Virus record (IMG/VR): IMGVR_UViG_3300033067_000113
Location: 1-64,000 of that record
Source of the DNA: a virus
Lineage: Duplodnaviria; Caudoviricetes
Length of the DNA: 64,000 nt
Reading direction: 5' to 3' (one strand)
In this document: piece after piece, positions 1 to 64,000 of the stretch
How positions within the stretch are numbered: the first letter of the stretch is position 1
Layout: each line of letters opens with the position of its first letter
Program-made: the position numbers and the translations under genes
The notes under the pieces: generated by a model
What the model was told of the DNA's origin: nothing
Seen by the model: the letters and a program-made list of their open reading frames with translations, nothing else
Database searches by the model: none

Positions 1-1
1 T

Positions 2-361
2 AAAGACTTCCTAAGTGAAATTAAAGGCATCATGGAAGAATACACAGACTTTAAGATTAAGCTGTGGTGCTTTGACACCCGAGTATACAACGAACAAGAC
101 TACGACGGCTACTCAATTAACGAGTTCGACGAGTATCAACCGAAAGGCGGTGGTGGTACTGAGTTCGATGCTAACTGGGAATACATGAAGGAACACGATA
201 TTAACCCTAAAAAGTTTATCATGTTCACAGACGGTTATCCATGGGGTAGTTGGGGTGATGAAAACTACTGTGATACAATCTTTATTATTCACGGTAACAA
301 TACCATTGTTCCACCATGGGGCGAATACGCTTACTACGAAGAAGTTAAAGTGAGAGCTTAA
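2..361 (+). CDS. vWA-domain protein, C-terminal part (DUF2201/VWA-like; 5' truncated by window edge)
   Basis: Frame is open from base 2 (KDFLSEIKGI-MEEY...). GGGGTEF and FIMFTDGY are typical of the C-terminal half of vWA/MIDAS domains. Confidence 0.65.
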   Translation, partial: KDFLSEIKGIMEEYTDFKIKLWCFDTRVYNEQDYDGYSINEFDEYQPKGGGGTEFDANWEYMKEHDINPKKFIMFTDGYPWGSWGDENYCDTIFIIHGNNTIVPPWGEYAYYEEVKVRA

Positions 362-648
362 TGGCATTAAAGAACGGCAAACCTAACCCACTAAATTACT
401 TTGGAATAAGGAGGGTTGAGTTTGCCTGTCCTCATTTCAAGTATTCTACTTTAGACAAGTACAATCCAACACTTTTAAAACAGTTGGATAATTGGATTAA
501 AACCAATTTAAATAATCGCTATTATATAGGGCAAAGCCTAGCCCTAGATCATACAAATACAATAGTTTATAATACTCGTATTGGATTTGAATCGGAAAAG
601 GAACTTAGTTTCTTCACGATTGCCTGTCCACATTTACAAACGAGATAA
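361..648 (+). CDS. hypothetical protein
   Basis: 95-aa ORF whose start overlaps the upstream stop (TAATG coupling); no recognised motif. Confidence 0.7.
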   Translation: MALKNGKPNPLNYFGIRRVEFACPHFKYSTLDKYNPTLLKQLDNWIKTNLNNRYYIGQSLALDHTNTIVYNTRIGFESEKELSFFTIACPHLQTR

Positions 649-679
649 ATTATATACACACTTAATTTAAGGAGATACC

Positions 680-901
680 ATGACTGATCAAGTGGAAAAT
701 AAAGAACAGCCTACACCAGAAGCGGCAGCGCCTGCGGCTGAACTTAATATTGCTGACCTAAATGCAATGAAACAAATTATCGATATTGCAAGTGCCCGTG
801 GCGCTTTCAAACCAAATGAAATGATAGTAGTTGGACAGACCTATTCCAAGCTAACTACATTCTTAGATGCTGTTGCAAAACAAGCTGAAGGAGCAAAATA
901 A
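680..901 (+). CDS. hypothetical protein
   Basis: 73-aa ORF with AAGGAG RBS immediately upstream. Confidence 0.75.
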   Translation: MTDQVENKEQPTPEAAAPAAELNIADLNAMKQIIDIASARGAFKPNEMIVVGQTYSKLTTFLDAVAKQAEGAK

Positions 902-1509
902 TGGAATTAAAACATGTAGGTAGAATTATTGCTACCGGCAAAAGATGCGTAGTAGCATATCGCACACTACCAGGCGATGCGTATAACTGCGTAATCGTTC
1001 CAACAGAAAACTTACCAGATAGTTACCACGATGCTGTTATCAATCTAGTAGAAAGCAATGCAGGTCAAAGTGCTTACGAATTTGCAGAAGCTATGGCACG
1101 AAGCACACTACCTGACGGTAGCACAATGCTAGCGGCTTTGCATACTCAAGGTCGTCTTGTAAAGATTGCTACTGATAAGATCGAAATGACTCCAACACCA
1201 GGTGTCACAGTAGTACTATCAGAGTTGAATCAAATTATTGCAGAACAACGAGGTATTCCAGTAGATGGTTTATCTATTAAGTCTAACGATACATCTGGTG
1301 CTCGTCCTGATGCTCCTGCACAAAAAGCTGAAACTACTGCACCTGCTAAAGTTGCAGAGGTTAGCGAAATTAAACCAGTAATGGGCGACACTCCAGAAGA
1401 ACAAGCAAAGTTCTACCGTAGTCAAGCAGACAAGCTGGCTAAAGAAGCGGCTGCAATGCGTCGCCTAGCAGAAGAGTTGGCACCTACAAAGAAGCCTAAA
1501 GCAGAGTGA
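901..1509 (+). CDS. hypothetical protein
   Basis: 202-aa ORF coupled to the previous stop (TAATG); Pro/Ala-rich linker and a helical basic C-terminus. Confidence 0.75.
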   Translation: MELKHVGRIIATGKRCVVAYRTLPGDAYNCVIVPTENLPDSYHDAVINLVESNAGQSAYEFAEAMARSTLPDGSTMLAALHTQGRLVKIATDKIEMTPTPGVTVVLSELNQIIAEQRGIPVDGLSIKSNDTSGARPDAPAQKAETTAPAKVAEVSEIKPVMGDTPEEQAKFYRSQADKLAKEAAAMRRLAEELAPTKKPKAE

Positions 1510-1826
1510 CAGCACAGGGAAGAACTCTTCCCAAGGAAGTCATAGAAGGTTGGCCAGAAGTGTTTGGGGAGGTAAAGCTCAATGTTTTACCCCTTAGGTA
1601 TCTCCATGCGGTTTTGGTCAACTTTAAAGATGGCAAGACTTGGGAAATAAAAGTAACAACAAAAACAAAACGAAGTGGTTGGGATTCGTTTGAAAGGTCA
1701 CTGTCTGAATTGTTTAAAGCATACGAAGACAGGATCTTAGATATCGATTTTAAACTAGACACAGAACGAGTCAGAAAAGACATTGAAAAATCAACACAGA
1801 AATTCTTAAAGAAAAAAACAATATGA
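1506..1826 (+). CDS. hypothetical protein (GTG start)
   Basis: 106-aa ORF with GTGA start/stop overlap upstream and ATGA overlap with thyX downstream. Confidence 0.7.
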   Translation: MTAQGRTLPKEVIEGWPEVFGEVKLNVLPLRYLHAVLVNFKDGKTWEIKVTTKTKRSGWDSFERSLSELFKAYEDRILDIDFKLDTERVRKDIEKSTQKFLKKKTI

Positions 1827-2512
1827 ATGTTAAACTTATTTCCTATTCACAACCAACAGACGAATTTGCAGACTTGGGTGTCGACAATGCACAAGAACTC
1901 ATTGCGTATTGCGCCCGTGTCAGCAACCCGAGCAATCAACTTAATACCGAAACAAGTGAAAAACTCATCAAATACTTGGTCAAACACGCACACTGGTCAC
2001 CGCTCGAAATGGTCTCTGCTTGCGTTGAGATCGAAACTACAAGAGATATTGCAAGACAGATCTTGCGACACAGAAGCTTCAGCTTCCAAGAGTTTTCACA
2101 GCGTTATGCAGACCCAACAAAGGATCTTGACTTTGTTATTAGAGAAGCACGATTCCAAGATACTAAGAACAGACAAAACTCAGTTGAACTCGATCTTACA
2201 GATCCAGGACAGCGAGAAATTAGTCGTATATGGAATGAAAAACAACAAGATATTATTAGAGCCGTTAAAGACGCCTACTCTTGGGCTGTCAGTAATGGCA
2301 TAGCAAAAGAACAAGCTCGTGCTGTGTTGCCGGAAGGTAATACAGTAAGTCGTTTGTACATGAACGGCACTTTGCGTTCATGGGTGCATTTCATTGAATT
2401 ACGAAGTGCAAATGGGACACAGAAAGAACACCAGCTAGTAGCATTAGCTTGCGCTAAAGCTATTGCGGCAATCTTTCCAATGTCTCAAGAATTGATTGAT
2501 ACTTCAAATTGA
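1823..2512 (+). CDS. thyX: flavin-dependent thymidylate synthase
   Basis: ThyX signature RHRX7S (RHRSFSFQEFS), plus HWSPLEM and QARAVLP motifs. Confidence 0.95.
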   Translation: MNVKLISYSQPTDEFADLGVDNAQELIAYCARVSNPSNQLNTETSEKLIKYLVKHAHWSPLEMVSACVEIETTRDIARQILRHRSFSFQEFSQRYADPTKDLDFVIREARFQDTKNRQNSVELDLTDPGQREISRIWNEKQQDIIRAVKDAYSWAVSNGIAKEQARAVLPEGNTVSRLYMNGTLRSWVHFIELRSANGTQKEHQLVALACAKAIAAIFPMSQELIDTSN

Positions 2513-3159
2513 GTGTGTAACCAATCGAAGTCGTTGATAAGGGATAATGCCGGTATGTTACCGGCATTTTCTTGACCGTAGGTTCTGCCAGCGAGTGCGC
2601 CTTTTAAGGCATTTTCGTCAGTAGTTTGCGTACACCATACATCTAGTCTATGCGTAGTTTCGTCGTCTACTTGTCCGTCAATTACTTTACTAGACAATTT
2701 AACACACTCTCTAAATGCACTGCGCCAGCTGGTAAATGGATCTGTGTTAAATGCCGTAACATTGCTTACTTGATCCATTGCTTTAAACTTTGTGCTAATG
2801 CTAGTTGTCATATCAACACGACTAGTATCCATTTGCATAGTTAATTTCTTTGGTAACAATTTTATGCCGCCGTTGCCGTATTCTAATCCGTTCACAGGAT
2901 TGCGACTGCGCCATACATGTACTACATCAAGCTCACTGTCAGGTACTGTATAATCAAAGTTAAAGGTATCTAACACTTCTGCATCTCCGTCTACTACCCA
3001 GAACATTCTAGTGAATGCTTTCTTAGCGGCGGCAATATGTGCTTGATGTATTCCTCTAACGCCGTGTACTCTACGCAATGTAGGAAAACGGCTTTTTAGT
3101 CGTGTGTAATTTTCTTCTGCGTTTGGCTCATTGTAACTGATAAAGACTATATCGTACAT
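2485..3159 (-). CDS. GT-A fold glycosyltransferase-like protein (paralog of 3159..4058)
   Basis: DIVFISYNEPNAE..RVHGVRGIHQAH N-terminus, DxD motif (VDGD), YGNGGIKL shared with the neighbouring gene. Confidence 0.65.
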   Translation of the reverse strand: MYDIVFISYNEPNAEENYTRLKSRFPTLRRVHGVRGIHQAHIAAAKKAFTRMFWVVDGDAEVLDTFNFDYTVPDSELDVVHVWRSRNPVNGLEYGNGGIKLLPKKLTMQMDTSRVDMTTSISTKFKAMDQVSNVTAFNTDPFTSWRSAFRECVKLSSKVIDGQVDDETTHRLDVWCTQTTDENALKGALAGRTYGQENAGNIPALSLINDFDWLHTQFEVSINS

Positions 3160-4058
3160 TACTTTCTCACTACTCTTGGTGTGTTTTGATAGACTTTTCT
3201 AAAGAACTTAGATCCAGCAGGATCAAGGTTAGCAATTTCTAATCCACATTTTTCTCTAAGTTCATTACCATAGAAATTGATTTGCTTTGCTTTATCTTCG
3301 TCGCTGGCATTTTCATAATGTTCGTTCCAATAGTTGGTCAGCCAATCGAAATCACGAACATTTGCATAATCCCAATCTGTACAGTTAGTTAAGGCAGCGC
3401 CTTCTCGTGCTCCTAGTACACTATAGATTCCGTTTTCTACATCAGCGCCAACACTACACCAAATTAACAAACGCTGATAATTTTGCCACCATGTTCTTTT
3501 AAGGTCATCTACTTTAGTACCTTGATCTAGCGACATTTTCACGCCTTCTCGGAAACCTGCTCTCCATGCTTGAAAGGAAGTAGCGTTAGTGAAGCTCTCG
3601 CTATAACTGTCATTAAACTGGTAATAACGATCGTCGAAACAAAATTCTACTTTACCTTTTTCATCGCCTTCTTCACTGTTCTCATGTGTACGCATTTCAT
3701 TTACAAATTTGCGTGTCCATAATTTTAGGCCGCCGTTGCCGTACATAAGTCCGTTGACATGAACTTTACCGCACCAACTAAAAACATTTTCTGCTGATAA
3801 TCCTAATTCATCTAAATCAATCTCTACTTTAAGAAAGTCTGGATCTACAATATTGTCTGCATCGACAGTAACAAAGTATTCAGTGTCGCTCAATGCGGCA
3901 CAGGCTTTATGTGCGGCATCGCTGCCTTTAACACCATGCACACGCTTTGCCCAAGGCACCTTTGTTAGCAAGTCTGCATAATTCTTTTCAGCATTTGGTT
4001 CGTCATAGCTGAGGAAAATAATATCCTGTTCTACAATTTTAATTTTATTCATATACAA
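3159..4058 (-). CDS. GT-A fold glycosyltransferase-like protein
   Basis: DIIFLSYDEPNAE..RVHGVKGSDAAH, DxD motif (VDAD), YGNGGLKL, AWRAGFREGVK; clear paralog of 2485..3159. Confidence 0.65.
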   Translation of the reverse strand: MYMNKIKIVEQDIIFLSYDEPNAEKNYADLLTKVPWAKRVHGVKGSDAAHKACAALSDTEYFVTVDADNIVDPDFLKVEIDLDELGLSAENVFSWCGKVHVNGLMYGNGGLKLWTRKFVNEMRTHENSEEGDEKGKVEFCFDDRYYQFNDSYSESFTNATSFQAWRAGFREGVKMSLDQGTKVDDLKRTWWQNYQRLLIWCSVGADVENGIYSVLGAREGAALTNCTDWDYANVRDFDWLTNYWNEHYENASDEDKAKQINFYGNELREKCGLEIANLDPAGSKFFRKVYQNTPRVVRK

Positions 4059-4563
4059 CCTTTAACCCGTATGAGTCTAAATTCTTTCTAGTCAGTACTG
4101 CTACTTTGTTAATGTCATTTTCGTAGTCTGTAATAAACGGAATTATTACAGGATCATTTCCTAAACTTGGACATAATACTCTTAACAGAACATCATGATT
4201 TGATTCTTTTACAATAAACAATACCGGTGCTGTGCTATCAGGGCCCGTAAATTTCCAATGACGATTTTGTTGATCCCATTCAACAATAACTGCTTGGTCA
4301 TCCGCAGTCTCTACAATTCGTTCAAACATTGCTACAGTACTTTTAACAACAATGTCTTTTTCTTTGACTAGAGCATTTTTAATAACCTTGTACTTAGTGT
4401 ATGACTCTTTACCTTCAAGAAATTGCATAGCAACTTCTTTGCTAATCTCAATTAGGCTTCCGTCTACTAGGTGATTTAGTATGCCAGCTACTGCGCCAGT
4501 TTCTGGATAGTACTTAGCGTAATAACATTCGACAATAGGTTCTTGTTTTTTCTTCTTAGCCAT
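4045..4563 (-). CDS. hypothetical protein within the glycosyltransferase cluster
   Basis: 172-aa ORF overlapping both neighbours by a few bases. Confidence 0.65.
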   Translation of the reverse strand: MAKKKKQEPIVECYYAKYYPETGAVAGILNHLVDGSLIEISKEVAMQFLEGKESYTKYKVIKNALVKEKDIVVKSTVAMFERIVETADDQAVIVEWDQQNRHWKFTGPDSTAPVLFIVKESNHDVLLRVLCPSLGNDPVIIPFITDYENDINKVAVLTRKNLDSYGLKVVYE

Positions 4564-5386
4564 TTAAGTCCTCAAGTGTTTTTATCATGTGAGGTTTGAT
4601 AAAGTCTTTTTCAACATAGTGGAATAGTGCAGGCTGTTTGATATTACCCACTAACAATTCACCATTGTTATTTAGGTCTGCACTAACTGCATGTTGCCAA
4701 CTTACTGGCGGCACAATCCAATTTTGTATTGCAGGTTTCATGTGTACAAATTCAAACGGACTACATGAATCAAATACTTCATCTTCTATACATAATGTCT
4801 TAATTGCTATAGCACTTGCAAGGTCCATACTTGGATAGCGTTGCTTGTTATTTGGGGCAAACTTAGACACACACGCATCCCAGTTACGCACAACAAACTT
4901 TAACTGTTTGTAAAATTCTAAAGGTAAATCACGCTGTTTAAAATAGTGCAATGCAAAGTACGGATTGCTAAGATAGTTGTTAATAAACGCTTGTCTATGT
5001 ACGGTGTCAGTTACTTGTTCTAGCTTATGATTTAATATACGAGATGCAAAATGCAGATCAAACTTACTGCAATATTCCCACCAGTATGTAATATCGTCTA
5101 GCAGTAGCATGTCGGCATCTAGCACAATAGTTTCTTTATAGGGAGTAATATGAAATAACTTCCAGCGTGACTCAGTTTCAAATCGAGAACCATCTGATGT
5201 AGTAGGTATGATATTATCAAACACTAGTTTATAATGATCTGGAACAACATTATCAGTGACTAGTGAAATATTAGAAACAGTTTGTTGACTTGCCTTAATA
5301 GATAATGCCAATGCGTATGCTTGTTCCACATAGTTTACATCAGCAGTATTATTTGCTAAAACTAAAAATCCCTTAGACATTTTCAA
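4556..5386 (-). CDS. glycosyltransferase, GT8-like (ATG start probably at 5380)
   Basis: KLFHITPYKETIVLDADML (DxD) and a C-terminal FVHMKP; resembles the GT8 core. Confidence 0.65.
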   Translation of the reverse strand: MKMSKGFLVLANNTADVNYVEQAYALALSIKASQQTVSNISLVTDNVVPDHYKLVFDNIIPTTSDGSRFETESRWKLFHITPYKETIVLDADMLLLDDITYWWEYCSKFDLHFASRILNHKLEQVTDTVHRQAFINNYLSNPYFALHYFKQRDLPLEFYKQLKFVVRNWDACVSKFAPNNKQRYPSMDLASAIAIKTLCIEDEVFDSCSPFEFVHMKPAIQNWIVPPVSWQHAVSADLNNNGELLVGNIKQPALFHYVEKDFIKPHMIKTLEDLNG

Positions 5387-6200
5387 TAGCCCTCAATAAA
5401 CTACTCTTGTTCATAACATGCACATCTATGCCAGTTGTTTTAGCAGGAATATATTCTGATAGACTTCTTTCTTTTTGAATTAAGAATTGCATCGCATTAT
5501 CTTTGATATTAACTAACATATCTTTGTCTGTAATGTATGTCATAGTACCCGGCAACTCTACTGCAAAGTCTCCGTTAGTTTTATTATTCATTAAATGAAT
5601 AGCAATACTGAATGCATGGTCGTTTCTAAAAATTGTAGAAGAAACATTATATAACTGTCTATAGTAAGCCCAGTTAACTTTTATGTAGGCGATTAAATTA
5701 AAGAACGCTTCTGTTGTAGAATTTTTTTCAAATATAAAAGTAGTTGCCCAGTAAAACGGAATACTGTACTGACTAAGTCTCGTAAATTCTAAGGTGTTGC
5801 GCCAGTTGGCTAACGGCATGCTGTTACGATATATTTGAAGATCGAACTCTCTATCAAATGCAGGTTTAAGAACGCTACTATTAATAATGTAATCGCTATC
5901 AATTACTAGCGTCTTATCATAAGGAGTTAAGTTATAAGTTCCGCTTCTTGCTAGGTTCTTCCACTCAACTCGTTGATGTTGAATAGTACCATCGTTAAAT
6001 GTCTTCTGACTGTGATTAGCCGTGGCGTCTATAGGAATTATCTTATCAAACACTCCAGGAGTTACTAGCTCAGGTGTATCAGTGACTAGAGATACTGGGA
6101 TATCTAAATATTTGTCAATACGACTTGCGGCAAACTCTGCCATCTTAATATAATCTATAACAGAATTATTCTGTGCAAAGATTAACGCACCATGTGTCAT
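5373..6200 (-). CDS. glycosyltransferase, GT8-like (paralog of 4556..5386)
   Basis: YNLTPYDKTLVIDSDYI (DxD), RNDHAFSIA, DVHVMNK. Confidence 0.65.
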   Translation of the reverse strand: MTHGALIFAQNNSVIDYIKMAEFAASRIDKYLDIPVSLVTDTPELVTPGVFDKIIPIDATANHSQKTFNDGTIQHQRVEWKNLARSGTYNLTPYDKTLVIDSDYIINSSVLKPAFDREFDLQIYRNSMPLANWRNTLEFTRLSQYSIPFYWATTFIFEKNSTTEAFFNLIAYIKVNWAYYRQLYNVSSTIFRNDHAFSIAIHLMNNKTNGDFAVELPGTMTYITDKDMLVNIKDNAMQFLIQKERSLSEYIPAKTTGIDVHVMNKSSLLRAIENV

Positions 6201-6547
6201 AAACTAACTAGTGCCTCAACTTGACGCTTGCTTTTTAATTCAGAATACTTTGCGTGATAGTTATTAACTGACTCAAAGTAGATAGATACTAGGTTATCTA
6301 AAAACTCCTGCACATCAGCTACTACGATTGGCAGTTTATTTTCATCTAGGAAAATAACTTCAGCGTCATGACCTAGGTCAAGGACTGTTTTGGTAAAATT
6401 AATCAGTTCCGGTGTAATTTTAAATGTGCCACCGTTCACATAGTACACTAGTCTTTGGCTCAATTCTTCTTGAATTAGTCTACGCTGATTAGACAGCGTA
6501 GCCATATAGTTTGCCATTTCAAATGCTTTTTCGATATTCTCGTCCAT
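6197..6547 (-). CDS. hypothetical protein, first gene of the GT operon
   Basis: 116-aa ORF with GGAG RBS; ATGA overlap with the next gene. Confidence 0.7.
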   Translation of the reverse strand: MDENIEKAFEMANYMATLSNQRRLIQEELSQRLVYYVNGGTFKITPELINFTKTVLDLGHDAEVIFLDENKLPIVVADVQEFLDNLVSIYFESVNNYHAKYSELKSKRQVEALVSL

Positions 6548-6567
6548 AAGATAACTCCGTAATGTAC

Positions 6568-6596
6568 ATAGTACACTATTTTAGTTATCAAGTCAA
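6568..6596 (-). promoter_or_regulatory. sigma70-type promoter TTGACT-N17-TACTAT for the GT cluster
   Basis: Minus strand reads TTGACT (6596-6591), a 17-nt spacer and TACTAT (6573-6568), about 20 nt upstream of the ATG at 6547. Confidence 0.75.
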
Positions 6597-6599
6597 GAG

Positions 6600-6621
6600 A
6601 TCAGGACAATTAAGTCCTGAT
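6600..6621 (-). terminator. hairpin/putative terminator after the 6630..7568 gene
   Basis: Perfect 8-bp inverted repeat ATCAGGAC-AATTAA-GTCCTGAT just after the stop; only a weak U-tract. Confidence 0.55.
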
Positions 6622-6629
6622 ATATTAGA

Positions 6630-7568
6630 TTAAGCCCAGCCAGTAGCTGAAGCTGGTGGAGCAGGAACATAAACATTACCTGCGCCACTTGGGTAGTACG
6701 CCTTACAATAGCTGTAAATTGTACCTGTGACGTTTTCGTCAATACCAAAACCCGGATCTGGTGTAGATGGAGGTGCTAGTGACGAGTCAGCAAGCGTGAT
6801 ATAAAACTCTAATACATTCTTATTTGAATTTGTAAAACGAGCAGTTAAGAAATAATCGTTTAGACCATATGCACTAGTACCAGGTGCAGCCTTGTTGTAG
6901 ATCTGCACTGCGGAAGTTGTCATATAGTAAAAACCGCTATTCGGAGTAATGATAGAAGTTGAAGAACCGTCAGGACTAGTTGTTTGATATGCACCAAAGT
7001 TAATTGATGTCATGGCTGCAAACATTTGTGCCCATTGCCAATCTTTAGTATTTACTGATCCGCTAGTGCCACCTGATAAAGAAGCTGAGAATCTAATCTG
7101 GCCGCCTGCATTAAAGAAATACCTTGCGGCATCAAAGTTAGTAAAGCTAACTTGTACTAAGTGACTGATACTTCCATTCCATGCAGTACTACGAATAACT
7201 GGAGAAATAATATCAACTTCAGATGCTTTTGATGAGGCAACTACTAATCTGTTAGTATCAGCATCTGTTGCTTTAGTTAGCATTGCAGATCTAATAGACT
7301 CTGAAACTTTCTTGCTAGTAGTAGGAGTTTGTAACGAACTAAAAGACTCGTCTAATCCAGTTTGGTGACTTCTTGCTTTAGCAATGTCGTTTTGCAAATT
7401 CAACCACTGTTCAACTCTAATAGTTCGAGTAGTATCTACCTGTGAACTCGTTACAGTTTGCCCATACCCATAGTCGCCGTCGTTAACGGTTGCGCCAAGT
7501 ATACGGGCAATTTTGGTTTGAATAGTATTGTAATCTGATGCTAAGATACTTGTATTTTGGCCGGCCAT
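6630..7568 (-). CDS. putative virion structural protein
   Basis: 312 aa, Ser/Thr/Gly-rich, last gene of the structural block, own TAAATA motif upstream. Confidence 0.6.
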   Translation of the reverse strand: MAGQNTSILASDYNTIQTKIARILGATVNDGDYGYGQTVTSSQVDTTRTIRVEQWLNLQNDIAKARSHQTGLDESFSSLQTPTTSKKVSESIRSAMLTKATDADTNRLVVASSKASEVDIISPVIRSTAWNGSISHLVQVSFTNFDAARYFFNAGGQIRFSASLSGGTSGSVNTKDWQWAQMFAAMTSINFGAYQTTSPDGSSTSIITPNSGFYYMTTSAVQIYNKAAPGTSAYGLNDYFLTARFTNSNKNVLEFYITLADSSLAPPSTPDPGFGIDENVTGTIYSYCKAYYPSGAGNVYVPAPPASATGWA

Positions 7569-7586
7569 GTTAATCCTCGTTTACAA

Positions 7587-7592
7587 TATTTA
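7587..7592 (-). promoter_or_regulatory. putative late promoter TAAATA
   Basis: TAAATA 19 nt upstream of the ATG at 7568, with a GAGG RBS between. Confidence 0.6.
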
Positions 7593-7595
7593 GTG

Positions 7596-9077
7596 TTATA
7601 GAATCAAGCATTCTACAAGTTTGATACCTGCATCATCACTAGATTCTAATGCTACTGCAAACACTCCAGCCGCATGTGGCGCTGCCATTGTAGCACAACC
7701 ATCGTTGGCTGCAACTAATTGGTCGCCTTTCTTGATGCTACCTGTAACTTTAACTGGAACACGGCCTTTTAGAGCAATATAAGTACCACCTTCTAAGTCA
7801 CTATTCATCATGTAAGCAGGATTTGTCGAAACCGCACCAATTGCACGGCTACCCCATGTTGATGCTGTTACTTCTTTCTCGCCGCCAACGCAAACTACAG
7901 TACCTTTTTCGTATTCTGCATCAGCAAGATACTTTTCAGCCAAGTCAGCATAACGAGCAGTAGTTGCAACACCCTGGAATAAGGTTGCATTTAAGTTGCC
8001 GCTAGCATCGCGAACTGCGATTGTGTTAGCAGGACCTAAGTCAGCTTCGCCAACTGATGCACTGTAATACTCAGTACCAACTTTTAGCGTATTTGCCTTA
8101 GTTGCTTTACCTTCAAATACATCTGCATATACTGTGTTGTAAGTAAATGATGATGAACCGATGTTTGAAATGTTATTGCTACCTGGTAAAATGTCATTAC
8201 CAACTAACTTCAATGGAGTTTTTAACGAACTGTTAACTGTTGTTTGGAAAACAATAGTGTCGTTAAGCATGTTCTGGAATGTAGGATACTGTGCGCCATC
8301 ATTGAATACACGCAATCTTGGGTTAGCACCAACTGTATACCCAAGGTCTGAGAAGCTTACTAGTGTGCTAAAGGCAGCACTATTAGACTTAACAAACGAA
8401 TCAGCACTGAAACCGCCTAGGCGTTCAGAATTAGTAGCAGTTCCCCAGAATCTGTGGTTACTAGTTGTTTCGCCAGGACGAACATCAGTATTAGAATAGC
8501 AAAGTGTAATACCTTGCTGAATCTTAGTGAAGCCAGTAATAGCACTAGTTGCAGTATCTAATGTAAATTCAGCATCTGGGCTAACTATAAAGATTGTATC
8601 ACCGTTTGCAACTGCTTCAATAACAGCGTGAGTGTCACCTAATGTGTCAGTAACGCTACGACTACGCATCTGTGTAGTATCAGAACCTTCAACACCTTGT
8701 GGGCCAACTAGAATAAAAGCGCCGCCATCCCATGCAAACAACTGTTTGTTGTTAGTATCAAACCAGAAATCACCAACTGTTAACCCTGTAGGTGCTGTTG
8801 CACCAATTTCAGCACCGCCTGTAGTACGCCACTTTTGACTATCATAGAACTTTAGTTTGCTAGTGCCGCTATCGTACCAAAGCTGGCCGCTTAATGGGCG
8901 TGGTGGCGGGCTAATGTTAGAAAAGTTCTCTAACATGAAAACCATGTTTTCGTTCTGAACTTCCCCGTAACCGGCATAGTTTTTACCGATTAGTTTAATA
9001 TCTAATGTACTATCAATAGTACCGTCTGAAACTACAGTAACTTGTTGATTGTTGTATCTGTTGATGGTGTATGGCAT
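7596..9077 (-). CDS. baseplate/tail-fibre protein with C-terminal autocleaving chaperone (Peptidase_G2-like) domain
   Basis: Shared N-terminus (LIGKNYAGYGE..ENMVFMLENF..P..GQLWYD); C-terminal ADLAEKY..GTVV..IGAVSTNP..IALKGRVPVKV. Confidence 0.7.
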   Translation of the reverse strand: MPYTINRYNNQQVTVVSDGTIDSTLDIKLIGKNYAGYGEVQNENMVFMLENFSNISPPPRPLSGQLWYDSGTSKLKFYDSQKWRTTGGAEIGATAPTGLTVGDFWFDTNNKQLFAWDGGAFILVGPQGVEGSDTTQMRSRSVTDTLGDTHAVIEAVANGDTIFIVSPDAEFTLDTATSAITGFTKIQQGITLCYSNTDVRPGETTSNHRFWGTATNSERLGGFSADSFVKSNSAAFSTLVSFSDLGYTVGANPRLRVFNDGAQYPTFQNMLNDTIVFQTTVNSSLKTPLKLVGNDILPGSNNISNIGSSSFTYNTVYADVFEGKATKANTLKVGTEYYSASVGEADLGPANTIAVRDASGNLNATLFQGVATTARYADLAEKYLADAEYEKGTVVCVGGEKEVTASTWGSRAIGAVSTNPAYMMNSDLEGGTYIALKGRVPVKVTGSIKKGDQLVAANDGCATMAAPHAAGVFAVALESSDDAGIKLVECLIL

Positions 9078-9098
9078 CTCTTATTCCTTATTCCCTAG

Positions 9099-9104
9099 TA
9101 TTTA
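9099..9104 (-). promoter_or_regulatory. putative late promoter TAAATA
   Basis: TAAATA in the 35-nt gap upstream of the ATG at 9077. Confidence 0.6.
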
Positions 9105-9112
9105 TTCAAAAT

Positions 9113-10801
9113 TTAAACTACGCTTGTGGGCTCATCGCTATCCCAGGCCCATGCTGTACCAGAAACAACGAACTGTTTCACTAGTCTACTTGGGCCCGAT
9201 GGTATAATACAATGCACTCTACAAACAGTTCCCGGCTCTCTTAGCACTGCTGGGCCAGCGGTTACTGGGAAAATATCAGTTACAATAGCAGTAATCTGCC
9301 CGTCACTTAATCCAGTAATATCTAATGCAAATCCTAGCGGAGTTGACTTTACTGTTGTATTTAAAAATCCAACATTAACTGCATCTGTATCTGCAGACGG
9401 AGTTGCTAAATTAGTAATCTTCTTATTACTAACATCCACGCTACCGCTACCTTTTGGAGCAATAACAATAGTACCGTTAACATCAATTGCATCAGTGTAA
9501 GCAATAGTATTAACATCAATTGTTATCTTGTCTACTTGTAAAAATTCTAATGCTCCTATCGATGATAAGCTAGGAGCCGAAGTTACTGTAGGCAAAGTAT
9601 CATATGTCAATACTTCGAAATTATTAATTTTGTAAGCCTTAGTAAACGGGATATTAATATGCTCTGAGCTAGACCATGCATTAGGACTACTTTCCCACAT
9701 GAATGTCTTATCAGTAGTACCTTTAAGTGTGATACCACCGCCTTCAGCAGTTATATCGCTTGGGAATCCTGTGTTACCTAAGATAACATTCTTGTCCTCA
9801 ACTTCAAGATTAACTGTAGCTAGGCTAGTTGTAGTACCATTTACTGTTAAGTTTCCAGAAATAATAACACTACCTTCAACATCTAGTGTCGCCTGTGGGC
9901 TGTTTGTGTAGATACCAACTCTGCTGTTCTCTGCATCAATGTAAAAACTTGGTTTCAGAAGACCTGTAGGATCTAAACTTCCAATTTGAAAGTTTTGATT
10001 TCTAACATTAGAGTTTAATTGGTATTCTAAAGGTGCAAAACTAAACTGTACTGCGCCAGCTGGCCCTAAGATTAAAGGAACTGAATTTAAAATTGACAGT
10101 GTACCAGTAGTTGCAGAATCGTCGCTTGTTGATAAGAAGTCGTCTGCGGTCTTTAATGTAACACCGTCACTAGATAATAGCGCATCAGCTTGTTCAACTG
10201 GGACTCTAAACTTAATATCTGCTAAGTTGCCCGAGTTAAATCCAACTTTGATAGTTCCTACGAAGCCTGGAATATCATTTGCCGGTGTAAATTCATCTTT
10301 ACTGTAGATACCTATCAATACTTGTGCCACATACATTAGTACAACACTATGGCTAATATCATTAATATCAACTACTTCAAGAACCTGGAAGCCTGAGTAA
10401 CCTTGTGACGAAGTATAAATTGGACCGACTAGTACTGTTGCACTACCGTCGTTAAAATACATCTGTTGGTTAGTACTGTCGATCCAGATATCGCCTTGTG
10501 CAATACTGCTAGGTACTGTACCTGCAACAATAGTTCCGCCGGATACTTTAAATCCGTTACCGTCATATACTTTTAAACGACCTTCACTAGTGTCGTACCA
10601 AACCTGTCCAGTTAAAGGATTGTTTGGCTGGCTAGTATTTGCAAAGTTTTCTAAGATCTTTACAAAGTTCTCGTTGATAAACTCGCCGTATGTGCTAGCG
10701 TTCTTACCAATTAATGTAATATCAGTCGCAGACTGATCAATAGTGCCGTCTGTAATTTCTGTTAAGACGGAACTATCTGTTTTGTTTATAATGTAGCTCA
10801 T
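9113..10801 (-). CDS. baseplate/tail-fibre-like structural protein (paralog family 7596/9113/10798)
   Basis: LIGKNASTYGEFINENFVKILENFA..P..GQVWYD..GDIWID N-terminus shared with both neighbours. Confidence 0.7.
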   Translation of the reverse strand: MSYIINKTDSSVLTEITDGTIDQSATDITLIGKNASTYGEFINENFVKILENFANTSQPNNPLTGQVWYDTSEGRLKVYDGNGFKVSGGTIVAGTVPSSIAQGDIWIDSTNQQMYFNDGSATVLVGPIYTSSQGYSGFQVLEVVDINDISHSVVLMYVAQVLIGIYSKDEFTPANDIPGFVGTIKVGFNSGNLADIKFRVPVEQADALLSSDGVTLKTADDFLSTSDDSATTGTLSILNSVPLILGPAGAVQFSFAPLEYQLNSNVRNQNFQIGSLDPTGLLKPSFYIDAENSRVGIYTNSPQATLDVEGSVIISGNLTVNGTTTSLATVNLEVEDKNVILGNTGFPSDITAEGGGITLKGTTDKTFMWESSPNAWSSSEHINIPFTKAYKINNFEVLTYDTLPTVTSAPSLSSIGALEFLQVDKITIDVNTIAYTDAIDVNGTIVIAPKGSGSVDVSNKKITNLATPSADTDAVNVGFLNTTVKSTPLGFALDITGLSDGQITAIVTDIFPVTAGPAVLREPGTVCRVHCIIPSGPSRLVKQFVVSGTAWAWDSDEPTSVV

Positions 10802-12951
10802 GATATTGTACCAGTAAAGATAATATAGTTGATTGTTGTAAACGGATTCATAGTAGTAAATGGTTGGCCTAAGCGTCCATCTGTATTAATACCGCCACTG
10901 TTAGGCAATCCTGATCCAGTACTTGTGTTAGGCAATCCGTATCCTGCTTCCGCTTGTGGGTCACTAGGCGCACCTGGAATACCTGCCGCATAGTATTGAG
11001 CAGCATTTGTACTTAGATCGTGTTGGTGTTGTGGCAAGTTTGACAAATCTAATATAGTCTGTTCGCTTCCGCTCTTGGCACCAAGTGTATCTGCTAGTAC
11101 ATTTGTCACGCTGTTAGCTGATCCGCCACCGGCAGGTACGCTAACTGTGATGTTGTCTTTACTAGGAACATATCGACCGTTGTTCATGTCGTCACGACCT
11201 AGTGGGAATCTACCTCTAAGGTCCGGTAATGCAAATGTTGCGGCACCAATTAACAGACTTGCTGTCTTGTATGTGTAACCAATTACACCAAATAGTGTTG
11301 GGAAGTCTGAAATTTTAACTTCGCTACCGTCACATAGTAAGTAACCGTTTGGAACAGTTGCTCCTGCAAACGGAAATATTGCGCCTGCTGGCACAAACGG
11401 TATGTTCGAGATAAACTGTTGCTTAGTAATTGATCGTAACCCTGCGCCAGTACCGCTACGATACATTAAGAATGTATCTGCTAGCAACGAATCAGTTGCA
11501 GGTGTTTGGGTAGTAATTAAGTCTGGAGTAATAGATGTTTGAAATACTGCAACGCCTGTTTCTGTAACGCCGTTAAACGGAACATCAGTACTAGTAATCT
11601 GTCCACGCAATCTAAAGACTGTAGTGTCTTGTAAACTGCTAGCCGAGCCGCTAGTGTTACCTGAGAATGCGCCTTCAAACTGTCCAGTAAAAATAGTAGT
11701 ACCGTCTGGCTTACCTACTGTCTGAGCATACACATTTCTAAAAGGACGAGTCTCACTACCTAGGTCATATGTGTTTGCGGCTGAATCAGTTCCAGGCACA
11801 ATAATTGGACCAGCTATTGGATCATCGTTAATGTCTAGATTGTTAAGTACTACCTGCGCATTAAATGTTGCAGTATCACCAAACTGTGATTTCTTAGCAA
11901 CTGATAAACCGCCGTTAGTTCTAATACTTCCAACTCCTAATGCCGTTGAGTCAATCGATCCAGTAACAATTATTTCATCGCTAACTGTTAAACTGCCTTC
12001 TACATCTAAGGTTGTTTCTGGGTTACTATTATTTGGGCCAATACCAACTTTAGCATCAGCATCGATATGAACTGCTGTAGTAATTGCACCTGCGTTGTTT
12101 AGTTTAATATCAATACTGTTGCCAGATGTTTTAGAGAACAGTACTGTAGTGTTTGTTTCTGTGCCGATGTTAAAGTTTAAGTCGCTACCGATACTAAGGC
12201 CGCCGTTTGATCGAACATTGATTGCATAGTTAGTAGTGCTTGCTTGGTCGCTTCTCAAGAAATTTGAAGAGTTAACAGTTGTACCATTAACTACCAGTGC
12301 GTCAGCTTGACTAGCAGTGCCCCACATCTTAGTAGGAGCAGTTGTACTAGTTGCATCAACTGTACTAATATTCATGCCTTGGCCGATAGTAGTGAATCCT
12401 GCAATAGTTGACTTAGGTGTAAACGCTGCCTTGCTAATAATTGCAATACGATAATCTTCGGAGAAGAAAGAAACTACATTGTGACTTACATTAGAAGTGT
12501 CAATGATTGATTCAATTTGCGGACCTGTCTTCAAACCTGCACTAAATTGAGGACCAACTAACAACCAAGTGGATCCTGAGAAAATATATAACTGCTGGTT
12601 AGCAGTGTCGACCCATAGGTCACCTTTTAGACTGTTATTAACTTGAGGAGCAACAGAGGCTTTCTTAACACTACCTGCGGCTGTCCATGTTGTGCCGTCA
12701 AATACTTTTAAAAGATTAACACCAACTGTATTGTCATACCAAAGTTGGCCTTGCACAGGGTTTGCTGGTGCGCTTGTTCTTGCAAAGTTTTCTAATAAGT
12801 GTAAAAAGTTTTCTGCTACAATAGGAGCGTAACCTGCATAGTTCTTTCCAACAAAGGTTAAACTTGTAGATGTATCAAGTGTTTGATCTTCTACTGTTAT
12901 ACTTGGCTTTGCTGGGTTTGTTGTTTCGGTAAATTTAACTTGGTAAGCCAT
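10798..12951 (-). CDS. tail-fibre-like protein with phage tail collar domain
   Basis: Same family N-terminus; C-terminal PAGAIFPFAG..PNGYLLCDG..LFGVIG..FALPDLRGRFPLG is the tail-collar signature. Confidence 0.8.
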   Translation of the reverse strand: MAYQVKFTETTNPAKPSITVEDQTLDTSTSLTFVGKNYAGYAPIVAENFLHLLENFARTSAPANPVQGQLWYDNTVGVNLLKVFDGTTWTAAGSVKKASVAPQVNNSLKGDLWVDTANQQLYIFSGSTWLLVGPQFSAGLKTGPQIESIIDTSNVSHNVVSFFSEDYRIAIISKAAFTPKSTIAGFTTIGQGMNISTVDATSTTAPTKMWGTASQADALVVNGTTVNSSNFLRSDQASTTNYAINVRSNGGLSIGSDLNFNIGTETNTTVLFSKTSGNSIDIKLNNAGAITTAVHIDADAKVGIGPNNSNPETTLDVEGSLTVSDEIIVTGSIDSTALGVGSIRTNGGLSVAKKSQFGDTATFNAQVVLNNLDINDDPIAGPIIVPGTDSAANTYDLGSETRPFRNVYAQTVGKPDGTTIFTGQFEGAFSGNTSGSASSLQDTTVFRLRGQITSTDVPFNGVTETGVAVFQTSITPDLITTQTPATDSLLADTFLMYRSGTGAGLRSITKQQFISNIPFVPAGAIFPFAGATVPNGYLLCDGSEVKISDFPTLFGVIGYTYKTASLLIGAATFALPDLRGRFPLGRDDMNNGRYVPSKDNITVSVPAGGGSANSVTNVLADTLGAKSGSEQTILDLSNLPQHQHDLSTNAAQYYAAGIPGAPSDPQAEAGYGLPNTSTGSGLPNSGGINTDGRLGQPFTTMNPFTTINYIIFTGTIS

Positions 12952-12954
12952 TTA

Positions 12955-13563
12955 TTAAACTCCTACTAGACCAGTTAAGCTCTGGATACGAACTGTATAG
13001 TCAACTTGAATTAATCTGTTAAGACTCTTCTGAACTGGGTGGAATATAACATGTGTCAGTAGTAACTGATTGCCTGTCGAACTATAGCTCTTTAAGCCTA
13101 GTTCATCAAATACAAACGAGCTGTCGTTGTTGTTTGTATTGTCAAATGCGCTTTGGCTGCTAGGCTCGCCGTAGTCCAGTAAACATGTAATAAACACATC
13201 AGTATAATTTGTGCCAGTTACATGTCGTGTTTCAATAAAATTTCTTGTTGGATCAACATTATTAGTACTTCGATCGTCAACTACTTTAGTGTATGTTTGA
13301 TTGTACAAGCTAGCATTAGATCCAGAGCTATTAGGTGTTAAGTATGTAATAATACCAGTCGGGTCAACGGCGGTTCCGCCGTTACCGAATGCCATTTCGT
13401 AAATGAAGCCCTGGCCGCTATTAGCAATACTCTGCGCTAGCGCAATACTAATATTTTCATAGTGAATTGCATTACGCTTGTCAATGTATACTTCCTTAGT
13501 TACCGGATCGGAAATTTTAATGTGACCTTCAATATGAACGCCTGTTGTGTCTTTACTCTGCAT
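12955..13563 (-). CDS. putative baseplate/virion structural protein
   Basis: 202-aa beta-rich ORF inside the structural block; FDELGL..LLTHVIFHPVQKS C-terminus. Confidence 0.6.
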   Translation of the reverse strand: MQSKDTTGVHIEGHIKISDPVTKEVYIDKRNAIHYENISIALAQSIANSGQGFIYEMAFGNGGTAVDPTGIITYLTPNSSGSNASLYNQTYTKVVDDRSTNNVDPTRNFIETRHVTGTNYTDVFITCLLDYGEPSSQSAFDNTNNNDSSFVFDELGLKSYSSTGNQLLLTHVIFHPVQKSLNRLIQVDYTVRIQSLTGLVGV

Positions 13564-13583
13564 AGTGATCTCTCTTTATTCAG

Positions 13584-13589
13584 TATTTA
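13584..13589 (-). promoter_or_regulatory. putative late promoter TAAATA
   Basis: Lies within GATAAATACTGAATA, which is identical over 15 nt to the site at 35818-35832. Confidence 0.65.
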
Positions 13590-13611
13590 TCAATAGTTAT
13601 AATGTGCTAGT

Positions 13612-16600
13612 TTAATCCCACGATCCGCCAATCTGCTGCCAATGACTCTGTGTAAAGATCAGTGTACAGATGCTAGTCGGAACTTGCTCTGCCGCTACCC
13701 AATAGCGGAATGGCCATAACTGCCAATCCTGCATCTGTGTCGATTGTTCTCGTCCGTGAGCAACCGTTACTATCACATTGTTTGACGTGGTAAATGTGCC
13801 AATGTCTGGAACAAGATACATAATCTGTCCCTCAACACCGTCTGCTAGAGTGTAATAACCATCGCCAATACTGTTGATAGATTTAGTTAGGTCTATTACT
13901 GCCGGGGTCGGAGGTGTTGCGCCAACTGCGTCCGGGTTAATCTCAAATGTTTGGCCAACTGTGTGCCCAGTACCGCCGCTATTAACGACAACTGAGGCAT
14001 TTCCTAAACCATCAAATGTAACTGAAAAGTCTACATCACCTAGGCCGAGGCCACTAGTGTTTGTAACCCACGCTGGATTAGGGCTGTTAGTTACTGTTAG
14101 TTCAGTCACTGCTCCAGTTAAACCGTCAACTTGAGTTACTTCAAACTTTACATTGTTGCTAGTAAGGTCAACACCGGTTACAATCACTGTACTCTTAACC
14201 ACAGCACCTGGAATAGTCATTTTACCAGTATTGTCAAAAGTCCAACTATGTATGCCGCCACCTGTATTTAGAGTAATGTTACCAGAAGCCGCTGTGTATA
14301 AGTTTAACTGCCCGCCGCTGTTGGCATCAATGGTAATATTACCACCTGTACCGTTACTGCTACTACCACTTTCGATATTAATATAGCCACCAGTACCATC
14401 TGTAGAGCTACCTGCTTGGAAGTTCAAGTATCCGCCATTGCCTGTAGCATTGCCACGACCAGCACGGATCTTAATATCACCACCGTCGCCACCAGCACTG
14501 CCGCCTGGGCCGGCCCATAGGTAAACGTCACCACCTTCGCCGGTTGTATCTGTATAACCTGGAGCACCTTGAATAATCACACGCTCTGCGTTAATAAACT
14601 CTGCTGTTGATGCCGGGCCATAAATGATTGCCTGTTGCGTAGAGTCACTAAACTTTAGAGTCTGTCCAGTACCGCTTGGTGCGGCATTATCGCTAATAGG
14701 CACTGTCATTGTTGGGAATGTTGTAGCACCATCTGTGCCAAACTTCCAGGTATTACTGCTTGTACCAATAGAAATGATATCGTCTAAACCTAGTTTTAGA
14801 TATTTGTTATCATTACCAAAGTATTGATCGTAGACCGATGTATCGCCTACGCTGAGATGTAGGTGTGTAGGATTGTCGCCACCGTGTATTCTAAAATACA
14901 TATTGGCATCAAGTCCAGGTCCAGGAGATAGATTTAGCCCCAAGGCGCCGTCGTTTGACCCTGTGCCTATTATTTTATTTCCTTCAAATGTGACATCACC
15001 TGTACCATATCCCAACAAGTCACCGTAGTAAATGTCGTTGATATTATAATCAGTGTTATTATGAACCAGCGTCCAGGTAGTCATATTTGTGGAACGCCAC
15101 ATAAACTCGCTGCCTTGTACAATACACACGCCGTCAGCAATATGAATAGCGTCTAGTCCTTCACCTTCGCTAAATGTCACTGTGATAGGCAGGCTTGGGA
15201 CTGTCCACGCACTACTGTCAACATCAGTGCCGCCAATAGCGAACAAATCAAATAGATTAGGAGCACCTGGTCTAATACGATAAACACCGTTCCATCGAGT
15301 ATCGTCTCCACTGCCTACAGCAATAGTTATGAATTCATCATACTGTGGAGAGTAACCAGAGTTAACTAAACTTATCTGTGTAGTTGTACCTTGTACTAAA
15401 ATACCTGACTCAGTGTGCGTTTTAGGTGCAGGAGTTGAGAAACTAAATGTAGAACCGTTGTCTGTGGTGTAAACCACCTGTCCATTGTTGATTGTGCCTG
15501 CCCACATTTGTTGTCCATCTACTGTGCCTGCCACAGCAGAGTCAACATCTGGCCCACTGTTATACTGACCAGGAGCATATTCGTAGTTAGGAATATAGCC
15601 AAACTGGCTGGCAAACGCTGACTGATAATCGTGCGGTGTCCAAGTGTTTAATGGGTCTGAACTGGTCCATACTGTGTAGTTGTCATCTGATACGAAGAAT
15701 GTACCATCTGCGTAACTGGCAATGTTGTTGAATCTTCCGGGTAAACCTGTAACACCATCGATAAACTGCCCTTCACCAACTTGAGCAGTTAGGTCTGTGA
15801 TGTAGAATGCGCCCAATCCCTGTTCCAATGGGTCACTATTATTGCCGCCAAAGCGACTATCAATAACTGGTATCAAATAGCCTGTGCCATCATAAGCAAC
15901 ATCGCTCATTGATGCCTGCGGATAAGATCCCAATATCATAAAATAACCAGGATCAATATCACCGTAGGTCCAGGTAACACCGTCTGTAGAGTAGATGAAT
16001 AATGGCCAACTGAGGTTGATAGGCGTGTTAGTAGTTAGGCTAGCACCCGTAGCGTCAGTACTGGTAATAGTTGCTGGGGTTGCATAATCAGTCTGGCGTA
16101 GTTCATACACACCTGTAAACGGTTCAATATAAGTACTGTCGTGGGTAAGAACGAATGTTCCGTTTAGTTCGGGATTGGTCGCACCGCTGATTGTTACTTC
16201 TTGACCTGTGAGATCTGCGCTAGTATTGTCTAGTGTTACTCGAGGATATATGTAGGTAAGGTCTGCTAGTGTGACCGAAGTAATGTTAGCAGTAACAGTA
16301 CTGGTAGATTTATAAGCACCAGTTGCTACAAACTTACCACCGAGGTAGTTGATTTCACGCCAATCTACTGGTGCACCTTCACCGTAGGCATAGGTACCAG
16401 AGGCTAATGTTGGAGTTGCACCAGGTGTCAAGGCATAATAGATAGAGCCGTCATCGGTGTTATTATCGTTCATTAAATAAACAATTCTGTTGTTGCCAAT
16501 AGCCACACGACTTACTGTTCGGTCAGTAAGCCCAAGGCCAGCAACGGTCCAGTTGACACCGTCCGTGGAACTAACTATACCTGCACCGCCTGGATTAGAT

Positions 16601-17442
16601 CCACCGGCAATCCAAGTGCCTACAGTTGTTCCACCACCACTTTGTCCAGTGTAGGCTGTTGTTTGTGTAGTACCATCCGGGAATGTTAGGCCACCATCAC
16701 CGTCAAACTCCCAAGTGTTTCGATTCTCGTTTTGATTTGTGACAATATTAACTGAAGCACTGTAAGTACCTTCATCATTCGTTGTCCAAGCACGAACTGT
16801 TAGTCCATCTTCATCTTGGCGGATTCGACTGTTGACGCCGCTGTAGTCCTCACCGTACTTCCAAACTAGACCACGATTTACTCCGCCATCTGGGCCGTCA
16901 AACACTACATCGCCAGTATCCATCAGGGCAAATATTTCACCGTTTTCATTTTCTTCGAGTTGATTACCACTTCCACTACCGCCTACATTCTCAACTTCAC
17001 CTGCGCGAAACTTTGGAAGGAATGGAATCTGTGTCCAATCGTTTGCGTTCCAGTTACTAGTTGCATTAGGAACGTCAGTTACCCACATTTGGCCGCCAAG
17101 GGCAATTGATCTCTCAGCATCTGAATATGTTCCTGCTACATCTACACTAATCTCATCAATCTCACCGTCATCTAATTCTACACGGTATTGGGCCGCAACA
17201 TACTGTGAGCTCGGTGTTAATATTCCAGAATAAAAATTCCACTGAGCATGGTCAATAACAACAACTGTCGGTGCGTTGTAACTCGGACGATTATCATAAT
17301 CACCGTCTTCTTCAACTTCTTCTACTGTATAGTTAGTAGCCTGTGTGACGCCAGGAATAACAACACCGGTTGTACCTGCTTGTAAATTTACGCCGCCTAG
17401 TGTTAGGTCAGCGCCTTGTATTGCGAATGGTTTATTTGCCAT
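13612..17442 (-). CDS. large tail fibre / receptor-binding protein with Asp-box-like repeats
   Basis: 1276 aa with SSTDGVNW, YSTDGVTW, YTTDNGSTF and RSTNMTTW repeats, WxFDxxGxxxxP fibre motifs and GGxVxIxAG repeats. Confidence 0.65.
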   Translation of the reverse strand: MANKPFAIQGADLTLGGVNLQAGTTGVVIPGVTQATNYTVEEVEEDGDYDNRPSYNAPTVVVIDHAQWNFYSGILTPSSQYVAAQYRVELDDGEIDEISVDVAGTYSDAERSIALGGQMWVTDVPNATSNWNANDWTQIPFLPKFRAGEVENVGGSGSGNQLEENENGEIFALMDTGDVVFDGPDGGVNRGLVWKYGEDYSGVNSRIRQDEDGLTVRAWTTNDEGTYSASVNIVTNQNENRNTWEFDGDGGLTFPDGTTQTTAYTGQSGGGTTVGTWIAGGSNPGGAGIVSSTDGVNWTVAGLGLTDRTVSRVAIGNNRIVYLMNDNNTDDGSIYYALTPGATPTLASGTYAYGEGAPVDWREINYLGGKFVATGAYKSTSTVTANITSVTLADLTYIYPRVTLDNTSADLTGQEVTISGATNPELNGTFVLTHDSTYIEPFTGVYELRQTDYATPATITSTDATGASLTTNTPINLSWPLFIYSTDGVTWTYGDIDPGYFMILGSYPQASMSDVAYDGTGYLIPVIDSRFGGNNSDPLEQGLGAFYITDLTAQVGEGQFIDGVTGLPGRFNNIASYADGTFFVSDDNYTVWTSSDPLNTWTPHDYQSAFASQFGYIPNYEYAPGQYNSGPDVDSAVAGTVDGQQMWAGTINNGQVVYTTDNGSTFSFSTPAPKTHTESGILVQGTTTQISLVNSGYSPQYDEFITIAVGSGDDTRWNGVYRIRPGAPNLFDLFAIGGTDVDSSAWTVPSLPITVTFSEGEGLDAIHIADGVCIVQGSEFMWRSTNMTTWTLVHNNTDYNINDIYYGDLLGYGTGDVTFEGNKIIGTGSNDGALGLNLSPGPGLDANMYFRIHGGDNPTHLHLSVGDTSVYDQYFGNDNKYLKLGLDDIISIGTSSNTWKFGTDGATTFPTMTVPISDNAAPSGTGQTLKFSDSTQQAIIYGPASTAEFINAERVIIQGAPGYTDTTGEGGDVYLWAGPGGSAGGDGGDIKIRAGRGNATGNGGYLNFQAGSSTDGTGGYINIESGSSSNGTGGNITIDANSGGQLNLYTAASGNITLNTGGGIHSWTFDNTGKMTIPGAVVKSTVIVTGVDLTSNNVKFEVTQVDGLTGAVTELTVTNSPNPAWVTNTSGLGLGDVDFSVTFDGLGNASVVVNSGGTGHTVGQTFEINPDAVGATPPTPAVIDLTKSINSIGDGYYTLADGVEGQIMYLVPDIGTFTTSNNVIVTVAHGREQSTQMQDWQLWPFRYWVAAEQVPTSICTLIFTQSHWQQIGGSWD

Positions 17443-17455
17443 GTTATATTATTCC

Positions 17456-18514
17456 TTAATCCCAGTTTAAGATTTCGATAACCATAGATTCGATCCATAC
17501 ACTATTTGTCGGATCTAGGTTAGTTGCTGTTATTTCTATTTTGCTTGTTAGAGCATTCCATTGTGAATCATATGTTACAAAAGGTGAAACAGTAGTGTGG
17601 ATCACGCCGTACACTGTATCGTGGACAATTAAACCAGTACTGTTTCTCACCACTAACATTTCACATGCTTGATAATCACTGCCCATATTGGCTTTAAGTA
17701 TCAACTTAACAACATTAGGAGATCCTGCTGTAGTGTAGACAACACCAGTAGTTACTGGCGCAACACTATTGCCTTGCGGTGGTGTTAGTTGATAACCGCC
17801 GTCAATATTGATACCCAAATTAGTAAAGCCAGTAGTGGTCAACACTCCATTACCATCTGCGACAATTGTAACGCCGTCAACTTTTACGCCGCCTTTAACA
17901 GTAGTAGATGCAGTTGGTAAATTAGAACTTATAACACCGCTACCATTAATTACAATTGACGAGTTATCAATCTTAACAGTACCTGAAATAGTATCAGTTG
18001 CAACAGGCACTGTTTGCACATCTGCACTTAATACTCCGTTAGTAATTGTTAATCTTGCACCTACTTTAATACCGCCTAGTACATCGCTAGTTGCTGTAGG
18101 CAATTGATATAATCCGCCTGACACATTAACTACACCTGTTTCAGATATAGTTAAGGTATCACCAACTTTAATACCACCAAGTGTGCCTGCTTGAGCAATT
18201 GGTAGAGTATACGATCCGGGGTTTGCACTTAGCACACCCTCGTTGTCGATAGTTAAATTTTCACCTACTTTGATTCCGCCAAGTATGTTGTTAGTAGCAA
18301 TCTTACTTCTAACTAGAATATCTCCTGTACTGCTACTAACAGTGATGCCATCACCTGCTGTTAGTTTTGATACAATTGATAAAGTTCCGTTAGTTGCGCC
18401 AAGCGCAGTGTACAGTTCACTGAAATTATCGTTAATTTTTTGAGCGCCATCTCTCAGGGAGTCCCCTGAGCCGTCATTCTTAACTGTACCTATATTAATA
18501 ATTTGCTTTGCCAT
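17456..18514 (-). CDS. virion protein with T4 gp9/gp10-like N-terminus and short tandem repeats
   Basis: MAKQIINIGTVKNDGSGDSLRDGAQKINDNFSELY is the gp9/gp10-type start; five AT..LGG(I/V)K(V/I)G-like repeats follow. Confidence 0.7.
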   Translation of the reverse strand: MAKQIINIGTVKNDGSGDSLRDGAQKINDNFSELYTALGATNGTLSIVSKLTAGDGITVSSSTGDILVRSKIATNNILGGIKVGENLTIDNEGVLSANPGSYTLPIAQAGTLGGIKVGDTLTISETGVVNVSGGLYQLPTATSDVLGGIKVGARLTITNGVLSADVQTVPVATDTISGTVKIDNSSIVINGSGVISSNLPTASTTVKGGVKVDGVTIVADGNGVLTTTGFTNLGINIDGGYQLTPPQGNSVAPVTTGVVYTTAGSPNVVKLILKANMGSDYQACEMLVVRNSTGLIVHDTVYGVIHTTVSPFVTYDSQWNALTSKIEITATNLDPTNSVWIESMVIEILNWD

Positions 18515-18516
18515 TT

Positions 18517-21500
18517 TTATCCTCGGTCAAATGTTAGTGTTGCATTGTCCATTGAAGTATTATCACCGTCAAAGGTTGCGTTTTCTCTATATTCAATGCT
18601 CTTAAATTCACTGTACCAGATACCCGGTGTGTCTTTTAAGAACTTTGCAATTTTTGTATCATCCTCTTGGATGTTTACTGTACTATCCCAAGAACTACCT
18701 TGGCGTTTAACTATTGTAACTCGTGTACCAAATGGTGCGACTTCTGTTAAGTTAATTGCATTTTCTGTTGTGCTGACTGCAAATTCTGCGGCAAACTCAA
18801 CATCCCCTTCTGGGCTTTCAGGCGCCTGTGTAACACTGTAAAGAACATATGGATTCTTCTTCAGTCTAGTTCCGCCTGCAAATACTTCAACTGCATCTTG
18901 CGATAGAAGTGCAGCCGCCGCTGAGGATAAAGTAGTACCTTTGTAGGTCCATGTGTTATCAAGTGCAACTGTAACTGATGTTAAGTTAATAGTATCAGTG
19001 CCAGTAGATATAACATTTTCAATCATAGAAGTTTCTACATATGGAACTGTTTCACTTGGTCCAATGTCTTGGACTTTTGATCCAACTGGATGAACTGTTG
19101 GGGTTCCAGTACCGAGTGTACCTCTGCGTAGTTGACTCAATATGTTGCCATTGATTGCAAAATATTCAATTCGTTCGCCACGAATCTCTACTACGCCTGG
19201 CTTATTTTTAGCAGGGTTAGGGATGTCAAAGTTACTTGAATCTACTACCTCAATTGTTAAATCATTATAACGCAATGCTCTTACTAGCTCCGTTTGTTTA
19301 TTTAAACTCAAACGCTTAAAGTGTACACGATTCAACATATCTTTGAACTGCATGTATGCAATACCAGCTGATAGTACATTGCTACCAAAAGTTACAATAG
19401 AAATTCTATCATCGTATACAGGGTTAATTGCTAACTTGATCGTTGACAAGTCTGTTAACAATTTAAAATCAACGCCTGGTACTAGTAACTCACCGTTCTT
19501 AGTTACCATTACATAGTAGTCATTAATTACTGCACGGTCAAGTTTAATACGACCGCCAGTTAAGCCAGTATAGTCGTAATATTCTAATGTATCAGGCACT
19601 AATGCGATGTCTGACTTAACAGTGAATCCGCCGCGTTGAATATCTAATATATCGTGTTTGTAGAAACTAGTAACTTCTAAAGTACTACCAACAGTATATG
19701 AATCAGCAAGAACAATCTTTGCTGATGCTAGTGAAGTTGCTGGTACAAACAAGTAACCGCTATTGCTTCTAATGCTGATAATTAATTGCTGTCCGCTATG
19801 TTGTGCATACACTTTCTTGTTAATCTTAATGCTGATACCGCCTAAGTTTGGAATGTAATCAACTCCAGACACTAATAAAGTAGAACCAGCAATAACTACC
19901 AAGTCAGTAATTTCTACGCTGTAAGGAACAAAACGCTTTGGATCAATTTCGTAAGTTAGTCGATTACTCTTAATTGTAAAGTAAGTGTTGTTTGGACCGT
20001 CAAGTACTACTTGACCAACTTTAACAATCATGTTAGCTTCAATCGGTAGTGAATCACCGTAGCTGTTTTGTAAATTGTATTCTAAAGACTCAGTTACTTC
20101 AAATCGTTCTGTCTTAGTAACAGAGTAAGATTGGTCTGCACCGCTTACAATTACAAAATTAATAACAGAATTAGCTAGTGGAGTAATAGGGAATCTAATA
20201 CCTACACGATTAGCAGAATCGTATGTGTCATCTGTTTTAAAGAACTCGACATCAGTTTGCTCACCGTTAACATAAACTAATCCGTTCAATGCTGTTACCC
20301 AAGGTGCTTTAGTAATGAACTCAGATGTTAATCCGTTAGCAATAAAGTAATCTAAGTCAAGAATGTTTGCACCTGCAAATCCAAAACTTAACAATGACAC
20401 CACTTTACCTGCATCAGGAACTGCGTTAAAGACTACAACCTTTCTTTGATAGTCAACTGTGTAGTCGTCTGTTTCGTACATGATAGTATCGCCAACTTTA
20501 ACAATTACAGCTTGCTTGCTATTAGGTTGCTGTGTTAATGCAAACTCAGCATCAGTGCCGTTAGCAACATAAGTGTCAACTTTAAGTTGAGCTGAACCGC
20601 TATTTGGTCTATCAAATACTTTAATTGCAACTGCGTCAACAACTTGCCCAGGTACAACTTCTTCAGTTGCAGGACTACTTGTTGGAGTAACAAATCCGTC
20701 GCCGTCTAAGATAATGTCATCTGCTGACAAACCAGTTGCTGATGAATATGCTAGATCGCCGCCGCTTAATGCAGTATCATAGTCTGCTTCTTGAGGCTTA
20801 ATCGATCCGTCACTAGTACTCTTACGGAAGATAAACTGATCAGTTGCGCCAACTGTAAACTCACTAGGAACTGTAATTGTACTGTTAATACCGTCAGCAA
20901 TATAAGTATCCATTACATTATCAACACCGTCAATACGAACTGGTCTTAGTAATGATGAAATCTTAACTGTGCTACCTGCTGGAGCTGGCTCAACTAGTAC
21001 AAGAGTTCCGTTACCATAGATAGTAACATCAGTCGGTTCAATCAATGTTCTAGTAAAGATTAATGATTCGCCTGCGACTAAATCGTCAAACAATATTTGA
21101 CTTAATTTAATCTGTGTGCCGTTAACTACTGACAATATAGTTGTGTCATAACCAAATACACCGGTTCGAGTTGCAGTAATGACATCACCTGCTTTTAGTC
21201 CAGTGGTATCATCAATAGTAATTGTTGAAACGCCGCTAGTGTTAGTACCAGCATCAATAGTAATGACTACTGTTACCACTGGCTTAACATCAAGAATGTT
21301 ATAAGTGTAAGTTGTTTCTACACCGTCAGATAAGTGTTCATCAGTGTTGTACTTAACATGGTATGCGTTGATTTCTGTGCCGGCGGCTGGAACATATGGT
21401 AATTCAAACACATGATCGTCTGCAGAAACTGTTACAATGTAGTCGTCGAATGTTGGGTCAAAGCTGTCCCACTTATCTGAATAGTAAGGTAATGTTCCCC

Positions 21501-24500
21501 AGCCTGCGCTTACACCAAAGTCTAAACCGCTGACAATTACGCCACCGTAGTCAACACCAGTCATTAACTGAGATAGGTCTTTACCTAATTCTCCGCTAGC
21601 TGGATTGTAGTAGTATTGGATTCTATCTGCCGCACTAAGCACTGACCAATCTTTAATATATGTTATTGAGATAGGAGCGTCTTTTGCTACAGGAGCAGTA
21701 AACTGGATTGAACCTGAATAGCTAGTATAGCCTCTGCTAGTAGACTTAACTGTAGATAGCTTATAGTTGTCTTTAAGAACCTCAACGCCGTTGACAGTTA
21801 CGCTTGATTTACCGTAGCGTGTATCCGGAGCCCACTTTAGAGGCCACTGTAGTCTTGAACCAGTGCCAGTAAATGTTTCAGTTTCTTCTAGTTGTGTAAT
21901 AAAGTAAGTTTGAGTAATACGATCAAACTTCATCTTAATGTAGTTAGAACGAATTACACTTTCACCAATGTAAGCTACTGCTCTAGCATCTACGCCGCCT
22001 TCGCTTCCTAACCCGCCTTCAATAACAACTTGGGGAGTGCTTAAATATCCTGATCCAGGTGTTAGTAATACAATGCGATTAACTCGACCGTTGCTGATAA
22101 ATGCACGACCTGTTGCGCCTGTACCTGTGTCGCTAACAAACTTAACTACTGGAGCATTTGCATAACCTGATCCACCGTCTACTAGAATTAAATCAGTTAC
22201 AGTAAATCCTAAGTTATCTTTCCAATGCTTCCATGGATAAGAATTAATAGCATCGTTATCTGATACAACCGCACCTTCAAAGATGCTAGTTGCAATTGGC
22301 AATGTAGTCTTGTTTTGATACACTGGCATTAGATCAAAGTCAGTCATTGACAACGCACTGTTGTCTAGTGTTGAATAACCGCTTACATACTCTCTAACCT
22401 TAGTTCTATAAGGCTTAACTTCGTTAATGTACTCTTCGTAATTTTCTAAGTTATCATTGTTATAGTTAACTAACTGTCGTAGGCTACCAGTGTTGTGTTG
22501 TGCTTTTACAAAACTTGTCTTGAATACCCAATCTACAAAGTTCTGTTCTGAAAGAACATAGCGAACACTTGTAAAGAACAAGTTTAGATATTCAGAGCGC
22601 AGATCATCAATTAAGATATCATCTCTTAACGCTGTGAGTATAATGCGTAACTCTTGGCTTGCTCCGTTATCAAACATGCTTCCATCATACAACGAACCGT
22701 CAAAGCCGTAAGTTGTATTAGTAAAGGTGTAAATTGTCTTGCTCAATTGGATAGTGCCGTCTTGGCTACCGACAACTTTATATTGCTGTGTCCAGTCAAT
22801 ACTGTCAACATCTGCATACTTTTCTAATAGAATCCAGCCGCCAGCATTTGTTGTTCTAACTTTAACAACATTACCAATAGAGGCTGCGATATTGTTAAGT
22901 TCAACAAAGGTGTCAACTGAATAGTTAATAGCAGTAAACTGACTGTATCCAGTAGCATACCAATCAGCATAAGTCCAGTATCTACGAGTGTCGTATGATT
23001 GTGACTTAATTCTAGACCAAGTTAAAGTAGTAGCATCATAAGAGTGAATACTCCATGTACCGTTTGTACCAGAATCACTTCTTACTAATACACAATAATC
23101 ACGGACTGCAAGTACAGTAGAATCAGCATAGCCTTTACCACCAGAAACAATAGTAACTCCAGTAATCTGGCCTTTAGCATTAATGATTGCTTTTAATACT
23201 GCGCCTGAACCTGAACCAACTACTGTAATTTCAGGTGCAACTAAGTAGCCGTTGCCTTTAGCAACGATAGTAACACTAGCAATTTTACCGTTAACAACTA
23301 CAGGTGTTAATGCTGGTCTAACAAAAGACCCAACGCTAGCAAATCTTAGTTCTGCATCAGTGTCTACTACAGTGTCATAGTATCCGCTGGCAATGTTTGG
23401 TTCTGCGTCATAGCTTGATAAGTTAGCAAGACTTCTAGAATTAACAATGTGAGTGTCAAGTAATGTGAAGTTAGCACGCTCAACAAATTGTTTTAACGCT
23501 TCGAAGCGGTTAACAAACATACCTTGGCGTGGACGATTTTCAACACCGTATCGTAGCTTAGGTGCAAGTGCAGGGTCCGGCACTAGTCTGCCTTGACTGT
23601 CTTTTCCGCATAGGCTGTCAAACCATTTATTTTCAATAGTTGCAGGGATTAGTGAGCTTGGATTGTTGCTCAGTAGCTTCCACTCACTATGAATGTTCTG
23701 ATTTGTTGCATCATTGATCCAATACTCAACTGACAACACTACATCTTTATCTTCTAATAAAGGTTGTGCATTGACTAAACTAAATGTATTTGATCCAGTT
23801 AGTGCTAAGAACTTATATCCTTCACCTCTTGGGTTACTGATTAGGTCAGCAATATCTTGTGCAGACTTAACTCGGCTGTTGATAGCAGGAACAGTCTTCT
23901 TGTTCTTTGCCCAGAAATAGTAAGTGCTCTTATAAGTCTTGCTGATGTTGTCGTAACGGCGCTTAACACTATAGCTAGTGCTGCCATATAAACTAGTTCC
24001 GCTGATGCCCTTAGTTAGGCCCTCTTCAGTATCTGCTTGTTCATCCCATTGCGCTGGAGTTAGTGTAGTTTCAACCCACTCATAAACATCAATGCTTGCG
24101 CCAGGGAATAATGTGTTCCAATTGCTGTTTCTATAAGTTAGTTCATTGTCATATGCATCAATGAACTTAGCAGTTCTTAGATCCCACCATAGCATACCAA
24201 CTTTAGATTTAGCCCAAGCCATGCCGTCGTCCACATTAACTGTGTCGTCACCTACTGAGTAGATTGCAGGATCGTAGAATGTCTTGTACTTGATTTCTTG
24301 TTCAGCAATGCCTGGAATTTTTCCTTGAACTGGGTCAACTACATCTAAGTAAGTAACAATTTTGTTAGTCACTCGGTTGTATAAGAATGCCTTCTTAACT
24401 TTAGTTAGATCAGGCTTTGAAATCTCGCGGTGGATAATATTCCAGCTACGAGCATTAGTTGGCTTTCTATATTCATACACTTTACCTGATACAAATGTTT

Positions 24501-27500
24501 GGTCAAGTGCATAAGGTGCGCCAACGACAATGTAATTACCTGCTGTGGCAAAGCCTGAGCCGTAACCGTCGCCAGCACTTGATGGGTTAACTAGCGTTTC
24601 GCTATAGATCCATTTAGTGTCGTAGCGATCAAAGATATCAACTGTGCCGTTATCAACTTTTGTTTGTTTAAATTCAGTAACACGCTCGTCAAAGAATGTT
24701 GTGTTAGCATCAAAAGTAACTTCAGATGTACTGTCTGCATTCTTGCTGTATACAACTAATGTTTCAAAGTCGTTTAAGAATGCAATCTTAGTGCCGAAGT
24801 GACCAGATGTTTCCGGTCTAGTGCTCTTGATAGTTTGGTATTCAACATACTCGCCGGCAACTAGTTCGTATACTTTTACTACACCTTCATTTAGCTTCTT
24901 GTCATCGGCAAGTATTGACGATATTGCAATGTACTTGCCTGATGAACTGATAGCAGTACTCTGACCAAAGTAAGTGTCAGTGCCTGTGATAGTCTGTAAT
25001 AGATTGTAAGAATCATTTGCTAAGTCATAGACAAACACATTACCAGGAGTAGTTGTGCCCGGAGCAGAAATTAACAATCTGTTAGTTGCTAGACTGATAG
25101 AAATTAGTTCTCCAAAATTTTGATTTGGGCCAACTGGTGATTCGATTGTGTTATCTGCATACTTCCAACCTGTAGAATAAAACTCTAAAATTCCGTCTGG
25201 AGTTGAGCTAGGTGCCTTGTTCAACACTAGTTTTGTAGAGTTAACTACAAGACCAACAATTTGTGTTCCGTCAAAGCCGGTACCACGAACATACATGCCT
25301 GGAGTAATACCAGCAGTGCTTGAAACAATTAAAGTGTTTGATGTACTTCCAACAGGGTTGTAATACGGTGTTGCAGAAATTGTATCACGATAATTTACTT
25401 GATAAACAATACCAGTGTCAGACGCATAACCTGCGGCGCCAACAAATAAGGTGTCGTTGCCAAATGCTAAACTTGATCCAAACTGTTCTCCAGCAACTGG
25501 TGTTGGGCTTAAGAATGTAGTTACTAGACTATAGATATTGTTCTTATCTTTTTCATACAATGAAACTACACCATGAGATGCCAGTGTCAAGTTAGTACCG
25601 TTAACATCAACTTGATTTAGTACAGTTGAGGAAATAGTAGTAACACACGCATATCCAACTCTTGGAGAGCCAACTGCTAACCAGCGGCCATCTTCACTTG
25701 CAACAACAACTTCTGAAATTGCTGATAGATCGCTATTTGGATTAATACCAAACGAATTACTCTTAGCAATGAAAGGTTGAACAATAGTTTGTCTTTGAAT
25801 CCAAGGAGCATTTTGTCCTGGAGTCTTATCATAAACTACAATCTCGCCTTTGTTTGTGCTAATGCCAATGATATTTGCGGCTGCGTTTAAATTAATAGAG
25901 CGACCATATCCTAGGCTTTCAGCAGGGTTAGTATTACGCAACACAGTTGATGTAAACACTGCATTGTATTTCCAAGTTGCCCAAGTGCCGTTACCTGAAT
26001 TATCAGTCCATAGCAATTCATTCTCTAGAATGTCTGAGGGGATAACTTCGTTAGCAAGATCAATCGACGAGATGCGCTGTGTAGTCAAAGCATAAATTAA
26101 GATTGACAACTGCTCTGTAAACGGTGTCCAACCTGCAACTGTAGCATCAACTGTAAACTTGTTTAATGTCTTTGATTTAATCTTGTAAAATCCGCTAAAC
26201 TTTTCAACATTGCTGATTGCAATATAAGACCCAACTTCTAGATCAATTAGTTTAGTAGATGAGATTGTTAGTTCTTTTGCACCAGAATCATAAGTTACAT
26301 CAAGCACATCAATAAAGGTAGGAGTGTATCTGTAAACATTCCAGCTTGGACCGTCAGTACCTGCCCAGATGTAATTACCTACAACGAATCCTGCATTAGA
26401 TGCTGTTAGAATATCGTCGATGTTGCTGACAATCAACTTAACTTCGTCGGGACGAACATATCCCGGAGTGCGAAGGAAGGCCTTGTAATCAGCAACTAAC
26501 GGCCATGGATTGTTATTATAGCCCAATGGCTTTAGGTAAACATCTGTGGGAGTTTGACGATAGACAAAATCTACTTTTGTTTTATCAATAGTATTAACTA
26601 GCTCAAATGCTTGAGGATTGTTCTTAAACTCAGCTTCGTCTAAAACAAATTCAATGTTTTCAAAGCTAGCATTGGCACCGTACTGACCTACACGCAATGC
26701 CCATTCTTCGTAGAAGTCAATGCTGTCAGTGCCTTCGGCACTTAGTACATCAAACAATTTATTTAAACTGTTTTGTGTACCTTTCTCAATAATCATGCCT
26801 TGGTAGAACTTAAACTCGCTTACATCATCCTTAATGATGTTTGACAAGTACTGACGCTTTTGATAGCCAATTAAGTGCTGGGCCATTTTCTGTTGGCCGG
26901 CATCAAAATTATCACTGTCTAGATCATAGAAGTCTGTAAACTGTGCAGCCTTGTATGTCCAGTTAGGCAATAGTTGTGCTGTTGGTTTTTGCTCTAAGCG
27001 GTACCAGCTAGTTGCTTCAAACGCTGAAGTGCCTGGTGTAAATGCATTAGCAGTATAATAGAATTCTTTGTACTTAACAATATCGCCTAGAGAATAATCT
27101 TTCCACGCTTCCCAGTCTTCAATTGTTGCTTGGTCAAAGATAAAGCCCGGTGCATCAAATGCACCTTTCCAATCAGTAGTCACATAACCTGCAATTTTAA
27201 TACGGTCTTGTTTGTAACCGCTTGCAGGATTATAGATAGTATCGTTGAACATTGTGCTGTTGTTAAGCAGTACAACTTGTTCTTTCTGTACCAAGTAGAA
27301 TGTTGCACCGTAGATGCCGTCTTCTCCCTGTGGGGTGTAACTTACTTTGTTATCGTCTCTGTATGAATTTAAGAAGTTTGGAGTAATTGGGGTCCCGTCG
27401 GCTTTAAAAATCTCGTAGCCGTTGAACGGATTACGGATATCATCAACTACGCTGATAGGTGCGTTGAATGTTACTTTCAATGCACTTGGGCTTAGAGAAA

Positions 27501-30500
27501 TAACAGAACTACCTACAGTATTCAATCCATCTAATTTAACAAAGTCATCTTCGATTAGGAACGGGCTAGGTGGAGATGTACGGATAGCACGGAAGTAATC
27601 TCCGTTGTAGCGAACAATTTCCCCGAACTTAGTTTCAGTTTCAGGTAACCAGTCTTTCCATTTGTCAGATCCAGTACTCCAGTTCTGTGTCGTCCAGAAC
27701 ATAAATTCTTTTGCACTAGTTTCCCAGTTAGCTACTGCGCCTAGGTTAAGGTTAAATTCGTCAAAGACAAATCCTTCGTCCTTTAACCACTCGCCGTAAC
27801 CTAATAAGAAGTCAACAACTTCTTGCACTGTTCTAAACTTAGTGCTGTAGGGAACAGTAATAGCTTCATCTCTGTTCCACTTTGTTCTAAAGTATGCATC
27901 GCGTCCGCCAATGATTGGCAAACTTGGTAGAGTTTGATACTTTGAAATATCAAAAGTAGTTGCAACATGCAATACTTTCACTCGATAGTATCTGTTGTTA
28001 TAGGCTACAATCTTGCCAGCGGCATATTGTTCACCTTGAGTCCACTGGCTGAAACTTTCCGAGATACCGCCAATGTTAACTACTCTACCGTCTTGTGTAT
28101 ATGGGTAATATTTGAAGAACGGCTGAGTCTTGCTGTAGCCTTTAACTTCGAATCCATCTTCTAACTTAGTGATAATAACACCACTGTAAGTAATTTTCTT
28201 AATTGGACTTGAGCTATTAAGGATAATGCTGTAGTCTTCTTGAGGGATGAATACCCCTGCAGATGCAGTAGGGCTCTTGCTATCTAGTAGCAAGTTAAAT
28301 TTTTCTTTGCTAGTAAATCCGCCAACACGGTAACTAATTTGACTTGCTAGATTATCCATGTCGTAGACATAACTGTCAAACGATTTTAAGTTATCGCTAA
28401 CAATGTAATCAGCAATATAGTTAATAATACCTGAAGTCTGTACTCGAGTTTTGCTAGAATAAATGCTAGGGAACACAACATCGCTAGGTGTAATTCTCAA
28501 TCCAGTATCTTTGTAAACTAACTGTCCTGTTAGATCTCTAACAATTCGTGAACGGTCTAATAGTAGGCCAAAGATCTTCGATGGGTTCAATAGCATCATT
28601 GTCAGTATCACAGCAAACGGATAGTGACTGCTTCTGCGCCATGTAGCTTCAATTGGGCTAACATCGCCGAATACAAAATCGCCTGCGGCACTAGGTGTAA
28701 TTACACCAGTTGACATATTTGATAGTAGAGGACTAATTAAGTTTCCAGATTCGTCAACAGGAATACATCCTACTAAGAATGGTCTTTCAAATCCTGCCTT
28801 AATGAATGCCGGCTTGCCTGGTTCTCTTACAATACCTGCAGCCATGTCTTCCCATAGGATCAAGTTGTCTCTAGTATAAGGAGCAGGTCCATACACACTA
28901 GTCCACCATGTTGGTTCTTCAAAGAATCCTAACATTTCCCAAGGGCAAATATTTGGACGGTCAGTATCTAACATCCAGCGATAGATACCTCTCCAGTATC
29001 CCGGAGTTTCTCTACCATCCGGAGCAGCATGTCCGCGGTAGTTGTAAGTCATTGAGTTATTTCTGTCATAGCTCAATGGCTTACTAAAATCTCTATCGAT
29101 TAAACTTGTCCACTTGTAGAACTGTGGAGACAGTACTTCGTTAAACTCTGCTAACGAGTATTGTGTTTCTCTAATATAACCCGGTAAAAAGTCGTAGATA
29201 TTAAAGATGCTAGTATCATACTGTACTTTAATGTTATTGTAAATTCGTTTTTCTAATTCAAGAATTAGATCATCACGGAAGTCACCATACGCTAATACTT
29301 GACTACCATCGTGACATTGGATCATTACACGCGGTGTAATCAAACTAGTGTCAGTATAAATTTTAGGTTCAAACTTTGGCCAGATGCCTAACTTGGTAGG
29401 AGTTGCTGGGATAAAACATCCGTCAGTGTTGTCATATTCGTAAACTGTAATAACATCACCGTTCTGTAGAGTTGCTAAAATTTCAACAAACCCTAGACCG
29501 TCAAATGTATACTCTGTCCCGTACAATAGTTGTGTAGAATTTAGATACACATAGACTGCTTTGTTTGATAACTTTGTTAGATCAAAGTTTTCAGACAACG
29601 GATATTTTTTATTTCTATAGTCAATAACTGTAAAGCTGTTAGCAACTTTAGCAGTATATCCTGCCATGTCACTAAAATAGTAAGGAGCAGTAGTTGGCTT
29701 GTCTTTGTTAATTTCAGCTAATACTAAATTAACATGTTCAACAGTTGCAATATCAACACCTAGTGATTCTGCAATAGTAATAAAACTTCGTTTAAATTTA
29801 TTGTAGTCAGCTTGGCTTTGCTCAACCGCTCTAATAACATTGTTGTTATCAGAGGTAATGTGGTACATTGACAAGCTAGCTGGGCCGCTATGTTGTACAA
29901 ACTTAGTACCAAACTGGGTTACATTTCCTAAGTCTCGTAAATTGTTTACGCCTGGGTAAGACCCTTCAAACGCAACTGTGTTATCTACGATAGAGTTAAC
30001 ATGATCGATAACTTCACCTAAAGTGAATTCGCTGATAGTTTCATTTAAAGGATTATTTTGTAAGTTGATTGGAATCTCATAATAGCCTGTGCTATTAACT
30101 GGCTGTGCAGTGAAGGCACGGATTGTCAATACATCAGTAGTTGCAATGTCAGTAGTCAATACTACTTTTTTGTAATCAGGGCAAGTGGTTAATGTCCATA
30201 GAGACTTATCTAAACGGATTCCGTTGACATATATTCTAACTTCTAAATCTAGTAGATTATTAACATCATCAAAAATGTCAATTTCAAAATTGTTTACTTT
30301 ACCGGAATTTTTATAAATTCTAATTGCGGCCTGTGTATTCTTAGCACTGCTAATTTGCCATCCGTTAACATACGCAACTGCGGCTGACTCTGTAGACTTA
30401 ACTAAGTGTCCAGCGGCAATTTTTTTAGTAACAATTTCTGCAACATCTTTGTACTCAAAGGTATCTGTTGCTAGGGCAAAATTGAATACAATGTCGCCAA

Positions 30501-32313
30501 TGTTATTAATGTTCTTGTGACTTAATGCAAATCCTAAATTAGAATCTACAGTACCAGTACCTACTTTATATGAGAATAAAGTTGTACCTTTAAACGAAGA
30601 ACCATCATATACTGATGTATCGCCTAGACTGTAACCTGCATTATCAACTACATCAAATAATGGAGTTTGATTGCGGCCAGTTTTCTGTTGTGTGACTTTC
30701 CAAGTTGCGCCATCATACCAGTACATCAGACCTTGATTCTTAGTACCTTGCTTAACTAGTACAACATCGTTTTCAATCGGATCGTCTTGTGCAATTAGTT
30801 GTACTTGGCGACTTGATATTCCGTTCTGTGTAGTATGCAGTACATCGATAAAGTTTACTAGATAAATTTTATTCTTAACTAGAATATCAGTGTCAGCAGT
30901 AAACAATACACGCATGCCTTGGGCTAGTGTGACTCCGTCAACATTATAACCTAAGCTGCCTTCAATTGTTGAAAACACATCAGTAGTATAAGTGTCAATT
31001 AAATCAACATCAGGTACAGCTTTAAGGCCAAAGTTAAACAACTTTAGGTGTGCATCAAATTCAATAATTGGACGGACAGCTCGTGCTGACTGGTCAACAC
31101 TGGCAATCTTTCCATTAAATGTTGCGCTGGCTTCAATAACATCCTTGTGGAACCAACGGTTGTAACGGCTCCATGGGTTATGGTCACGGCTGGCGCGGTT
31201 AATTACTACATAATCTGGGTTCTTAGCAAACGATGTTGCATCACTGAACGGCATGTTGTCGAATGGCGTATCATCAAACAGAACTGATTCAGTTACAGTA
31301 TATGCACTTACTAATTCTAAGATAGATTCGTTAACTAAAGTGATAGCATCGCCGACACCTTCAACATAATATTGTCCAGTGGCATACTCAGCAGGTTCTA
31401 CATTTCCGTAGAAAGATACTTTCATACCGTTGCTTAATGCAGTACCGTTTTCTAATGTGTAATTCTTCTTGCCGATAATTTCTGATTGAACATTGATGTA
31501 AGTGTTTTCATCAATTGATACTACTTGGAATACTCCGCCTAAGTCTAGATCATTCTCGCTTAGGAAGTATAGTACATCAGGAGAATCGTAAGGAACTTCA
31601 AATGTTAATACACCTAATTCAATTGCATTGTTTGTAATGCCTTTTGAATATCTTTCTCCGTCGCCTGCTACTCTAGCAGTCTTAATACTAAACGGATTTC
31701 CTGGACTAGTTACAGAAAACTTGTAAGTTTGTCCCTTGTATAATTTAACTGTAGGGTTTCTTGTTAATCCGTCAGGAGTAAACACAAAGCTGTTGCGGTT
31801 ACCCTCAGCTTCAACTGTAACAGTAAACTCGCTAACTACTGCAAGGCGCTGTCCTTTAATTCTAATAATATCTGGGCCGTATGGTAACCAGTAGTATTGT
31901 TGAAAGTTTACAAACTTGTCCCAATTGATGTGCGGATCCCATGAGTAAAACTCTTGGCTGTTAATCTTAGCATGGTGGTTGGTGTTTGAACCAAATACTG
32001 ATAATTGGTTGATGTAATCTTGATAGTCTTTAAAGAAACTAGTATTGCCAATTGTATCTTTAACTGTGATACTAGGTTCTAACTGGTATTGCTGTCTAAC
32101 TGCATTAGCCGCGGCAACGAATACATCGTCACCAGTTGTTGCTTTACTATTTTGTCTACCGATAAAACCATTGACTTTATCAACTGTACCAGTTTGGATT
32201 AACTGGTCTACTGTTGCTTGTAGAAATTTCTTATTGGCATCCGAGCGATAAAACCTTGGTAGGAATTCTGATGTCTTGCTATTGGTGGCGCTTGGATTAA
32301 TCTTATCAGCCAT
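18517..32313 (-). CDS. giant (4598 aa) baseplate-associated structural protein
   Basis: One uninterrupted 13.8-kb ORF directly after the gp6-like gene, with FG-GAP-like repeats, GxGYxxxPxVxI modules and repeated FD-rich motifs. Confidence 0.75.
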   Translation of the reverse strand: MADKINPSATNSKTSEFLPRFYRSDANKKFLQATVDQLIQTGTVDKVNGFIGRQNSKATTGDDVFVAAANAVRQQYQLEPSITVKDTIGNTSFFKDYQDYINQLSVFGSNTNHHAKINSQEFYSWDPHINWDKFVNFQQYYWLPYGPDIIRIKGQRLAVVSEFTVTVEAEGNRNSFVFTPDGLTRNPTVKLYKGQTYKFSVTSPGNPFSIKTARVAGDGERYSKGITNNAIELGVLTFEVPYDSPDVLYFLSENDLDLGGVFQVVSIDENTYINVQSEIIGKKNYTLENGTALSNGMKVSFYGNVEPAEYATGQYYVEGVGDAITLVNESILELVSAYTVTESVLFDDTPFDNMPFSDATSFAKNPDYVVINRASRDHNPWSRYNRWFHKDVIEASATFNGKIASVDQSARAVRPIIEFDAHLKLFNFGLKAVPDVDLIDTYTTDVFSTIEGSLGYNVDGVTLAQGMRVLFTADTDILVKNKIYLVNFIDVLHTTQNGISSRQVQLIAQDDPIENDVVLVKQGTKNQGLMYWYDGATWKVTQQKTGRNQTPLFDVVDNAGYSLGDTSVYDGSSFKGTTLFSYKVGTGTVDSNLGFALSHKNINNIGDIVFNFALATDTFEYKDVAEIVTKKIAAGHLVKSTESAAVAYVNGWQISSAKNTQAAIRIYKNSGKVNNFEIDIFDDVNNLLDLEVRIYVNGIRLDKSLWTLTTCPDYKKVVLTTDIATTDVLTIRAFTAQPVNSTGYYEIPINLQNNPLNETISEFTLGEVIDHVNSIVDNTVAFEGSYPGVNNLRDLGNVTQFGTKFVQHSGPASLSMYHITSDNNNVIRAVEQSQADYNKFKRSFITIAESLGVDIATVEHVNLVLAEINKDKPTTAPYYFSDMAGYTAKVANSFTVIDYRNKKYPLSENFDLTKLSNKAVYVYLNSTQLLYGTEYTFDGLGFVEILATLQNGDVITVYEYDNTDGCFIPATPTKLGIWPKFEPKIYTDTSLITPRVMIQCHDGSQVLAYGDFRDDLILELEKRIYNNIKVQYDTSIFNIYDFLPGYIRETQYSLAEFNEVLSPQFYKWTSLIDRDFSKPLSYDRNNSMTYNYRGHAAPDGRETPGYWRGIYRWMLDTDRPNICPWEMLGFFEEPTWWTSVYGPAPYTRDNLILWEDMAAGIVREPGKPAFIKAGFERPFLVGCIPVDESGNLISPLLSNMSTGVITPSAAGDFVFGDVSPIEATWRRSSHYPFAVILTMMLLNPSKIFGLLLDRSRIVRDLTGQLVYKDTGLRITPSDVVFPSIYSSKTRVQTSGIINYIADYIVSDNLKSFDSYVYDMDNLASQISYRVGGFTSKEKFNLLLDSKSPTASAGVFIPQEDYSIILNSSSPIKKITYSGVIITKLEDGFEVKGYSKTQPFFKYYPYTQDGRVVNIGGISESFSQWTQGEQYAAGKIVAYNNRYYRVKVLHVATTFDISKYQTLPSLPIIGGRDAYFRTKWNRDEAITVPYSTKFRTVQEVVDFLLGYGEWLKDEGFVFDEFNLNLGAVANWETSAKEFMFWTTQNWSTGSDKWKDWLPETETKFGEIVRYNGDYFRAIRTSPPSPFLIEDDFVKLDGLNTVGSSVISLSPSALKVTFNAPISVVDDIRNPFNGYEIFKADGTPITPNFLNSYRDDNKVSYTPQGEDGIYGATFYLVQKEQVVLLNNSTMFNDTIYNPASGYKQDRIKIAGYVTTDWKGAFDAPGFIFDQATIEDWEAWKDYSLGDIVKYKEFYYTANAFTPGTSAFEATSWYRLEQKPTAQLLPNWTYKAAQFTDFYDLDSDNFDAGQQKMAQHLIGYQKRQYLSNIIKDDVSEFKFYQGMIIEKGTQNSLNKLFDVLSAEGTDSIDFYEEWALRVGQYGANASFENIEFVLDEAEFKNNPQAFELVNTIDKTKVDFVYRQTPTDVYLKPLGYNNNPWPLVADYKAFLRTPGYVRPDEVKLIVSNIDDILTASNAGFVVGNYIWAGTDGPSWNVYRYTPTFIDVLDVTYDSGAKELTISSTKLIDLEVGSYIAISNVEKFSGFYKIKSKTLNKFTVDATVAGWTPFTEQLSILIYALTTQRISSIDLANEVIPSDILENELLWTDNSGNGTWATWKYNAVFTSTVLRNTNPAESLGYGRSINLNAAANIIGISTNKGEIVVYDKTPGQNAPWIQRQTIVQPFIAKSNSFGINPNSDLSAISEVVVASEDGRWLAVGSPRVGYACVTTISSTVLNQVDVNGTNLTLASHGVVSLYEKDKNNIYSLVTTFLSPTPVAGEQFGSSLAFGNDTLFVGAAGYASDTGIVYQVNYRDTISATPYYNPVGSTSNTLIVSSTAGITPGMYVRGTGFDGTQIVGLVVNSTKLVLNKAPSSTPDGILEFYSTGWKYADNTIESPVGPNQNFGELISISLATNRLLISAPGTTTPGNVFVYDLANDSYNLLQTITGTDTYFGQSTAISSSGKYIAISSILADDKKLNEGVVKVYELVAGEYVEYQTIKSTRPETSGHFGTKIAFLNDFETLVVYSKNADSTSEVTFDANTTFFDERVTEFKQTKVDNGTVDIFDRYDTKWIYSETLVNPSSAGDGYGSGFATAGNYIVVGAPYALDQTFVSGKVYEYRKPTNARSWNIIHREISKPDLTKVKKAFLYNRVTNKIVTYLDVVDPVQGKIPGIAEQEIKYKTFYDPAIYSVGDDTVNVDDGMAWAKSKVGMLWWDLRTAKFIDAYDNELTYRNSNWNTLFPGASIDVYEWVETTLTPAQWDEQADTEEGLTKGISGTSLYGSTSYSVKRRYDNISKTYKSTYYFWAKNKKTVPAINSRVKSAQDIADLISNPRGEGYKFLALTGSNTFSLVNAQPLLEDKDVVLSVEYWINDATNQNIHSEWKLLSNNPSSLIPATIENKWFDSLCGKDSQGRLVPDPALAPKLRYGVENRPRQGMFVNRFEALKQFVERANFTLLDTHIVNSRSLANLSSYDAEPNIASGYYDTVVDTDAELRFASVGSFVRPALTPVVVNGKIASVTIVAKGNGYLVAPEITVVGSGSGAVLKAIINAKGQITGVTIVSGGKGYADSTVLAVRDYCVLVRSDSGTNGTWSIHSYDATTLTWSRIKSQSYDTRRYWTYADWYATGYSQFTAINYSVDTFVELNNIAASIGNVVKVRTTNAGGWILLEKYADVDSIDWTQQYKVVGSQDGTIQLSKTIYTFTNTTYGFDGSLYDGSMFDNGASQELRIILTALRDDILIDDLRSEYLNLFFTSVRYVLSEQNFVDWVFKTSFVKAQHNTGSLRQLVNYNNDNLENYEEYINEVKPYRTKVREYVSGYSTLDNSALSMTDFDLMPVYQNKTTLPIATSIFEGAVVSDNDAINSYPWKHWKDNLGFTVTDLILVDGGSGYANAPVVKFVSDTGTGATGRAFISNGRVNRIVLLTPGSGYLSTPQVVIEGGLGSEGGVDARAVAYIGESVIRSNYIKMKFDRITQTYFITQLEETETFTGTGSRLQWPLKWAPDTRYGKSSVTVNGVEVLKDNYKLSTVKSTSRGYTSYSGSIQFTAPVAKDAPISITYIKDWSVLSAADRIQYYYNPASGELGKDLSQLMTGVDYGGVIVSGLDFGVSAGWGTLPYYSDKWDSFDPTFDDYIVTVSADDHVFELPYVPAAGTEINAYHVKYNTDEHLSDGVETTYTYNILDVKPVVTVVITIDAGTNTSGVSTITIDDTTGLKAGDVITATRTGVFGYDTTILSVVNGTQIKLSQILFDDLVAGESLIFTRTLIEPTDVTIYGNGTLVLVEPAPAGSTVKISSLLRPVRIDGVDNVMDTYIADGINSTITVPSEFTVGATDQFIFRKSTSDGSIKPQEADYDTALSGGDLAYSSATGLSADDIILDGDGFVTPTSSPATEEVVPGQVVDAVAIKVFDRPNSGSAQLKVDTYVANGTDAEFALTQQPNSKQAVIVKVGDTIMYETDDYTVDYQRKVVVFNAVPDAGKVVSLLSFGFAGANILDLDYFIANGLTSEFITKAPWVTALNGLVYVNGEQTDVEFFKTDDTYDSANRVGIRFPITPLANSVINFVIVSGADQSYSVTKTERFEVTESLEYNLQNSYGDSLPIEANMIVKVGQVVLDGPNNTYFTIKSNRLTYEIDPKRFVPYSVEITDLVVIAGSTLLVSGVDYIPNLGGISIKINKKVYAQHSGQQLIISIRSNSGYLFVPATSLASAKIVLADSYTVGSTLEVTSFYKHDILDIQRGGFTVKSDIALVPDTLEYYDYTGLTGGRIKLDRAVINDYYVMVTKNGELLVPGVDFKLLTDLSTIKLAINPVYDDRISIVTFGSNVLSAGIAYMQFKDMLNRVHFKRLSLNKQTELVRALRYNDLTIEVVDSSNFDIPNPAKNKPGVVEIRGERIEYFAINGNILSQLRRGTLGTGTPTVHPVGSKVQDIGPSETVPYVETSMIENVISTGTDTINLTSVTVALDNTWTYKGTTLSSAAAALLSQDAVEVFAGGTRLKKNPYVLYSVTQAPESPEGDVEFAAEFAVSTTENAINLTEVAPFGTRVTIVKRQGSSWDSTVNIQEDDTKIAKFLKDTPGIWYSEFKSIEYRENATFDGDNTSMDNATLTFDRG

Positions 32314-35300
32314 TAGTTGCTCCGTATGTAGAACTTGTTATATTTTGTTGCGATGTTGTTGTTGAAACTAAAGAAGTGTTACTTACAGATTTAATTGCAC
32401 TTGCAGTAATCCCTGAAATAATTTCAATGTCGTCGACTGTTGCGCCGTTTACAAATAATTGATCGTTGCTAGATTTAATTTCTAGTAAGCTACCAAAATT
32501 TAAACCTGTTTGTCTTGGGACAATTACAAAGTTTGTAATATCTGGTGCTAGTTGAGTCATTACATAAGTTGATAACTCTGTAAAGTAGAAAGTGTCACCG
32601 AAGTCCCAATTTTCTAATGCAAAGAATTCGTTAATAGCGGCAATTGCTCTTGCCTTAATGTCGTTGTCAGACACTACTTGATTAGTATTCTTTGTAATTT
32701 TAAAACTTGCTTGAACTTCTGAGGTTGCAGTTTGGCCAAATAACACTTTGTAACTCGCTGGGTGGTATACTACTTCATCGCTGATCGACTTGATCAAGTT
32801 TAATGAAGGAGCAATAGTATTATATAGCTCATCTGAACTTGGCGGTAAAGGCATAACGGTTCTCGAACCTGCTAACCATTGTCTAAACTGCGTGTCGTAT
32901 CCCTTAGTAAGAACAAAGATATCCATGATGTTACTAGCGCCTGGATCAATTCTTGATTCATAATCTGCGCTATGTGTATATTGGAACTTTAATCCGCTAC
33001 GGCCAATGAATGCTTTATAATCTAAAGTAGTAACTAGATTGTAACCTGTTGAAAGTACTTTTACTACATCAGTATCAACAAAGTAAAAATACTGACCAAT
33101 GTCATAGCTACTTAATGTAGTTTTAATTTCAACTTCAGTTGCTTTAATTTCTACAGTTCTGTATCCGTTGTTTAACGAATTGTTAGAGATAGAGTTATCA
33201 AAGTATTTGTAATCTTCTTGGCCTTGGCTAATAAAGTATCGCTGTTGAATAATATACTTCTCAGCTAACTCAATAGAGGTACTATCTGGGGCAACAACAT
33301 TGACAAACAACTCAGGATCGTCTACAACGCCGTCGGCATCAGTATCAGCAAATGATACAATTAACTTTTTGTTATCAACATACCCATCTAGACCATGGAA
33401 TTCACTAATAATATCCCACTTAAGATCAGTAGTAAACGGGCTAGTACTACCTGGCTTATTGTTAACACTTAAAATTTGAACAGTATCTGAAATTACTGAG
33501 TTAGTCTTGCTATCATATATCTTGTTTGACTTATCAAAGAAGAATCTAATCTGATTGTCGCTTTCAAATATGTAACGAAGCTCGCGGCTTGATACTGTAT
33601 AGAACTGATTGTCAGTTGTAAACAGTAACAACCAACTAGAGTCTTGTTGTTGATTGCTAACATCGCCTTGCTTACCTAAGCTAAATGCTGATGAAGAATC
33701 TAAGTTTGATTCAAAAACAACTTGCCATGTTTGTGATGTAGAGTCGTAGCGTAGACCAAATGGCTTGTTAGCAAAAATTAAGTCTACCATCATAGACACT
33801 GTTGAAGTGTCAATTACTGTTCTCCACTTAGGAACAATTTGTGCAATAACTGCACTTGAAGGAATTGTTTCGTTTAGTGTAATTGTACCGTAACCAGTAG
33901 CTAGTACACCAGTGCCAGCATTAGTACCGTCGCCTGCAACTGATACTACTTCAGCCCATAGTGATGAAGTAGATCCTTTAGCTGTTGGACTACCGAATAC
34001 TAACTTATTTGATTTAGTTGTATCAAAATAGTAACCAGTAGGAGCATTAAATTTTACTAGCGCACCAGGTTTAAAGTATTTTAGATCAGTAGCTGTGTAG
34101 CTACCAACTTTGTAAATTGTTGCATCGACTGCATCGCCTACATAACCTGTAGACGAGTCAATGTCCGATGTCTTGTTATACCAAGAGATGTTTAAACTTT
34201 CAGAAACATAAACAACATACTTAGAATAATAGTAATTCTTTAAGTTACTATTTTCTAAAATGTCATAGATGCTGTTGTAGATAACACCTTCAATATCAGT
34301 TTTGTTTGCATAACTGAATCTAGTTTCAGCAAGGTACTCTTCTCTATAGATAATACCGTCATCTGCAAACAAGTTAGTTGAACTATACTTGCCTGTTGGA
34401 TCAATAAGATCAAAGTAGCGACTAATACCTGCGCTTGATCTGTTAATTGCTTTTACTTTTGAAATTGTTTGACTAACACCGAGCGGACTAATGTTATAGT
34501 CTTCGCCTGTAATCATTCTGTTCTGTGTATAGTAAGTCGCAGGAGCGTTTGCTTTGATACTGTCGTTTGTTTCTGATGCGGCTGCATTCGATACACTAGT
34601 TGCTAAACTTAGAGTCAATGTTAATGTTTCTAATTGGCCAAGTTGAGAAATATAAGGAATACTTATTGCAACGCTACGGATATCTTGACTATTAATAGTA
34701 TATTCTAAACCGTTACTAATTCTGTAGTAAGCACGGAATGTACCTAATGGCATATTACCAAAGGTGCCGTCGCTGAATACTAGACTAACTGCATCGCTAG
34801 CTCTAGTAACTACACCAAATATGTTTCTAATGTTCTTGTTAAGGCTGTTGTAAATTACATTGTTGCCTTCGAAGCTAGGAACTTTAGTCCACTCTTCGTA
34901 TTCTACACCAGCTTGGTCAAGTTTATATAACCATACATCACTGTTGTTAATATTGCTAGCATCAATATCAATTGATTCGTTTGAGCTAGGTTGTGTGATT
35001 GAAAAAGTTCCAGTGTTTAAACTACCTTGCACAAAGTTCAAGAAGAATCCTGTGGCAGCACTGGCAGCACCTTGTCCGTCATCACGGTATAAGAATGCTA
35101 GTTTGTTTCCAACTTTAGGAGTTTCTTCATAGATAAAATCTTCACCCTTGAATGTTGTACTAGTAATTTCAAAATTCATGTTTCTACCATCAACAGTTTT
35201 GTTAAAAGCAAAAACAGGAACATCTGTATTGGCAGCTTCAAAGCGATATTGCTCTGTCGGAATGCCATATAGTGTCTTTTTGTCTGCTGGATTGCCAAAC

Positions 35301-35806
35301 TGCTGAGTAGTTGGCATAGAAGCATTAATAACTTTAATGAACTGATCGTACCAGTTGCTGTTACTAGCATCATTCCAGCTAATAACTTGATTAGCTAGGT
35401 TACGACCGTTAGAGTCGATAACATTTTGTGTAGTTTGTATAGTACTAAACTTCAATAATCCTTGGGCTGCAAGGGTACGCTTAGAATTATAGCTCAACAT
35501 ACGAGCTAAACGCAATACGCTATCACGGCGCTCTGCTAGCTCTAGGAAGTTTTCGCGGGCATTTAGGTCAACGCGGAAAGCTATGCTTTGGCCCAAGAAC
35601 GCAATAAGGTCAATTAGGGCAAGGTATTCGCTAGACTCAATGTAATCGTTAAAATCTTCAGGATAATTTTGACGAATATAGTCAATCATAGTACGGCGTA
35701 AGTTCTCAAAGTCATAACTTTGGAAATCCGCATTACGGAAGGTTTGATATACTCTCTTCCAATCTTCTGCTACTAGCAGTCTATTTTGTCTATCTGTTGA
35801 ACTCAT
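32306..35806 (-). CDS. baseplate wedge subunit, T4 gp6-like
   Basis: DFQSYDFENLR..NDYIESSEYLALIDLIA..ENFLELAERRDSVLRLARMLSY and ETNDSIKANAP..QNRMITGEDY are gp6/baseplate-J motifs. Confidence 0.85.
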   Translation of the reverse strand: MSSTDRQNRLLVAEDWKRVYQTFRNADFQSYDFENLRRTMIDYIRQNYPEDFNDYIESSEYLALIDLIAFLGQSIAFRVDLNARENFLELAERRDSVLRLARMLSYNSKRTLAAQGLLKFSTIQTTQNVIDSNGRNLANQVISWNDASNSNWYDQFIKVINASMPTTQQFGNPADKKTLYGIPTEQYRFEAANTDVPVFAFNKTVDGRNMNFEITSTTFKGEDFIYEETPKVGNKLAFLYRDDGQGAASAATGFFLNFVQGSLNTGTFSITQPSSNESIDIDASNINNSDVWLYKLDQAGVEYEEWTKVPSFEGNNVIYNSLNKNIRNIFGVVTRASDAVSLVFSDGTFGNMPLGTFRAYYRISNGLEYTINSQDIRSVAISIPYISQLGQLETLTLTLSLATSVSNAAASETNDSIKANAPATYYTQNRMITGEDYNISPLGVSQTISKVKAINRSSAGISRYFDLIDPTGKYSSTNLFADDGIIYREEYLAETRFSYANKTDIEGVIYNSIYDILENSNLKNYYYSKYVVYVSESLNISWYNKTSDIDSSTGYVGDAVDATIYKVGSYTATDLKYFKPGALVKFNAPTGYYFDTTKSNKLVFGSPTAKGSTSSLWAEVVSVAGDGTNAGTGVLATGYGTITLNETIPSSAVIAQIVPKWRTVIDTSTVSMMVDLIFANKPFGLRYDSTSQTWQVVFESNLDSSSAFSLGKQGDVSNQQQDSSWLLLFTTDNQFYTVSSRELRYIFESDNQIRFFFDKSNKIYDSKTNSVISDTVQILSVNNKPGSTSPFTTDLKWDIISEFHGLDGYVDNKKLIVSFADTDADGVVDDPELFVNVVAPDSTSIELAEKYIIQQRYFISQGQEDYKYFDNSISNNSLNNGYRTVEIKATEVEIKTTLSSYDIGQYFYFVDTDVVKVLSTGYNLVTTLDYKAFIGRSGLKFQYTHSADYESRIDPGASNIMDIFVLTKGYDTQFRQWLAGSRTVMPLPPSSDELYNTIAPSLNLIKSISDEVVYHPASYKVLFGQTATSEVQASFKITKNTNQVVSDNDIKARAIAAINEFFALENWDFGDTFYFTELSTYVMTQLAPDITNFVIVPRQTGLNFGSLLEIKSSNDQLFVNGATVDDIEIISGITASAIKSVSNTSLVSTTTSQQNITSSTYGATNG

Positions 35807-35824
35807 GATTTATCCTGTATTCAG

Positions 35825-35830
35825 TATTTA
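35825..35830 (-). promoter_or_regulatory. putative late promoter TAAATA
   Basis: Intergenic, 19 nt upstream of the gp6-like ATG. Confidence 0.65.
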
Positions 35831-35852
35831 TCGAATAAAATTATGTGTGTGT

Positions 35853-36290
35853 TTATTGAGCTAATAAGCCGTTAGCCTGGTCAAAACGCAGTTGTAGACT
35901 CTGGCTAATGTTGTGTGGTAAGAAGGTCAACATACATTCTATTTGTATACCATTGTCATAGCTAGTTACAATAACATTATCTGCTCTAATACGAGGATCG
36001 TAGTTAACAATCTGATTTACATTAGTTGTAATCAAGTCTTTTAGATCTTCAGTTAAAGGCTCAAACAGCAAGTCCCATATGATTGTGCCAAACTCTGGAT
36101 TCATTAATCGTTCGCCCTGGCGTACATGGAAGTGATTTAGCAAGTCTTGCTTAACTAATTCAATATCAAACAAACTAAAATTTTCAGTAGTTGTATTGAT
36201 CGTACTGAAGCCTTTGTACATCTTAGGAGCAATTAAATCTTGCTTGCCTTGTCCCTTTAGTGTTACTTTGTTATATAAATTTGAGCTCAT
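35853..36290 (-). CDS. baseplate wedge subunit, T4 gp25-like (GPW/gp25)
   Basis: YKGFS..DIELVKQDLLNHF..GERLMNPEFG..DLLFEP..YDPR. Confidence 0.9.
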   Translation of the reverse strand: MSSNLYNKVTLKGQGKQDLIAPKMYKGFSTINTTTENFSLFDIELVKQDLLNHFHVRQGERLMNPEFGTIIWDLLFEPLTEDLKDLITTNVNQIVNYDPRIRADNVIVTSYDNGIQIECMLTFLPHNISQSLQLRFDQANGLLAQ

Positions 36291-37561
36291 TTCTGATCAG
36301 TTCCTTTAATTTTACTGAAAGTATCAGTAGTAGTTGAGTACTTTAGTGGTTGGCCGTGTAGGTTTTCATGTCCCGCCCACGGTTCAGCATCAGGAACTCT
36401 AGGTGCTACCGGAGCACTTGCACTTCCTGAGTTTAAATTAATAATGCCGCCATCAATATCAGTACCAGCATTTTGTACTTGTAGCTTGCCGCCCGAGTTG
36501 ATGTTAACAGATCCGCCGGATGTTAGATTAATATCTTTATCAGCAGTAACATTAAAGTTACCTTTAGTGTGCATACTGATGTCGTCGCCTGCATAGATAT
36601 CAATCTTTCCGTTGCTAGTCATTTCAATCCAGGTAGTTCCCCTAGCATTGCCAATATAAATCAAATCTTCGCTGTTGTGCAAAAGTATCTGATGTCCTGT
36701 TCTAGTTCTAATACGGAATAATTCATTATGAGGTATAGTATTGTTAGCGCCGGATGGACCATCTTGCTCTACACTAACATACTCCGGTGGGCCATCTTTG
36801 GCATGTGTCTTACGCAAGAAGTTTGCATCACCATCATCCATGACAAAAGTTGTGCCACCTAATCGGCTTACCGGCGCATTTGGAATCTTATGCTCTTTCT
36901 TGCCAACTGGGCCACGCTTGGCATTAGCTCGTTTATCAATAGGCCCAGGAGTACTAATACCGAACACACTACTAGGAGCTTCTCTACGAGCGCTACTAGT
37001 TGTAATACCTCGAATATCGTCGTCTAATAATCCTTGTGCTTGCAAAACATCTGCCAACGGATGGCGAGGTTTCTTAACTTGTGTTGGATCGACAGGAGTT
37101 GCGTTAACTGCTTTATTATATTCAGCAACCGGAACTCGCTTGCCGCCAGAACCGTCTACTACCGCAGAAGTTGCCGCAAGACCAGGAACCATAAAGTTCA
37201 TAGAGTCGTCTGGAATACATCCCATCCAGTAACCTCTCTTAGGATCACCGTCAATAAAGATAACAACAACTGTTGTGCCAACATCGGGAGGTACAAACCA
37301 CATGCCGTAAGACTTCTGTGTGTTGTTGTAGTCGTTAGGATCATCGCCAACATAGTCAACACTTGTTTGTCCCCAGAAAGGACTCATCATTTTTACTTGA
37401 TGTAGCTCGCCTTCCGATGCTTGGCCGCCTACTGGTCTTAGAATTTCAACTTCTAATACTCCCATGTAGGTAGGATCAAGATGGCTTACAACTTTTGCAA
37501 GGAACGGGCCGGGGCGTGGATCTGGTTGATCAACTGGTGCGTAGTTACTAGTATCTGTCAT
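36287..37561 (-). CDS. baseplate central spike, T4 gp5/VgrG-like (no lysozyme domain evident)
   Basis: N-terminal OB fold (AKVVSHLDP..YGMWFVPPDVGTTVVVIF..G) and C-terminal beta-helix repeats (RTRTGHQILLHN..IEMTSNGKIDIYA). Confidence 0.75.
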   Translation of the reverse strand: MTDTSNYAPVDQPDPRPGPFLAKVVSHLDPTYMGVLEVEILRPVGGQASEGELHQVKMMSPFWGQTSVDYVGDDPNDYNNTQKSYGMWFVPPDVGTTVVVIFIDGDPKRGYWMGCIPDDSMNFMVPGLAATSAVVDGSGGKRVPVAEYNKAVNATPVDPTQVKKPRHPLADVLQAQGLLDDDIRGITTSSARREAPSSVFGISTPGPIDKRANAKRGPVGKKEHKIPNAPVSRLGGTTFVMDDGDANFLRKTHAKDGPPEYVSVEQDGPSGANNTIPHNELFRIRTRTGHQILLHNSEDLIYIGNARGTTWIEMTSNGKIDIYAGDDISMHTKGNFNVTADKDINLTSGGSVNINSGGKLQVQNAGTDIDGGIINLNSGSASAPVAPRVPDAEPWAGHENLHGQPLKYSTTTDTFSKIKGTDQK

Positions 37562-39759
37562 TTTTTGTTTGTTTGTCCGTCTTTAGGTGGTTCAGTGTTT
37601 GTTGCCGACAATGTCTTAGATGCATCTGCGGCTGCTGGATTTTCTTGTTGTGGTCGTCTAAATCCAGAAAGCGTTTGCTGAAACTTGCCTTGTGAAAACT
37701 TACTAGTTAAAGTATTAATTTTGTAAAGTCCGCTAAACATTGCAACCGGCGCACTCTTACCAGCTGAAAATTTATAAAGCCCAGTAGCATGTTCTAAATC
37801 TAATGGGGTTCTAAAATTAACAACGATATCTACTTCACCGTTCTGCCAGTTAACTGTACCGTCTGAATTTAAGTTAGTATGCTGAGTAGGTTTTGCAGTG
37901 TAATTGCCTTGGCCGCTTTGTGCAATATAATAAGGATCACCTATGATGTCTAAACTTAATTGCATCATATCTTTGCCAGTAGTAATTGCATCATGGAACA
38001 AACGACCTGCTCGTGTTGCGGCATCTTCAGTACCGCCGCCACCTAGTTTATCTGTTTTAGATCCTGTGCCGTCCATTTTATTTTCAGTAGGATTAGATCC
38101 AACAGTTGTTGACGGATTAGATCCACTAGCAACTGGTTGCAATACTGCTGTCTTCTCTACGGTTGCACCAGTTTCTGCTGCCTGCGCAACGTCTTGAGAT
38201 GATTTAAAGTTGTCAGCGGCAAAGGTTGCTTGGAAGCTGTTGTTAAATTCAATATTAAAATTTATAATTTCTGAATTCTTACCTGTATAGATATAGTCGT
38301 AAACTTTAACTGCTTGCTTCTTTAAGTTTTCAAATCCCGGAGCCTTAGTGTTAACACTCATTACCTTACTGGCATGTGCTTTGTAAGGAACTACACGGTA
38401 AACAATCAGTTTAGGCTTTGATCCAGTTGTTTTTAAGTTTTCATCAGTGGTGATGTTGTACACTTGCACATCAATTCTCCACCAATCTTTCATACCTTCT
38501 TTGTCTACTTTAGACTTATCAAGTGTATTAGGTACAAATTTACTGTTCAGCAATACTTGATTGATTGCGTTAATAATATCAGTATCCTGGCGGAATCGAA
38601 AGTCACTTTCTTTAGGATTAATAACCATGTTACCGCGGACATTAATATCTTTGGCTGCATCATACACTACATTGTCTTTGCTAACCGGAGCATCGCCCTT
38701 AGTGCCTAAGTCAAATTTCATTTCTGATGAGCCTAACGCATTACATTGTCCGTCAGGTTGCACTAGTGTACTGTTAATTTTACTCTTGCTAATTCCCAAC
38801 TTAGTAAACAATGCACCACTAGTTGAATCGCCTGCGGCTTTTACATTCGTAGTTGCTTTAGATTTATTTTCTTTACTGCCTTCAGCTGGAGTAGTTGCAC
38901 TTGACCATACTTCATTTGGAAATACAATAACAATTTCATCAGGTACTGCAACATTATGTACCTTAGCAGTATCTCTCAACTTTTGATTAATAACTGCTTG
39001 CAAACTCTTTTCACCAGTTTGCAACATCTCTTGCACAGTCTTACCTCGTATCGATACATCGCTCTTTAGCGCGGCTGATTTTGAAGCAAGGGCTTGTTGG
39101 TTGTAAGGCATTCCTGAACAAGCATATACTGATCCATTCTGGTTTACCTTCATATCAAACGCAGTAAATTTAAACGGAATGTATCTAGTAGTATTAGGAA
39201 TAAGATCCATAGTACCATTAGAACTGTTGCCTCTAAATTCAATCTTTAAGATGTAAGGAGCATCTCGATAGTTTTTATGACCTGCTTGGTATGCGGCTGT
39301 CTGTAGAGAAATAATAAACATGCCCATGCTCAGCGGCTCAGTTATTTTAAAAGCAAGACCAGTGGCGTTTGTGTTATTGCCTTTTTCGTGGCCAATAACG
39401 CTGTCAATCGTTAAGTCATCTATAAAGAAGTCGAACTTACCGTAGGCAGTTTTAACTCTGTTTGTAGGATCAGCGTTTGCACTCTTGCAAATTAACGGAA
39501 ACGATTTACCACTCAAGTAAGTAGTGTCTGGAAAATTTAAATCGTTGTCAGTTAGTACTCCTAGACTTATAATGTAGTTGTAAGTAGGGTACGACGATAG
39601 TATGTTAGGCATTGGCAGCTTGACTGAAGTCTTTGCTCCGCCAAATAAGGCACTAAGGCCTCCGCCTGATAATGCAGACGCAGGTCCAGAGTCTGCTAAA
39701 CCTTTTACGGCTGTTATACCTGCGGTTGTTGCCGCACCAATCGAATCAAACACTCCCAT
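37558..39759 (-). CDS. baseplate hub protein (gp27-like by position)
   Basis: 733 aa between the gp53-like and gp5-like genes; C-terminal IIGDPYYI..SGLYKINTLTSKFSQGKFQQTL typical of hub proteins. Confidence 0.55.
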   Translation of the reverse strand: MGVFDSIGAATTAGITAVKGLADSGPASALSGGGLSALFGGAKTSVKLPMPNILSSYPTYNYIISLGVLTDNDLNFPDTTYLSGKSFPLICKSANADPTNRVKTAYGKFDFFIDDLTIDSVIGHEKGNNTNATGLAFKITEPLSMGMFIISLQTAAYQAGHKNYRDAPYILKIEFRGNSSNGTMDLIPNTTRYIPFKFTAFDMKVNQNGSVYACSGMPYNQQALASKSAALKSDVSIRGKTVQEMLQTGEKSLQAVINQKLRDTAKVHNVAVPDEIVIVFPNEVWSSATTPAEGSKENKSKATTNVKAAGDSTSGALFTKLGISKSKINSTLVQPDGQCNALGSSEMKFDLGTKGDAPVSKDNVVYDAAKDINVRGNMVINPKESDFRFRQDTDIINAINQVLLNSKFVPNTLDKSKVDKEGMKDWWRIDVQVYNITTDENLKTTGSKPKLIVYRVVPYKAHASKVMSVNTKAPGFENLKKQAVKVYDYIYTGKNSEIINFNIEFNNSFQATFAADNFKSSQDVAQAAETGATVEKTAVLQPVASGSNPSTTVGSNPTENKMDGTGSKTDKLGGGGTEDAATRAGRLFHDAITTGKDMMQLSLDIIGDPYYIAQSGQGNYTAKPTQHTNLNSDGTVNWQNGEVDIVVNFRTPLDLEHATGLYKFSAGKSAPVAMFSGLYKINTLTSKFSQGKFQQTLSGFRRPQQENPAAADASKTLSATNTEPPKDGQTNKK

Positions 39760-39760
39760 G

Positions 39761-40063
39761 TTATAATCCTAATGCTGTTCTAAGGCTACTGCCTTTAGGG
39801 ATATAAATTTTCTTCCCAGTGGTGAAATCAAAAATTGGATCGTCAAGCACATCTAAGTTACGCTGGATGAATACCCACCATAAGGCTGCTTCACCATATA
39901 AGTCGTAGGCTAACAAGTCTGGGCGGTATTCATACTGTGCTTCGATAGTATAAAGGAAGTCGTCTGACTCTGCGCTAACTGCTCTAATAGATAATAGATC
40001 TAGATAGTCTTGTTTTACTTGGGTAGTAAACCAAGGACTTAAATTTGTATAGGCTGCTGGCAT
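39761..40063 (-). CDS. baseplate wedge protein, gp53/LysM-like
   Basis: YEYRPDLLAYDLYG..LWWVF..N..DPIFDF..GKKIYIP. Confidence 0.75.
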   Translation of the reverse strand: MPAAYTNLSPWFTTQVKQDYLDLLSIRAVSAESDDFLYTIEAQYEYRPDLLAYDLYGEAALWWVFIQRNLDVLDDPIFDFTTGKKIYIPKGSSLRTALGL

Positions 40064-40064
40064 A

Positions 40065-41048
40065 TTAAATGTATCCTACTGAGTTGTTCATGTAACCGCC
40101 GGTGACAAATCTGTCTAAGCTGAAGTTTCTTGCACTTGCTCTGCTGTAAACTGGTTTCAATGTTAAGCTGATAGTACTCTTTGTTGGTACATGAGTCATA
40201 CCGCCGCTAGTCTTACCACCAATACCAAATGTACCAGCAAGTGCGGCGACTGAACTTACTCCGCCTGCAAATCCGCTGATTGCTGATGTAGCACCTGATA
40301 GTTCTGGAAGAGCTCCGCCTAGTGTGTCTGCAAGGCCGCCAATGCTATCTGCAATACCTGCAATCTCTCCGGCAGCACTGCCAAACACTTCAGTTGCAAT
40401 ATAGTCGCAGTCTGCGCCTAAGTTTACACTCATTGATGCAACTACTACTGGTACATTTTTAAACACATAAGCGCCGTATCCGTTTAAGAATACTGCTGGA
40501 GGTGGATTGCCTGCTTTAGGATCTGCACCTGCAAACATTTTAGTCATTGAGCGCAAATAGTGAACTGTGGCAATCCAGTACAATGCTTGGGTCGCATCTT
40601 CAACTAGGAAAGGAGCTTCAATTTTGATTTCGCCAGGATCGCTTTTTTGGTACGCTTGGAAAGTATAATTAGTATGTACAGTTGAAATTGGACTGTATGT
40701 GGCACCAGAAGCAATATTAATGCTAGGAGTATACGGAAACACTAACCCGCCTGCATCCTTTAACGGCTTAAGGACTGGACTTGTCATGAAGCTAGCCCAT
40801 CTTGGTAATGTTAATCTAACACGCCAATCATTAGCGGCATCATCGCCACCGAACATCGAAAGCGCACCCATAACATCGCCCAGGGCTTCTCCTGCGGCTG
40901 GCAAGCTAGCACTACGGATAGCACTCATTACACTAGTACCAGCGGCAACCGCGGCTCCTAGTTTGTTAGCAGTATTCATAGTCTGTGAACCAAAGCTCGC
41001 GCTTGGTTTGAAACTTGTTGTTATGCGTTGTCCTCTATTGAATGCCAT
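40065..41048 (-). CDS. baseplate/tail-tube initiator protein (gp48/gp54-like)
   Basis: LVFPYTPSI and PPAVFLNGYGAYVFKNVPVVVASMSV..VP..ISLTLKP resemble tube-initiator folds; first gene of the baseplate operon. Confidence 0.55.
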   Translation of the reverse strand: MAFNRGQRITTSFKPSASFGSQTMNTANKLGAAVAAGTSVMSAIRSASLPAAGEALGDVMGALSMFGGDDAANDWRVRLTLPRWASFMTSPVLKPLKDAGGLVFPYTPSINIASGATYSPISTVHTNYTFQAYQKSDPGEIKIEAPFLVEDATQALYWIATVHYLRSMTKMFAGADPKAGNPPPAVFLNGYGAYVFKNVPVVVASMSVNLGADCDYIATEVFGSAAGEIAGIADSIGGLADTLGGALPELSGATSAISGFAGGVSSVAALAGTFGIGGKTSGGMTHVPTKSTISLTLKPVYSRASARNFSLDRFVTGGYMNNSVGYI

Positions 41049-41070
41049 AATCTTTTTCCTTTTGGTAACA

Positions 41071-41076
41071 TATTTA
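41071..41076 (-). promoter_or_regulatory. putative late promoter TAAATA for the baseplate operon
   Basis: TAAATA 23 nt upstream of the ATG at 41048. Confidence 0.65.
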
Positions 41077-41077
41077 G

Positions 41078-41106
41078 TTGACTTTTTAATGTGCGTAGTT
41101 TATACT
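41078..41106 (+). promoter_or_regulatory. sigma70-type promoter TTGACT-N17-TATACT
   Basis: TTGACT at 41078-41083, a 17-nt spacer, TATACT at 41101-41106, GGAG RBS and ATG at 41129. Confidence 0.8.
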
Positions 41107-41128
41107 TAACATTCCGGAGATATAATTA

Positions 41129-41962
41129 ATGACAGCGAAAGTAAATTACCTAAACAACAAAGATATGTTGTTGGAAATACATAGAAGTAAGAGTACATAT
41201 TGCAGTTTTACCGATCCAAAGTATCATCAATATGACATTATTTTGCCAAGTTTAGACAAAGTAAACATACGCACGATAGCCGAAGCTAAAAGAAATCAGG
41301 CTAAAAGAATAGGTGATTTGGAGTATCAAACTCGCAAAAAAGCAGGCGAAAAAGTCAAACAAGCCGACTGCGAAGTAGACTACAAGAAGATTGCTAAGAC
41401 TGATTTAGTCTTTAGAATCATGACTTTCGATCATATCCCGCTTAATAATACCCGTAAAAAGAATCCTAAAAGCCTAGCTGATCACCGTGATAAAGTAAAC
41501 TTTCCGCCGTTCCAGCATTGGAAATTCAATGATGAAGACGAGCTAGTATGCGTGGGAAAATCGCACTGGAAGGGTGATCTAGAAAAGGGTCACTTTGACA
41601 AAGATGCGGGCCAAATTACTAACACCTTAGCAAGAATGATGATTAAACTGTGTGAGCGTTACGCTACACGGGGTAATGTTCGCGGCTATACCTACAACGA
41701 TGAGATGAAGGGGCAAGCTATTTTACAACTAACACAAATTGGATTACAGTTTGACGAATCTAAAAGCGACAATCCGTTTGCTTATTTTACTGCCGCAGTT
41801 ACTAATAGTTTTGTGCGGGTTATTAATATTGAAAAGCGCAACCAAAATATTCGTGACGACATCTTAGAAATGAACGGTATGAACCCATCATACTCAAGAA
41901 CTGGTGCAGGCGAACATGCCGCGGCACTGAAACGACACAATGAGGACACATCTAGTGAGTAA
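41129..41962 (+). CDS. late-transcription sigma factor, T4 gp55-like
   Basis: YLNNKDMLLEI N-terminus and GYTYNDEM..FDESKSDNPFAYFT..NSFVRVINIEK match the gp55 family, with an extra internal segment. Confidence 0.85.
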   Translation: MTAKVNYLNNKDMLLEIHRSKSTYCSFTDPKYHQYDIILPSLDKVNIRTIAEAKRNQAKRIGDLEYQTRKKAGEKVKQADCEVDYKKIAKTDLVFRIMTFDHIPLNNTRKKNPKSLADHRDKVNFPPFQHWKFNDEDELVCVGKSHWKGDLEKGHFDKDAGQITNTLARMMIKLCERYATRGNVRGYTYNDEMKGQAILQLTQIGLQFDESKSDNPFAYFTAAVTNSFVRVINIEKRNQNIRDDILEMNGMNPSYSRTGAGEHAAALKRHNEDTSSE

Positions 41963-42968
41963 TTTATTTAAAAAAGTTGCCTGTTTTACAGATATCCACT
42001 TTGGATTGAAGTCTAACAGTTCTGTACACAATCAGGACTGTTCTGATTTTGTAGATTGGTACATTGCTAAGGCAAAGGAGGAAGGTTGTGACACTGGAAT
42101 TTTTATGGGTGATTGGCATCACAATCGTAACAGCCTCAATATCACTACTATGGATTATAGTCTTAGAGCCCTTGAGAAACTTGGAAAGGCTTTTGATAAC
42201 TTTTACTTCTTTCCTGGCAATCATGATCTTTATTACAAAGATAAACGCGACATCCACAGCGTTGAATTCGGAAAGTATATTCCTGGTATCACTGTGGTAC
42301 ACGAGCCCGTTACTATTGGCGACGTTACTATGTGTCCTTGGCTTGTCGGAGAAGAATGGAAAACAGTAGGTAAGAAAGGTGGCAAGTATATCTTTGGTCA
42401 CTTTGAATTGCCTAACTTCTTTATGAACGCTATGGTGCAAATGCCGGACCACGGTGAAATCCAATTAGATGCATTCAAAGAATACGAACTAGGATTTAGT
42501 GGACACTTCCATAAGCGCCAAGCTCGTGGTAATATGCACTATATTGGCAATGCGTTTCCGCACAACTATGCAGACGCATGGGATGATGACCGCGGTATGA
42601 TGATTTTAGAATGGGGCAGCAAGCCAGAATATCATAGCTGGCCAGAACAACCAACATTCCGTACTGTTAAGTTAAGCCAACTTATCGACGAAGCGGACAC
42701 ATTGATATTGCCCAAGCAACATCTTCGTGTTACACTAGACATTGATATTAGTTACGAAGAAGCGTCGTTTATCAAAGAAAAGTTCATTAGCGATTATTCT
42801 ATTAGAGAACTTACTTTGATTACTGAGCGTAAAGATGTTGAGATGAATACTAACATTGATGTGCAAGCATTTGAATCTGTAGATCAAATTGTTAGCAGTC
42901 AAATCGTCAACATTGAAAGTGACACATATGACAAGAACACGCTTCTAGCGATTTATAACAGCCTATGA
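41955..42968 (+). CDS. recombination endonuclease subunit, T4 gp47/Mre11/SbcD-like (GTG start at 41955 preferred)
   Basis: Metallophosphoesterase motifs FTDIHFG, GDWHH, GNHD, GHFE, SGHFH. Confidence 0.9.
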   Translation: MSNLFKKVACFTDIHFGLKSNSSVHNQDCSDFVDWYIAKAKEEGCDTGIFMGDWHHNRNSLNITTMDYSLRALEKLGKAFDNFYFFPGNHDLYYKDKRDIHSVEFGKYIPGITVVHEPVTIGDVTMCPWLVGEEWKTVGKKGGKYIFGHFELPNFFMNAMVQMPDHGEIQLDAFKEYELGFSGHFHKRQARGNMHYIGNAFPHNYADAWDDDRGMMILEWGSKPEYHSWPEQPTFRTVKLSQLIDEADTLILPKQHLRVTLDIDISYEEASFIKEKFISDYSIRELTLITERKDVEMNTNIDVQAFESVDQIVSSQIVNIESDTYDKNTLLAIYNSL

Positions 42969-44743
42969 TAAAGATTAAAGAACTAACAGTAAAAAACTTC
43001 ATGAGTGTGGGCAACCAGACTCAAGGAGTTAACTTTGCACAAGAAAACTTAACATTAGTACTAGGCGAAAACTTAGACCAAGGCGGAGACGATAGCGGAT
43101 CACGAAATGGTACAGGTAAAACAACTATTGTAAATGCCTTGAGCTTTGCACTATACGGCAATGCTCTTACTAACATTAAGAAAGACAACCTAATCAACAA
43201 AATCAATAACAAGAATATGTTGGTTACACTATCGTTTGAAAAAGACGGTACTGAATATCGTATCGAGCGTGGACGCAAGCCCACGCTGATGAAGTTCTAT
43301 GTCAATGACGAAGAACAAGGTACAGAAGAAAGCGATGACGCACAAGGTGATATGCGTGAAACCCAGAAGGACTTAGATGAACTGCTGGGTATGTCGCACG
43401 ATATGTTCAAGCATATTGTTGCGCTTAACACCTATACAGAACCGTTCTTATCTATGAAGAGCGGAGAACAGCGTGTAATCATTGAACAGCTACTTGGTAT
43501 TACTTTACTAAGTGAAAAAGCAGAAACACTCAAAGAACTTATCCGTCAAACTAAAGATGCTATTGTACAAGAAAGTGCAGACATCGAAGCGGCTAAGAAG
43601 TCTAACGATAAAATCCAACTAAGTGTTGACAGTTTAATTACTAGACAAAATGCTTGGAATACGCAACACGATAACGATTTAGAAAAGATCGGCCGTGCTA
43701 TTATCGAATTAGAAAATGTAGACATTGATGCAGAGCTTACTGCACACGCTACTTTAAAAACTTATCTAGAGCAGGCAGCTAAACTAAAGAGCCTGAACAA
43801 AGAACGAGCAACCTTAGAGAGCGCGACAGCGCAAGCGGAGCGTAGCGTAAAGAAATACGCTAGCGAGCTTGCTGCCTTAGATGGTAAGAAATGTCACGCT
43901 TGCGAACAAGACTTACATGATCACAAGCACGAAGAAATGTCAGCTAAGGCTACTGAGCACTTAGAAGAAGCACAAAAGTACTTGGATAAAGTTAATGCAG
44001 ACCTAGCTAAGATTGTCAAAGAGATTACTGCTATCGGTGAAGTTAGTGCTCGTCCGGACACTTACTACGATACTGTTGAAGAAGCACTCAAGCATCAAAA
44101 CAACTTGAAGACTTTGGAAACTAACCTAACAATCAAAGCAGGTGAGACAGATCCTTATCAAGAGCAAATTGATGAGTTACGCAATACTGCCATGCAAGAA
44201 ATCAACTGGGATAAAGTTAACGAGCTCAACGCTCTTAAAGATCACCAAGAGTTCTTGCTCAAGTTGCTGACTAGTAAAGATAGCTTTATCCGTAAGAAGA
44301 TTATTGATCAAAACTTAGCATACTTGAATAACCGTTTAACTTACTATCTCGACAAGATGGGCTTGCCGCATACAGTTACATTCCAGAATGACTTGAATGT
44401 AGAAATTATGCAGTTAGGACAGGACTTGGACTTTGATAACTTGTCGCGTGGTGAACGCAATCGTTTGATCTTGTCATTGAGCTGGGCATTCCGTGATGTA
44501 TGGGAAAGTTTGTATCAAAGTATTAACCTGTTGTTCATTGATGAATTGATCGACAACGGTCTAGATGCTAGTGGTGTAGAAGGTGCGTTGGGCGTACTTA
44601 AAAAGATTGCCCGTGAGCGTAAGAAGAATGTATTCTTAATCTCGCACAAAGACGAACTAATCGGTCGTGTTAACAATGTACTGAAAGTTGTTAAGGAGAA
44701 CGGCTTTACATCATACGCAAATGATCTAGAGGTAACTGAATGA
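42965..44743 (+). CDS. recombination ATPase subunit, T4 gp46/Rad50/SbcC-like
   Basis: KNFMSVGN, Walker A RNGTGKTT, zinc-hook CHAC in a coiled coil, signature LSRGE, Walker B LLFIDE, ISH. Confidence 0.92.
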   Translation: MIKIKELTVKNFMSVGNQTQGVNFAQENLTLVLGENLDQGGDDSGSRNGTGKTTIVNALSFALYGNALTNIKKDNLINKINNKNMLVTLSFEKDGTEYRIERGRKPTLMKFYVNDEEQGTEESDDAQGDMRETQKDLDELLGMSHDMFKHIVALNTYTEPFLSMKSGEQRVIIEQLLGITLLSEKAETLKELIRQTKDAIVQESADIEAAKKSNDKIQLSVDSLITRQNAWNTQHDNDLEKIGRAIIELENVDIDAELTAHATLKTYLEQAAKLKSLNKERATLESATAQAERSVKKYASELAALDGKKCHACEQDLHDHKHEEMSAKATEHLEEAQKYLDKVNADLAKIVKEITAIGEVSARPDTYYDTVEEALKHQNNLKTLETNLTIKAGETDPYQEQIDELRNTAMQEINWDKVNELNALKDHQEFLLKLLTSKDSFIRKKIIDQNLAYLNNRLTYYLDKMGLPHTVTFQNDLNVEIMQLGQDLDFDNLSRGERNRLILSLSWAFRDVWESLYQSINLLFIDELIDNGLDASGVEGALGVLKKIARERKKNVFLISHKDELIGRVNNVLKVVKENGFTSYANDLEVTE

Positions 44744-44931
44744 GAGACTTAGCATTAGTAGATGCAGTGGTTGCACTGCACGAAATTGCTAGGCTAGTAG
44801 AAGATACAGTCGGACAGGGTAACTTGTCCGACGATCTCCGTAACTGTGCAAACAGACTACATTTGATCAGCATTGACCAAGGTCGTGCTAGCAATGTAGC
44901 GGACGAAATTATTAAACAGGCTAAAGAGTAA
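44740..44931 (+). CDS. hypothetical protein
   Basis: 63-aa ORF with ATGA overlap upstream and TAATG overlap downstream. Confidence 0.55.
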   Translation: MRDLALVDAVVALHEIARLVEDTVGQGNLSDDLRNCANRLHLISIDQGRASNVADEIIKQAKE

Positions 44932-45182
44932 TGCATCAAGACGAAGAGTTGCACCAGCAACTCATGTTAGCATTTAGGGAATATTTTAAAGCCAACCAGG
45001 AATGGATGGCCAAAGGCACACGACGAGCGGGTATGGATACTCGCGAATGGCTCAATGTAATTAGGCACCTTTGTACTGACCGCCGTAAATCAATTATGGA
45101 ATGGCGCTACGAACTCAACGAACAAACTAGGCTTAAAAAGGCTCAAGATCAACAGGCACCCAAGGATGATCATGCTAACTAA
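44931..45182 (+). CDS. hypothetical protein
   Basis: 83-aa coupled ORF, predicted helical and basic. Confidence 0.6.
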   Translation: MHQDEELHQQLMLAFREYFKANQEWMAKGTRRAGMDTREWLNVIRHLCTDRRKSIMEWRYELNEQTRLKKAQDQQAPKDDHAN

Positions 45183-45185
45183 AGC

Positions 45186-45611
45186 ATGTCATGGACTTAT
45201 CAGAATCAGCTCGTAGAAACATTACCTGAAGATTGTGTTGGGTTTGTGTACATCATCACAAATATTATCTCTGGCAGAAAATACATAGGCAAAAAGCTCG
45301 CCAAATTCTCAAAGACTACAACTAAAACTGTAACCTTAAAGAATGGCACAAAGAAGAAAAAGAAGATTCGTAGCAAGGTCGATTCAGACTGGCGCGAGTA
45401 CTACGGAAGTAGTCCAAATCTTCAAAAAGACATAGACACACTAGGCAAAGAAAACTTCACAAGAGAAATCCTATATTACTGCAACTCTAAGGCGCAATGC
45501 TCTTATATCGAGGCAAGAGAACAATTTTCCCGCAAAGTATTAGAATCAGACGACTATTACAACGGACACATTCAAGTTCGTGTACATGGGTCACACATAT
45601 TAAAATCTTAG
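45186..45611 (+). CDS. stand-alone GIY-YIG endonuclease
   Basis: GFVYIITN..GRKYIGKK, YYGSS, catalytic-region E (YIEARE) and YYN; only 141 aa, no C-terminal DNA-binding repeats. Confidence 0.85.
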   Translation: MSWTYQNQLVETLPEDCVGFVYIITNIISGRKYIGKKLAKFSKTTTKTVTLKNGTKKKKKIRSKVDSDWREYYGSSPNLQKDIDTLGKENFTREILYYCNSKAQCSYIEAREQFSRKVLESDDYYNGHIQVRVHGSHILKS

Positions 45612-46098
45612 GCTAACAATACAGTAAGGGCTCGCACCGGCTAACATCGGGTGCCGAACAGAAGAAATCTGGACATCGTGTCGCAGAGATCCGCAGACTT
45701 GCCGCTGTAAGCAAGCACTTAATCACTATCCTTAACAGGACGACGATCGCTTAACACCTGCGATTTGATTATTTGAAGAGAGTTAAAAATAGGGAAAAAG
45801 AGGGGATAAGAACCCCAGGTTTACTAGTGTGTTAGCGTATGTTAGTAAATTGCCGTTGAATAAAGTCTTTGCTCGTGGTACCGGTCAACCGCCACTGTAA
45901 CGCAATAACGCTAAGTGACAAAAGTGCAACTCAGATAATGTCCATTTTTGTTTTTTCTTTGCCCGGCCTGGGCAAAGTGTGACTGAACAATCTAGATAAT
46001 ATCTTAAACGCTTCGCGTAATTAATCATATAAGAAAAAAGAAAATAGCTTGAGCGATAGCGATAAGCTGATGAACTTTAGTTCATCATTAATGTGTGA
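45612..46098 (+). ncRNA. candidate large structured non-coding RNA or structured cis-element (strand uncertain)
   Basis: Largest ORF-free gap in the window, with about 10 local hairpins plus long-range complementarities (see findings). Confidence 0.45.
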
Positions 46099-46104
46099 TA
46101 AATA
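46099..46104 (+). promoter_or_regulatory. putative late promoter TAAATA
   Basis: 17 nt upstream of the ATG at 46122, followed by an AGGA RBS. Confidence 0.6.
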
Positions 46105-46121
46105 TTGCATAGGATAAGAAC

Positions 46122-47195
46122 ATGAAGATATATGAAATAATCGCGGAAAGTAATCAGGTAGATGAAGGTGTTGCTAGTGCTTTAGGTAAAGGATTAGCAT
46201 GGGCTGGTGGTAAACTGGCTAGTTCTGACATTACTAAAAAAGCAGTTGCGGATCTTGCCGCTGAATATGCTAAACGAGCTATGGCTATTCAACGAGCTGG
46301 AAAAACTGTTCCTCCAGTTAGTGCAAAGTTTATTAAAAATAATGCGCCTAAAGATGCTAAACGATTATTATCTGATCCTAAGTATATTGCAATGATCCAA
46401 AAAGAAGGTGACAAGATTATGCGAAATGCTAACTTGTCTGCTGTAGCTGGTAAAGTTGGCTTGTCAAATCTTGTAAAGGGTTCTAAGTGGGATATTACTA
46501 AAGCAGTTGGCAGTAAGTTGGTAAAACTCTATTCAACTTGGCAAGTTATCGGCATGTTCAGAGACTATAACTCAAATGTTAATGCATGGGATGCAGAACT
46601 ACAGAAACAACTAGCCGCTGGCAAAATTACACAAGAGCAATATCAAGCACAGCTTGATCATATCCGTAAAACTGAAATGGGATTACTGGTTACTAAAGTA
46701 GGAGCTGGTCTACTTGGCAGTGCTATCGTTCGAGGCACAGTTGCACCAGTTGCAGGCTTGCTTAAACTAATTCCACTAACTGCGCCAATTGGATCTATTA
46801 TTTCTGGTCTAGGTGCCGCAGGCAGTGCGTATCTATACACTAAATTAAATTCTAAAGAAGGTAGCGAAGCAGTTGCTAGTGTTATGGTTGGTAATGCGTT
46901 AGGCGATGCTGCCACTTCTGCTATTGGTGGGACAGTAACTAACGCAATAGATTGGCTAACTGGTACTGCTAAAGAAGCCGCTGAAGTAGACAAACAACCA
47001 GCTCAAGGTGGCCAAGGCGCTAGTCAAACCCCAGTTAATGCGCCGGGACAACAACTAGCTAAACCTGCTGCTCAACCAGCGGCCGTTCCTACAGCACCGA
47101 CAATGCCGGGCAATAATATAACTGCTAGAGGAGATTTAGATACTCCGGCAGGCTACACTAGAGATGCCGCAGGTAATTTAATCTACGGAAATTAA
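46122..47195 (+). CDS. hypothetical late protein, Ala/Gly-rich with hydrophobic segment
   Basis: 357 aa; MKIYEII.E..VDE N-terminus, long hydrophobic stretch, Pro/Ala/Gln tail. Confidence 0.7.
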   Translation: MKIYEIIAESNQVDEGVASALGKGLAWAGGKLASSDITKKAVADLAAEYAKRAMAIQRAGKTVPPVSAKFIKNNAPKDAKRLLSDPKYIAMIQKEGDKIMRNANLSAVAGKVGLSNLVKGSKWDITKAVGSKLVKLYSTWQVIGMFRDYNSNVNAWDAELQKQLAAGKITQEQYQAQLDHIRKTEMGLLVTKVGAGLLGSAIVRGTVAPVAGLLKLIPLTAPIGSIISGLGAAGSAYLYTKLNSKEGSEAVASVMVGNALGDAATSAIGGTVTNAIDWLTGTAKEAAEVDKQPAQGGQGASQTPVNAPGQQLAKPAAQPAAVPTAPTMPGNNITARGDLDTPAGYTRDAAGNLIYGN

Positions 47196-47425
47196 AACCA
47201 CGGTAGTTGAGTTTCTTTAGTAGTTTCTAAGTTATCTTCAATTACCGCATACATTGCGTCACGGTCTTCGCTAGAATAAAAATGTAAGAGTTCCTGCATA
47301 GATACACCTCCACGCATAAACCAGCTAATTCTAGCTAGTTCTTTTTTAAAATCCTTAATTTGTTGATCTAGCCCAACTAGATACTCTTCAATTTCTTCGT
47401 TAGATAATTTAGTTAGGCGCTGGCG
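47192..47425 (-). CDS. start-less 77-codon ORF, predicted -1 frameshift extension of the gp26-like gene (gp51/GT-like)
   Basis: Open frame RQRLTKLSNEEIEEYLVGLDQQIKDFKKELARISWFMRGG...TQLPWF* begins right at T_TTT_TTC and fills an apparent gap; its TAA overlaps the TAA of the opposing gene. Confidence 0.7.
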   Translation of the reverse strand, partial: RQRLTKLSNEEIEEYLVGLDQQIKDFKKELARISWFMRGGVSMQELLHFYSSEDRDAMYAVIEDNLETTKETQLPWF

Positions 47426-48240
47426 AAAAAACTTGAGTTGTCCATCTCAATAGTGATACTAGATTGATGCCCGCACTCAGGACATTCAACTGGGTGTGTT
47501 GGACTTTCCCATTCGGCTCTTACCTTGGCTAAGTGTTCTTTGATAGCATCAAAGATAACCTTATCGCAGTTTTCCAACCACTCGTTAATATAAGTTCTTT
47601 CAGATACTACAGTATTACCTACTTCTACACTTTCAATACTTGTGGATAGTGCTTCGTTTTGAACTAGGGCAATGTCTTTGAATAAAGCATTCATAAGTTC
47701 TGCTCGTTCTTTGTCGTCTTCAATCTTGTCCGCTTGTCTAATGCGTTGTTGAAGCTGTGCGTTTTTAATTGAGAACTCAGTAATTTGTTTATAGGTTAAT
47801 GGTTGTAGTTTAACTACTAGATCTTTTAAAACAATCTTGTTGTCATACTTACAATTGGTATAGTGATCGATTAGTTTAGATAATTCTAATGTGTAGTCGT
47901 TAACTGTTTTGCAACCTGGGCACACATGTTCCACTTCCATAAGGTTACCAAATGTAGCAATACGGATAGCAGTGAGAATTAAGTCAACATCTAAGTTGCT
48001 AACATCCCATCCGTTTTTAATCACAGGGCAACAGCTTTCAATAACCTTAACTGTAGTCTCACCTGAGTACAACGCATCAGGTGTTTTGATCAGTATTTCA
48101 TCCATGCCGGTCATTCCGTACACAGGCATGTTCTCCACAGGCCCTTGTAGTGTACCTGGCTGGTTAAATGCACCTTTTGACGGTAAACTAATGTAGATCT
48201 TAGGTTGTCTAAAGAACTGTTGTAATGGGTTTTGTGACAT
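47413..48240 (-). CDS. baseplate hub / tail assembly chaperone, T4 gp26/gp51-like
   Basis: RQPKIYISLPS..MPVYGMTGMDE..DVDLILTAIRIATFG; two CxxC motifs (CPGC, CPEC); ends SSFFASA. Confidence 0.7.
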   Translation of the reverse strand: MSQNPLQQFFRQPKIYISLPSKGAFNQPGTLQGPVENMPVYGMTGMDEILIKTPDALYSGETTVKVIESCCPVIKNGWDVSNLDVDLILTAIRIATFGNLMEVEHVCPGCKTVNDYTLELSKLIDHYTNCKYDNKIVLKDLVVKLQPLTYKQITEFSIKNAQLQQRIRQADKIEDDKERAELMNALFKDIALVQNEALSTSIESVEVGNTVVSERTYINEWLENCDKVIFDAIKEHLAKVRAEWESPTHPVECPECGHQSSITIEMDNSSFFASA

Positions 48241-48253
48241 ATCGCACTCCGGA

Positions 48254-48275
48254 TAAATATATAATAGTATTTATA
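48254..48275. promoter_or_regulatory. crossed divergent late promoters
   Basis: TAAATA on + at 48254-48259 (towards 48301) and TATAAATA on - at 48275-48268 (towards 48240). Confidence 0.6.
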
Positions 48276-48300
48276 TACGCATTTTATTGGTGGAATTTAT

Positions 48301-50070
48301 ATGGCAGTTGAAAACGGCGCAGAGTTTATATCCTTCTTAGGAACGGCAGCAACCGGTCTGGGCAAACTTGCGACAGGTACTGCTGACCTTGGCACAGCTA
48401 TGGGAGTAGCTACTAGTTCGCTTAAACTAATTCCTGGCGTAGGCGATGGCTTGAGCAAGCTAGCAGGCGGAACTGCTGAGTATACCATGGCTGTTAATAA
48501 AGCTGCCAATGCTGGCTCTAATTACGGTACAGCAATGGCTAATAATGTTGGACAGTTGCAAGAATTGACTAAAAATTCTCGCATGACACTGGATGACTAC
48601 AACAGAATTTTAGCTCAGAACTCTGTTGGCATGAGCGGCATGGGTAAAAACATGGACGAGTCTGCCAAACGATTTTTACAGTTTGGTGCTATTTTACAAG
48701 AGTCTAATGTTGCAGAGAATTTAAAGAAAGCAGGTGTTAGCGAAAAAGATTTTAATGACTTACTGGCTATTTCTATGACTAATCGTAGAACATTAGACAT
48801 GAATGATTCAAAAGCTAAACAGGCTGCAATTGAAGGAACAATGCAACTAGCTCAACAGATGGACGAAATTGCTAGAGTCACTGGTAAGAGTGCAGAAGCC
48901 CAGCGCAAAGATTTAGCAACTAGTTTAGCAAGAGCTGATGTTCAAGCTGAATTGCTAGGCATGTCAGATGCACAGCGCACTGAATACATGAAAATGAAAG
49001 CAGCCGTTGGCCCGCTTGGCGAATCAATCGGTAGTCTTGCAGATGAAATCGCAACTGGCGGTGTTAGAACTAAAGAAGGTTCAGCTAAGTTTGCTGCCTT
49101 AGGTCCAGCAGGTGCTGATTTTGAAAAAGCAGTACTAGCAAGCAAAAATGCTGTGACGCAACGAGAGAAGGACGAAGCCGCTGCCGCAATGGAACGAGCT
49201 AAAGTTCGAATCACTGAATATCAAACAAGTAAAGAATTTAGAGACCAAGTTAAGTATGACACAACTGCTACTGGTGATGCAGCTCGTAAGCAGTTCCAAG
49301 AAAACGCAACTATTAACTCTCAACTTGCCGCAATTAGAAATGACGGTATTAAGACTGAGAAAGAATTAATTGACGCAAAGAAAGACGCTGCTAAGAAAAG
49401 CGTAGAAGGTAAAGATCCAACTACTGGAAAAGTAGATCCAGGTAGTGTAGTAGGGCAAGGATTAAACAAAGCAGAAATGGCCATGCAAGCGACTGTAGCG
49501 GCTGTTGGCGGGCAAATTAAAAAGCTCGGTGATGAAGCTGGTGCAGCCGCAGCCAATGTAGGATTGCTTGCTAAAATTCCAACTACTAGAGCACAGGTTG
49601 AAAAAACTGGTGGCGATCTTATTAACAAAGTGACTGGTGCTAAAACAACTCCGCCGTCTACTGTAGGTTACACTCCGGGCGCACAGCCGGTAAGTAGAGC
49701 AGAAGGCTCATTAGGATCAGTTGGTAAGCTAATTGAAGATTTTGGTAAAGGTACTCCGGCAGTGTTGCACGGTAAAGAAGGTGTTGTTACTGAGAATCAA
49801 TTAAACGGTATTATTGCTCAAATTAAATCAGCGGCACAAGCAGAAGCTAGCAAAGTATCAGAAAGCGCTGCATCCAAAGTATCGACGACATCTACAGCAG
49901 AACCAGCTGTAGCAAGCAATAATTCATCCATGACTGAACTAGCGACCCAGCTAAGTCAGTTAAATAAGATGATGGGACAATTAGTATTTTATTCTGAACA
50001 AACAGCCGAGAATACAGGCTCACAGATTAAAGCTACTAAAGGTTTGTCTGGTAATAGATTGGCCTTCTAA
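48301..50070 (+). CDS. tape-measure-like protein
   Basis: 589 aa, Ala/Gly/Lys-rich and helical; C-terminal FGKGTPAVLHGKEGVV motif; sits next to the chaperone gene. Confidence 0.6.
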   Translation: MAVENGAEFISFLGTAATGLGKLATGTADLGTAMGVATSSLKLIPGVGDGLSKLAGGTAEYTMAVNKAANAGSNYGTAMANNVGQLQELTKNSRMTLDDYNRILAQNSVGMSGMGKNMDESAKRFLQFGAILQESNVAENLKKAGVSEKDFNDLLAISMTNRRTLDMNDSKAKQAAIEGTMQLAQQMDEIARVTGKSAEAQRKDLATSLARADVQAELLGMSDAQRTEYMKMKAAVGPLGESIGSLADEIATGGVRTKEGSAKFAALGPAGADFEKAVLASKNAVTQREKDEAAAAMERAKVRITEYQTSKEFRDQVKYDTTATGDAARKQFQENATINSQLAAIRNDGIKTEKELIDAKKDAAKKSVEGKDPTTGKVDPGSVVGQGLNKAEMAMQATVAAVGGQIKKLGDEAGAAAANVGLLAKIPTTRAQVEKTGGDLINKVTGAKTTPPSTVGYTPGAQPVSRAEGSLGSVGKLIEDFGKGTPAVLHGKEGVVTENQLNGIIAQIKSAAQAEASKVSESAASKVSTTSTAEPAVASNNSSMTELATQLSQLNKMMGQLVFYSEQTAENTGSQIKATKGLSGNRLAF

Positions 50071-50090
50071 ATCAAGGATTAACAAACAAC

Positions 50091-51821
50091 ATGAGTTGGA
50101 AAAAGTATTTTACCCCAGTACCTGTGAATAATTCACCAAGTCTACTGCCCGGCGCAAACACGGGAGCAAGACCAGGTCCTGCCCAGACAAACTATTCAAG
50201 TTACCTACCTGACATTTATACAGGTAGCCCAAACAGAATTGACAGATATCAGCAGTATGAAGTTATGGACAGCGATCCAGAAGTTAATGCAGCCTTGGAT
50301 ATTTTAGCAGAGTTCTGCACACAAAAAGAAAAGAGTGGCAAAAGTCCATTTACAGTACAATGGCGCAGTAAGGCAACTAACAGCGAAATTCGTATTCTAG
50401 GCGAATACTTGCAACAATGGTCACGCTTGCAAAAGTTTGACACACGCATCTTCCGCATCATGCGAAATGTATTCAAGTACGGTGATGCTTTCTTTATTCG
50501 TGATCCAGAAACACAAAAGTGGTCTTATGTAGACCCAAGTAAAGTAGTTAAGATTATTGTTAACGAAAGTGACGGCAAGAAGCCAGAGCAATTTATCGTT
50601 AAAGATCTAGCACCTAACTTTGAAAACTTAGTTGCTACACAAATTACAGCCAACATTAATCCTAGAAACAACGGTGGTGGAACAATTCCAACTAGCGGCG
50701 CATTAGGTGCTAGCGGGGTACAGAAGACAGGTGGTAGTGGTTTCTCTAACACATCAACTGGTTCACGCTTTGGTATGAGTGAACAAGAACATGCAATCAA
50801 TGCAGAGCATGTTGTACACTTATCACTATCAGAAGGGTTAGATAACAACTTCCCATTTGGTAACAGCTTGTTAGAAAACATTTTTAAAGTATACAAGCAA
50901 AAAGAATTGCTAGAAGATGCGATTCTAATTTATCGTATACAGCGAGCTCCTGAACGCAGAGTATTCCATATTGACGTCGGTAACATGCCAAGCCACATGG
51001 CTATGGCATTCGTTGAAAGAGTTAAAAACGAAATTCATCAACGCCGTATTCCAAGCCAAACTGGCGGCGGACAGAACGTCATTGACTCAGCATACAATCC
51101 TTTGTCAATTAACGAAGACTACTTCTTCCCAACAACAGCAGAAGGTCGTGGGTCTAAAGTTGAAACATTGCCAGGTGGTACTAACCTAGGCGAAATTGAT
51201 GACTTGAAATACTTTACAAACAAGCTATTCCGTGGCTTGCGTATTCCATCAAGCTACTTGCCAACTGGCGCAGATGACTCACAAGCATCGTTTAACGACG
51301 GTCGTGTAGGTACTGCGTACATCCAAGAATTACGATTTAACAAGTATTGCGAGCGTTTACAAAGTCTTATCACATCAGTATTTGACGAAGAATTTAAGAT
51401 GTTTATGTACTCAAAAGGCGTAAACATTGATGCAAACTTATTTGAATTGAAGTTTAATCCTCCTTTAAACTTTGCAAGTGCAAGACAAAGTGGCTTAGAC
51501 AGCGAGCGTATTAATACATTTAATACTATTCAAGCTGTCCCATATATGTCTAAACGATTTGCATTGAAGCGTTTCCTAGGCTTGTCAGACGATGAAGTTG
51601 CAGAAAACGAACGCATGTGGGGTGAAGAACAAGGTGAAGGCCAACCTACTAATACAGATGCCGCCGGTGAATTGAGATCTGCAGGACTAAGCGCCGCAGG
51701 TATTGAAGGCGACTTAGGTATGGCAGGTGACTTGTCTGCACCAGAAGATATGGGCGATGAAGAAGGTGTTGCACCAGTTGCTCCATCAGGTGGCGCACCA
51801 GCCGCTCCTCCAGCAGCCTAA
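50091..51821 (+). CDS. portal protein, T4 gp20-like
   Basis: MDSDPEVNAALD, LLEDAILIYRIQRAPERRVFHIDVGNMP, EDYFFP..EGRGSKVETLPGG.NLGEIDDLKYF. Confidence 0.93.
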   Translation: MSWKKYFTPVPVNNSPSLLPGANTGARPGPAQTNYSSYLPDIYTGSPNRIDRYQQYEVMDSDPEVNAALDILAEFCTQKEKSGKSPFTVQWRSKATNSEIRILGEYLQQWSRLQKFDTRIFRIMRNVFKYGDAFFIRDPETQKWSYVDPSKVVKIIVNESDGKKPEQFIVKDLAPNFENLVATQITANINPRNNGGGTIPTSGALGASGVQKTGGSGFSNTSTGSRFGMSEQEHAINAEHVVHLSLSEGLDNNFPFGNSLLENIFKVYKQKELLEDAILIYRIQRAPERRVFHIDVGNMPSHMAMAFVERVKNEIHQRRIPSQTGGGQNVIDSAYNPLSINEDYFFPTTAEGRGSKVETLPGGTNLGEIDDLKYFTNKLFRGLRIPSSYLPTGADDSQASFNDGRVGTAYIQELRFNKYCERLQSLITSVFDEEFKMFMYSKGVNIDANLFELKFNPPLNFASARQSGLDSERINTFNTIQAVPYMSKRFALKRFLGLSDDEVAENERMWGEEQGEGQPTNTDAAGELRSAGLSAAGIEGDLGMAGDLSAPEDMGDEEGVAPVAPSGGAPAAPPAA

Positions 51822-51823
51822 GC

Positions 51824-51829
51824 TAAATA
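51824..51829 (+). promoter_or_regulatory. putative late promoter TAAATA
   Basis: Directly after the portal stop, only 4 nt before the next ATG. Confidence 0.5.
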
Positions 51830-51833
51830 CATC

Positions 51834-52073
51834 ATGATCCTAAGAGAATTGTTTTATATAGACCCAGATACAAGAGCGCAGGCTAACGACATGCGCTATT
51901 CTGCTGGCCATGATTCGTCTATAATGAAAAGATCAGATACAAGAAAGACTAGATTAACACTAGGACAAATTAATGAATTAAGAAAAGCAAGTGAAGCACA
52001 CATATTAGATCAAGAAAGTGAATTAGCTTTTATTACTAAGATGTATGCAACCCCAGCGGCACCTGCGGCATAA
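51834..52073 (+). CDS. small hypothetical head-region protein
   Basis: 79 aa between portal and prohead core genes; TRKTRLTLGQIN.LRK. Confidence 0.65.
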   Translation: MILRELFYIDPDTRAQANDMRYSAGHDSSIMKRSDTRKTRLTLGQINELRKASEAHILDQESELAFITKMYATPAAPAA

Positions 52074-52139
52074 ATATTCCATTAAATCACAAAACGAGGC
52101 GTTTTTGTGGTATTATCATACACTTTTTAAACTCTAGTG

Positions 52140-52145
52140 TAAATA
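52140..52145 (+). promoter_or_regulatory. putative late promoter TAAATA (second copy at 52071-52076)
   Basis: Upstream of the AGGAG RBS and the ATG at 52181. Confidence 0.55.
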
Positions 52146-52180
52146 TTACACAGCCTTGTAATCAATCATAGGAGAAAAAC

Positions 52181-53014
52181 ATGACTGACCGTACACAATT
52201 TGAAGCCATGCTTGAGGCATTGATCAATGAAGATCAAGAAACAGCAAAAGAGATTTTCCATAATATCGTAGTTGCAAAAAGCCGCGAAATTTATGAAGAG
52301 TTATTAGAATCTGATTTTAGTATTTCTGAAGAGGAAGAAGAAGAAGATATGGAAGAAGCCTTTGGTGAAGAAGAAGGCGGAGAAGAAGAAGCACCTGCTG
52401 ATGACGAAGGTTCAGAAGAAGGCGAAGGCGGCGAAGATGAATTCGGCGGCGACGACATGGGTGGCGAAGAAGAAGGTGAAGACCTAAGTGATGACGAGCA
52501 GACAGATCGTATTTTAGATCTAGAAGACGCATTAGAAGAACTAAAAGCAGAATTTGAACAATTAATGGCTGGTGAAGAATCTGAGCCAGAACACGCAGAT
52601 ATGTTTGGTGGCGACGAAATGGGCGCTGGCGACATGGGTGGCGATCTAGAGTCTGAATTAGACGAACTAGGCCAACCAGTATTTGAATATGTAAACAAAG
52701 TATCATTACCTAAGCATGGTGACAACGGTGTAAACGCTAAGTCAATCGTAGCTAAGAAGAACGACATGGGCGGTACAACTGCTAATATCGTTAAAGGTGG
52801 TACAAGTGAAACAGGTGGCACAAAAGGTGGTTTACTAAACCCAGCTACTAAAGAAGACAACGCAGGCAACATCAACAAGCCAGGCGCAAATGCAGGTAAG
52901 ACAGCTTTTAAGAAGCGTGAACCAGGTCATGGCGCTGAGAAGAAAGGTGCTGCACCACAAGAAGACAAGAGCGCAGGTAGCCCATTAAACGGCGCACCAG
53001 GCCGCGCTAAGTAA
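52181..53014 (+). CDS. acidic prohead core/scaffold-like protein
   Basis: Very Glu/Asp/Gly-rich centre and Lys/Gly-rich C-terminus; lies between portal and protease, as T4 prohead core genes do. Confidence 0.6.
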   Translation: MTDRTQFEAMLEALINEDQETAKEIFHNIVVAKSREIYEELLESDFSISEEEEEEDMEEAFGEEEGGEEEAPADDEGSEEGEGGEDEFGGDDMGGEEEGEDLSDDEQTDRILDLEDALEELKAEFEQLMAGEESEPEHADMFGGDEMGAGDMGGDLESELDELGQPVFEYVNKVSLPKHGDNGVNAKSIVAKKNDMGGTTANIVKGGTSETGGTKGGLLNPATKEDNAGNINKPGANAGKTAFKKREPGHGAEKKGAAPQEDKSAGSPLNGAPGRAK

Positions 53015-53035
53015 TAAGAAGAGTACATAGATAAT

Positions 53036-53665
53036 ATGTCACTATACCTCCGAGAGAATCTCAGTTTCAACGAAGCAAAAATGGTCGTTGAGTCTGATGA
53101 CAAAGAAGGAAAAAACTTATACATGTCCGGGATTTGTATCCAGGGCGGTATTCGTAACGCTAACCAGCGTGTTTATCCTGTTAATGAGATTGGCAAGGCT
53201 GTTAAGACCCTTAACGATCAGATTCAAAATGGCTATTCAGTTCTCGGAGAAGTAGATCATCCAGATGATCTAAAAATTAACCTGGACCGTGTTTCCCATA
53301 TGATCGTTAATATGTGGATGGACGGCCCTAACGGTTACGGTAAACTGAAAATTTTACCAACCCCTATGGGACAACTAATTCGCACAATGCTGGAAAGCGG
53401 CGTGAAGTTAGGCGTGTCAAGTCGCGGATCCGGGAACGTCAAAGATGACGGTTCCGGTGAAGTGTCAGATTTTGAGATTATCACAGTAGATATGGTAGCT
53501 CAACCTAGTGCTCCGGGAGCATATCCAACACCAATTTATGAACACCTGATGAATAATCGTGGTGGTTATAATGCCTTGCGTATAGCGCAAGAGGTGAAGG
53601 GTGACCCGAAGGCACAGAAATATCTCAAAGAGAGCCTATTAGGAATAATTGGCAAACTCCAATAA
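53036..53665 (+). CDS. prohead maturation protease, T4 gp21-like
   Basis: GICIQ..RNANQRVYP, LGEVDHP, VSH, LGVSSRGSG, ITVDMVAQPSAPGAY. Confidence 0.93.
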   Translation: MSLYLRENLSFNEAKMVVESDDKEGKNLYMSGICIQGGIRNANQRVYPVNEIGKAVKTLNDQIQNGYSVLGEVDHPDDLKINLDRVSHMIVNMWMDGPNGYGKLKILPTPMGQLIRTMLESGVKLGVSSRGSGNVKDDGSGEVSDFEIITVDMVAQPSAPGAYPTPIYEHLMNNRGGYNALRIAQEVKGDPKAQKYLKESLLGIIGKLQ

Positions 53666-53678
53666 CAAGGAGAATCAC

Positions 53679-54776
53679 ATGTTGGATGCACTAAAAACTT
53701 TATTCGAGAACAATGTGATTTCTGAAGAGATCCAAGAGTCTATTGAGAAAGCATGGGAATCTCGTGTAAACGAGAACCGTGAACAAGTTTCTCAACAACT
53801 CCGCGAAGAGTTCGCACAAAGATACGAGCACGATAAGAACGCAATGATTGAAGCTGTTGACAATATGTTATCAGAACAATTAGCTAGCGAACTTGTTGAA
53901 TTTGCAGAAGATCGTAAGCAATTAGCTGAAATGAAGGTTAAGTATGCACAGAAGATGAAACAAGATTCTGGCATGTTGAAGGAATTTGTTCTTTCACAAC
54001 TTAAATCTGAAGTTGCAGAATTGCATGAAGATCAAATGGCAATGGCTAGTAAGTTTGGCACATTAGAACACTTCGTAGTGGAAGCTCTAGCTCAAGAAAT
54101 TACAGAGTTTTATAAAGATAAACAGGACTTGGCCGAAACCAAGGTTCGTTTGGTTCGCGAAGGTCGCGAACAACTCAAGCAAGTTAAACAACAGTTTGTT
54201 GAGCGTGCCGCAAAGATGGTTGATCAAGTAGTAAGTGAAAACTTACACACTGAAATCACTTCACTAAAAGAAGACATCGAAGCAGCTCGTCGCGCAGACT
54301 TTGGTCGCAAGTTATTCGAGGCTTTTGCCGCAGAATACAGCACAAGCTACTTGAATGAAAAATCAGAAACTGCAAAATTACTCAAAGTCATAGACATGAA
54401 AGATTTGGCTATTCAGGAAGCTGCTCAAGCAGTTGTCCAGGCTGAACAAATACTAGAAAGTAAACAAGCAGAAGTCCAGGCTTTGAAAGAAGCACAGGAA
54501 AGAACAAAGATCATGAGTGAACTACTAGCTCCGTTAAACGCAGAGCAACGCAGTATCATGGGTGAATTGATGGAGAGCGTAAAGACTACTAAACTTAACG
54601 AAAGTTTTGAGAAGTATCTTCCAGCAGTAGTTGCTGGTAAAGCGCCGCAGAAGAAACAGGCACTTGTAGAGGCAAAAGAAATTACAGGAAATAAGGAAAT
54701 TTCCAACAGCGTTCGTAGCAGCGAGGAACAGTCAAACATCGTTGACATCCGTCGCCTCGCTGGACTAAAAATTTAA
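53679..54776 (+). CDS. prohead scaffolding protein, T4 gp22-like (ATG at 53679 preferred over TTG at 53649)
   Basis: Long acidic coiled coil between protease and capsid genes; AAGGAG RBS just before 53679. Confidence 0.8.
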   Translation: MLDALKTLFENNVISEEIQESIEKAWESRVNENREQVSQQLREEFAQRYEHDKNAMIEAVDNMLSEQLASELVEFAEDRKQLAEMKVKYAQKMKQDSGMLKEFVLSQLKSEVAELHEDQMAMASKFGTLEHFVVEALAQEITEFYKDKQDLAETKVRLVREGREQLKQVKQQFVERAAKMVDQVVSENLHTEITSLKEDIEAARRADFGRKLFEAFAAEYSTSYLNEKSETAKLLKVIDMKDLAIQEAAQAVVQAEQILESKQAEVQALKEAQERTKIMSELLAPLNAEQRSIMGELMESVKTTKLNESFEKYLPAVVAGKAPQKKQALVEAKEITGNKEISNSVRSSEEQSNIVDIRRLAGLKI

Positions 54777-54788
54777 GGAGAAATTTAA

Positions 54789-55952
54789 ATGTCAGAACTA
54801 CTAAATGGCCGTTGGGCAGAGACTAAAGAGGCCCTATTAGAAGGCCTACAAGGAACAAAGAAATCAGTAATGGGCGTGACTCTAGAAAATACTAAAAAGT
54901 ATTTGCAAGAATCTGCTACTGCTGGTGCAACTTCTGCCGGCAACGTCGCAACTTTAAACCGCGTGATTCTACCAGTAATCCGTCGTGTAATGCCAACCGT
55001 TATTGCTAACGAATTGGTAGGTGTACAACCAATGACTGGCCCAGTTGGTCAAATCCATACATTGAGAGTTCGTTATTCAGACAGCTCAAACAATGCTGGT
55101 GTTACTGCTGGTGAAGAGGCATTAAGCCCATTCAAGATTGCTGAAGGCTATTCAGCTGACTCAACTGGTAAGGCTGTTTCTACAGCATCTCTAGAAGGTC
55201 AAGCTGGTAAGCGTATGAGCATTCAAATCTTGAAGCAAACCGTTGAAGCTAAGACTCGTAAGTTAAGCGCTCGCTGGACTTTCGAAGCTGCTCAAGACGC
55301 ACAAGCCCAACAAGGTATCGACGTCGAAGCAGAAATCATGGCTGCATTGGCTCAAGAAATCACTGCTGAAATCGACCAAGAGATCCTAGCATCTCTAAGC
55401 TCACTAGCTGGTTCAGCCGCAGAGACATACAACCAAGCTGCCGTTTCAGGTACTGCTACATTCGTTGGTGACGAACACGCTGCTCTAGCTGTTCAGATCA
55501 ACCGTGTTGCTAACTTGATCGCTCAGCGTACACGCCGTGGTGCTGGTAACTGGGCCGTTGTTAGCCCAACAGCATTGACAATCCTTCAATCTGCTACTAC
55601 AAGCGCATTTGCTCGTACAACAGAAGGTACATTCGAAGCTCCAACAAACACTAAGTTCGTTGGTACATTGAACAACGCAATGAAGGTTTATGTAAACAGC
55701 TATGCTACATCTGACGATGTATTAGTTGGTTACAAAGGTTCATCAGAATCAGATGCAGCGGCATTCTATTGCCCTTACATCCCATTGATGAGCTCTGGTG
55801 TTGTACTAGATCCATCAACTTTCGAACCAGTCGTTTCATTCATGACTCGTTATGGTTATGTTGAGTTGTCAAACACTGCGTCATCTCTAGGTAACGCAGC
55901 TGACTACTTAGGTAAAGTTGGTATCACTACAGCTAACGTCAAGTTCAGCTAA
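54789..55952 (+). CDS. major capsid protein, T4 gp23-like
   Basis: LPVIRRVMPTVIANELVGVQPMTGPVGQI, VEAKTRKLSARWTFEAAQD, EIDQEI, AFYCPYIPL, DPSTFEPVVSFMTRYG. Confidence 0.95.
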   Translation: MSELLNGRWAETKEALLEGLQGTKKSVMGVTLENTKKYLQESATAGATSAGNVATLNRVILPVIRRVMPTVIANELVGVQPMTGPVGQIHTLRVRYSDSSNNAGVTAGEEALSPFKIAEGYSADSTGKAVSTASLEGQAGKRMSIQILKQTVEAKTRKLSARWTFEAAQDAQAQQGIDVEAEIMAALAQEITAEIDQEILASLSSLAGSAAETYNQAAVSGTATFVGDEHAALAVQINRVANLIAQRTRRGAGNWAVVSPTALTILQSATTSAFARTTEGTFEAPTNTKFVGTLNNAMKVYVNSYATSDDVLVGYKGSSESDAAAFYCPYIPLMSSGVVLDPSTFEPVVSFMTRYGYVELSNTASSLGNAADYLGKVGITTANVKFS

Positions 55953-55980
55953 TCAACTTACCGTAAGGTTAGTTAATACT

Positions 55981-56002
55981 AAAGGGCTCTTCGGAGCCCT
56001 TT
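55981..56002 (+). terminator. intrinsic terminator after the capsid gene
   Basis: AAAGGGCTC-TTCG-GAGCCCTTT: 9-bp stem, C(UUCG)G tetraloop, U-rich tail. Confidence 0.85.
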
Positions 56003-56014
56003 CTTACGAATGAC

Positions 56015-56107
56015 TAAATACTATGTATGACTTACACAGGGTAAGTTTTATGCGGAAATCCAACCGCGTATGGCCTAGAACGCCATCTTTCTTTAGGAGA
56101 AAATAAA
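56015..56107 (+). promoter_or_regulatory. late promoter TAAATA (56015-56020) plus three-hairpin structured 5' leader
   Basis: ACTTAC/GTAAGT, TATGCGG/CCGCGTA and TGGC/GCCA stems ahead of the AGGAG RBS. Confidence 0.55.
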
Positions 56108-57019
56108 ATGGGACGTCCTTTAAATAAAAAATATTTTGGTAACCGCAATGCCGGTACCGCAGTTGCAGGTGATGATGGACTTGGTGGTAATCAAGTAGCT
56201 AGTGTTACACTAGGTACATTAGGTTCATTCACAACACGCCCAACAGTAACATTCAGTGACCCAGATAAAGCAGCTCTTGGTGGTGTAACAGCCACCGGTA
56301 CTGTAACATCTGAAGTTCTTAGCGCAGCCGTTACAGTTGCTGGAACTAACTATGTAGTTGGAGATTTGCTAACAGTTACTACCGCAGGCGGATCAGCTAT
56401 TGCGTATGTTGCGTCAGTTGATACAGGCGGTGAAGTTTTAACAGTTAACTTTACAGGTACTGGTGCTAGCCGTGGTAGCTTTGAAGCATTGCCAAGCGGT
56501 GCCCAAGCAACTACAGACAACAGCGTAGCAGGTGCTGGAGCAACATTGACTCTTACATTCCGTGCTAAGGCAGTTGTTATTACTAACGCAGGTTCTGGTT
56601 ATACAGATGCAACAGATGCAGCCGCATCATTTACTCAATCAGTAACTGGTACAACAGTATTAGGTACTTCAGCAGTTGTTGGTCAAAACGAAAATGCTAT
56701 TTCTATGGTAGCATACTTGACTGGTGGCTCAGCTGGCGCAGTTGACATCATTCGTCAAGTTAGTACAAATCGTTACAAAGTAACAGACGGTACTCGTACA
56801 GGTATTGTAGCATTAACATCTACAGAAGCTGACGCAGCCGGCGAAGGTAGTATCCTTGCTACTGACAGCGATGCTGGTACTTACTATGTTACTAAATTAA
56901 CTGCTCACAAAGCAACTGTAACTCGTGGCACAGGCACACAATTTGCTACAGGCCAAGCAGTACAGTGGACATTTGATGCCGCTACTGAAGGCGCAACTGT
57001 AAAGATTGCTAACGCTTAA
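56108..57019 (+). CDS. putative virion (head decoration-type) structural protein
   Basis: 303 aa, Thr/Ala/Gly/Val-rich and beta-type; own late promoter and downstream hairpin; right after the capsid gene. Confidence 0.6.
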   Translation: MGRPLNKKYFGNRNAGTAVAGDDGLGGNQVASVTLGTLGSFTTRPTVTFSDPDKAALGGVTATGTVTSEVLSAAVTVAGTNYVVGDLLTVTTAGGSAIAYVASVDTGGEVLTVNFTGTGASRGSFEALPSGAQATTDNSVAGAGATLTLTFRAKAVVITNAGSGYTDATDAAASFTQSVTGTTVLGTSAVVGQNENAISMVAYLTGGSAGAVDIIRQVSTNRYKVTDGTRTGIVALTSTEADAAGEGSILATDSDAGTYYVTKLTAHKATVTRGTGTQFATGQAVQWTFDAATEGATVKIANA

Positions 57020-57025
57020 TTAGTA

Positions 57026-57045
57026 TAGGGGACTTCGGTCCCCTA
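57026..57045 (+). terminator. UUCG hairpin (terminator or RNA-stability element)
   Basis: TAGGGGAC-TTCG-GTCCCCTA; no clear U-tract. Confidence 0.6.
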
Positions 57046-57059
57046 CTTAAGGATAATAC

Positions 57060-58130
57060 ATGTCAAGAATTTTAAGAGTAAGTGAAGGTGATTACCGAGT
57101 CCAGGTTCAAACTGGGGGTGTTATCACTTTGGATACTGGCACTGAAACCGGTAAAGTTGTTGTAACCGGAGACTTAGAAGTCCAAGGTAATACAACCACT
57201 GTTAGTACTGCTAACTTGGCAATTGAAGACAACATAATCTTACTTAACAAAGGCGAATCATTAACTCACGCAGGTATTACTGAAGGTACTGCTGGTGTTG
57301 ATATTGCACGAGGTTCAAGACCTGTTGCAAAATTAGTATTTGATGAATCAGTACAATGGTACGATCCGGCAACTAGTACACAAGTTACTGGTACATGGGT
57401 ATTTAGAACAGGCGGCGCTCGATACGATGCAGACGGCTTGCCAACGGGAACAGTCGACCCAATTAAAACATCAGGTATTCGTGTAGCATCTATTGCTAAC
57501 GACGGTACTTCTGATTTAGTATTTGACTTACAGAATTCAACAAAGGTATTGTCAGTAGCTAACAGTACTAACTATGAAGCTCGAGTAGTGTTAAACAACC
57601 ATATTCCTAATAGAAAATATGTACACGACTATGTAGCAGCCACAGGTGGTGTAGCTGATGTGGATACAATTTATAAAGAAGATGTATACGGTACAGAAAT
57701 GGCCCGTGTTAGAACTAATGCGATTGGTAGTAACGGGTCAGTTACTGTCCTTATCGAAGAAACTCTATTGTGTACATTTGCTTCTTCTGGATTAACATTC
57801 CAGAATAATATTAATATTAATAACAACACAATTACAAACTTTTCAGTTAACAACTTAACACTATCTGCTCAAGGTAGTGGTATTGTTGAAGTTGATGCGT
57901 TTATGCAATTAGACGATCGTTCAACTATTACAACACCTGATCCGTTATCAGTAGCACTTCCTACAAACTATAGCGGCCCTGTACTATTTTCAAGTACAGT
58001 TCGAGGCTCTGGAAAAACAGGTATATATTTTGTTAGAGAACGATTAGCCGACGACGGCAGTGCAACTGAAGAAGTTAAAGACGAACTAGTTGCAAAGAAT
58101 AGAGCATTACTATTCAGTATGATATTTTAA
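57060..58130 (+). CDS. putative virion structural protein
   Basis: 356 aa; GDLEVQGNTTTV..NL.IEDNII.LN motif also seen in 9113..10801. Confidence 0.6.
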   Translation: MSRILRVSEGDYRVQVQTGGVITLDTGTETGKVVVTGDLEVQGNTTTVSTANLAIEDNIILLNKGESLTHAGITEGTAGVDIARGSRPVAKLVFDESVQWYDPATSTQVTGTWVFRTGGARYDADGLPTGTVDPIKTSGIRVASIANDGTSDLVFDLQNSTKVLSVANSTNYEARVVLNNHIPNRKYVHDYVAATGGVADVDTIYKEDVYGTEMARVRTNAIGSNGSVTVLIEETLLCTFASSGLTFQNNININNNTITNFSVNNLTLSAQGSGIVEVDAFMQLDDRSTITTPDPLSVALPTNYSGPVLFSSTVRGSGKTGIYFVRERLADDGSATEEVKDELVAKNRALLFSMIF

Positions 58131-58139
58131 GGACACATA

Positions 58140-58481
58140 ATGGCAATTTATAACACATCGATTACTACATCGGCAGCAGAATTGAGTAGCGGTTCTGGTA
58201 ATCGTGCGATTACTACTGTTATTGTATGTAACACAGCAACATATAACCCAGCAAGTCCAACAAGCGGACTAACATACTTGTATTTGTATGCAGTACCAAG
58301 CGGCGGTAGCGCAAGTAGTCCAGCAACTGAAACTACAATCGTAAACAAGCTGCCTATTCCAGCTGGCGAGACTGTAACATTTGATCAAGAAAAGATGGTA
58401 CTAGGTACAGGCGATATGCTAGTTGGTAAAAGCGATAGCCCTGCAAACTTAGTAGTAACAGTGAGCACATTGGCAGTATAA
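58140..58481 (+). CDS. small putative virion protein
   Basis: 113-aa beta-rich ORF; resembles 61381..61713 in its pattern (..IP.GE.....EKMVL..GD..). Confidence 0.6.
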   Translation: MAIYNTSITTSAAELSSGSGNRAITTVIVCNTATYNPASPTSGLTYLYLYAVPSGGSASSPATETTIVNKLPIPAGETVTFDQEKMVLGTGDMLVGKSDSPANLVVTVSTLAV

Positions 58482-58999
58482 TGAGATACTTAAGACAACA
58501 GAACATTAATCGTAGAGCGCCGTATGATCAGCGTCTTTATGTAGACATGACTGATAGTATTGTCATGACAACAACTAATAACATGCTTATGCCTAAGGGC
58601 ACAACAGCAGAACGCCCTGTAAGTCCAGTTAACGGAATGATTCGTTACAATACTGATATCGTTACAGGCGGCGAAGTTGAAGTTTACCATAGTGGTACTT
58701 GGAGAAGCCTACGCTTTAAAGAGTCTACAGGTATTACCCAGCAAAACTTAGGTAACGGCGATGCTGTTGAAACATACTTTGGCCCATTAACTCCTACACC
58801 TCCTACTCAAGTTGCTAGCAATACAACTTGGGGCGGACAAAACTTGATTGTAGTTGTAGAGAATGTGCTTCAAATCTTTAACACTAACTATACAATCGTG
58901 CAAGATCCAGTAGGAAAGCCTACAGGGTATTATATTTCTTTTGATTCCCCAGTACCTTTAGGTAAACCAGTTACAGTACTACACGGTTTCGATCAGTAA
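58481..58999 (+). CDS. putative virion structural protein
   Basis: 172 aa; PKGTTAERP..GMIRYNTD..EVY..G.W module shared with 59014 and 60304. Confidence 0.6.
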   Translation: MRYLRQQNINRRAPYDQRLYVDMTDSIVMTTTNNMLMPKGTTAERPVSPVNGMIRYNTDIVTGGEVEVYHSGTWRSLRFKESTGITQQNLGNGDAVETYFGPLTPTPPTQVASNTTWGGQNLIVVVENVLQIFNTNYTIVQDPVGKPTGYYISFDSPVPLGKPVTVLHGFDQ

Positions 59000-59013
59000 T
59001 CTAAGGAAGCGCC

Positions 59014-60183
59014 ATGTCAAGACAACTTGGTAGAATTAGCGGGCCGTTACTATCAGCAGACTTACAACGACAAGGGGTAGACCTTGCGTTTGAAACTGAC
59101 CTGCTCTACCTTAGTGTTGATGCAGTTGACGGCGGTGGAACACTAGATCCTACTAAGTTTCGTATTGGTATTAACAGCGATGCTATTCCTGTCGACAGTT
59201 CTCTTTTTGTAAACAATACTGTTCGTAGTACAAATTTAATTACTACAACACAGTTTACAGTACCTAATTTTTCTATCACAACAAATACAATCCAGCAACT
59301 CACTGGTACATTGTATATCCAGCCTAATCAAGCAGACAATCCTACAATTACAGCAGTAGCATTAGGTACTTCAAGATTACGATTTGATAATAACGAAATC
59401 TTAAATGCTACAACAGATAGTGATATTAACTTTAGTCCAATTGGAACTGGTATTACTAACATTCGTAACAGTGTAGAAGTATTTGGCAGTTTACATGCTA
59501 CTGGGAATATTACATGGGATGGTGATATTACACTAGGTAATAGTGCCGACGACAATATTACATTTGCGTCGGATATTAATAGCGACATTGTTCCTAACTA
59601 TCCTCTAGATTTATTATCTACTGAGCTGGGCGATTTTTTAACTACTGAAGATAGCGACTTTATTGTTAATGAAGTTTTAGAATCTTATAATCTTGGTAGT
59701 GCAATTAAAGTATGGAATACTGTTCATTCAAACATAGTAGATACTAGATCAACTTATGCAGAGTTAACAAGTGTTACAACTATGACTGCTGGTAATTTTG
59801 TAGCCAATAGCAACGCTTTAACAAATGCAGTAAGTACAGAACCTATGTATCTTACTCCCAACGGAACTGGACAAGTACTGTTTGACAACAATCTCTATAT
59901 TCAGGGCAACAACTTTATTAACCAGTTTGATACTCCTTTTACACTTGCTAGTACTGGACAAGGATATGTTAAGTTTACTGGTAATAAAGGTCTTGCAATT
60001 CCACTCGGCCCAACAGTAGGACCAGAAGGTGCAGAAATCGGCATGATCAGATATAATACTGATCTAGGGTTCGTCCGAGTATTCAACGGCACCGACTGGA
60101 TATCTGCCATGGGCAGCTCATCATCTGTCAGCCTAGAAGACACTTACGATACTATGGATATCTGGTCTCTTGTCCTAGGTTAA
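59014..60183 (+). CDS. putative virion fibre-like protein (paralog of 60304..61377)
   Basis: GRISGPLL..L.R...DLAFETDLLY N-terminus and GMIRYNTD C-terminus. Confidence 0.65.
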   Translation: MSRQLGRISGPLLSADLQRQGVDLAFETDLLYLSVDAVDGGGTLDPTKFRIGINSDAIPVDSSLFVNNTVRSTNLITTTQFTVPNFSITTNTIQQLTGTLYIQPNQADNPTITAVALGTSRLRFDNNEILNATTDSDINFSPIGTGITNIRNSVEVFGSLHATGNITWDGDITLGNSADDNITFASDINSDIVPNYPLDLLSTELGDFLTTEDSDFIVNEVLESYNLGSAIKVWNTVHSNIVDTRSTYAELTSVTTMTAGNFVANSNALTNAVSTEPMYLTPNGTGQVLFDNNLYIQGNNFINQFDTPFTLASTGQGYVKFTGNKGLAIPLGPTVGPEGAEIGMIRYNTDLGFVRVFNGTDWISAMGSSSSVSLEDTYDTMDIWSLVLG

Positions 60184-60196
60184 AAACCCAATCAGC

Positions 60197-60303
60197 TAAA
60201 TACTATACTGCAAAAGTTTGTCCAAAACTTTGCGATATCAAACTGTGGTAAACCGGCAATGTAATCAGGTTAACCGTGAAACACGGGGTATACAGGAGAG
60301 CTG
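60197..60303 (+). promoter_or_regulatory. late promoter TAAATA (60197-60202) plus structured 5' leader
   Basis: GCAA-A-AGTTT/AAACT-TTGC and CCGTG/CACGG hairpins ahead of the AGGAG RBS. Confidence 0.5.
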
Positions 60304-61377
60304 ATGGCTGTTGGACGAATTTCCGGTCCGCTCTTGAAAGCAAATCTGCTACGCAAAGACTTAATGCCTCTTGCGGAACAGAACTTAGCGTTCGAGACCG
60401 ACCTACTCTATATCGATGTTATTAACGGCCGAATTGGTGTTAAAACAACGGCTCCTGAATACGACTTAGATGTCGCTGGTACAACACGCACATCAAATTT
60501 AGAAGTAACTACTACTGCAACACTAGCAACATTTACGATTGTTGGCGACACTATTAGTAGCACAAGTTCTAACATTAACCTTACACCTCAAGGTACAAAT
60601 CCAGTAGTTTATCAAGGTACAATTATTGTTGATCAATTAAGCATCAACACTAATACTATTGCTACGACTGGTACAAATACTAATCTAGAAATCACAACTA
60701 CTGGCACTGGCAAAGTAAATTTTAATTCCGATGTTGAAGTGTACGGTGATTTGCACGCTACTGGCACAATTACTGCTGACGGCAACATTCAACTAGGTAA
60801 TGCTGATACTGATAACATTGTTTTCAGCGGCGAAGTTAACAGTGATATTTTACCAAACATTGATAACACATACAGTCTTGGATCAACTTTAAAGCGTTGG
60901 TATACTGTATACTCAAATATTAATACTGTTACAACAACAAACAGTACATACTTATACACTGATAATTTTCAAACTACTGGCATAGATATTACTGGTAACA
61001 CAATTACTACTAGAGTTACTAATACTGATTTACACTTGAACACTACTGGCACCGGCGGTGTTAGAATTGGAAACTTGAAGTTTTTAAATAACACAGTTAC
61101 CAATGTTTCAACTAACGCAATTACTGAATTTACAGAAACTGGGTCTGGTTATGTAAGAATTGCTGGTACTAACGGTGTAGTTATTCCAAGCGGTGCAAGT
61201 AATACACGCCCACAAATTGCATTCCAAGAAGTTGGAATGATTAGATTTAATACAGATTTACAGTTAGTAGAAGTGTTCAACGGCAATGCATGGACTTCTG
61301 TTGCAGGTACATCAGGCGGCGTAACATTTAATGACGCAACAGAAATTGGTGTTGCAATGGTACTAACATTAGGATAA
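60304..61377 (+). CDS. putative virion fibre-like protein (paralog of 59014..60183)
   Basis: GRISGPLLKANLLR..LAFETDLLY, GDLHATG.I..DG.I.LG, GMIRFNTD. Confidence 0.65.
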   Translation: MAVGRISGPLLKANLLRKDLMPLAEQNLAFETDLLYIDVINGRIGVKTTAPEYDLDVAGTTRTSNLEVTTTATLATFTIVGDTISSTSSNINLTPQGTNPVVYQGTIIVDQLSINTNTIATTGTNTNLEITTTGTGKVNFNSDVEVYGDLHATGTITADGNIQLGNADTDNIVFSGEVNSDILPNIDNTYSLGSTLKRWYTVYSNINTVTTTNSTYLYTDNFQTTGIDITGNTITTRVTNTDLHLNTTGTGGVRIGNLKFLNNTVTNVSTNAITEFTETGSGYVRIAGTNGVVIPSGASNTRPQIAFQEVGMIRFNTDLQLVEVFNGNAWTSVAGTSGGVTFNDATEIGVAMVLTLG

Positions 61378-61380
61378 AAC

Positions 61381-61713
61381 ATGGCAACCCTTTTTAAAAA
61401 CAAATTATATTCAGAATTAGGAACAGACAATACAACTGTGCTAACTACTGAATCAAACGCAAAAACAACAGTTATTGGTTTAAGTCTAACTAACCTTACA
61501 GATAGTATTGTACTAGTTAGTGTACAACTTGAAGATACAATTACTACAGACACTGCATTCTATGCAAAGGATGTGTTAATTCCACCTAATCAAAGTTTGC
61601 GTTTAATTAACGGTGGCGAAAGATTAGTATTAGGGCCGTCAACTAGTGTTAAGATACAATCTAACACACTTAACTCTTTAGACTTAGTAATGAGTTATGT
61701 TGAGATTGTTTAA
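61381..61713 (+). CDS. small putative virion protein
   Basis: 110-aa beta-rich ORF with AGGA RBS. Confidence 0.6.
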   Translation: MATLFKNKLYSELGTDNTTVLTTESNAKTTVIGLSLTNLTDSIVLVSVQLEDTITTDTAFYAKDVLIPPNQSLRLINGGERLVLGPSTSVKIQSNTLNSLDLVMSYVEIV

Positions 61714-61722
61714 GGATAGATT

Positions 61723-62103
61723 ATGACATATTATGTAGGTAACGAAAACAGTTTAGCAGATTTATTAGGTGCAGGCAATCCTAGATATTTCTATGCGCTT
61801 CGTAGAACAGACGAAGGCGAATTATTCTTTGCAAAGATTGACCAACTTAAAGACACTGACGATGTTATCATCGTCAATGATCCAGGTTTAACTGAAAACA
61901 GTTACGAAGAGTTTTCATACGGTACTGACTACTTTGATGGTCGCTTAGAAGAAGATCACTCTAGACCGTTTACTAACCTACATTGGGATCAGTATCGTTG
62001 GGACAACAAGAACATTTATTACTACATTAATCCTAACGGAGAGTTTGTAGTCAGAGTAAACAAAGAATATGTTTATTCACCAGATCAAATCGTTAGCATA
62101 TAA
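61723..62103 (+). CDS. hypothetical protein
   Basis: 126-aa aromatic/acidic ORF with AAGGA RBS. Confidence 0.6.
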   Translation: MTYYVGNENSLADLLGAGNPRYFYALRRTDEGELFFAKIDQLKDTDDVIIVNDPGLTENSYEEFSYGTDYFDGRLEEDHSRPFTNLHWDQYRWDNKNIYYYINPNGEFVVRVNKEYVYSPDQIVSI

Positions 62104-62122
62104 GCATTAAGGACAAATAAAA

Positions 62123-64000
62123 ATGGCAGAATTTAAAATTGGTAGATTGCGCTTCACATGGAGAGGGCAATGGGCTACCGGAACATTTTACAACAGAGAT
62201 GCTGTAAGTCAATACAATGGTAAGACTTATGTATGTTTAGAACCTCATACATCTGGAGAGTTCTACGACGATTTAGCACATATTAATCAAGCAGGTGCAA
62301 GTACTCCTTACTGGACTTTAATGCTTGAAGGTAAAGAATGGAAGCAGGCATGGGAGCCAACAACATTTTATAGTTTAGGTAACATTGTAACCTACGGCGG
62401 TGTTGTATATGTGTGTACAGAACAACACACTAGTGGATCTGCACAAATTGATTTAACTAAATGGGACACTTATTCTAGATTTGACAATTGGAATAATGCA
62501 TGGACAACTGCTACTGTGTACGGCATTGGTGATATTGTTAAGTACGGCGGTATCGTTTATCGTTGCGTAACTAACCACTTATCAGATGCATCTGCAACTG
62601 CTGGCTTAGAATCAGATCAAGCTAAATGGGAAGTTGTTAATAACGGCATCGACTATAAAGGTAATTTTACATCTACTCGTTATAAAAAGAACGACCTAGT
62701 AAAGAATGGCGCAGATATGTACATCTGTTTAACAGGCCATACTGCATCATCATTTGATGTAACTAAGTGGTCTACTTGGTTGCCAGGTTTAGATTTTGGT
62801 ACCACATGGAATTCTGGAGCAACTTATCAAGTTGGTGACTTGGTTATTTACGGTGGCTATTCTTATGTTTGCGTGAGCTCTAATAATACCGGCAACATTC
62901 CTTCAACTAGCACTAGTGACTGGAATATTGTAACTGAAGGTTACTCAATGAAGAATGAGTGGGACACTGGCTCGTCTTACAAAATAGGTGATGTAGTTCG
63001 CCGTGGTGGCCTACTATTTGTTGCAGTATCAGACAACACTAGTAAAGATCCTTCTGGCTTTAGCGTATCAACAACTTACACTGCCGCTGGTAGTAGCGGA
63101 ACTACTTTAGAAGTTGCTTCTACAGCTGGTATCGTACCAGGAATGATTGTTCACGGAGTTGGATACTTACGAGGTCAAACAGTTGTATCAGTAGTTGATA
63201 ACAACACATTAATAATTAGCGAAGGCCCCGACGGCGTAGCAGTTGACGGCGAAACTATCGCATTTGTTGGTGTAAATTATGTATTCTGGACATTAGCAGT
63301 ACCGGGTGTTGCTTGGAAAAACTTCTGGGAATCAGACTTCGATTATGTGATTGGAGATTTAGTTATTTGGGGTAACGGGACATATCGTTGTGTAAGTAAT
63401 CACACAAGCGGCGCCGTATTCCGTCCAGACTTAGATACTGATAGACAATATTGGATTGATTACCTATTACATGCTAGAGAAAATGCAGGTAACTCTCAAG
63501 GTGACCTAGTAGCATTTAATGGAACTGCACCGGCAGCAATTGCCAGTGGTCCTGAAGATTATGTACTCCGAGTTAATACTGATTTGCCAGCCTGGGCAAA
63601 GATTTTAAAAGTTAACAAAGTTTTCTATGTAGCTACTGACGGAGTAGATGCAGACGACTACGGCGATACTTTAGATAAGCCATATGCATCAGTTAAGTAT
63701 GCTACTACTAAAGTTCTAAACGGCACAGAGTTTCAAAATACAAATGCATTACTAAAAGCAAACAAAGAATGGTTAGTTGAAGAACTATACCAATGGATGC
63801 TTTACCAATCAGCAAACAATAATCTTCCATTCTCGACTACTTCGGTATTTGATGAAGCTGCATCTAAAAGAGATGCACGATTGATTATTGATGCAATTTC
63901 TTATGACATGTCTAGAACTGGCAACAGTCAAATTGTTGCGGCAACAATTAAATATTTTGCTGACGGCAGTACTACTACATTCTTTAATCAAGCAACTGAT
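62123..64000 (+). CDS. large virion protein with tandem carbohydrate-binding-module-like (CBM5/12, ChtBD3-type) repeats; 3' truncated
   Basis: Absent from the ORF track because there is no stop in the window. MAEFKIGRLRFTWRGQW.. followed by about 7 W....Y..GD.V.Y.G..Y.C...HTS repeats, then VFYVATDG..G.TLDKPY. Confidence 0.75.
   Translation, partial: MAEFKIGRLRFTWRGQWATGTFYNRDAVSQYNGKTYVCLEPHTSGEFYDDLAHINQAGASTPYWTLMLEGKEWKQAWEPTTFYSLGNIVTYGGVVYVCTEQHTSGSAQIDLTKWDTYSRFDNWNNAWTTATVYGIGDIVKYGGIVYRCVTNHLSDASATAGLESDQAKWEVVNNGIDYKGNFTSTRYKKNDLVKNGADMYICLTGHTASSFDVTKWSTWLPGLDFGTTWNSGATYQVGDLVIYGGYSYVCVSSNNTGNIPSTSTSDWNIVTEGYSMKNEWDTGSSYKIGDVVRRGGLLFVAVSDNTSKDPSGFSVSTTYTAAGSSGTTLEVASTAGIVPGMIVHGVGYLRGQTVVSVVDNNTLIISEGPDGVAVDGETIAFVGVNYVFWTLAVPGVAWKNFWESDFDYVIGDLVIWGNGTYRCVSNHTSGAVFRPDLDTDRQYWIDYLLHARENAGNSQGDLVAFNGTAPAAIASGPEDYVLRVNTDLPAWAKILKVNKVFYVATDGVDADDYGDTLDKPYASVKYATTKVLNGTEFQNTNALLKANKEWLVEELYQWMLYQSANNNLPFSTTSVFDEAASKRDARLIIDAISYDMSRTGNSQIVAATIKYFADGSTTTFFNQATD

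What the first reader, a model, noticed from the sequence alone, without database searches (positions are those of the whole stretch)
45612..46098. Candidate ~490-nt multi-domain structured ncRNA behind the GIY-YIG gene
Seen in sequence: this is the only long ORF-free stretch in a densely coding 64 kb. Local stems: GCACC/GGTGC (45634-45654), TCTGGACA/TGTCGCAGA, CTTGC/GCAAG, TCCT/AGGA, ATCGC/GCGAT, GGGG/CCCC, TTTACTAG/TTAGTAAA (45820-45849), GTGG/CCAC, CTTTGCCC/GGGCAAAG (45957-45977), AGCTT/AAGCT and TGATGAAC/GTTCATCA (46068-46087). Long-range pairings: GCACTT-aa-TCACT (45715-45727) with AGTGA-caa-AAGTGC (45914-45927); TGGACAT (45670-45676) with ATGTCCA (45938-45944); and a loop-loop match of GCTAACA (45640-45646) with TGTTAGC (45830-45836). 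There is also a near-direct repeat, GCCRCTGTAA(C)GCAA, at 45701 and 45891. Inference: nested long helices plus a kissing/pseudoknot pairing suggest a folded RNA rather than just terminators. I do not recognise it as a known family.
Basis: partly seen in the sequence, partly recalled or inferred. Interest (0 to 1): 0.78.

Follow-up and report, generated by a model that had tools for sequence, protein, structure and literature searches.

The report
Full-length Polynucleobacter-1 twin-box phage RNA
The gene-free gap behind a small nuclease gene of this uncultured giant T4-like lake phage encodes a real, knotted non-coding RNA of about 460 bases; only its first third was catalogued (the orphan Rfam motif Polynucleobacter-1), the rest shows one 7-letter word twice, and its function is still unknown.

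Summary
The 510-nt gap (45612-46121) is the largest ORF-free stretch in the window. It holds one + strand RNA of about 460 nt (45629-46087).

- **Known part:** 45629-45774 is a full-length match to Rfam RF01718, Polynucleobacter-1 (84.7 bits, cut-off 37).
- **Uncatalogued part:** the remaining ~310 nt have no Rfam match but are the best conserved.
- **Structure:** on 135 homologues, a 15-helix, two-pseudoknot structure is 88.9% paired (35-45% when slid). 73 of 90 pairs change on both sides.
all eleven local stems hold. The three long-range or kissing pairings do not (61.8% paired, equal to shuffles). The loop UUAGCGU pairs with ACGCUAA at 45908-45914 instead.
- **Twin boxes:** two loops 61 nt apart carry the same word, AGAUAAU. 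The copies stay identical across homologues through at least 16 independent switches. I found no partner.
- **Context:** the RNA follows a 141-aa GIY-YIG gene in 133 of 134 phage loci. It also sits, without that nuclease, in tRNA-Phe-integrated islands of Polynucleobacter chromosomes. Cultured-phage homologues of the nuclease lack the RNA.

I read it as an autonomous trans-acting RNA, not the nuclease's guide. This scan has already found the same family on other DNA many times.

The parts
45186..45611 (+). 141-aa catalytic-domain-only GIY-YIG (SegE-type) gene, directly upstream on the same strand
   Evidence: Pfam PF19835 at 3.4e-33. It lies upstream of the RNA in 133 of 134 loci found through the RNA itself. 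Median amino-acid identity is 82%, against 68% for gp46 and 47% for the hub. Third-codon identity is about 0.52.
45629..45774 (+). 5' domain, Rfam RF01718 Polynucleobacter-1. Helices: P1 45634-38/45650-54; P2 45669-75/45679-86; P3 45698-702/45711-15; P4 45720-25/45766-71; P5 45726/42 and 45730-31/38-39; P6 45745-50/45760-65
   Evidence: cmscan 84.7 bits, cut-off 37, model positions 1-141 of 141. Helices 1-12. P3 is the weakest, which is an alignment register problem.
45775..46087 (+). Uncatalogued 3' two-thirds of the same RNA; the best conserved part
   Evidence: No Rfam match up to E = 10 other than three snoRNA hits (two of them here, E 5.9 and 6.4) that I take as noise. 70-80% identity over query positions about 7-500 in dozens of loci. 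Long runs of invariant columns.
45803..45816 (+). P7 hairpin (GGG/CCC)
   Evidence: Helix 13: 85.6% paired, 2 of 3 pairs change on both sides.
45821..45848 (+). P8 hairpin 45821-28/45841-48 with conserved loop UGUUAGCGUAU
   Evidence: Helices 14-15: 8 of 8 pairs change on both sides.
45832..45914 (+). Pseudoknot 1: loop UUAGCGU (45832-38) pairs with ACGCUAA (45908-14)
   Evidence: Helix 16: 95.4% paired, 7 of 7 pairs change on both sides (for example UUAACGU/ACGUUAA and AUAGUGU/ACACUAU).
45855..45905 (+). Pseudoknot 2: GUUGA 45855-59 / UCAAC 45885-89 crosses P10 (45869-72/45902-05) and P11 (45875-79/45891-95)
   Evidence: Helices 17-19: 92-98% paired. The pair 45869-45905 is the top MI pair in the alignment.
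45930..45941 (+). Twin box A: CUC-AGAUAAU-GU, single-stranded
   Evidence: Identical to box B in 40 of 40 unbiased homologues and in 102 of 103. At least 16 independent A/G switches on the tree.
45957..45977 (+). P12 hairpin CUUUGCCC/GGGCAAAG between the boxes, preceded by a U-rich tract
   Evidence: Helices 20-21: 80-88% paired, 4 of 8 pairs change on both sides.
45991..46002 (+). Twin box B: UCU-AGAUAAU-AU, single-stranded, 61 nt after box A
46008..46018 (+). P13 small hairpin ACGC-UUC-GCGU
   Evidence: Helix 22: 92.1% paired, 4 of 4 pairs change on both sides.
46046..46068 (+). P14 hairpin AGCUU/AAGCU with inner GAGC-GNNA-GCGA motif
   Evidence: Helices 23-25. The inner pairs are 98% paired; the outer stem scores lower because of alignment register.
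46069..46086 (+). P15 terminal hairpin GAUGAAC-UUUA-GUUCAUC; likely the 3' end of the RNA
   Evidence: Helix 26: 98.6% paired, 7 of 7 pairs change on both sides. It is followed only by a short U/A run, and the scan calls no + strand terminator.
46105..46112 (+). GATAAATA: T4-type late-promoter-like box for the downstream gene (ATG at 46122), lying after the RNA
   Evidence: The same NATAAATA-type box lies 23-47 nt upstream of nine presumed late (mostly structural-region) genes in the window. It is conserved at this place in homologues (columns about 680-700).

Best explanation
The gap encodes one non-coding RNA of about 460 nt on the + strand (45629-46087). It is the full-length form of the RNA family of which Rfam's Polynucleobacter-1 model covers only the first 141 positions.

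**Shown:**
- It folds into about 15 helices with two pseudoknots.
- Its core displays the same 7-nt word (AGAUAAU) in two unpaired segments 61 nt apart.
- The two words are held identical while the word itself changes often.

**Inferred:**
- In the phage, the RNA is made as the 3' part of the early or middle transcript that carries the GIY-YIG gene. I see no promoter in between, and the next gene has its own late-type promoter after the RNA.
- It acts in trans as an autonomous RNA. The two identical words engage two copies, or two identical sites, of one outside partner. I think the partner is more likely a nucleic acid than a protein, so the RNA would work as a bivalent adaptor.
- It is not the dedicated guide or subunit of the neighbouring nuclease.
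For: **It is an RNA of this family.**
- RF01718 matches at 84.7 bits (cut-off 37) over the whole model.
- The whole gap, not just 141 nt, is 70-80% identical in dozens of contigs.
- On 135 sequences the structure is 88.9% paired, against 35-45% when slid. 73 of 90 pairs change on both sides, the covariation score is 0.408 against 0.05-0.08, and 0 of 500 shuffles reach it.
- Frequent G-U and U-G pairs fix the + strand.

**Twin boxes.**
- They are identical in 40 of 40 homologues chosen only by the nuclease gene.
- They are identical in 102 of 103 homologues, with at least 16 independent switches on the tree.
- Seven different words were seen, each always the same in both boxes.
- The seventh letter, which was not part of the search pattern, is also identical in 135 of 135.

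**Autonomy.**
- 17 of 151 Polynucleobacter genomes carry RF01718.
- All 12 loci examined hold the full-length RNA with twin boxes and no GIY-YIG gene within 10 kb.
- Five such genomes have no SegE-type GIY-YIG gene anywhere.
- Homologues of the nuclease occur in 496 cultured-phage records. The six I looked at have no gap and no RF01718 behind the gene.

**Transcript context.**
- A late-type promoter box sits after the RNA.
- One 523-nt metatranscriptome contig runs from inside the nuclease gene to box B. This is a weak hint only.
Against: - No transcript ends, strand or abundance are measured. The RNA-library data are contigs of relatives and could include DNA.
- The single-sequence fold is not better than shuffles (z = -0.59).
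- The trans-acting bivalent-adaptor step is inference. No partner was found in the RNA, in the nuclease gene, or elsewhere in two complete phage genomes.
- The very tight linkage to the nuclease gene in phages (133 of 134), together with the unusual conservation of both, could still mean that they work together.
- A nucleic-acid partner with U opposite the switching A/G would tolerate mixed boxes. Yet mixed boxes are almost never seen (1 of 103).
Confidence: 0.45

Rival explanations
1. The RNA is the specificity or scaffold subunit of the neighbouring minimal GIY-YIG nuclease. On this view the twin boxes address the enzyme to DNA, as the HEARO/omega RNA does for IscB.
For: - Same strand, a gap of about 20 nt, and 133 of 134 loci.
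- The nuclease has only a catalytic domain.
- Both the RNA and the nuclease are far better conserved than gp46 or the baseplate hub, under old purifying selection.
- The words look like addresses.
- The island copies could use a helper phage's nuclease in trans (my inference).
Against: - The RNA occurs without any SegE-type GIY-YIG in Polynucleobacter genomes.
- Equally minimal homologues of the nuclease in 496 cultured-phage records work without the RNA.
- Only 2-3 letters of a 7-nt word vary, which is too little to address a genome.
- No nuclease column tracks the word.
- An ORF of about 1 kb can sit between the gene and the RNA.
Confidence: 0.12
2. The RNA is a replication-related element, for example an origin primer or R-loop RNA. 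It would be used by the T4-type replisome and copied by satellite-like islands that exploit such phages.
For: - There is one copy per complete 345-347 kb genome, at a fixed place after gp46 and just before what appear to be late genes (late-type promoter box, baseplate hub, portal).
- The Polynucleobacter islands that carry it are about 10.6-kb tRNA-Phe-integrated elements with an integrase and a clamp-loader-like ATPase.
- In the islands a late-promoter-like TAAATA box precedes the RNA.
- An earlier agent of this scan proposed this reading (e1-5835852).
Against: - Nothing links the site to initiation. No AT-rich unwinding element is conserved; the A-rich stretch 46020-46045 is variable.
- The ornate invariant core and the twin boxes are not explained.
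- As far as I know, the T4 origin transcripts that have been described are not ornate structured RNAs.
Confidence: 0.15
3. The RNA is a protein sponge or regulator. On this view the two identical words are the two binding sites of a homodimeric RNA-binding protein (CsrA-like geometry) of host or phage.
For: - Two identical single-stranded sites lie 48-61 nt apart in these phage homologues, each in a similar local frame.
- From my own knowledge, dual-site binding by a homodimer is known for CsrA/RsmE. G-state words read GGAUGA, which is close to the CsrA SELEX core.
Against: - The commonest word, AGAUAA, lacks GGA.
- A protein reader would have to change specificity at least 16 times among close relatives.
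- The island words (AGCGAAA, AUCAAAA) are unrelated to the phage words.
Confidence: 0.13
4. The element is purely cis-acting: a 3' UTR or terminator that stabilises the GIY-YIG mRNA, or a leader for the downstream gene.
For: - The RNA lies between two + strand genes.
- A terminal hairpin ends it.
- One contig bridges the gene and the RNA.
Against: - The downstream gene varies, can be on the other strand, and has its own promoter after the RNA.
- The RNA occurs without the nuclease gene in bacteria.
- 460 nt with two pseudoknots and invariant loops is far more than mRNA stabilisation needs.
Confidence: 0.05
5. It is a DNA-level element (origin, packaging site or recombination site) and not an RNA.
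For: - GCGAAAGC-type mini-hairpins lie near the 3' end.
- There are direct repeats.
Against: - Long-range compensatory pairs, including two pseudoknots, are conserved.
- G-U pairs work on one strand only.
- The region matches an Rfam covariance model.
Confidence: 0.03

Closest known systems
Polynucleobacter-1 RNA motif (Rfam RF01718; Weinberg et al. 2010, Genome Biol 11:R31, PMC2864571)
   Same: - The first 146 nt match the whole model at 84.7 bits.
- The habitat is the same (fresh water, Polynucleobacter).
- The position is the same, downstream of a GOS11034-type gene, which I take to be this GIY-YIG family.
- The function is unknown.
   Different: - The model covers 141 positions, whereas the conserved, covarying RNA is about 460 nt.
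- The uncatalogued part holds both pseudoknots, the most invariant stretches and the twin boxes.
- The 2010 authors found no example in a purified phage and noted that the '3' half is not always detected'. Here the carrier is clearly a T4-like giant phage.
- Some clades keep the 3' domain but replace the 5' domain.
HEARO / omega RNA of IscB-IsrB (HEARO motif in the same 2010 paper; its later assignment as a guide is from my own knowledge)
   Same: A large structured RNA sits next to a small nuclease gene and was first seen as an orphan motif.
   Different: - There is no Rfam match.
- There is no long variable guide at an end.
- The RNA and the nuclease each occur without the other.
GOLLD and ROOL, large non-coding RNAs often carried by phages and prophages (my own knowledge)
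   Same: - The RNA is several hundred nt long and ornate, with pseudoknots.
- It is phage-borne.
- The function is unknown.
   Different: - There is no sequence or model match.
- It is smaller.
- The twin identical words are, to my knowledge, not described for those RNAs.
ColE1 RNA II and T4 origin transcripts, primer RNAs of replication (my own knowledge)
   Same: - It is a long RNA.
- There is one copy per replicon.
- Mobile elements carry it.
   Different: No evidence for an origin here, and no model for the twin boxes.

Membership tests
Rfam RF01718 Polynucleobacter-1 | Covariance-model score at or above the curated gathering score (37 bits) | tested here: met
   84.7 bits, E = 1.5e-16, + strand, 45629-45774.
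Rfam RF01718 Polynucleobacter-1 | Match to the whole model with its helices kept | tested here: met
   Model positions 1-141 of 141. Helices P1, P2, P4, P5 and P6 are 79-99% paired with changes on both sides. P3 is weak in my alignment.
Rfam RF01718 Polynucleobacter-1 | Context reported by the authors: downstream of a GOS11034-type gene | tested here: inconclusive
   The RNA lies directly behind a conserved 141-aa gene in 133 of 134 loci. That this gene is GOS11034 is my inference; I could not look that family up.
Guide or scaffold RNA of the adjacent nuclease (HEARO/omega-RNA-like) | RNA and nuclease always co-occur | tested here: not met
   12 of 12 bacterial loci have the RNA without the nuclease, and 5 genomes have none at all. 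Six cultured phages have the nuclease homologue without the RNA.
Guide or scaffold RNA of the adjacent nuclease (HEARO/omega-RNA-like) | A variable guide segment that matches a target | tested here: inconclusive
   Only a 7-nt word with 2-3 variable letters is available. No matching site was enriched in two complete genomes.
Group I intron carrying a GIY-YIG homing endonuclease | Intron core detectable, and the element interrupts a gene | tested here: not met
   There is no Intron_gpI match up to E = 10. The flanking ORFs are separate genes, and the downstream one has its own promoter, RBS and ATG and varies between loci.
CRISPR mini-array or RNA anti-CRISPR (solitary repeats) | Repeats of 25 nt or more that are identical, flanking a variable spacer | tested here: not met
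   Identity is limited to 7-9 nt. The 'spacer' is a conserved, covarying hairpin.
Intrinsic terminators only | GC-rich hairpins each followed by a U run on the transcribed strand | tested here: not met
   The scan finds no + strand terminator in 44700-47400. The helices include long-range pairs and pseudoknots.

The most novel reading that the evidence does not exclude
The RNA is a programmable adaptor in a conflict between giant T4-like phages and satellite-like islands of their hosts. On this reading the twin 7-nt words are an exchangeable address that directs a DNA- or RNA-acting enzyme to two identical sites. The enzyme could be the phage's minimal GIY-YIG nuclease, supplied in cis in phages and in trans to islands. 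That would explain why the words switch fast and always together.
Probability: 0.07. Interest if true: 0.9.

Novelty: new variant of a known kind. Interest (0 to 1): 0.6.

Why it matters
**What changes.** Polynucleobacter-1 has been an orphan motif since 2010. The only paper in the searched library that names it is the one that described it. The catalogued 141 nt turn out to be less than a third of a 460-nt, doubly knotted RNA.

**How widespread it is.** The RNA is a conserved single-copy feature of a large group of uncultured giant T4-like phages. The adjacent GIY-YIG gene has at least 586 relatives among IMG/VR contigs, and the RNA's own 3'-domain pattern has at least 120 matches.

**Why it becomes testable.** The RNA also sits in integrated islands of Polynucleobacter, a bacterial genus whose closed chromosomes carry it. 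From my own knowledge, strains of this genus are in culture.

**The open question.** Two short words are kept identical through at least 16 switches with no partner in cis. I know of no described RNA with this constraint.

**Limit.** For this scan the family is no longer new. Earlier windows gave the same reading.

Tried and rejected
Rejected: they are no better than shuffles.
- **Small protein in the gap.** Two short ORFs lie here: 45869-45982 (+, 37 aa) and 45885-46028 (-, 47 aa). The region instead shows compensatory helices and indels that are not multiples of three.
- **Mini-ORFs from GUG to the box.** They are in frame in the window but not in the homologues.
- **Box read as 'sense codon + stop' or as AUR.** This holds in 69 of 69 phage loci but fails in the bacterial copies.
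- **Box read as a palindrome for dimerisation.** AUCUAGAU is palindromic, but the variants GAAU and GCAU are not (my reading).
- **Partner inside the nuclease mRNA.** The window has AUAUUAUCU at 45262-70, but it is not conserved.
- **MI scan of the nuclease gene and the RNA against the box state.** The best non-box column scores 0.31, against 0.74 for the other box.
- **tRNA matching.** Two complete genomes with different words both carry tRNA-Arg(UCU) and tRNA-Gly(UCC), so the test is uninformative.
- **Word or its complement elsewhere in those genomes.** Not enriched.
- **Island att sites.** They are 43-49 nt of tRNA-Phe and do not contain the word.
- **Shared protein neighbour.** There is no DUF6641 in the five phage records searched and no tyrosine recombinase in the two complete phage genomes. 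There is no SegE-type GIY-YIG in the island genomes.
- **Recent horizontal spread of a homing cassette.** Rejected: third-codon identity is about 0.52 and synteny is fixed.
- **Cultured phages.** blastn of 45186-47195 found nothing.
- **Metatranscriptomes.** Only contigs were available. Parts without cover, and depth, say nothing about expression level.
- **Sigma-70 promoter and terminator scan.** Nothing on the + strand.
- **Single-sequence folding.** z = -0.59.

Full report
**Setting.**
- The window is part of a 73-kb IMG/VR contig, estimated about 20% complete, so the phage genome is about 350 kb.
- It is a T4-like phage. Its genes include the late sigma factor gp55 (41129-41962), the SbcD/SbcC-like gp47 and gp46 (41940-44743), a T4-type baseplate hub (47413-48240, minus strand), a gp20-type portal (50091-51821) and a major head protein (54789-55952).
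- The finding lies between a 141-aa SegE-type GIY-YIG gene (45186-45611; Pfam PF19835, 3.4e-33) and a 357-aa gene of unknown family (46122-47195).
- At 510 nt, this is the largest gap between ORFs of 80 aa or more in the window.

**What is known in it.**
- A scan against all of Rfam gives a full-length match to RF01718, Polynucleobacter-1, at 45629-45774 on the + strand (84.7 bits, gathering score 37). Nothing else appears in 45400-46300 up to E = 10 apart from snoRNA hits that I take as noise.
- The motif comes from Weinberg et al. 2010 (PMC2864571). Their supplement says that it is found mostly downstream of genes of one uncharacterised family, that its 3' half is not always detected, and that no example was seen in a purified phage.
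- That paper is the only one in the searched library that names the motif.

**The element is three times longer than the model.**
- The nuclease protein has at least 586 relatives in IMG/VR (73-91% identity among the best 80). 35 of 50 of those records have RF01718 just behind the gene.
- blastn of the whole gap against those loci shows 70-80% identity over nearly its full length, not only over the first 146 nt.
- Most loci have a 440-520-nt ORF-free stretch at this place.
- Per-position conservation is highest at 45790-46015, which lies outside the Rfam model.
- A pattern taken from the 3' part alone found at least 120 further contigs. In 133 of 134 of those with enough upstream sequence, the nuclease gene lies directly upstream on the same strand. 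The one exception has an unrelated 116-aa ORF there.

**Structure.**
- Mutual information on 40 sequences puts canonical, compensatory pairs at the top of the ranking. A helix search on 103 sequences gives the same helices.
- I wrote out a structure of 15 helices. It includes two pseudoknots:
  - Loop 45832-38 pairs with 45908-14.
  - 45855-59/45885-89 crosses 45869-72/45902-05 and 45875-79/45891-95.
- I counted this structure on 135 sequences (alignment A2). The result was 88.9% of cells paired, against 35-45% with the 3' partner slid. 73 of 90 pairs change on both sides, the covariation score is 0.408 against 0.05-0.08, and no shuffle out of 500 reaches any measure.
- Common G-U and U-G pairs fix the strand as +.
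- Folding the single sequence is not informative (z = -0.59).

- All eleven local stems correspond to supported helices.
- The two nested long helices and the loop-loop pair GCUAACA/UGUUAGC are not conserved: 61.8% paired against a shuffle mean of 62.3% (per-pair counts).
- The near-direct repeat is not conserved in its first copy.

**Twin boxes.**
- Two unpaired segments, CUC-AGAUAAU (45930-39) and UCU-AGAUAAU (45991-46000), vary in parallel rather than in a complementary way.
- In the 40 homologues chosen only through the nuclease gene, the three variable positions are identical in both boxes in every sequence (AA 29 / GG 11; GG 38 / AA 1 / CC 1; AA 38 / GG 2).
- In 103 sequences the first letter is the same in 102. 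On a tree built without the box columns, it changes at least 16 times in each box.
- Among the 80 nuclease loci, a pattern that leaves the word free finds 69 twin pairs: AGAUAA 36, GGAUAA 12, GGAUGA 9, AGAUGA 6, ACAUGA 4, GAAUAA 1 and GCAUAA 1. Four further loci show repeated words with another prefix.
- No column in the RNA or in the nuclease gene is complementary to, or tracks, the boxes.
- I tested and dropped several readings: codon plus stop, start codon, mini-ORF, palindrome, a site in the nuclease mRNA, a cognate tRNA, and a multi-copy target in the genome. The tried-and-rejected section gives details.

**Relation to the nuclease.**
- Synteny is fixed: gp46, a small ORF, the nuclease, the RNA, a variable ORF, then the hub.
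- The nuclease keeps 74-91% identity even where gp46 falls to about 50% and the hub to about 30%.
- Third-codon positions at identical residues are only about 52% identical. This is old divergence under strong purifying selection, not a recently spread homing cassette.
- Even so, the two parts are separable. An ORF of about 1 kb lies between them in several loci.
- Homologues of the nuclease (36-52% identity, often misnamed 'NAD synthetase', 'T4-like GC 213') occur in 496 cultured-phage records. In the six I opened they have neither a gap nor RF01718 behind them.

**Bacterial copies.**
- 17 of 151 Polynucleobacter genomes have RF01718 above the cut-off, mostly on closed chromosomes.
- In all 12 loci examined the RNA is full length, with the same architecture and with twin boxes. 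The words there are AUCAAAA, AGCGAAA, AGAGAAA and AACAAAA, and a few pairs differ by one or two letters.
- There is no GIY-YIG gene within 10 kb, and none in five whole genomes.
- The conserved neighbours are:
  - a divergently transcribed DUF6641 gene;
  - a 188-aa catalytic-domain-only tyrosine recombinase, 0.35-1.3 kb downstream on the same strand;
  - a clamp-loader-like ATPase;
  - a 424-aa integrase.
- In at least two loci the element is about 10.6 kb and is flanked by 43-49-nt direct repeats of a tRNA-Phe gene.
- A fully conserved TAAATA box precedes the RNA. It resembles the late-promoter-like boxes of this phage. This suggests, but does not show, that the island RNA is switched on by an infecting T4-like phage.
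- DUF6641 was not found in five phage records (two of them complete), and tyrosine recombinases were not found in the two complete genomes. The RNA therefore has no protein neighbour common to both settings.

**Expression.** Metatranscriptome assemblies from four freshwater studies contain contigs of this phage or close relatives over the nuclease gene and the RNA. One is a 523-nt contig from 45458 to 45994. These are contigs, so they give no ends, strand or level, and DNA carry-over cannot be excluded.

**Reading.**
- It is a real RNA of the Polynucleobacter-1 family, and about 460 nt long: about 0.95.
- It acts in trans and autonomously, using two identical words to engage two copies of one outside partner: about 0.35-0.45. 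This is inferred from its occurrence without the nuclease, the in-step words, and the absence of a cis partner.
- Rivals: nuclease partner 0.12, replication-related 0.15, dimeric-protein sponge 0.13, cis element 0.05, DNA element 0.03.

**Earlier findings of this scan.**
- The look-up shows that other windows gave the same family and the same main reading: extended Polynucleobacter-1, twin boxes, reader unknown.
- I had seen the twin boxes before the look-up.
- The lead to nuclease-free Polynucleobacter islands came from Weinberg's text and from note e1-5835852, and I checked it myself.

**Novelty.** This is a new variant, in fact the full-length form, of a known orphan family. It is not new to this scan.

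Noticed in passing
window 56030-56110 (+): Rfam RF02980, freshwater-2 RNA (71.4 bits, cut-off 49.9). It lies in the 156-nt gap right after the major head protein gene (54789-55952) and ends at the start of the next gene (56108).
   Followed up: partly
window 18517-32313 (-): A single ORF of 4598 aa, followed by ORFs of 1166 aa and 1276 aa on the same strand. These are giant proteins, possibly virion proteins, and were not examined.
   Followed up: no
window, nine sites, for example 46105-46112 and upstream of 48301, 52181, 7568(-), 9077(-), 13563(-), 35806(-), 41048(-), 48240(-): NATAAATA / CTAAATA boxes lie 23-47 nt upstream of start codons of presumed late genes. This is a T4-type late-promoter-like motif of this phage.
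   Followed up: partly
L223-L234 (Polynucleobacter chromosomes), for example L227 8530-19100: Elements of about 10.6 kb are integrated in tRNA-Phe with 43-49-nt direct repeats. They carry the RNA, DUF6641, a 188-aa catalytic-domain-only tyrosine recombinase, a 424-aa integrase and a clamp-loader-like ATPase. They also carry several copies of a 16-20-nt perfect palindrome (for example TGTCCTTTTAAAGGACA). They look like phage satellites.
   Followed up: partly
L008, L017, L023, L039, L048, L051, L054, L065, L067, L082; and L004, L007, L056, L072 (alignment A2): Two phage clades keep the 3' domain, with pseudoknot 2 and the twin boxes, but have a different 5' domain in place of Polynucleobacter-1. 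This explains why RF01718 missed 15 of 50 records, including a complete 347-kb genome.
   Followed up: partly
L049 3426-4451, L008 3440-4453, L026 3436-4152, L075 524-1528, L077 3420-4559: In some phages an ORF of 238-379 aa of unknown family lies between the nuclease gene and the RNA. The only hint is a weak tetraspanin-like hit that suggests a membrane protein.
   Followed up: partly
L192 1035-1881: This is the one phage-like locus of 134 where the RNA follows an unrelated 116-aa ORF instead of the GIY-YIG gene.
   Followed up: partly
cultured phage records, for example NC_015280.1 157848-158333 and NC_028945.1 165973-166389: The GIY-YIG family of this gene is widely annotated as 'NAD synthetase' (also the name of PHROG 447). 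This looks like a propagated misnomer for a SegE-type nuclease domain.
   Followed up: no
window 51821-52181: The second-largest ORF-free gap (360 nt), after the portal gene. It has no Rfam match at gathering scores and was not examined further.
   Followed up: no

Follow-up and report, generated by a model that had tools for sequence, protein, structure and literature searches.

The question raised by this locus is whether a phage gene that appears to end with an ordinary stop codon is, in fact, read in two ways, so that a short and a long protein arise from it by a programmed ribosomal frameshift. The window, i.e. the whole stretch of DNA that was analysed, comprises 64,000 nt (positions 1 to 64,000 of IMG/VR record IMGVR_UViG_3300033067_000113; Duplodnaviria; Caudoviricetes). 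The source is a giant, T4-related, uncultured phage from a lake, and blastn finds no close DNA relatives of the locus among GenBank phages. The answer put forward here, with a probability of about 0.86, is that the gene gives products of 275 and 349 aa through a conserved -1 programmed ribosomal frameshift; for no member is this backed by data from proteins, ribosome profiling or reporters.

The gene and the open frame beyond its stop

The short product corresponds to the 0-frame ORF at 47413..48240 (minus strand), a 275-aa baseplate hub assembly protein of the gp26/gp51 family. In a profile search, it matches Pfam PF12322 (T4_baseplate) at 8.6e-17 and 62 bits (cut-off 24.5 bits), with residues 55-272 lying on profile positions 39-218 of 219, and it also matches phrog_150 'baseplate hub' at 1.8e-18. 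No other PF12322 match is present in the 73-kb record. The AlphaFold2 (AF2) model of this ORF has a pLDDT of 89. A Shine-Dalgarno sequence, GGAG, can be read at 48247..48250 (minus strand), 6 nt 5' of the ATG at 48240, and a T4-type late-promoter-like box, TATAAATA, is located at 48268..48275 (minus strand), 28 nt 5' of the start codon. Exact TATAAATA occurs once in the window, against 5.8 occurrences expected by chance; a role of the box as a late promoter is inferred from what is known of such promoters in T4.

On the minus strand, the 3' end of the ORF reads AGT TTT TTC GCC AGC GCC TAA and contains the slippery heptamer T_TTT_TTC (47425..47431, minus strand; …AGT TTT TTC…), which encodes the conserved C-terminal FF. 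The sequence-only reading had claimed that this heptamer stands in exact X_XXY_YYZ register with the 0 frame and that the -1 frame is then open for 77 codons; both can be read directly from the sequence. The extension occupies 47192..47425 (minus strand; stop at 47194-47192) and, when read after a slip, gives a predicted long product of 272 + 77 = 349 aa. Its first 36 codons are, as described, devoid of ATG, and GTG and TTG are absent as well: in the ORF listing, the first start is the ATG at 47317 (codon 37), which has no Shine-Dalgarno sequence. The overlap of the -1 frame stop with that of the convergent gene 46122..47195 (TTAA, 47192-47195) is also as reported. The extension directly follows the terminal F of the PF12322 domain and constitutes a C-terminal, helical domain that carries the motif ISW[FY]MRGG…ER; on its own, it has no Pfam or PHROG matches.

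Heptamers of this kind are not rare in the window, where 62 of them stand in frame across 61 ORFs of at least 100 aa. Only the one at 47431-47425 sits within 60 nt of the stop of its own ORF, and only this one opens a long (77-codon) -1 extension.

Conservation of the site, the coding signal and the RNA stem

Two comparisons across homologues had been called for by the sequence-only reading, namely that of the heptamer and that of the coding signal upstream of the internal Met, and both come out in its favour. The heptamer is kept in all 100 distinct homologues from jumbo phages that make up the comparison set (98 TTTTTTC, 2 TTTTTTT) and in 64/64 P-SSM2-like cyanophage homologues. The codon 5' of it can encode any of eight residues (S, N, D, H, T, A, G or R) and has T as its third base in 100/100 jumbo-phage homologues. 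At the site, the FF codons are TTT-TTC in 98/100 and TTT-TTT in 2/100, whereas the other FF pairs of the same genes use all four combinations, with TTT-TTC in only 8 of 32. Directly past the heptamer, the -1 frame opens with an Arg codon (CGN) in 97/100, in which all four third bases occur (28, 24, 23 and 22). The 0-frame residue opposite it varies (A, G, V, E or D); the stop of the 0 frame is found from 3 to 33 nt 3' of the site. Judged by these comparisons of sequences, the selected frame changes exactly at the heptamer. A second, overlapping heptamer, A_AAT_TTT, is seen only where the preceding residue is Asn, and it was rejected because it is lineage-specific and re-pairs poorly.

Regarding the coding signal, diversity in extension codons 1-36 is observed to peak at position 3 and to be least at position 2. 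Over codons 5-36, the -1 frame has a pN/pS (a simple dN/dS proxy) of 0.53, and the other frames have 0.92 and 1.44. Codons 1-36 are, on this comparative evidence, coding. The stretch upstream of the Arg codon and the 5 codons past it are free of ATG, GTG and TTG in 68/100 jumbo-phage homologues, and in 47/100 the first start lies at least 16 codons into the extension. Those 68 have no usable start near the junction. In some lineages (Atu_ph07, Phosso, PBECO4, P-SSM2, S-PM2 and KVP40), an ATG that overlaps or abuts the 0-frame stop is present 1-4 codons past the slip site. The same architecture is found in the cultured jumbo phages RaK2, PBECO4, GAP32, CBB, Cassandra, XacN1, Atu_ph07 and others, as well as in P-SSM2, S-PM2 and KVP40 and in all 64 of the P-SSM2-like cyanophage contigs.

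A stem is predicted by RNA folding 3' of the heptamer, beyond a spacer of 6 nt (47419..47424, minus strand), inside the 5-9 nt required of a stimulatory structure. Its 5' arm, GCCTAACTA (47410..47418, minus strand), includes the 0-frame stop (47415-47413), and its 3' arm, TAGTTGGGC (47371..47379, minus strand), was identified with RNAfold and RNAalifold. The region folds at -15.0 kcal/mol (z = -2.8) in RNAfold, while the RNAalifold consensus stem has 10 bp, 3 of them compensatory. Pairing is observed in 97.9% of cells, and in no more than 59% once the partner is slid. In other subfamilies, the position of the 5' arm is fixed and the distance to the 3' arm differs. Furthermore, the 80 nt downstream of the heptamer are more stable than other stretches of the same genes (median rank 0.10). 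In any case, some lineages show no evident stem (RaK2, z = +0.3; GAP32, z = -0.5). As to upstream stimulators, no Shine-Dalgarno-like element exists at the locus, and one is found within 20 nt upstream in only 4/100 jumbo-phage homologues.

Finally, nature itself provides fused forms. Among 112 homologues of the extension, 11 are the C-terminus of PF12322 proteins of 319-351 aa. Single-protein scans of IMG/VR gave no DNA encoding fused forms, and a profile scan of IMG/VR gave one fused locus (L037), which brings the natural in-frame fusions to 12. They align without gaps with the predicted slip products and nest within the frameshifting clade; the first F of FF is missing from them, and their junction reads CGT TTT CGT instead. 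In the AF2 model of one of them, the extension is helical and the junction falls within a predicted helix. Because of this comparison with relatives (heptamer, Arg codon, stem, scarcity of starts and fusions), chance is a very unlikely explanation.

A ribosomal slip and its alternatives

In the proposed mechanism, the gene would be transcribed late and its translation would begin at the ATG at 48240. Two Phe-tRNAs would stand on TTT and TTC (47430-47425) while the ribosome is paused by the stem-loop 6 nt downstream; some ribosomes would then move back one base onto T_TTT_TTT and proceed with CGC (Arg) in the -1 frame. One gene would give two products because some ribosomes slip back in this way on TTTTTTC. 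Ribosomes that do not slip would terminate three codons on, giving the 275-aa, gp26-like short form that ends just past FF, and those that slip would make the 349-aa, gp51-like long form with its helical 77-residue C-terminal domain. A baseplate-hub assembly chaperone would thereby exist in a short and a long version, with the paralogous genes 26 and 51 as the T4 counterpart. The 275- and ~349-aa products anticipated by the sequence-only reading are strongly supported by the comparison of homologues. What the analysis demonstrates is the site with its register and conservation, the coding signal, the RNA stem and the natural fusions; the ribosomal nature of the slip, the production of and need for both proteins, and the ratio between them are inferred.

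The downstream ORF could alternatively be an ordinary second gene for a separate small protein, expressed from a start codon of its own or through termination-reinitiation once gp26 has been translated. GenBank records are in line with this possibility, as they annotate the extension as a separate gene or omit it, and none has a joined CDS; so is the ATG close to the 0-frame stop in several lineages. But in the window no start codon precedes codon 37, whose ATG lacks a Shine-Dalgarno sequence, and among homologues the starts fall at varying positions, even though conservation of the peptide reaches back to the Arg codon right next to the heptamer. Besides, two genes would leave unexplained why T_TTT_TTC and the T that precedes are kept at the level of nucleotides, and they do not fit well with natural in-frame fusions that are collinear with the predicted slip product and in which a predicted helix spans the junction. 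Two separate genes are consequently judged improbable, although a free small protein made by re-initiation, in addition to the frameshift products, is possible in lineages with an ATG near the 0-frame stop.

The same long protein would also result if RNA polymerase stuttered on T6 and added one U to some mRNAs, given that the site is a homopolymer, that a one-base insertion yields the same frame and that two lineages have T7. Nonetheless, efficient polymerase slippage in bacteria usually takes about 8-9 or more A or T, compared to which T6 is short; and the run keeps strictly to the codon register, is followed by an invariant C and G, and has a stem at the canonical 6-nt spacing, all of which are hallmarks of a ribosomal event and not of polymerase slippage, so that transcriptional slippage is regarded as slightly less probable still than a second gene. 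A further possibility is that sequencing misread the homopolymer, or that a frameshift mutation arose recently, in what is really a single 349-aa gene; T6 is error-prone on some platforms and the low-quality CMSTMSU record does have T5 at the site. But T6 in identical register is shared by more than 160 distinct homologues, whose independent sources (isolates and metagenomes) were sequenced over two decades. This is hardly an error, and the true in-frame fusions carry the other junction; artefact or decay can scarcely be entertained. The conserved -1 ribosomal frameshift remains the preferred reading. This slip is not reported in the literature (full-text) and database records searched; papers beyond that search cannot be excluded.

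Comparison with known systems

In T4, gp26 (208 aa) and gp51 (249 aa) are hub assembly chaperones (Leiman et al., 2010; PMC3004832). Both match PF12322 end to end and belong, in consequence, to the family of the 275-aa ORF. T4 gp26 stops just past the FF motif, as the short form does in the window phage, and T4 gp51 continues beyond that F as a helical tail, as does the long form. But while T4 has two separate, divergently transcribed paralogous genes, the window phage has one gene and a frameshift; and while the FF codons of T4 gp26 are TTC TTT, which is non-slippery, those of the window phage are TTT TTC. Likewise, a single PF12322 gene is present in RaK2, PBECO4, GAP32, Atu_ph07, P-SSM2, S-PM2 and KVP40, in contrast to the two of T4. 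The tails differ in length (48 aa in T4 gp51, 77 aa in the window phage) and their sequence similarity is weak: the jumbo-phage extension matches the T4 gp51 tail with P = 5.5e-4, an hhalign probability of 12% and 1/300 in a permutation test, and an HMM of the jumbo extension gives no significant match to T4 gp51. Its similarity to the cyanophage extension is also weak (hhalign probability 30%). As for the cyanophage/KVP40 extension, its homology with the tail of T4 gp51 is clear (hhalign probability 96%, E = 3e-9). A newer Pfam model, PF28602, is present on T4 gp51.

Another parallel is the mini-gp51 of T4-like cyanophages and vibriophage KVP40 (annotated as KVP40.0327), which is located directly after gp26 in the -1 frame, with T_TTT_TTC at the FF codons and one PF12322 gene per genome, as in the window phage. 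The mini-gp51 extension is shorter (57-63 codons versus 77), the 0-frame stop is always 3 nt past the heptamer, and an ATG occurs 3-4 codons into the extension, which is why it has been annotated as a separate gene. This mini-gp51 has been a puzzle: its similarity to the tail of T4 gp51 was noted earlier, and in cyanophages it reaches only ~20% of the length of T4 gp51 (Sullivan et al., 2010; PMC3037559). The literature regards it as a shortened gp51 and does not attribute it to frameshifting. In P-SSM2, S-PM2 and KVP40, the small 'gp51' is the -1 ORF that begins at the same heptamer in gp26, which bears out the suggestion that gp26/gp51 pairs can be frameshift-coupled; a frameshift would explain the reduced length of cyanophage gp51.

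If so, this 'core' pair of T4-like phages would need re-annotation, since what databases list as gp26 with a very small or absent gp51 would amount to a single recoded gene that yields two proteins, in hundreds of genomes that include model cyanophages, KVP40 and therapeutic-candidate jumbo phages. A testable idea is that gp51 is the long form of gp26. From an evolutionary point of view, the family would offer a clean natural case of a frameshift that gave way either to duplication of the gene (T4) or to fusion in frame (12 cases).

Escherichia coli dnaX makes two forms (tau/gamma) at a set ratio through slippage into the -1 frame at an X_XXY_YYZ heptamer with a stem-loop 3' of it, and the window site likewise combines such a heptamer with a downstream stem-loop. 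In dnaX, however, the slip leads to the shorter product instead of the longer one, and it is helped by an upstream Shine-Dalgarno-like element that is not seen at the window site.

Xu, Hendrix & Duda 2004 reportedly found the -1 frameshift to be conserved in tail assembly chaperone genes, including lambda gpG/gpGT. In lambda G/GT, a -1 slip near the end of the chaperone gene produces short and C-terminally extended forms with a shared N-terminus, as proposed here, and that gene adjoins the tape measure gene, as the window gene adjoins a tape-measure-like gene (589 aa; 48301-50070, opposite strand). G/GT is, however, upstream of and co-oriented with the tape measure gene, whereas the window gene is divergent from its neighbour; and the T4 relatives of the window gene act on the baseplate hub, unlike G/GT. 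The neighbour is indeed immediate and divergent, as the sequence-only reading had stated, but its tape-measure identity is only weakly supported: it rests on language-model neighbours at 0.91-0.92 alone, similarity to T4 gp29 is undetectable and tblastn gives no matches.

The earlier label of a lambda G/GT-style pair must be divided in two. As homology it is not shown: membership of the G/GT family cannot be claimed because the window gene has no Pfam tail-assembly-chaperone (TAC) match and its fold matches in VIA-align (an in-house structural aligner) are at the noise level of the tool, both with HK97 TAC 2ob9 (Z = 4.5, rmsd 3.4 Å, 79 residues) and with YqbN 3klu (Z = 5.0, rmsd 3.3 Å, 97 residues). 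Other VIA-align matches are common helical arrangements only, and later searches were dominated by a helical hairpin; Foldseek against the PDB and a profile search of PDB sequences gave no matches. It is a doubtful conjecture that gp26/gp51 are true homologues of lambda-type G/GT chaperones acting on the tape-measure/hub protein, with a frameshift ancestral to the whole T4 superfamily that the T-evens swapped for a gene duplication, gene 26 supplying the short form and gene 51 the long form in frame; if true, the chaperone frameshift would be universal among long-tailed phages. As a description of working, in turn, the label fits: that a short and a long form come from one gene by a -1 slip, the criterion for G/GT, is met, albeit by comparative inference only, and the short/long chaperone logic of lambda G/GT would thereby be extended to the T4 lineage.

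The heptamer, its gene and the downstream stem

The 275-aa gp26-like ORF (48240->47413, minus strand) ends in AGT TTT TTC GCC AGC GCC TAA and, hence, the T_TTT_TTC heptamer at 47431-47425 lies in exact X_XXY_YYZ register. Read directly, the -1 frame continues from the C at 47425 for 77 codons, up to a stop (47194-47192) that overlaps the one ending the convergent gene (46122-47195, plus strand). Both features had been described by the sequence-only reading and are confirmed, as is the absence of an early start in the -1 frame: its first ATG, GTG or TTG is the ATG at 47317, and no Shine-Dalgarno sequence precedes that codon. Window ORFs of 100 aa or more contain 62 in-frame X_XXY_YYZ heptamers, and none but this one lies 60 nt or less from the end of its own ORF.

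Against Pfam PF12322 (T4_baseplate, the gp26/gp51 family), the 275-aa protein scores 62 bits in a match that reaches the last profile position; it also matches phrog_150 'baseplate hub'. No other gene matches PF12322 in the 73-kb record, an IMG/VR fragment estimated to represent ~20% of a genome. By tblastn, the phage groups with the RaK2 / 121Q / GAP32 / XacN1 / Atu_ph07 jumbo phages (23-32% identity). The start codon is preceded by GGAG and, 28 nt 5' of it, by the only exact copy in the 64-kb window (5.8 expected by chance) of the T4 late-promoter word TATAAATA (48268-48275, minus strand), an arrangement consistent with late expression. The word appears depleted in the rest of the window.

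Positions 47418-47410 and 47379-47371 (minus strand) form a 9-bp stem (-15.0 kcal/mol, z = -2.8), which begins 6 nt 3' of the heptamer and takes in the 0-frame stop. In a 14-member subfamily, a 10-bp stem shows compensatory changes at three pairs, with 97.9% of cells paired versus no more than 59% with the partner slid; in other subfamilies, the same 5' arm pairs with a 3' arm located at another distance. In half of 96 loci, the 80 nt downstream fall in the top 10% for stability among windows of the same gene. The loci are related sequences, and the P value presumes more independence than they have. No Shine-Dalgarno-like element was found upstream of the heptamer.

Conservation of the site and of the extension

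The comparison covered 15 IMG/VR loci (49-95% identity), 20 GenBank jumbo-phage loci and 80 more IMG/VR loci collected via profile. With three exceptions, all of them carry an in-register T_TTT_TTC (T_TTT_TTT in XacN1 and CM1) where the C-terminal FF is encoded, and the -1 frame then stays open for 69-80 codons. The exceptions are: (i) L037, an IMG/VR locus fused in frame; (ii) Escherichia phage CMSTMSU (MH494197; L030:2000-2060), an 'UNVERIFIED_ORG' record with a T5 run, not T6, and a gp26-like gene also split upstream, which looks like an assembly or sequencing error; and (iii) Bacillus phage SP-15 (KT624200; L033:1880-2110), in which the homologue of the extension (…SYYIPGMTWEA…ER…) is found in the +1, not the -1, frame. 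The SP-15 extension comes after GAA TTT TTT CAC; its frame could reflect a slip of +1 on TTT_C or of -2, or else a homopolymer error of one base in a gene truly fused in frame.

At the codon level, the heptamer is kept across 100 distinct proteins. The codon before it encodes S, N, D, H, T, A, G or R, yet its third base is T in 100/100; the FF codons are TTT-TTC in 98/100, with all four combinations in use at other FF of the same genes. The next base is G in 97/100, making CGN (Arg) the opening codon of the -1 frame, with all four third bases evenly used. The 0-frame residue at that position is A, G, V, E or D, and the 0-frame stop lies 3, 9, 12, 18, 30 or 33 nt 3' of the heptamer. From this conserved heptamer and nearly fixed Arg, set against a variable 0-frame residue and stop, it follows that the frame under selection changes precisely at the heptamer. 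In L038, L044, L046 and ~30 other loci, Asn (AAT) before FF creates a second overlapping in-register heptamer, A_AAT_TTT.

Within the extension, nucleotide diversity is maximal at codon position 3 and minimal at position 2, equally in codons 1-36 and 37-77, which upholds the earlier impression that the stretch ahead of the internal Met is coding. The pN/pS ratio, used as a simple proxy of dN/dS, comes to 0.53 for the -1 frame versus 0.92 and 1.44 for the remaining two frames.

With the 77-aa extension as query, a full phmmer search yielded 112 relatives, of which 11 are the C-termini of 319-351-aa proteins; the N-terminal parts of all eight fusions scanned pass the PF12322 gathering score. In L037 the junction reads CGT TTT CGT and, in consequence, this fusion is not a homopolymer artefact. 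Predicted slip products align with the natural fusions with zero gaps at the junction, which an AlphaFold2 model of one fusion (pLDDT 87) places within a helix, the extension being predicted as all-helical. Invariance of the first F of FF is confined to sequences with the frameshift; hence, what keeps this residue is the slippery sequence and not the protein. A FastTree tree with T4 gp26 and gp51 as root places the fusions in two groups, both nested within frameshifting lineages (supports 0.72-0.99), suggesting that the frameshift is the older state.

Taken at the level of sequence, the site shows the features that define a tandem-slippage -1 frameshift, and these are conserved over very large evolutionary distances; all evidence for the slip is comparative, with no protein-level data. 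Upstream of the Arg codon, the -1 frame is closed after a median of 7 codons, and the peptide is conserved from the junction on, yet 68/100 sequences lack an ATG, GTG or TTG upstream of, or up to 5 codons after, that codon, and in 47/100 the first start codon lies at least 16 codons into the extension. Independent initiation cannot explain such a peptide, and a separate small gene is disfavoured. Also disfavoured are transcriptional slippage as the source of the long form and a sequencing error behind the apparent frameshift. The tandem slip is annotated as a joined CDS at the gp26-like gene in none of the GenBank records inspected, and no published report of it was found in the literature searched.

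Comparison with lambda, T4 and the cyanophages

The sequence-only reading had likened the locus to lambda G/GT. The same logic applies, but membership of that family could not be demonstrated: the window gene matches no tail assembly chaperone Pfam family, and fold matches are at noise level (2ob9, Z = 4.5; 3klu, Z = 5.0). In lambda the tape measure lies downstream of the chaperone gene, whereas here the tape-measure-like neighbour is divergent. Its orientation was described correctly; its identity rests only on tape-measure clusters among language-model neighbours (0.91-0.92). The locus is flanked by two Ala/Gly-rich low-complexity proteins: this 589-aa one (48301-50070, plus strand), without BLAST or Pfam relatives, and the 357-aa convergent one (46122-47195, plus strand), with only a faint tape-measure PHROG match (E = 0.03). 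Elsewhere, a single 4598-aa ORF (18517-32313, minus strand) lies inside a large minus-strand block.

T4 has two PF12322 genes; RaK2, PBECO4, GAP32 and Atu_ph07 have one each. Both T4 gp26 (208 aa, C-terminus …EFFELL) and gp51 (249 aa) match PF12322 end to end, and gp51 runs 48 residues beyond the F equivalent to that of gp26. Unlike the TTT TTC of the window gene, the FF of T4 gp26 is a non-slippery TTC TTT. Cyanophage and marine vibriophage 'gp51' proteins are ~20% of the T4 length and match the T4 C-terminal region (Sullivan et al., 2010, PMC3037559), for which reason P-SSM2, S-PM2 and KVP40 were examined. Each has one PF12322 gene, with T_TTT_TTC in register at the gp26 FF, a 0-frame stop 3 nt after, and a -1 ORF of 57-60 codons that is the annotated small gp51; this whole arrangement recurs in 64/64 distinct P-SSM2-like IMG/VR loci. 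The earlier inference that gp26/gp51 pairs can be frameshift-coupled is thereby supported, on comparative evidence only.

For the cyanophage/KVP40 extension, profile comparison shows clear homology with the tail of T4 gp51 (hhalign probability 96%, E = 3e-9). Different jumbo groups have homologous extensions (98.3%); for the jumbo-phage extension, similarity to the cyanophage extension and the T4 tail is weak (P ~6e-4; permutation test 1/300), and the full-length jumbo-T4 profile alignment continues through the gp51 tail. That all are the same element is argued more strongly by their identical architecture than by sequence similarity. A newer Pfam family, PF28602, appears alongside PF12322 in the precomputed domain list for T4-type gp51 homologues (P0119-P0210); the jumbo-phage extension has stand-alone homologues, for which this family is not recorded.

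The counterpart of the predicted short product would be gp26, and that of the long one gp51; both are listed as hub assembly chaperones (Leiman et al., 2010, PMC3004832). Because the frameshift is kept in nearly all lineages, it may be inferred that keeping the two forms at a set ratio is important, as in the case of lambda G/GT.
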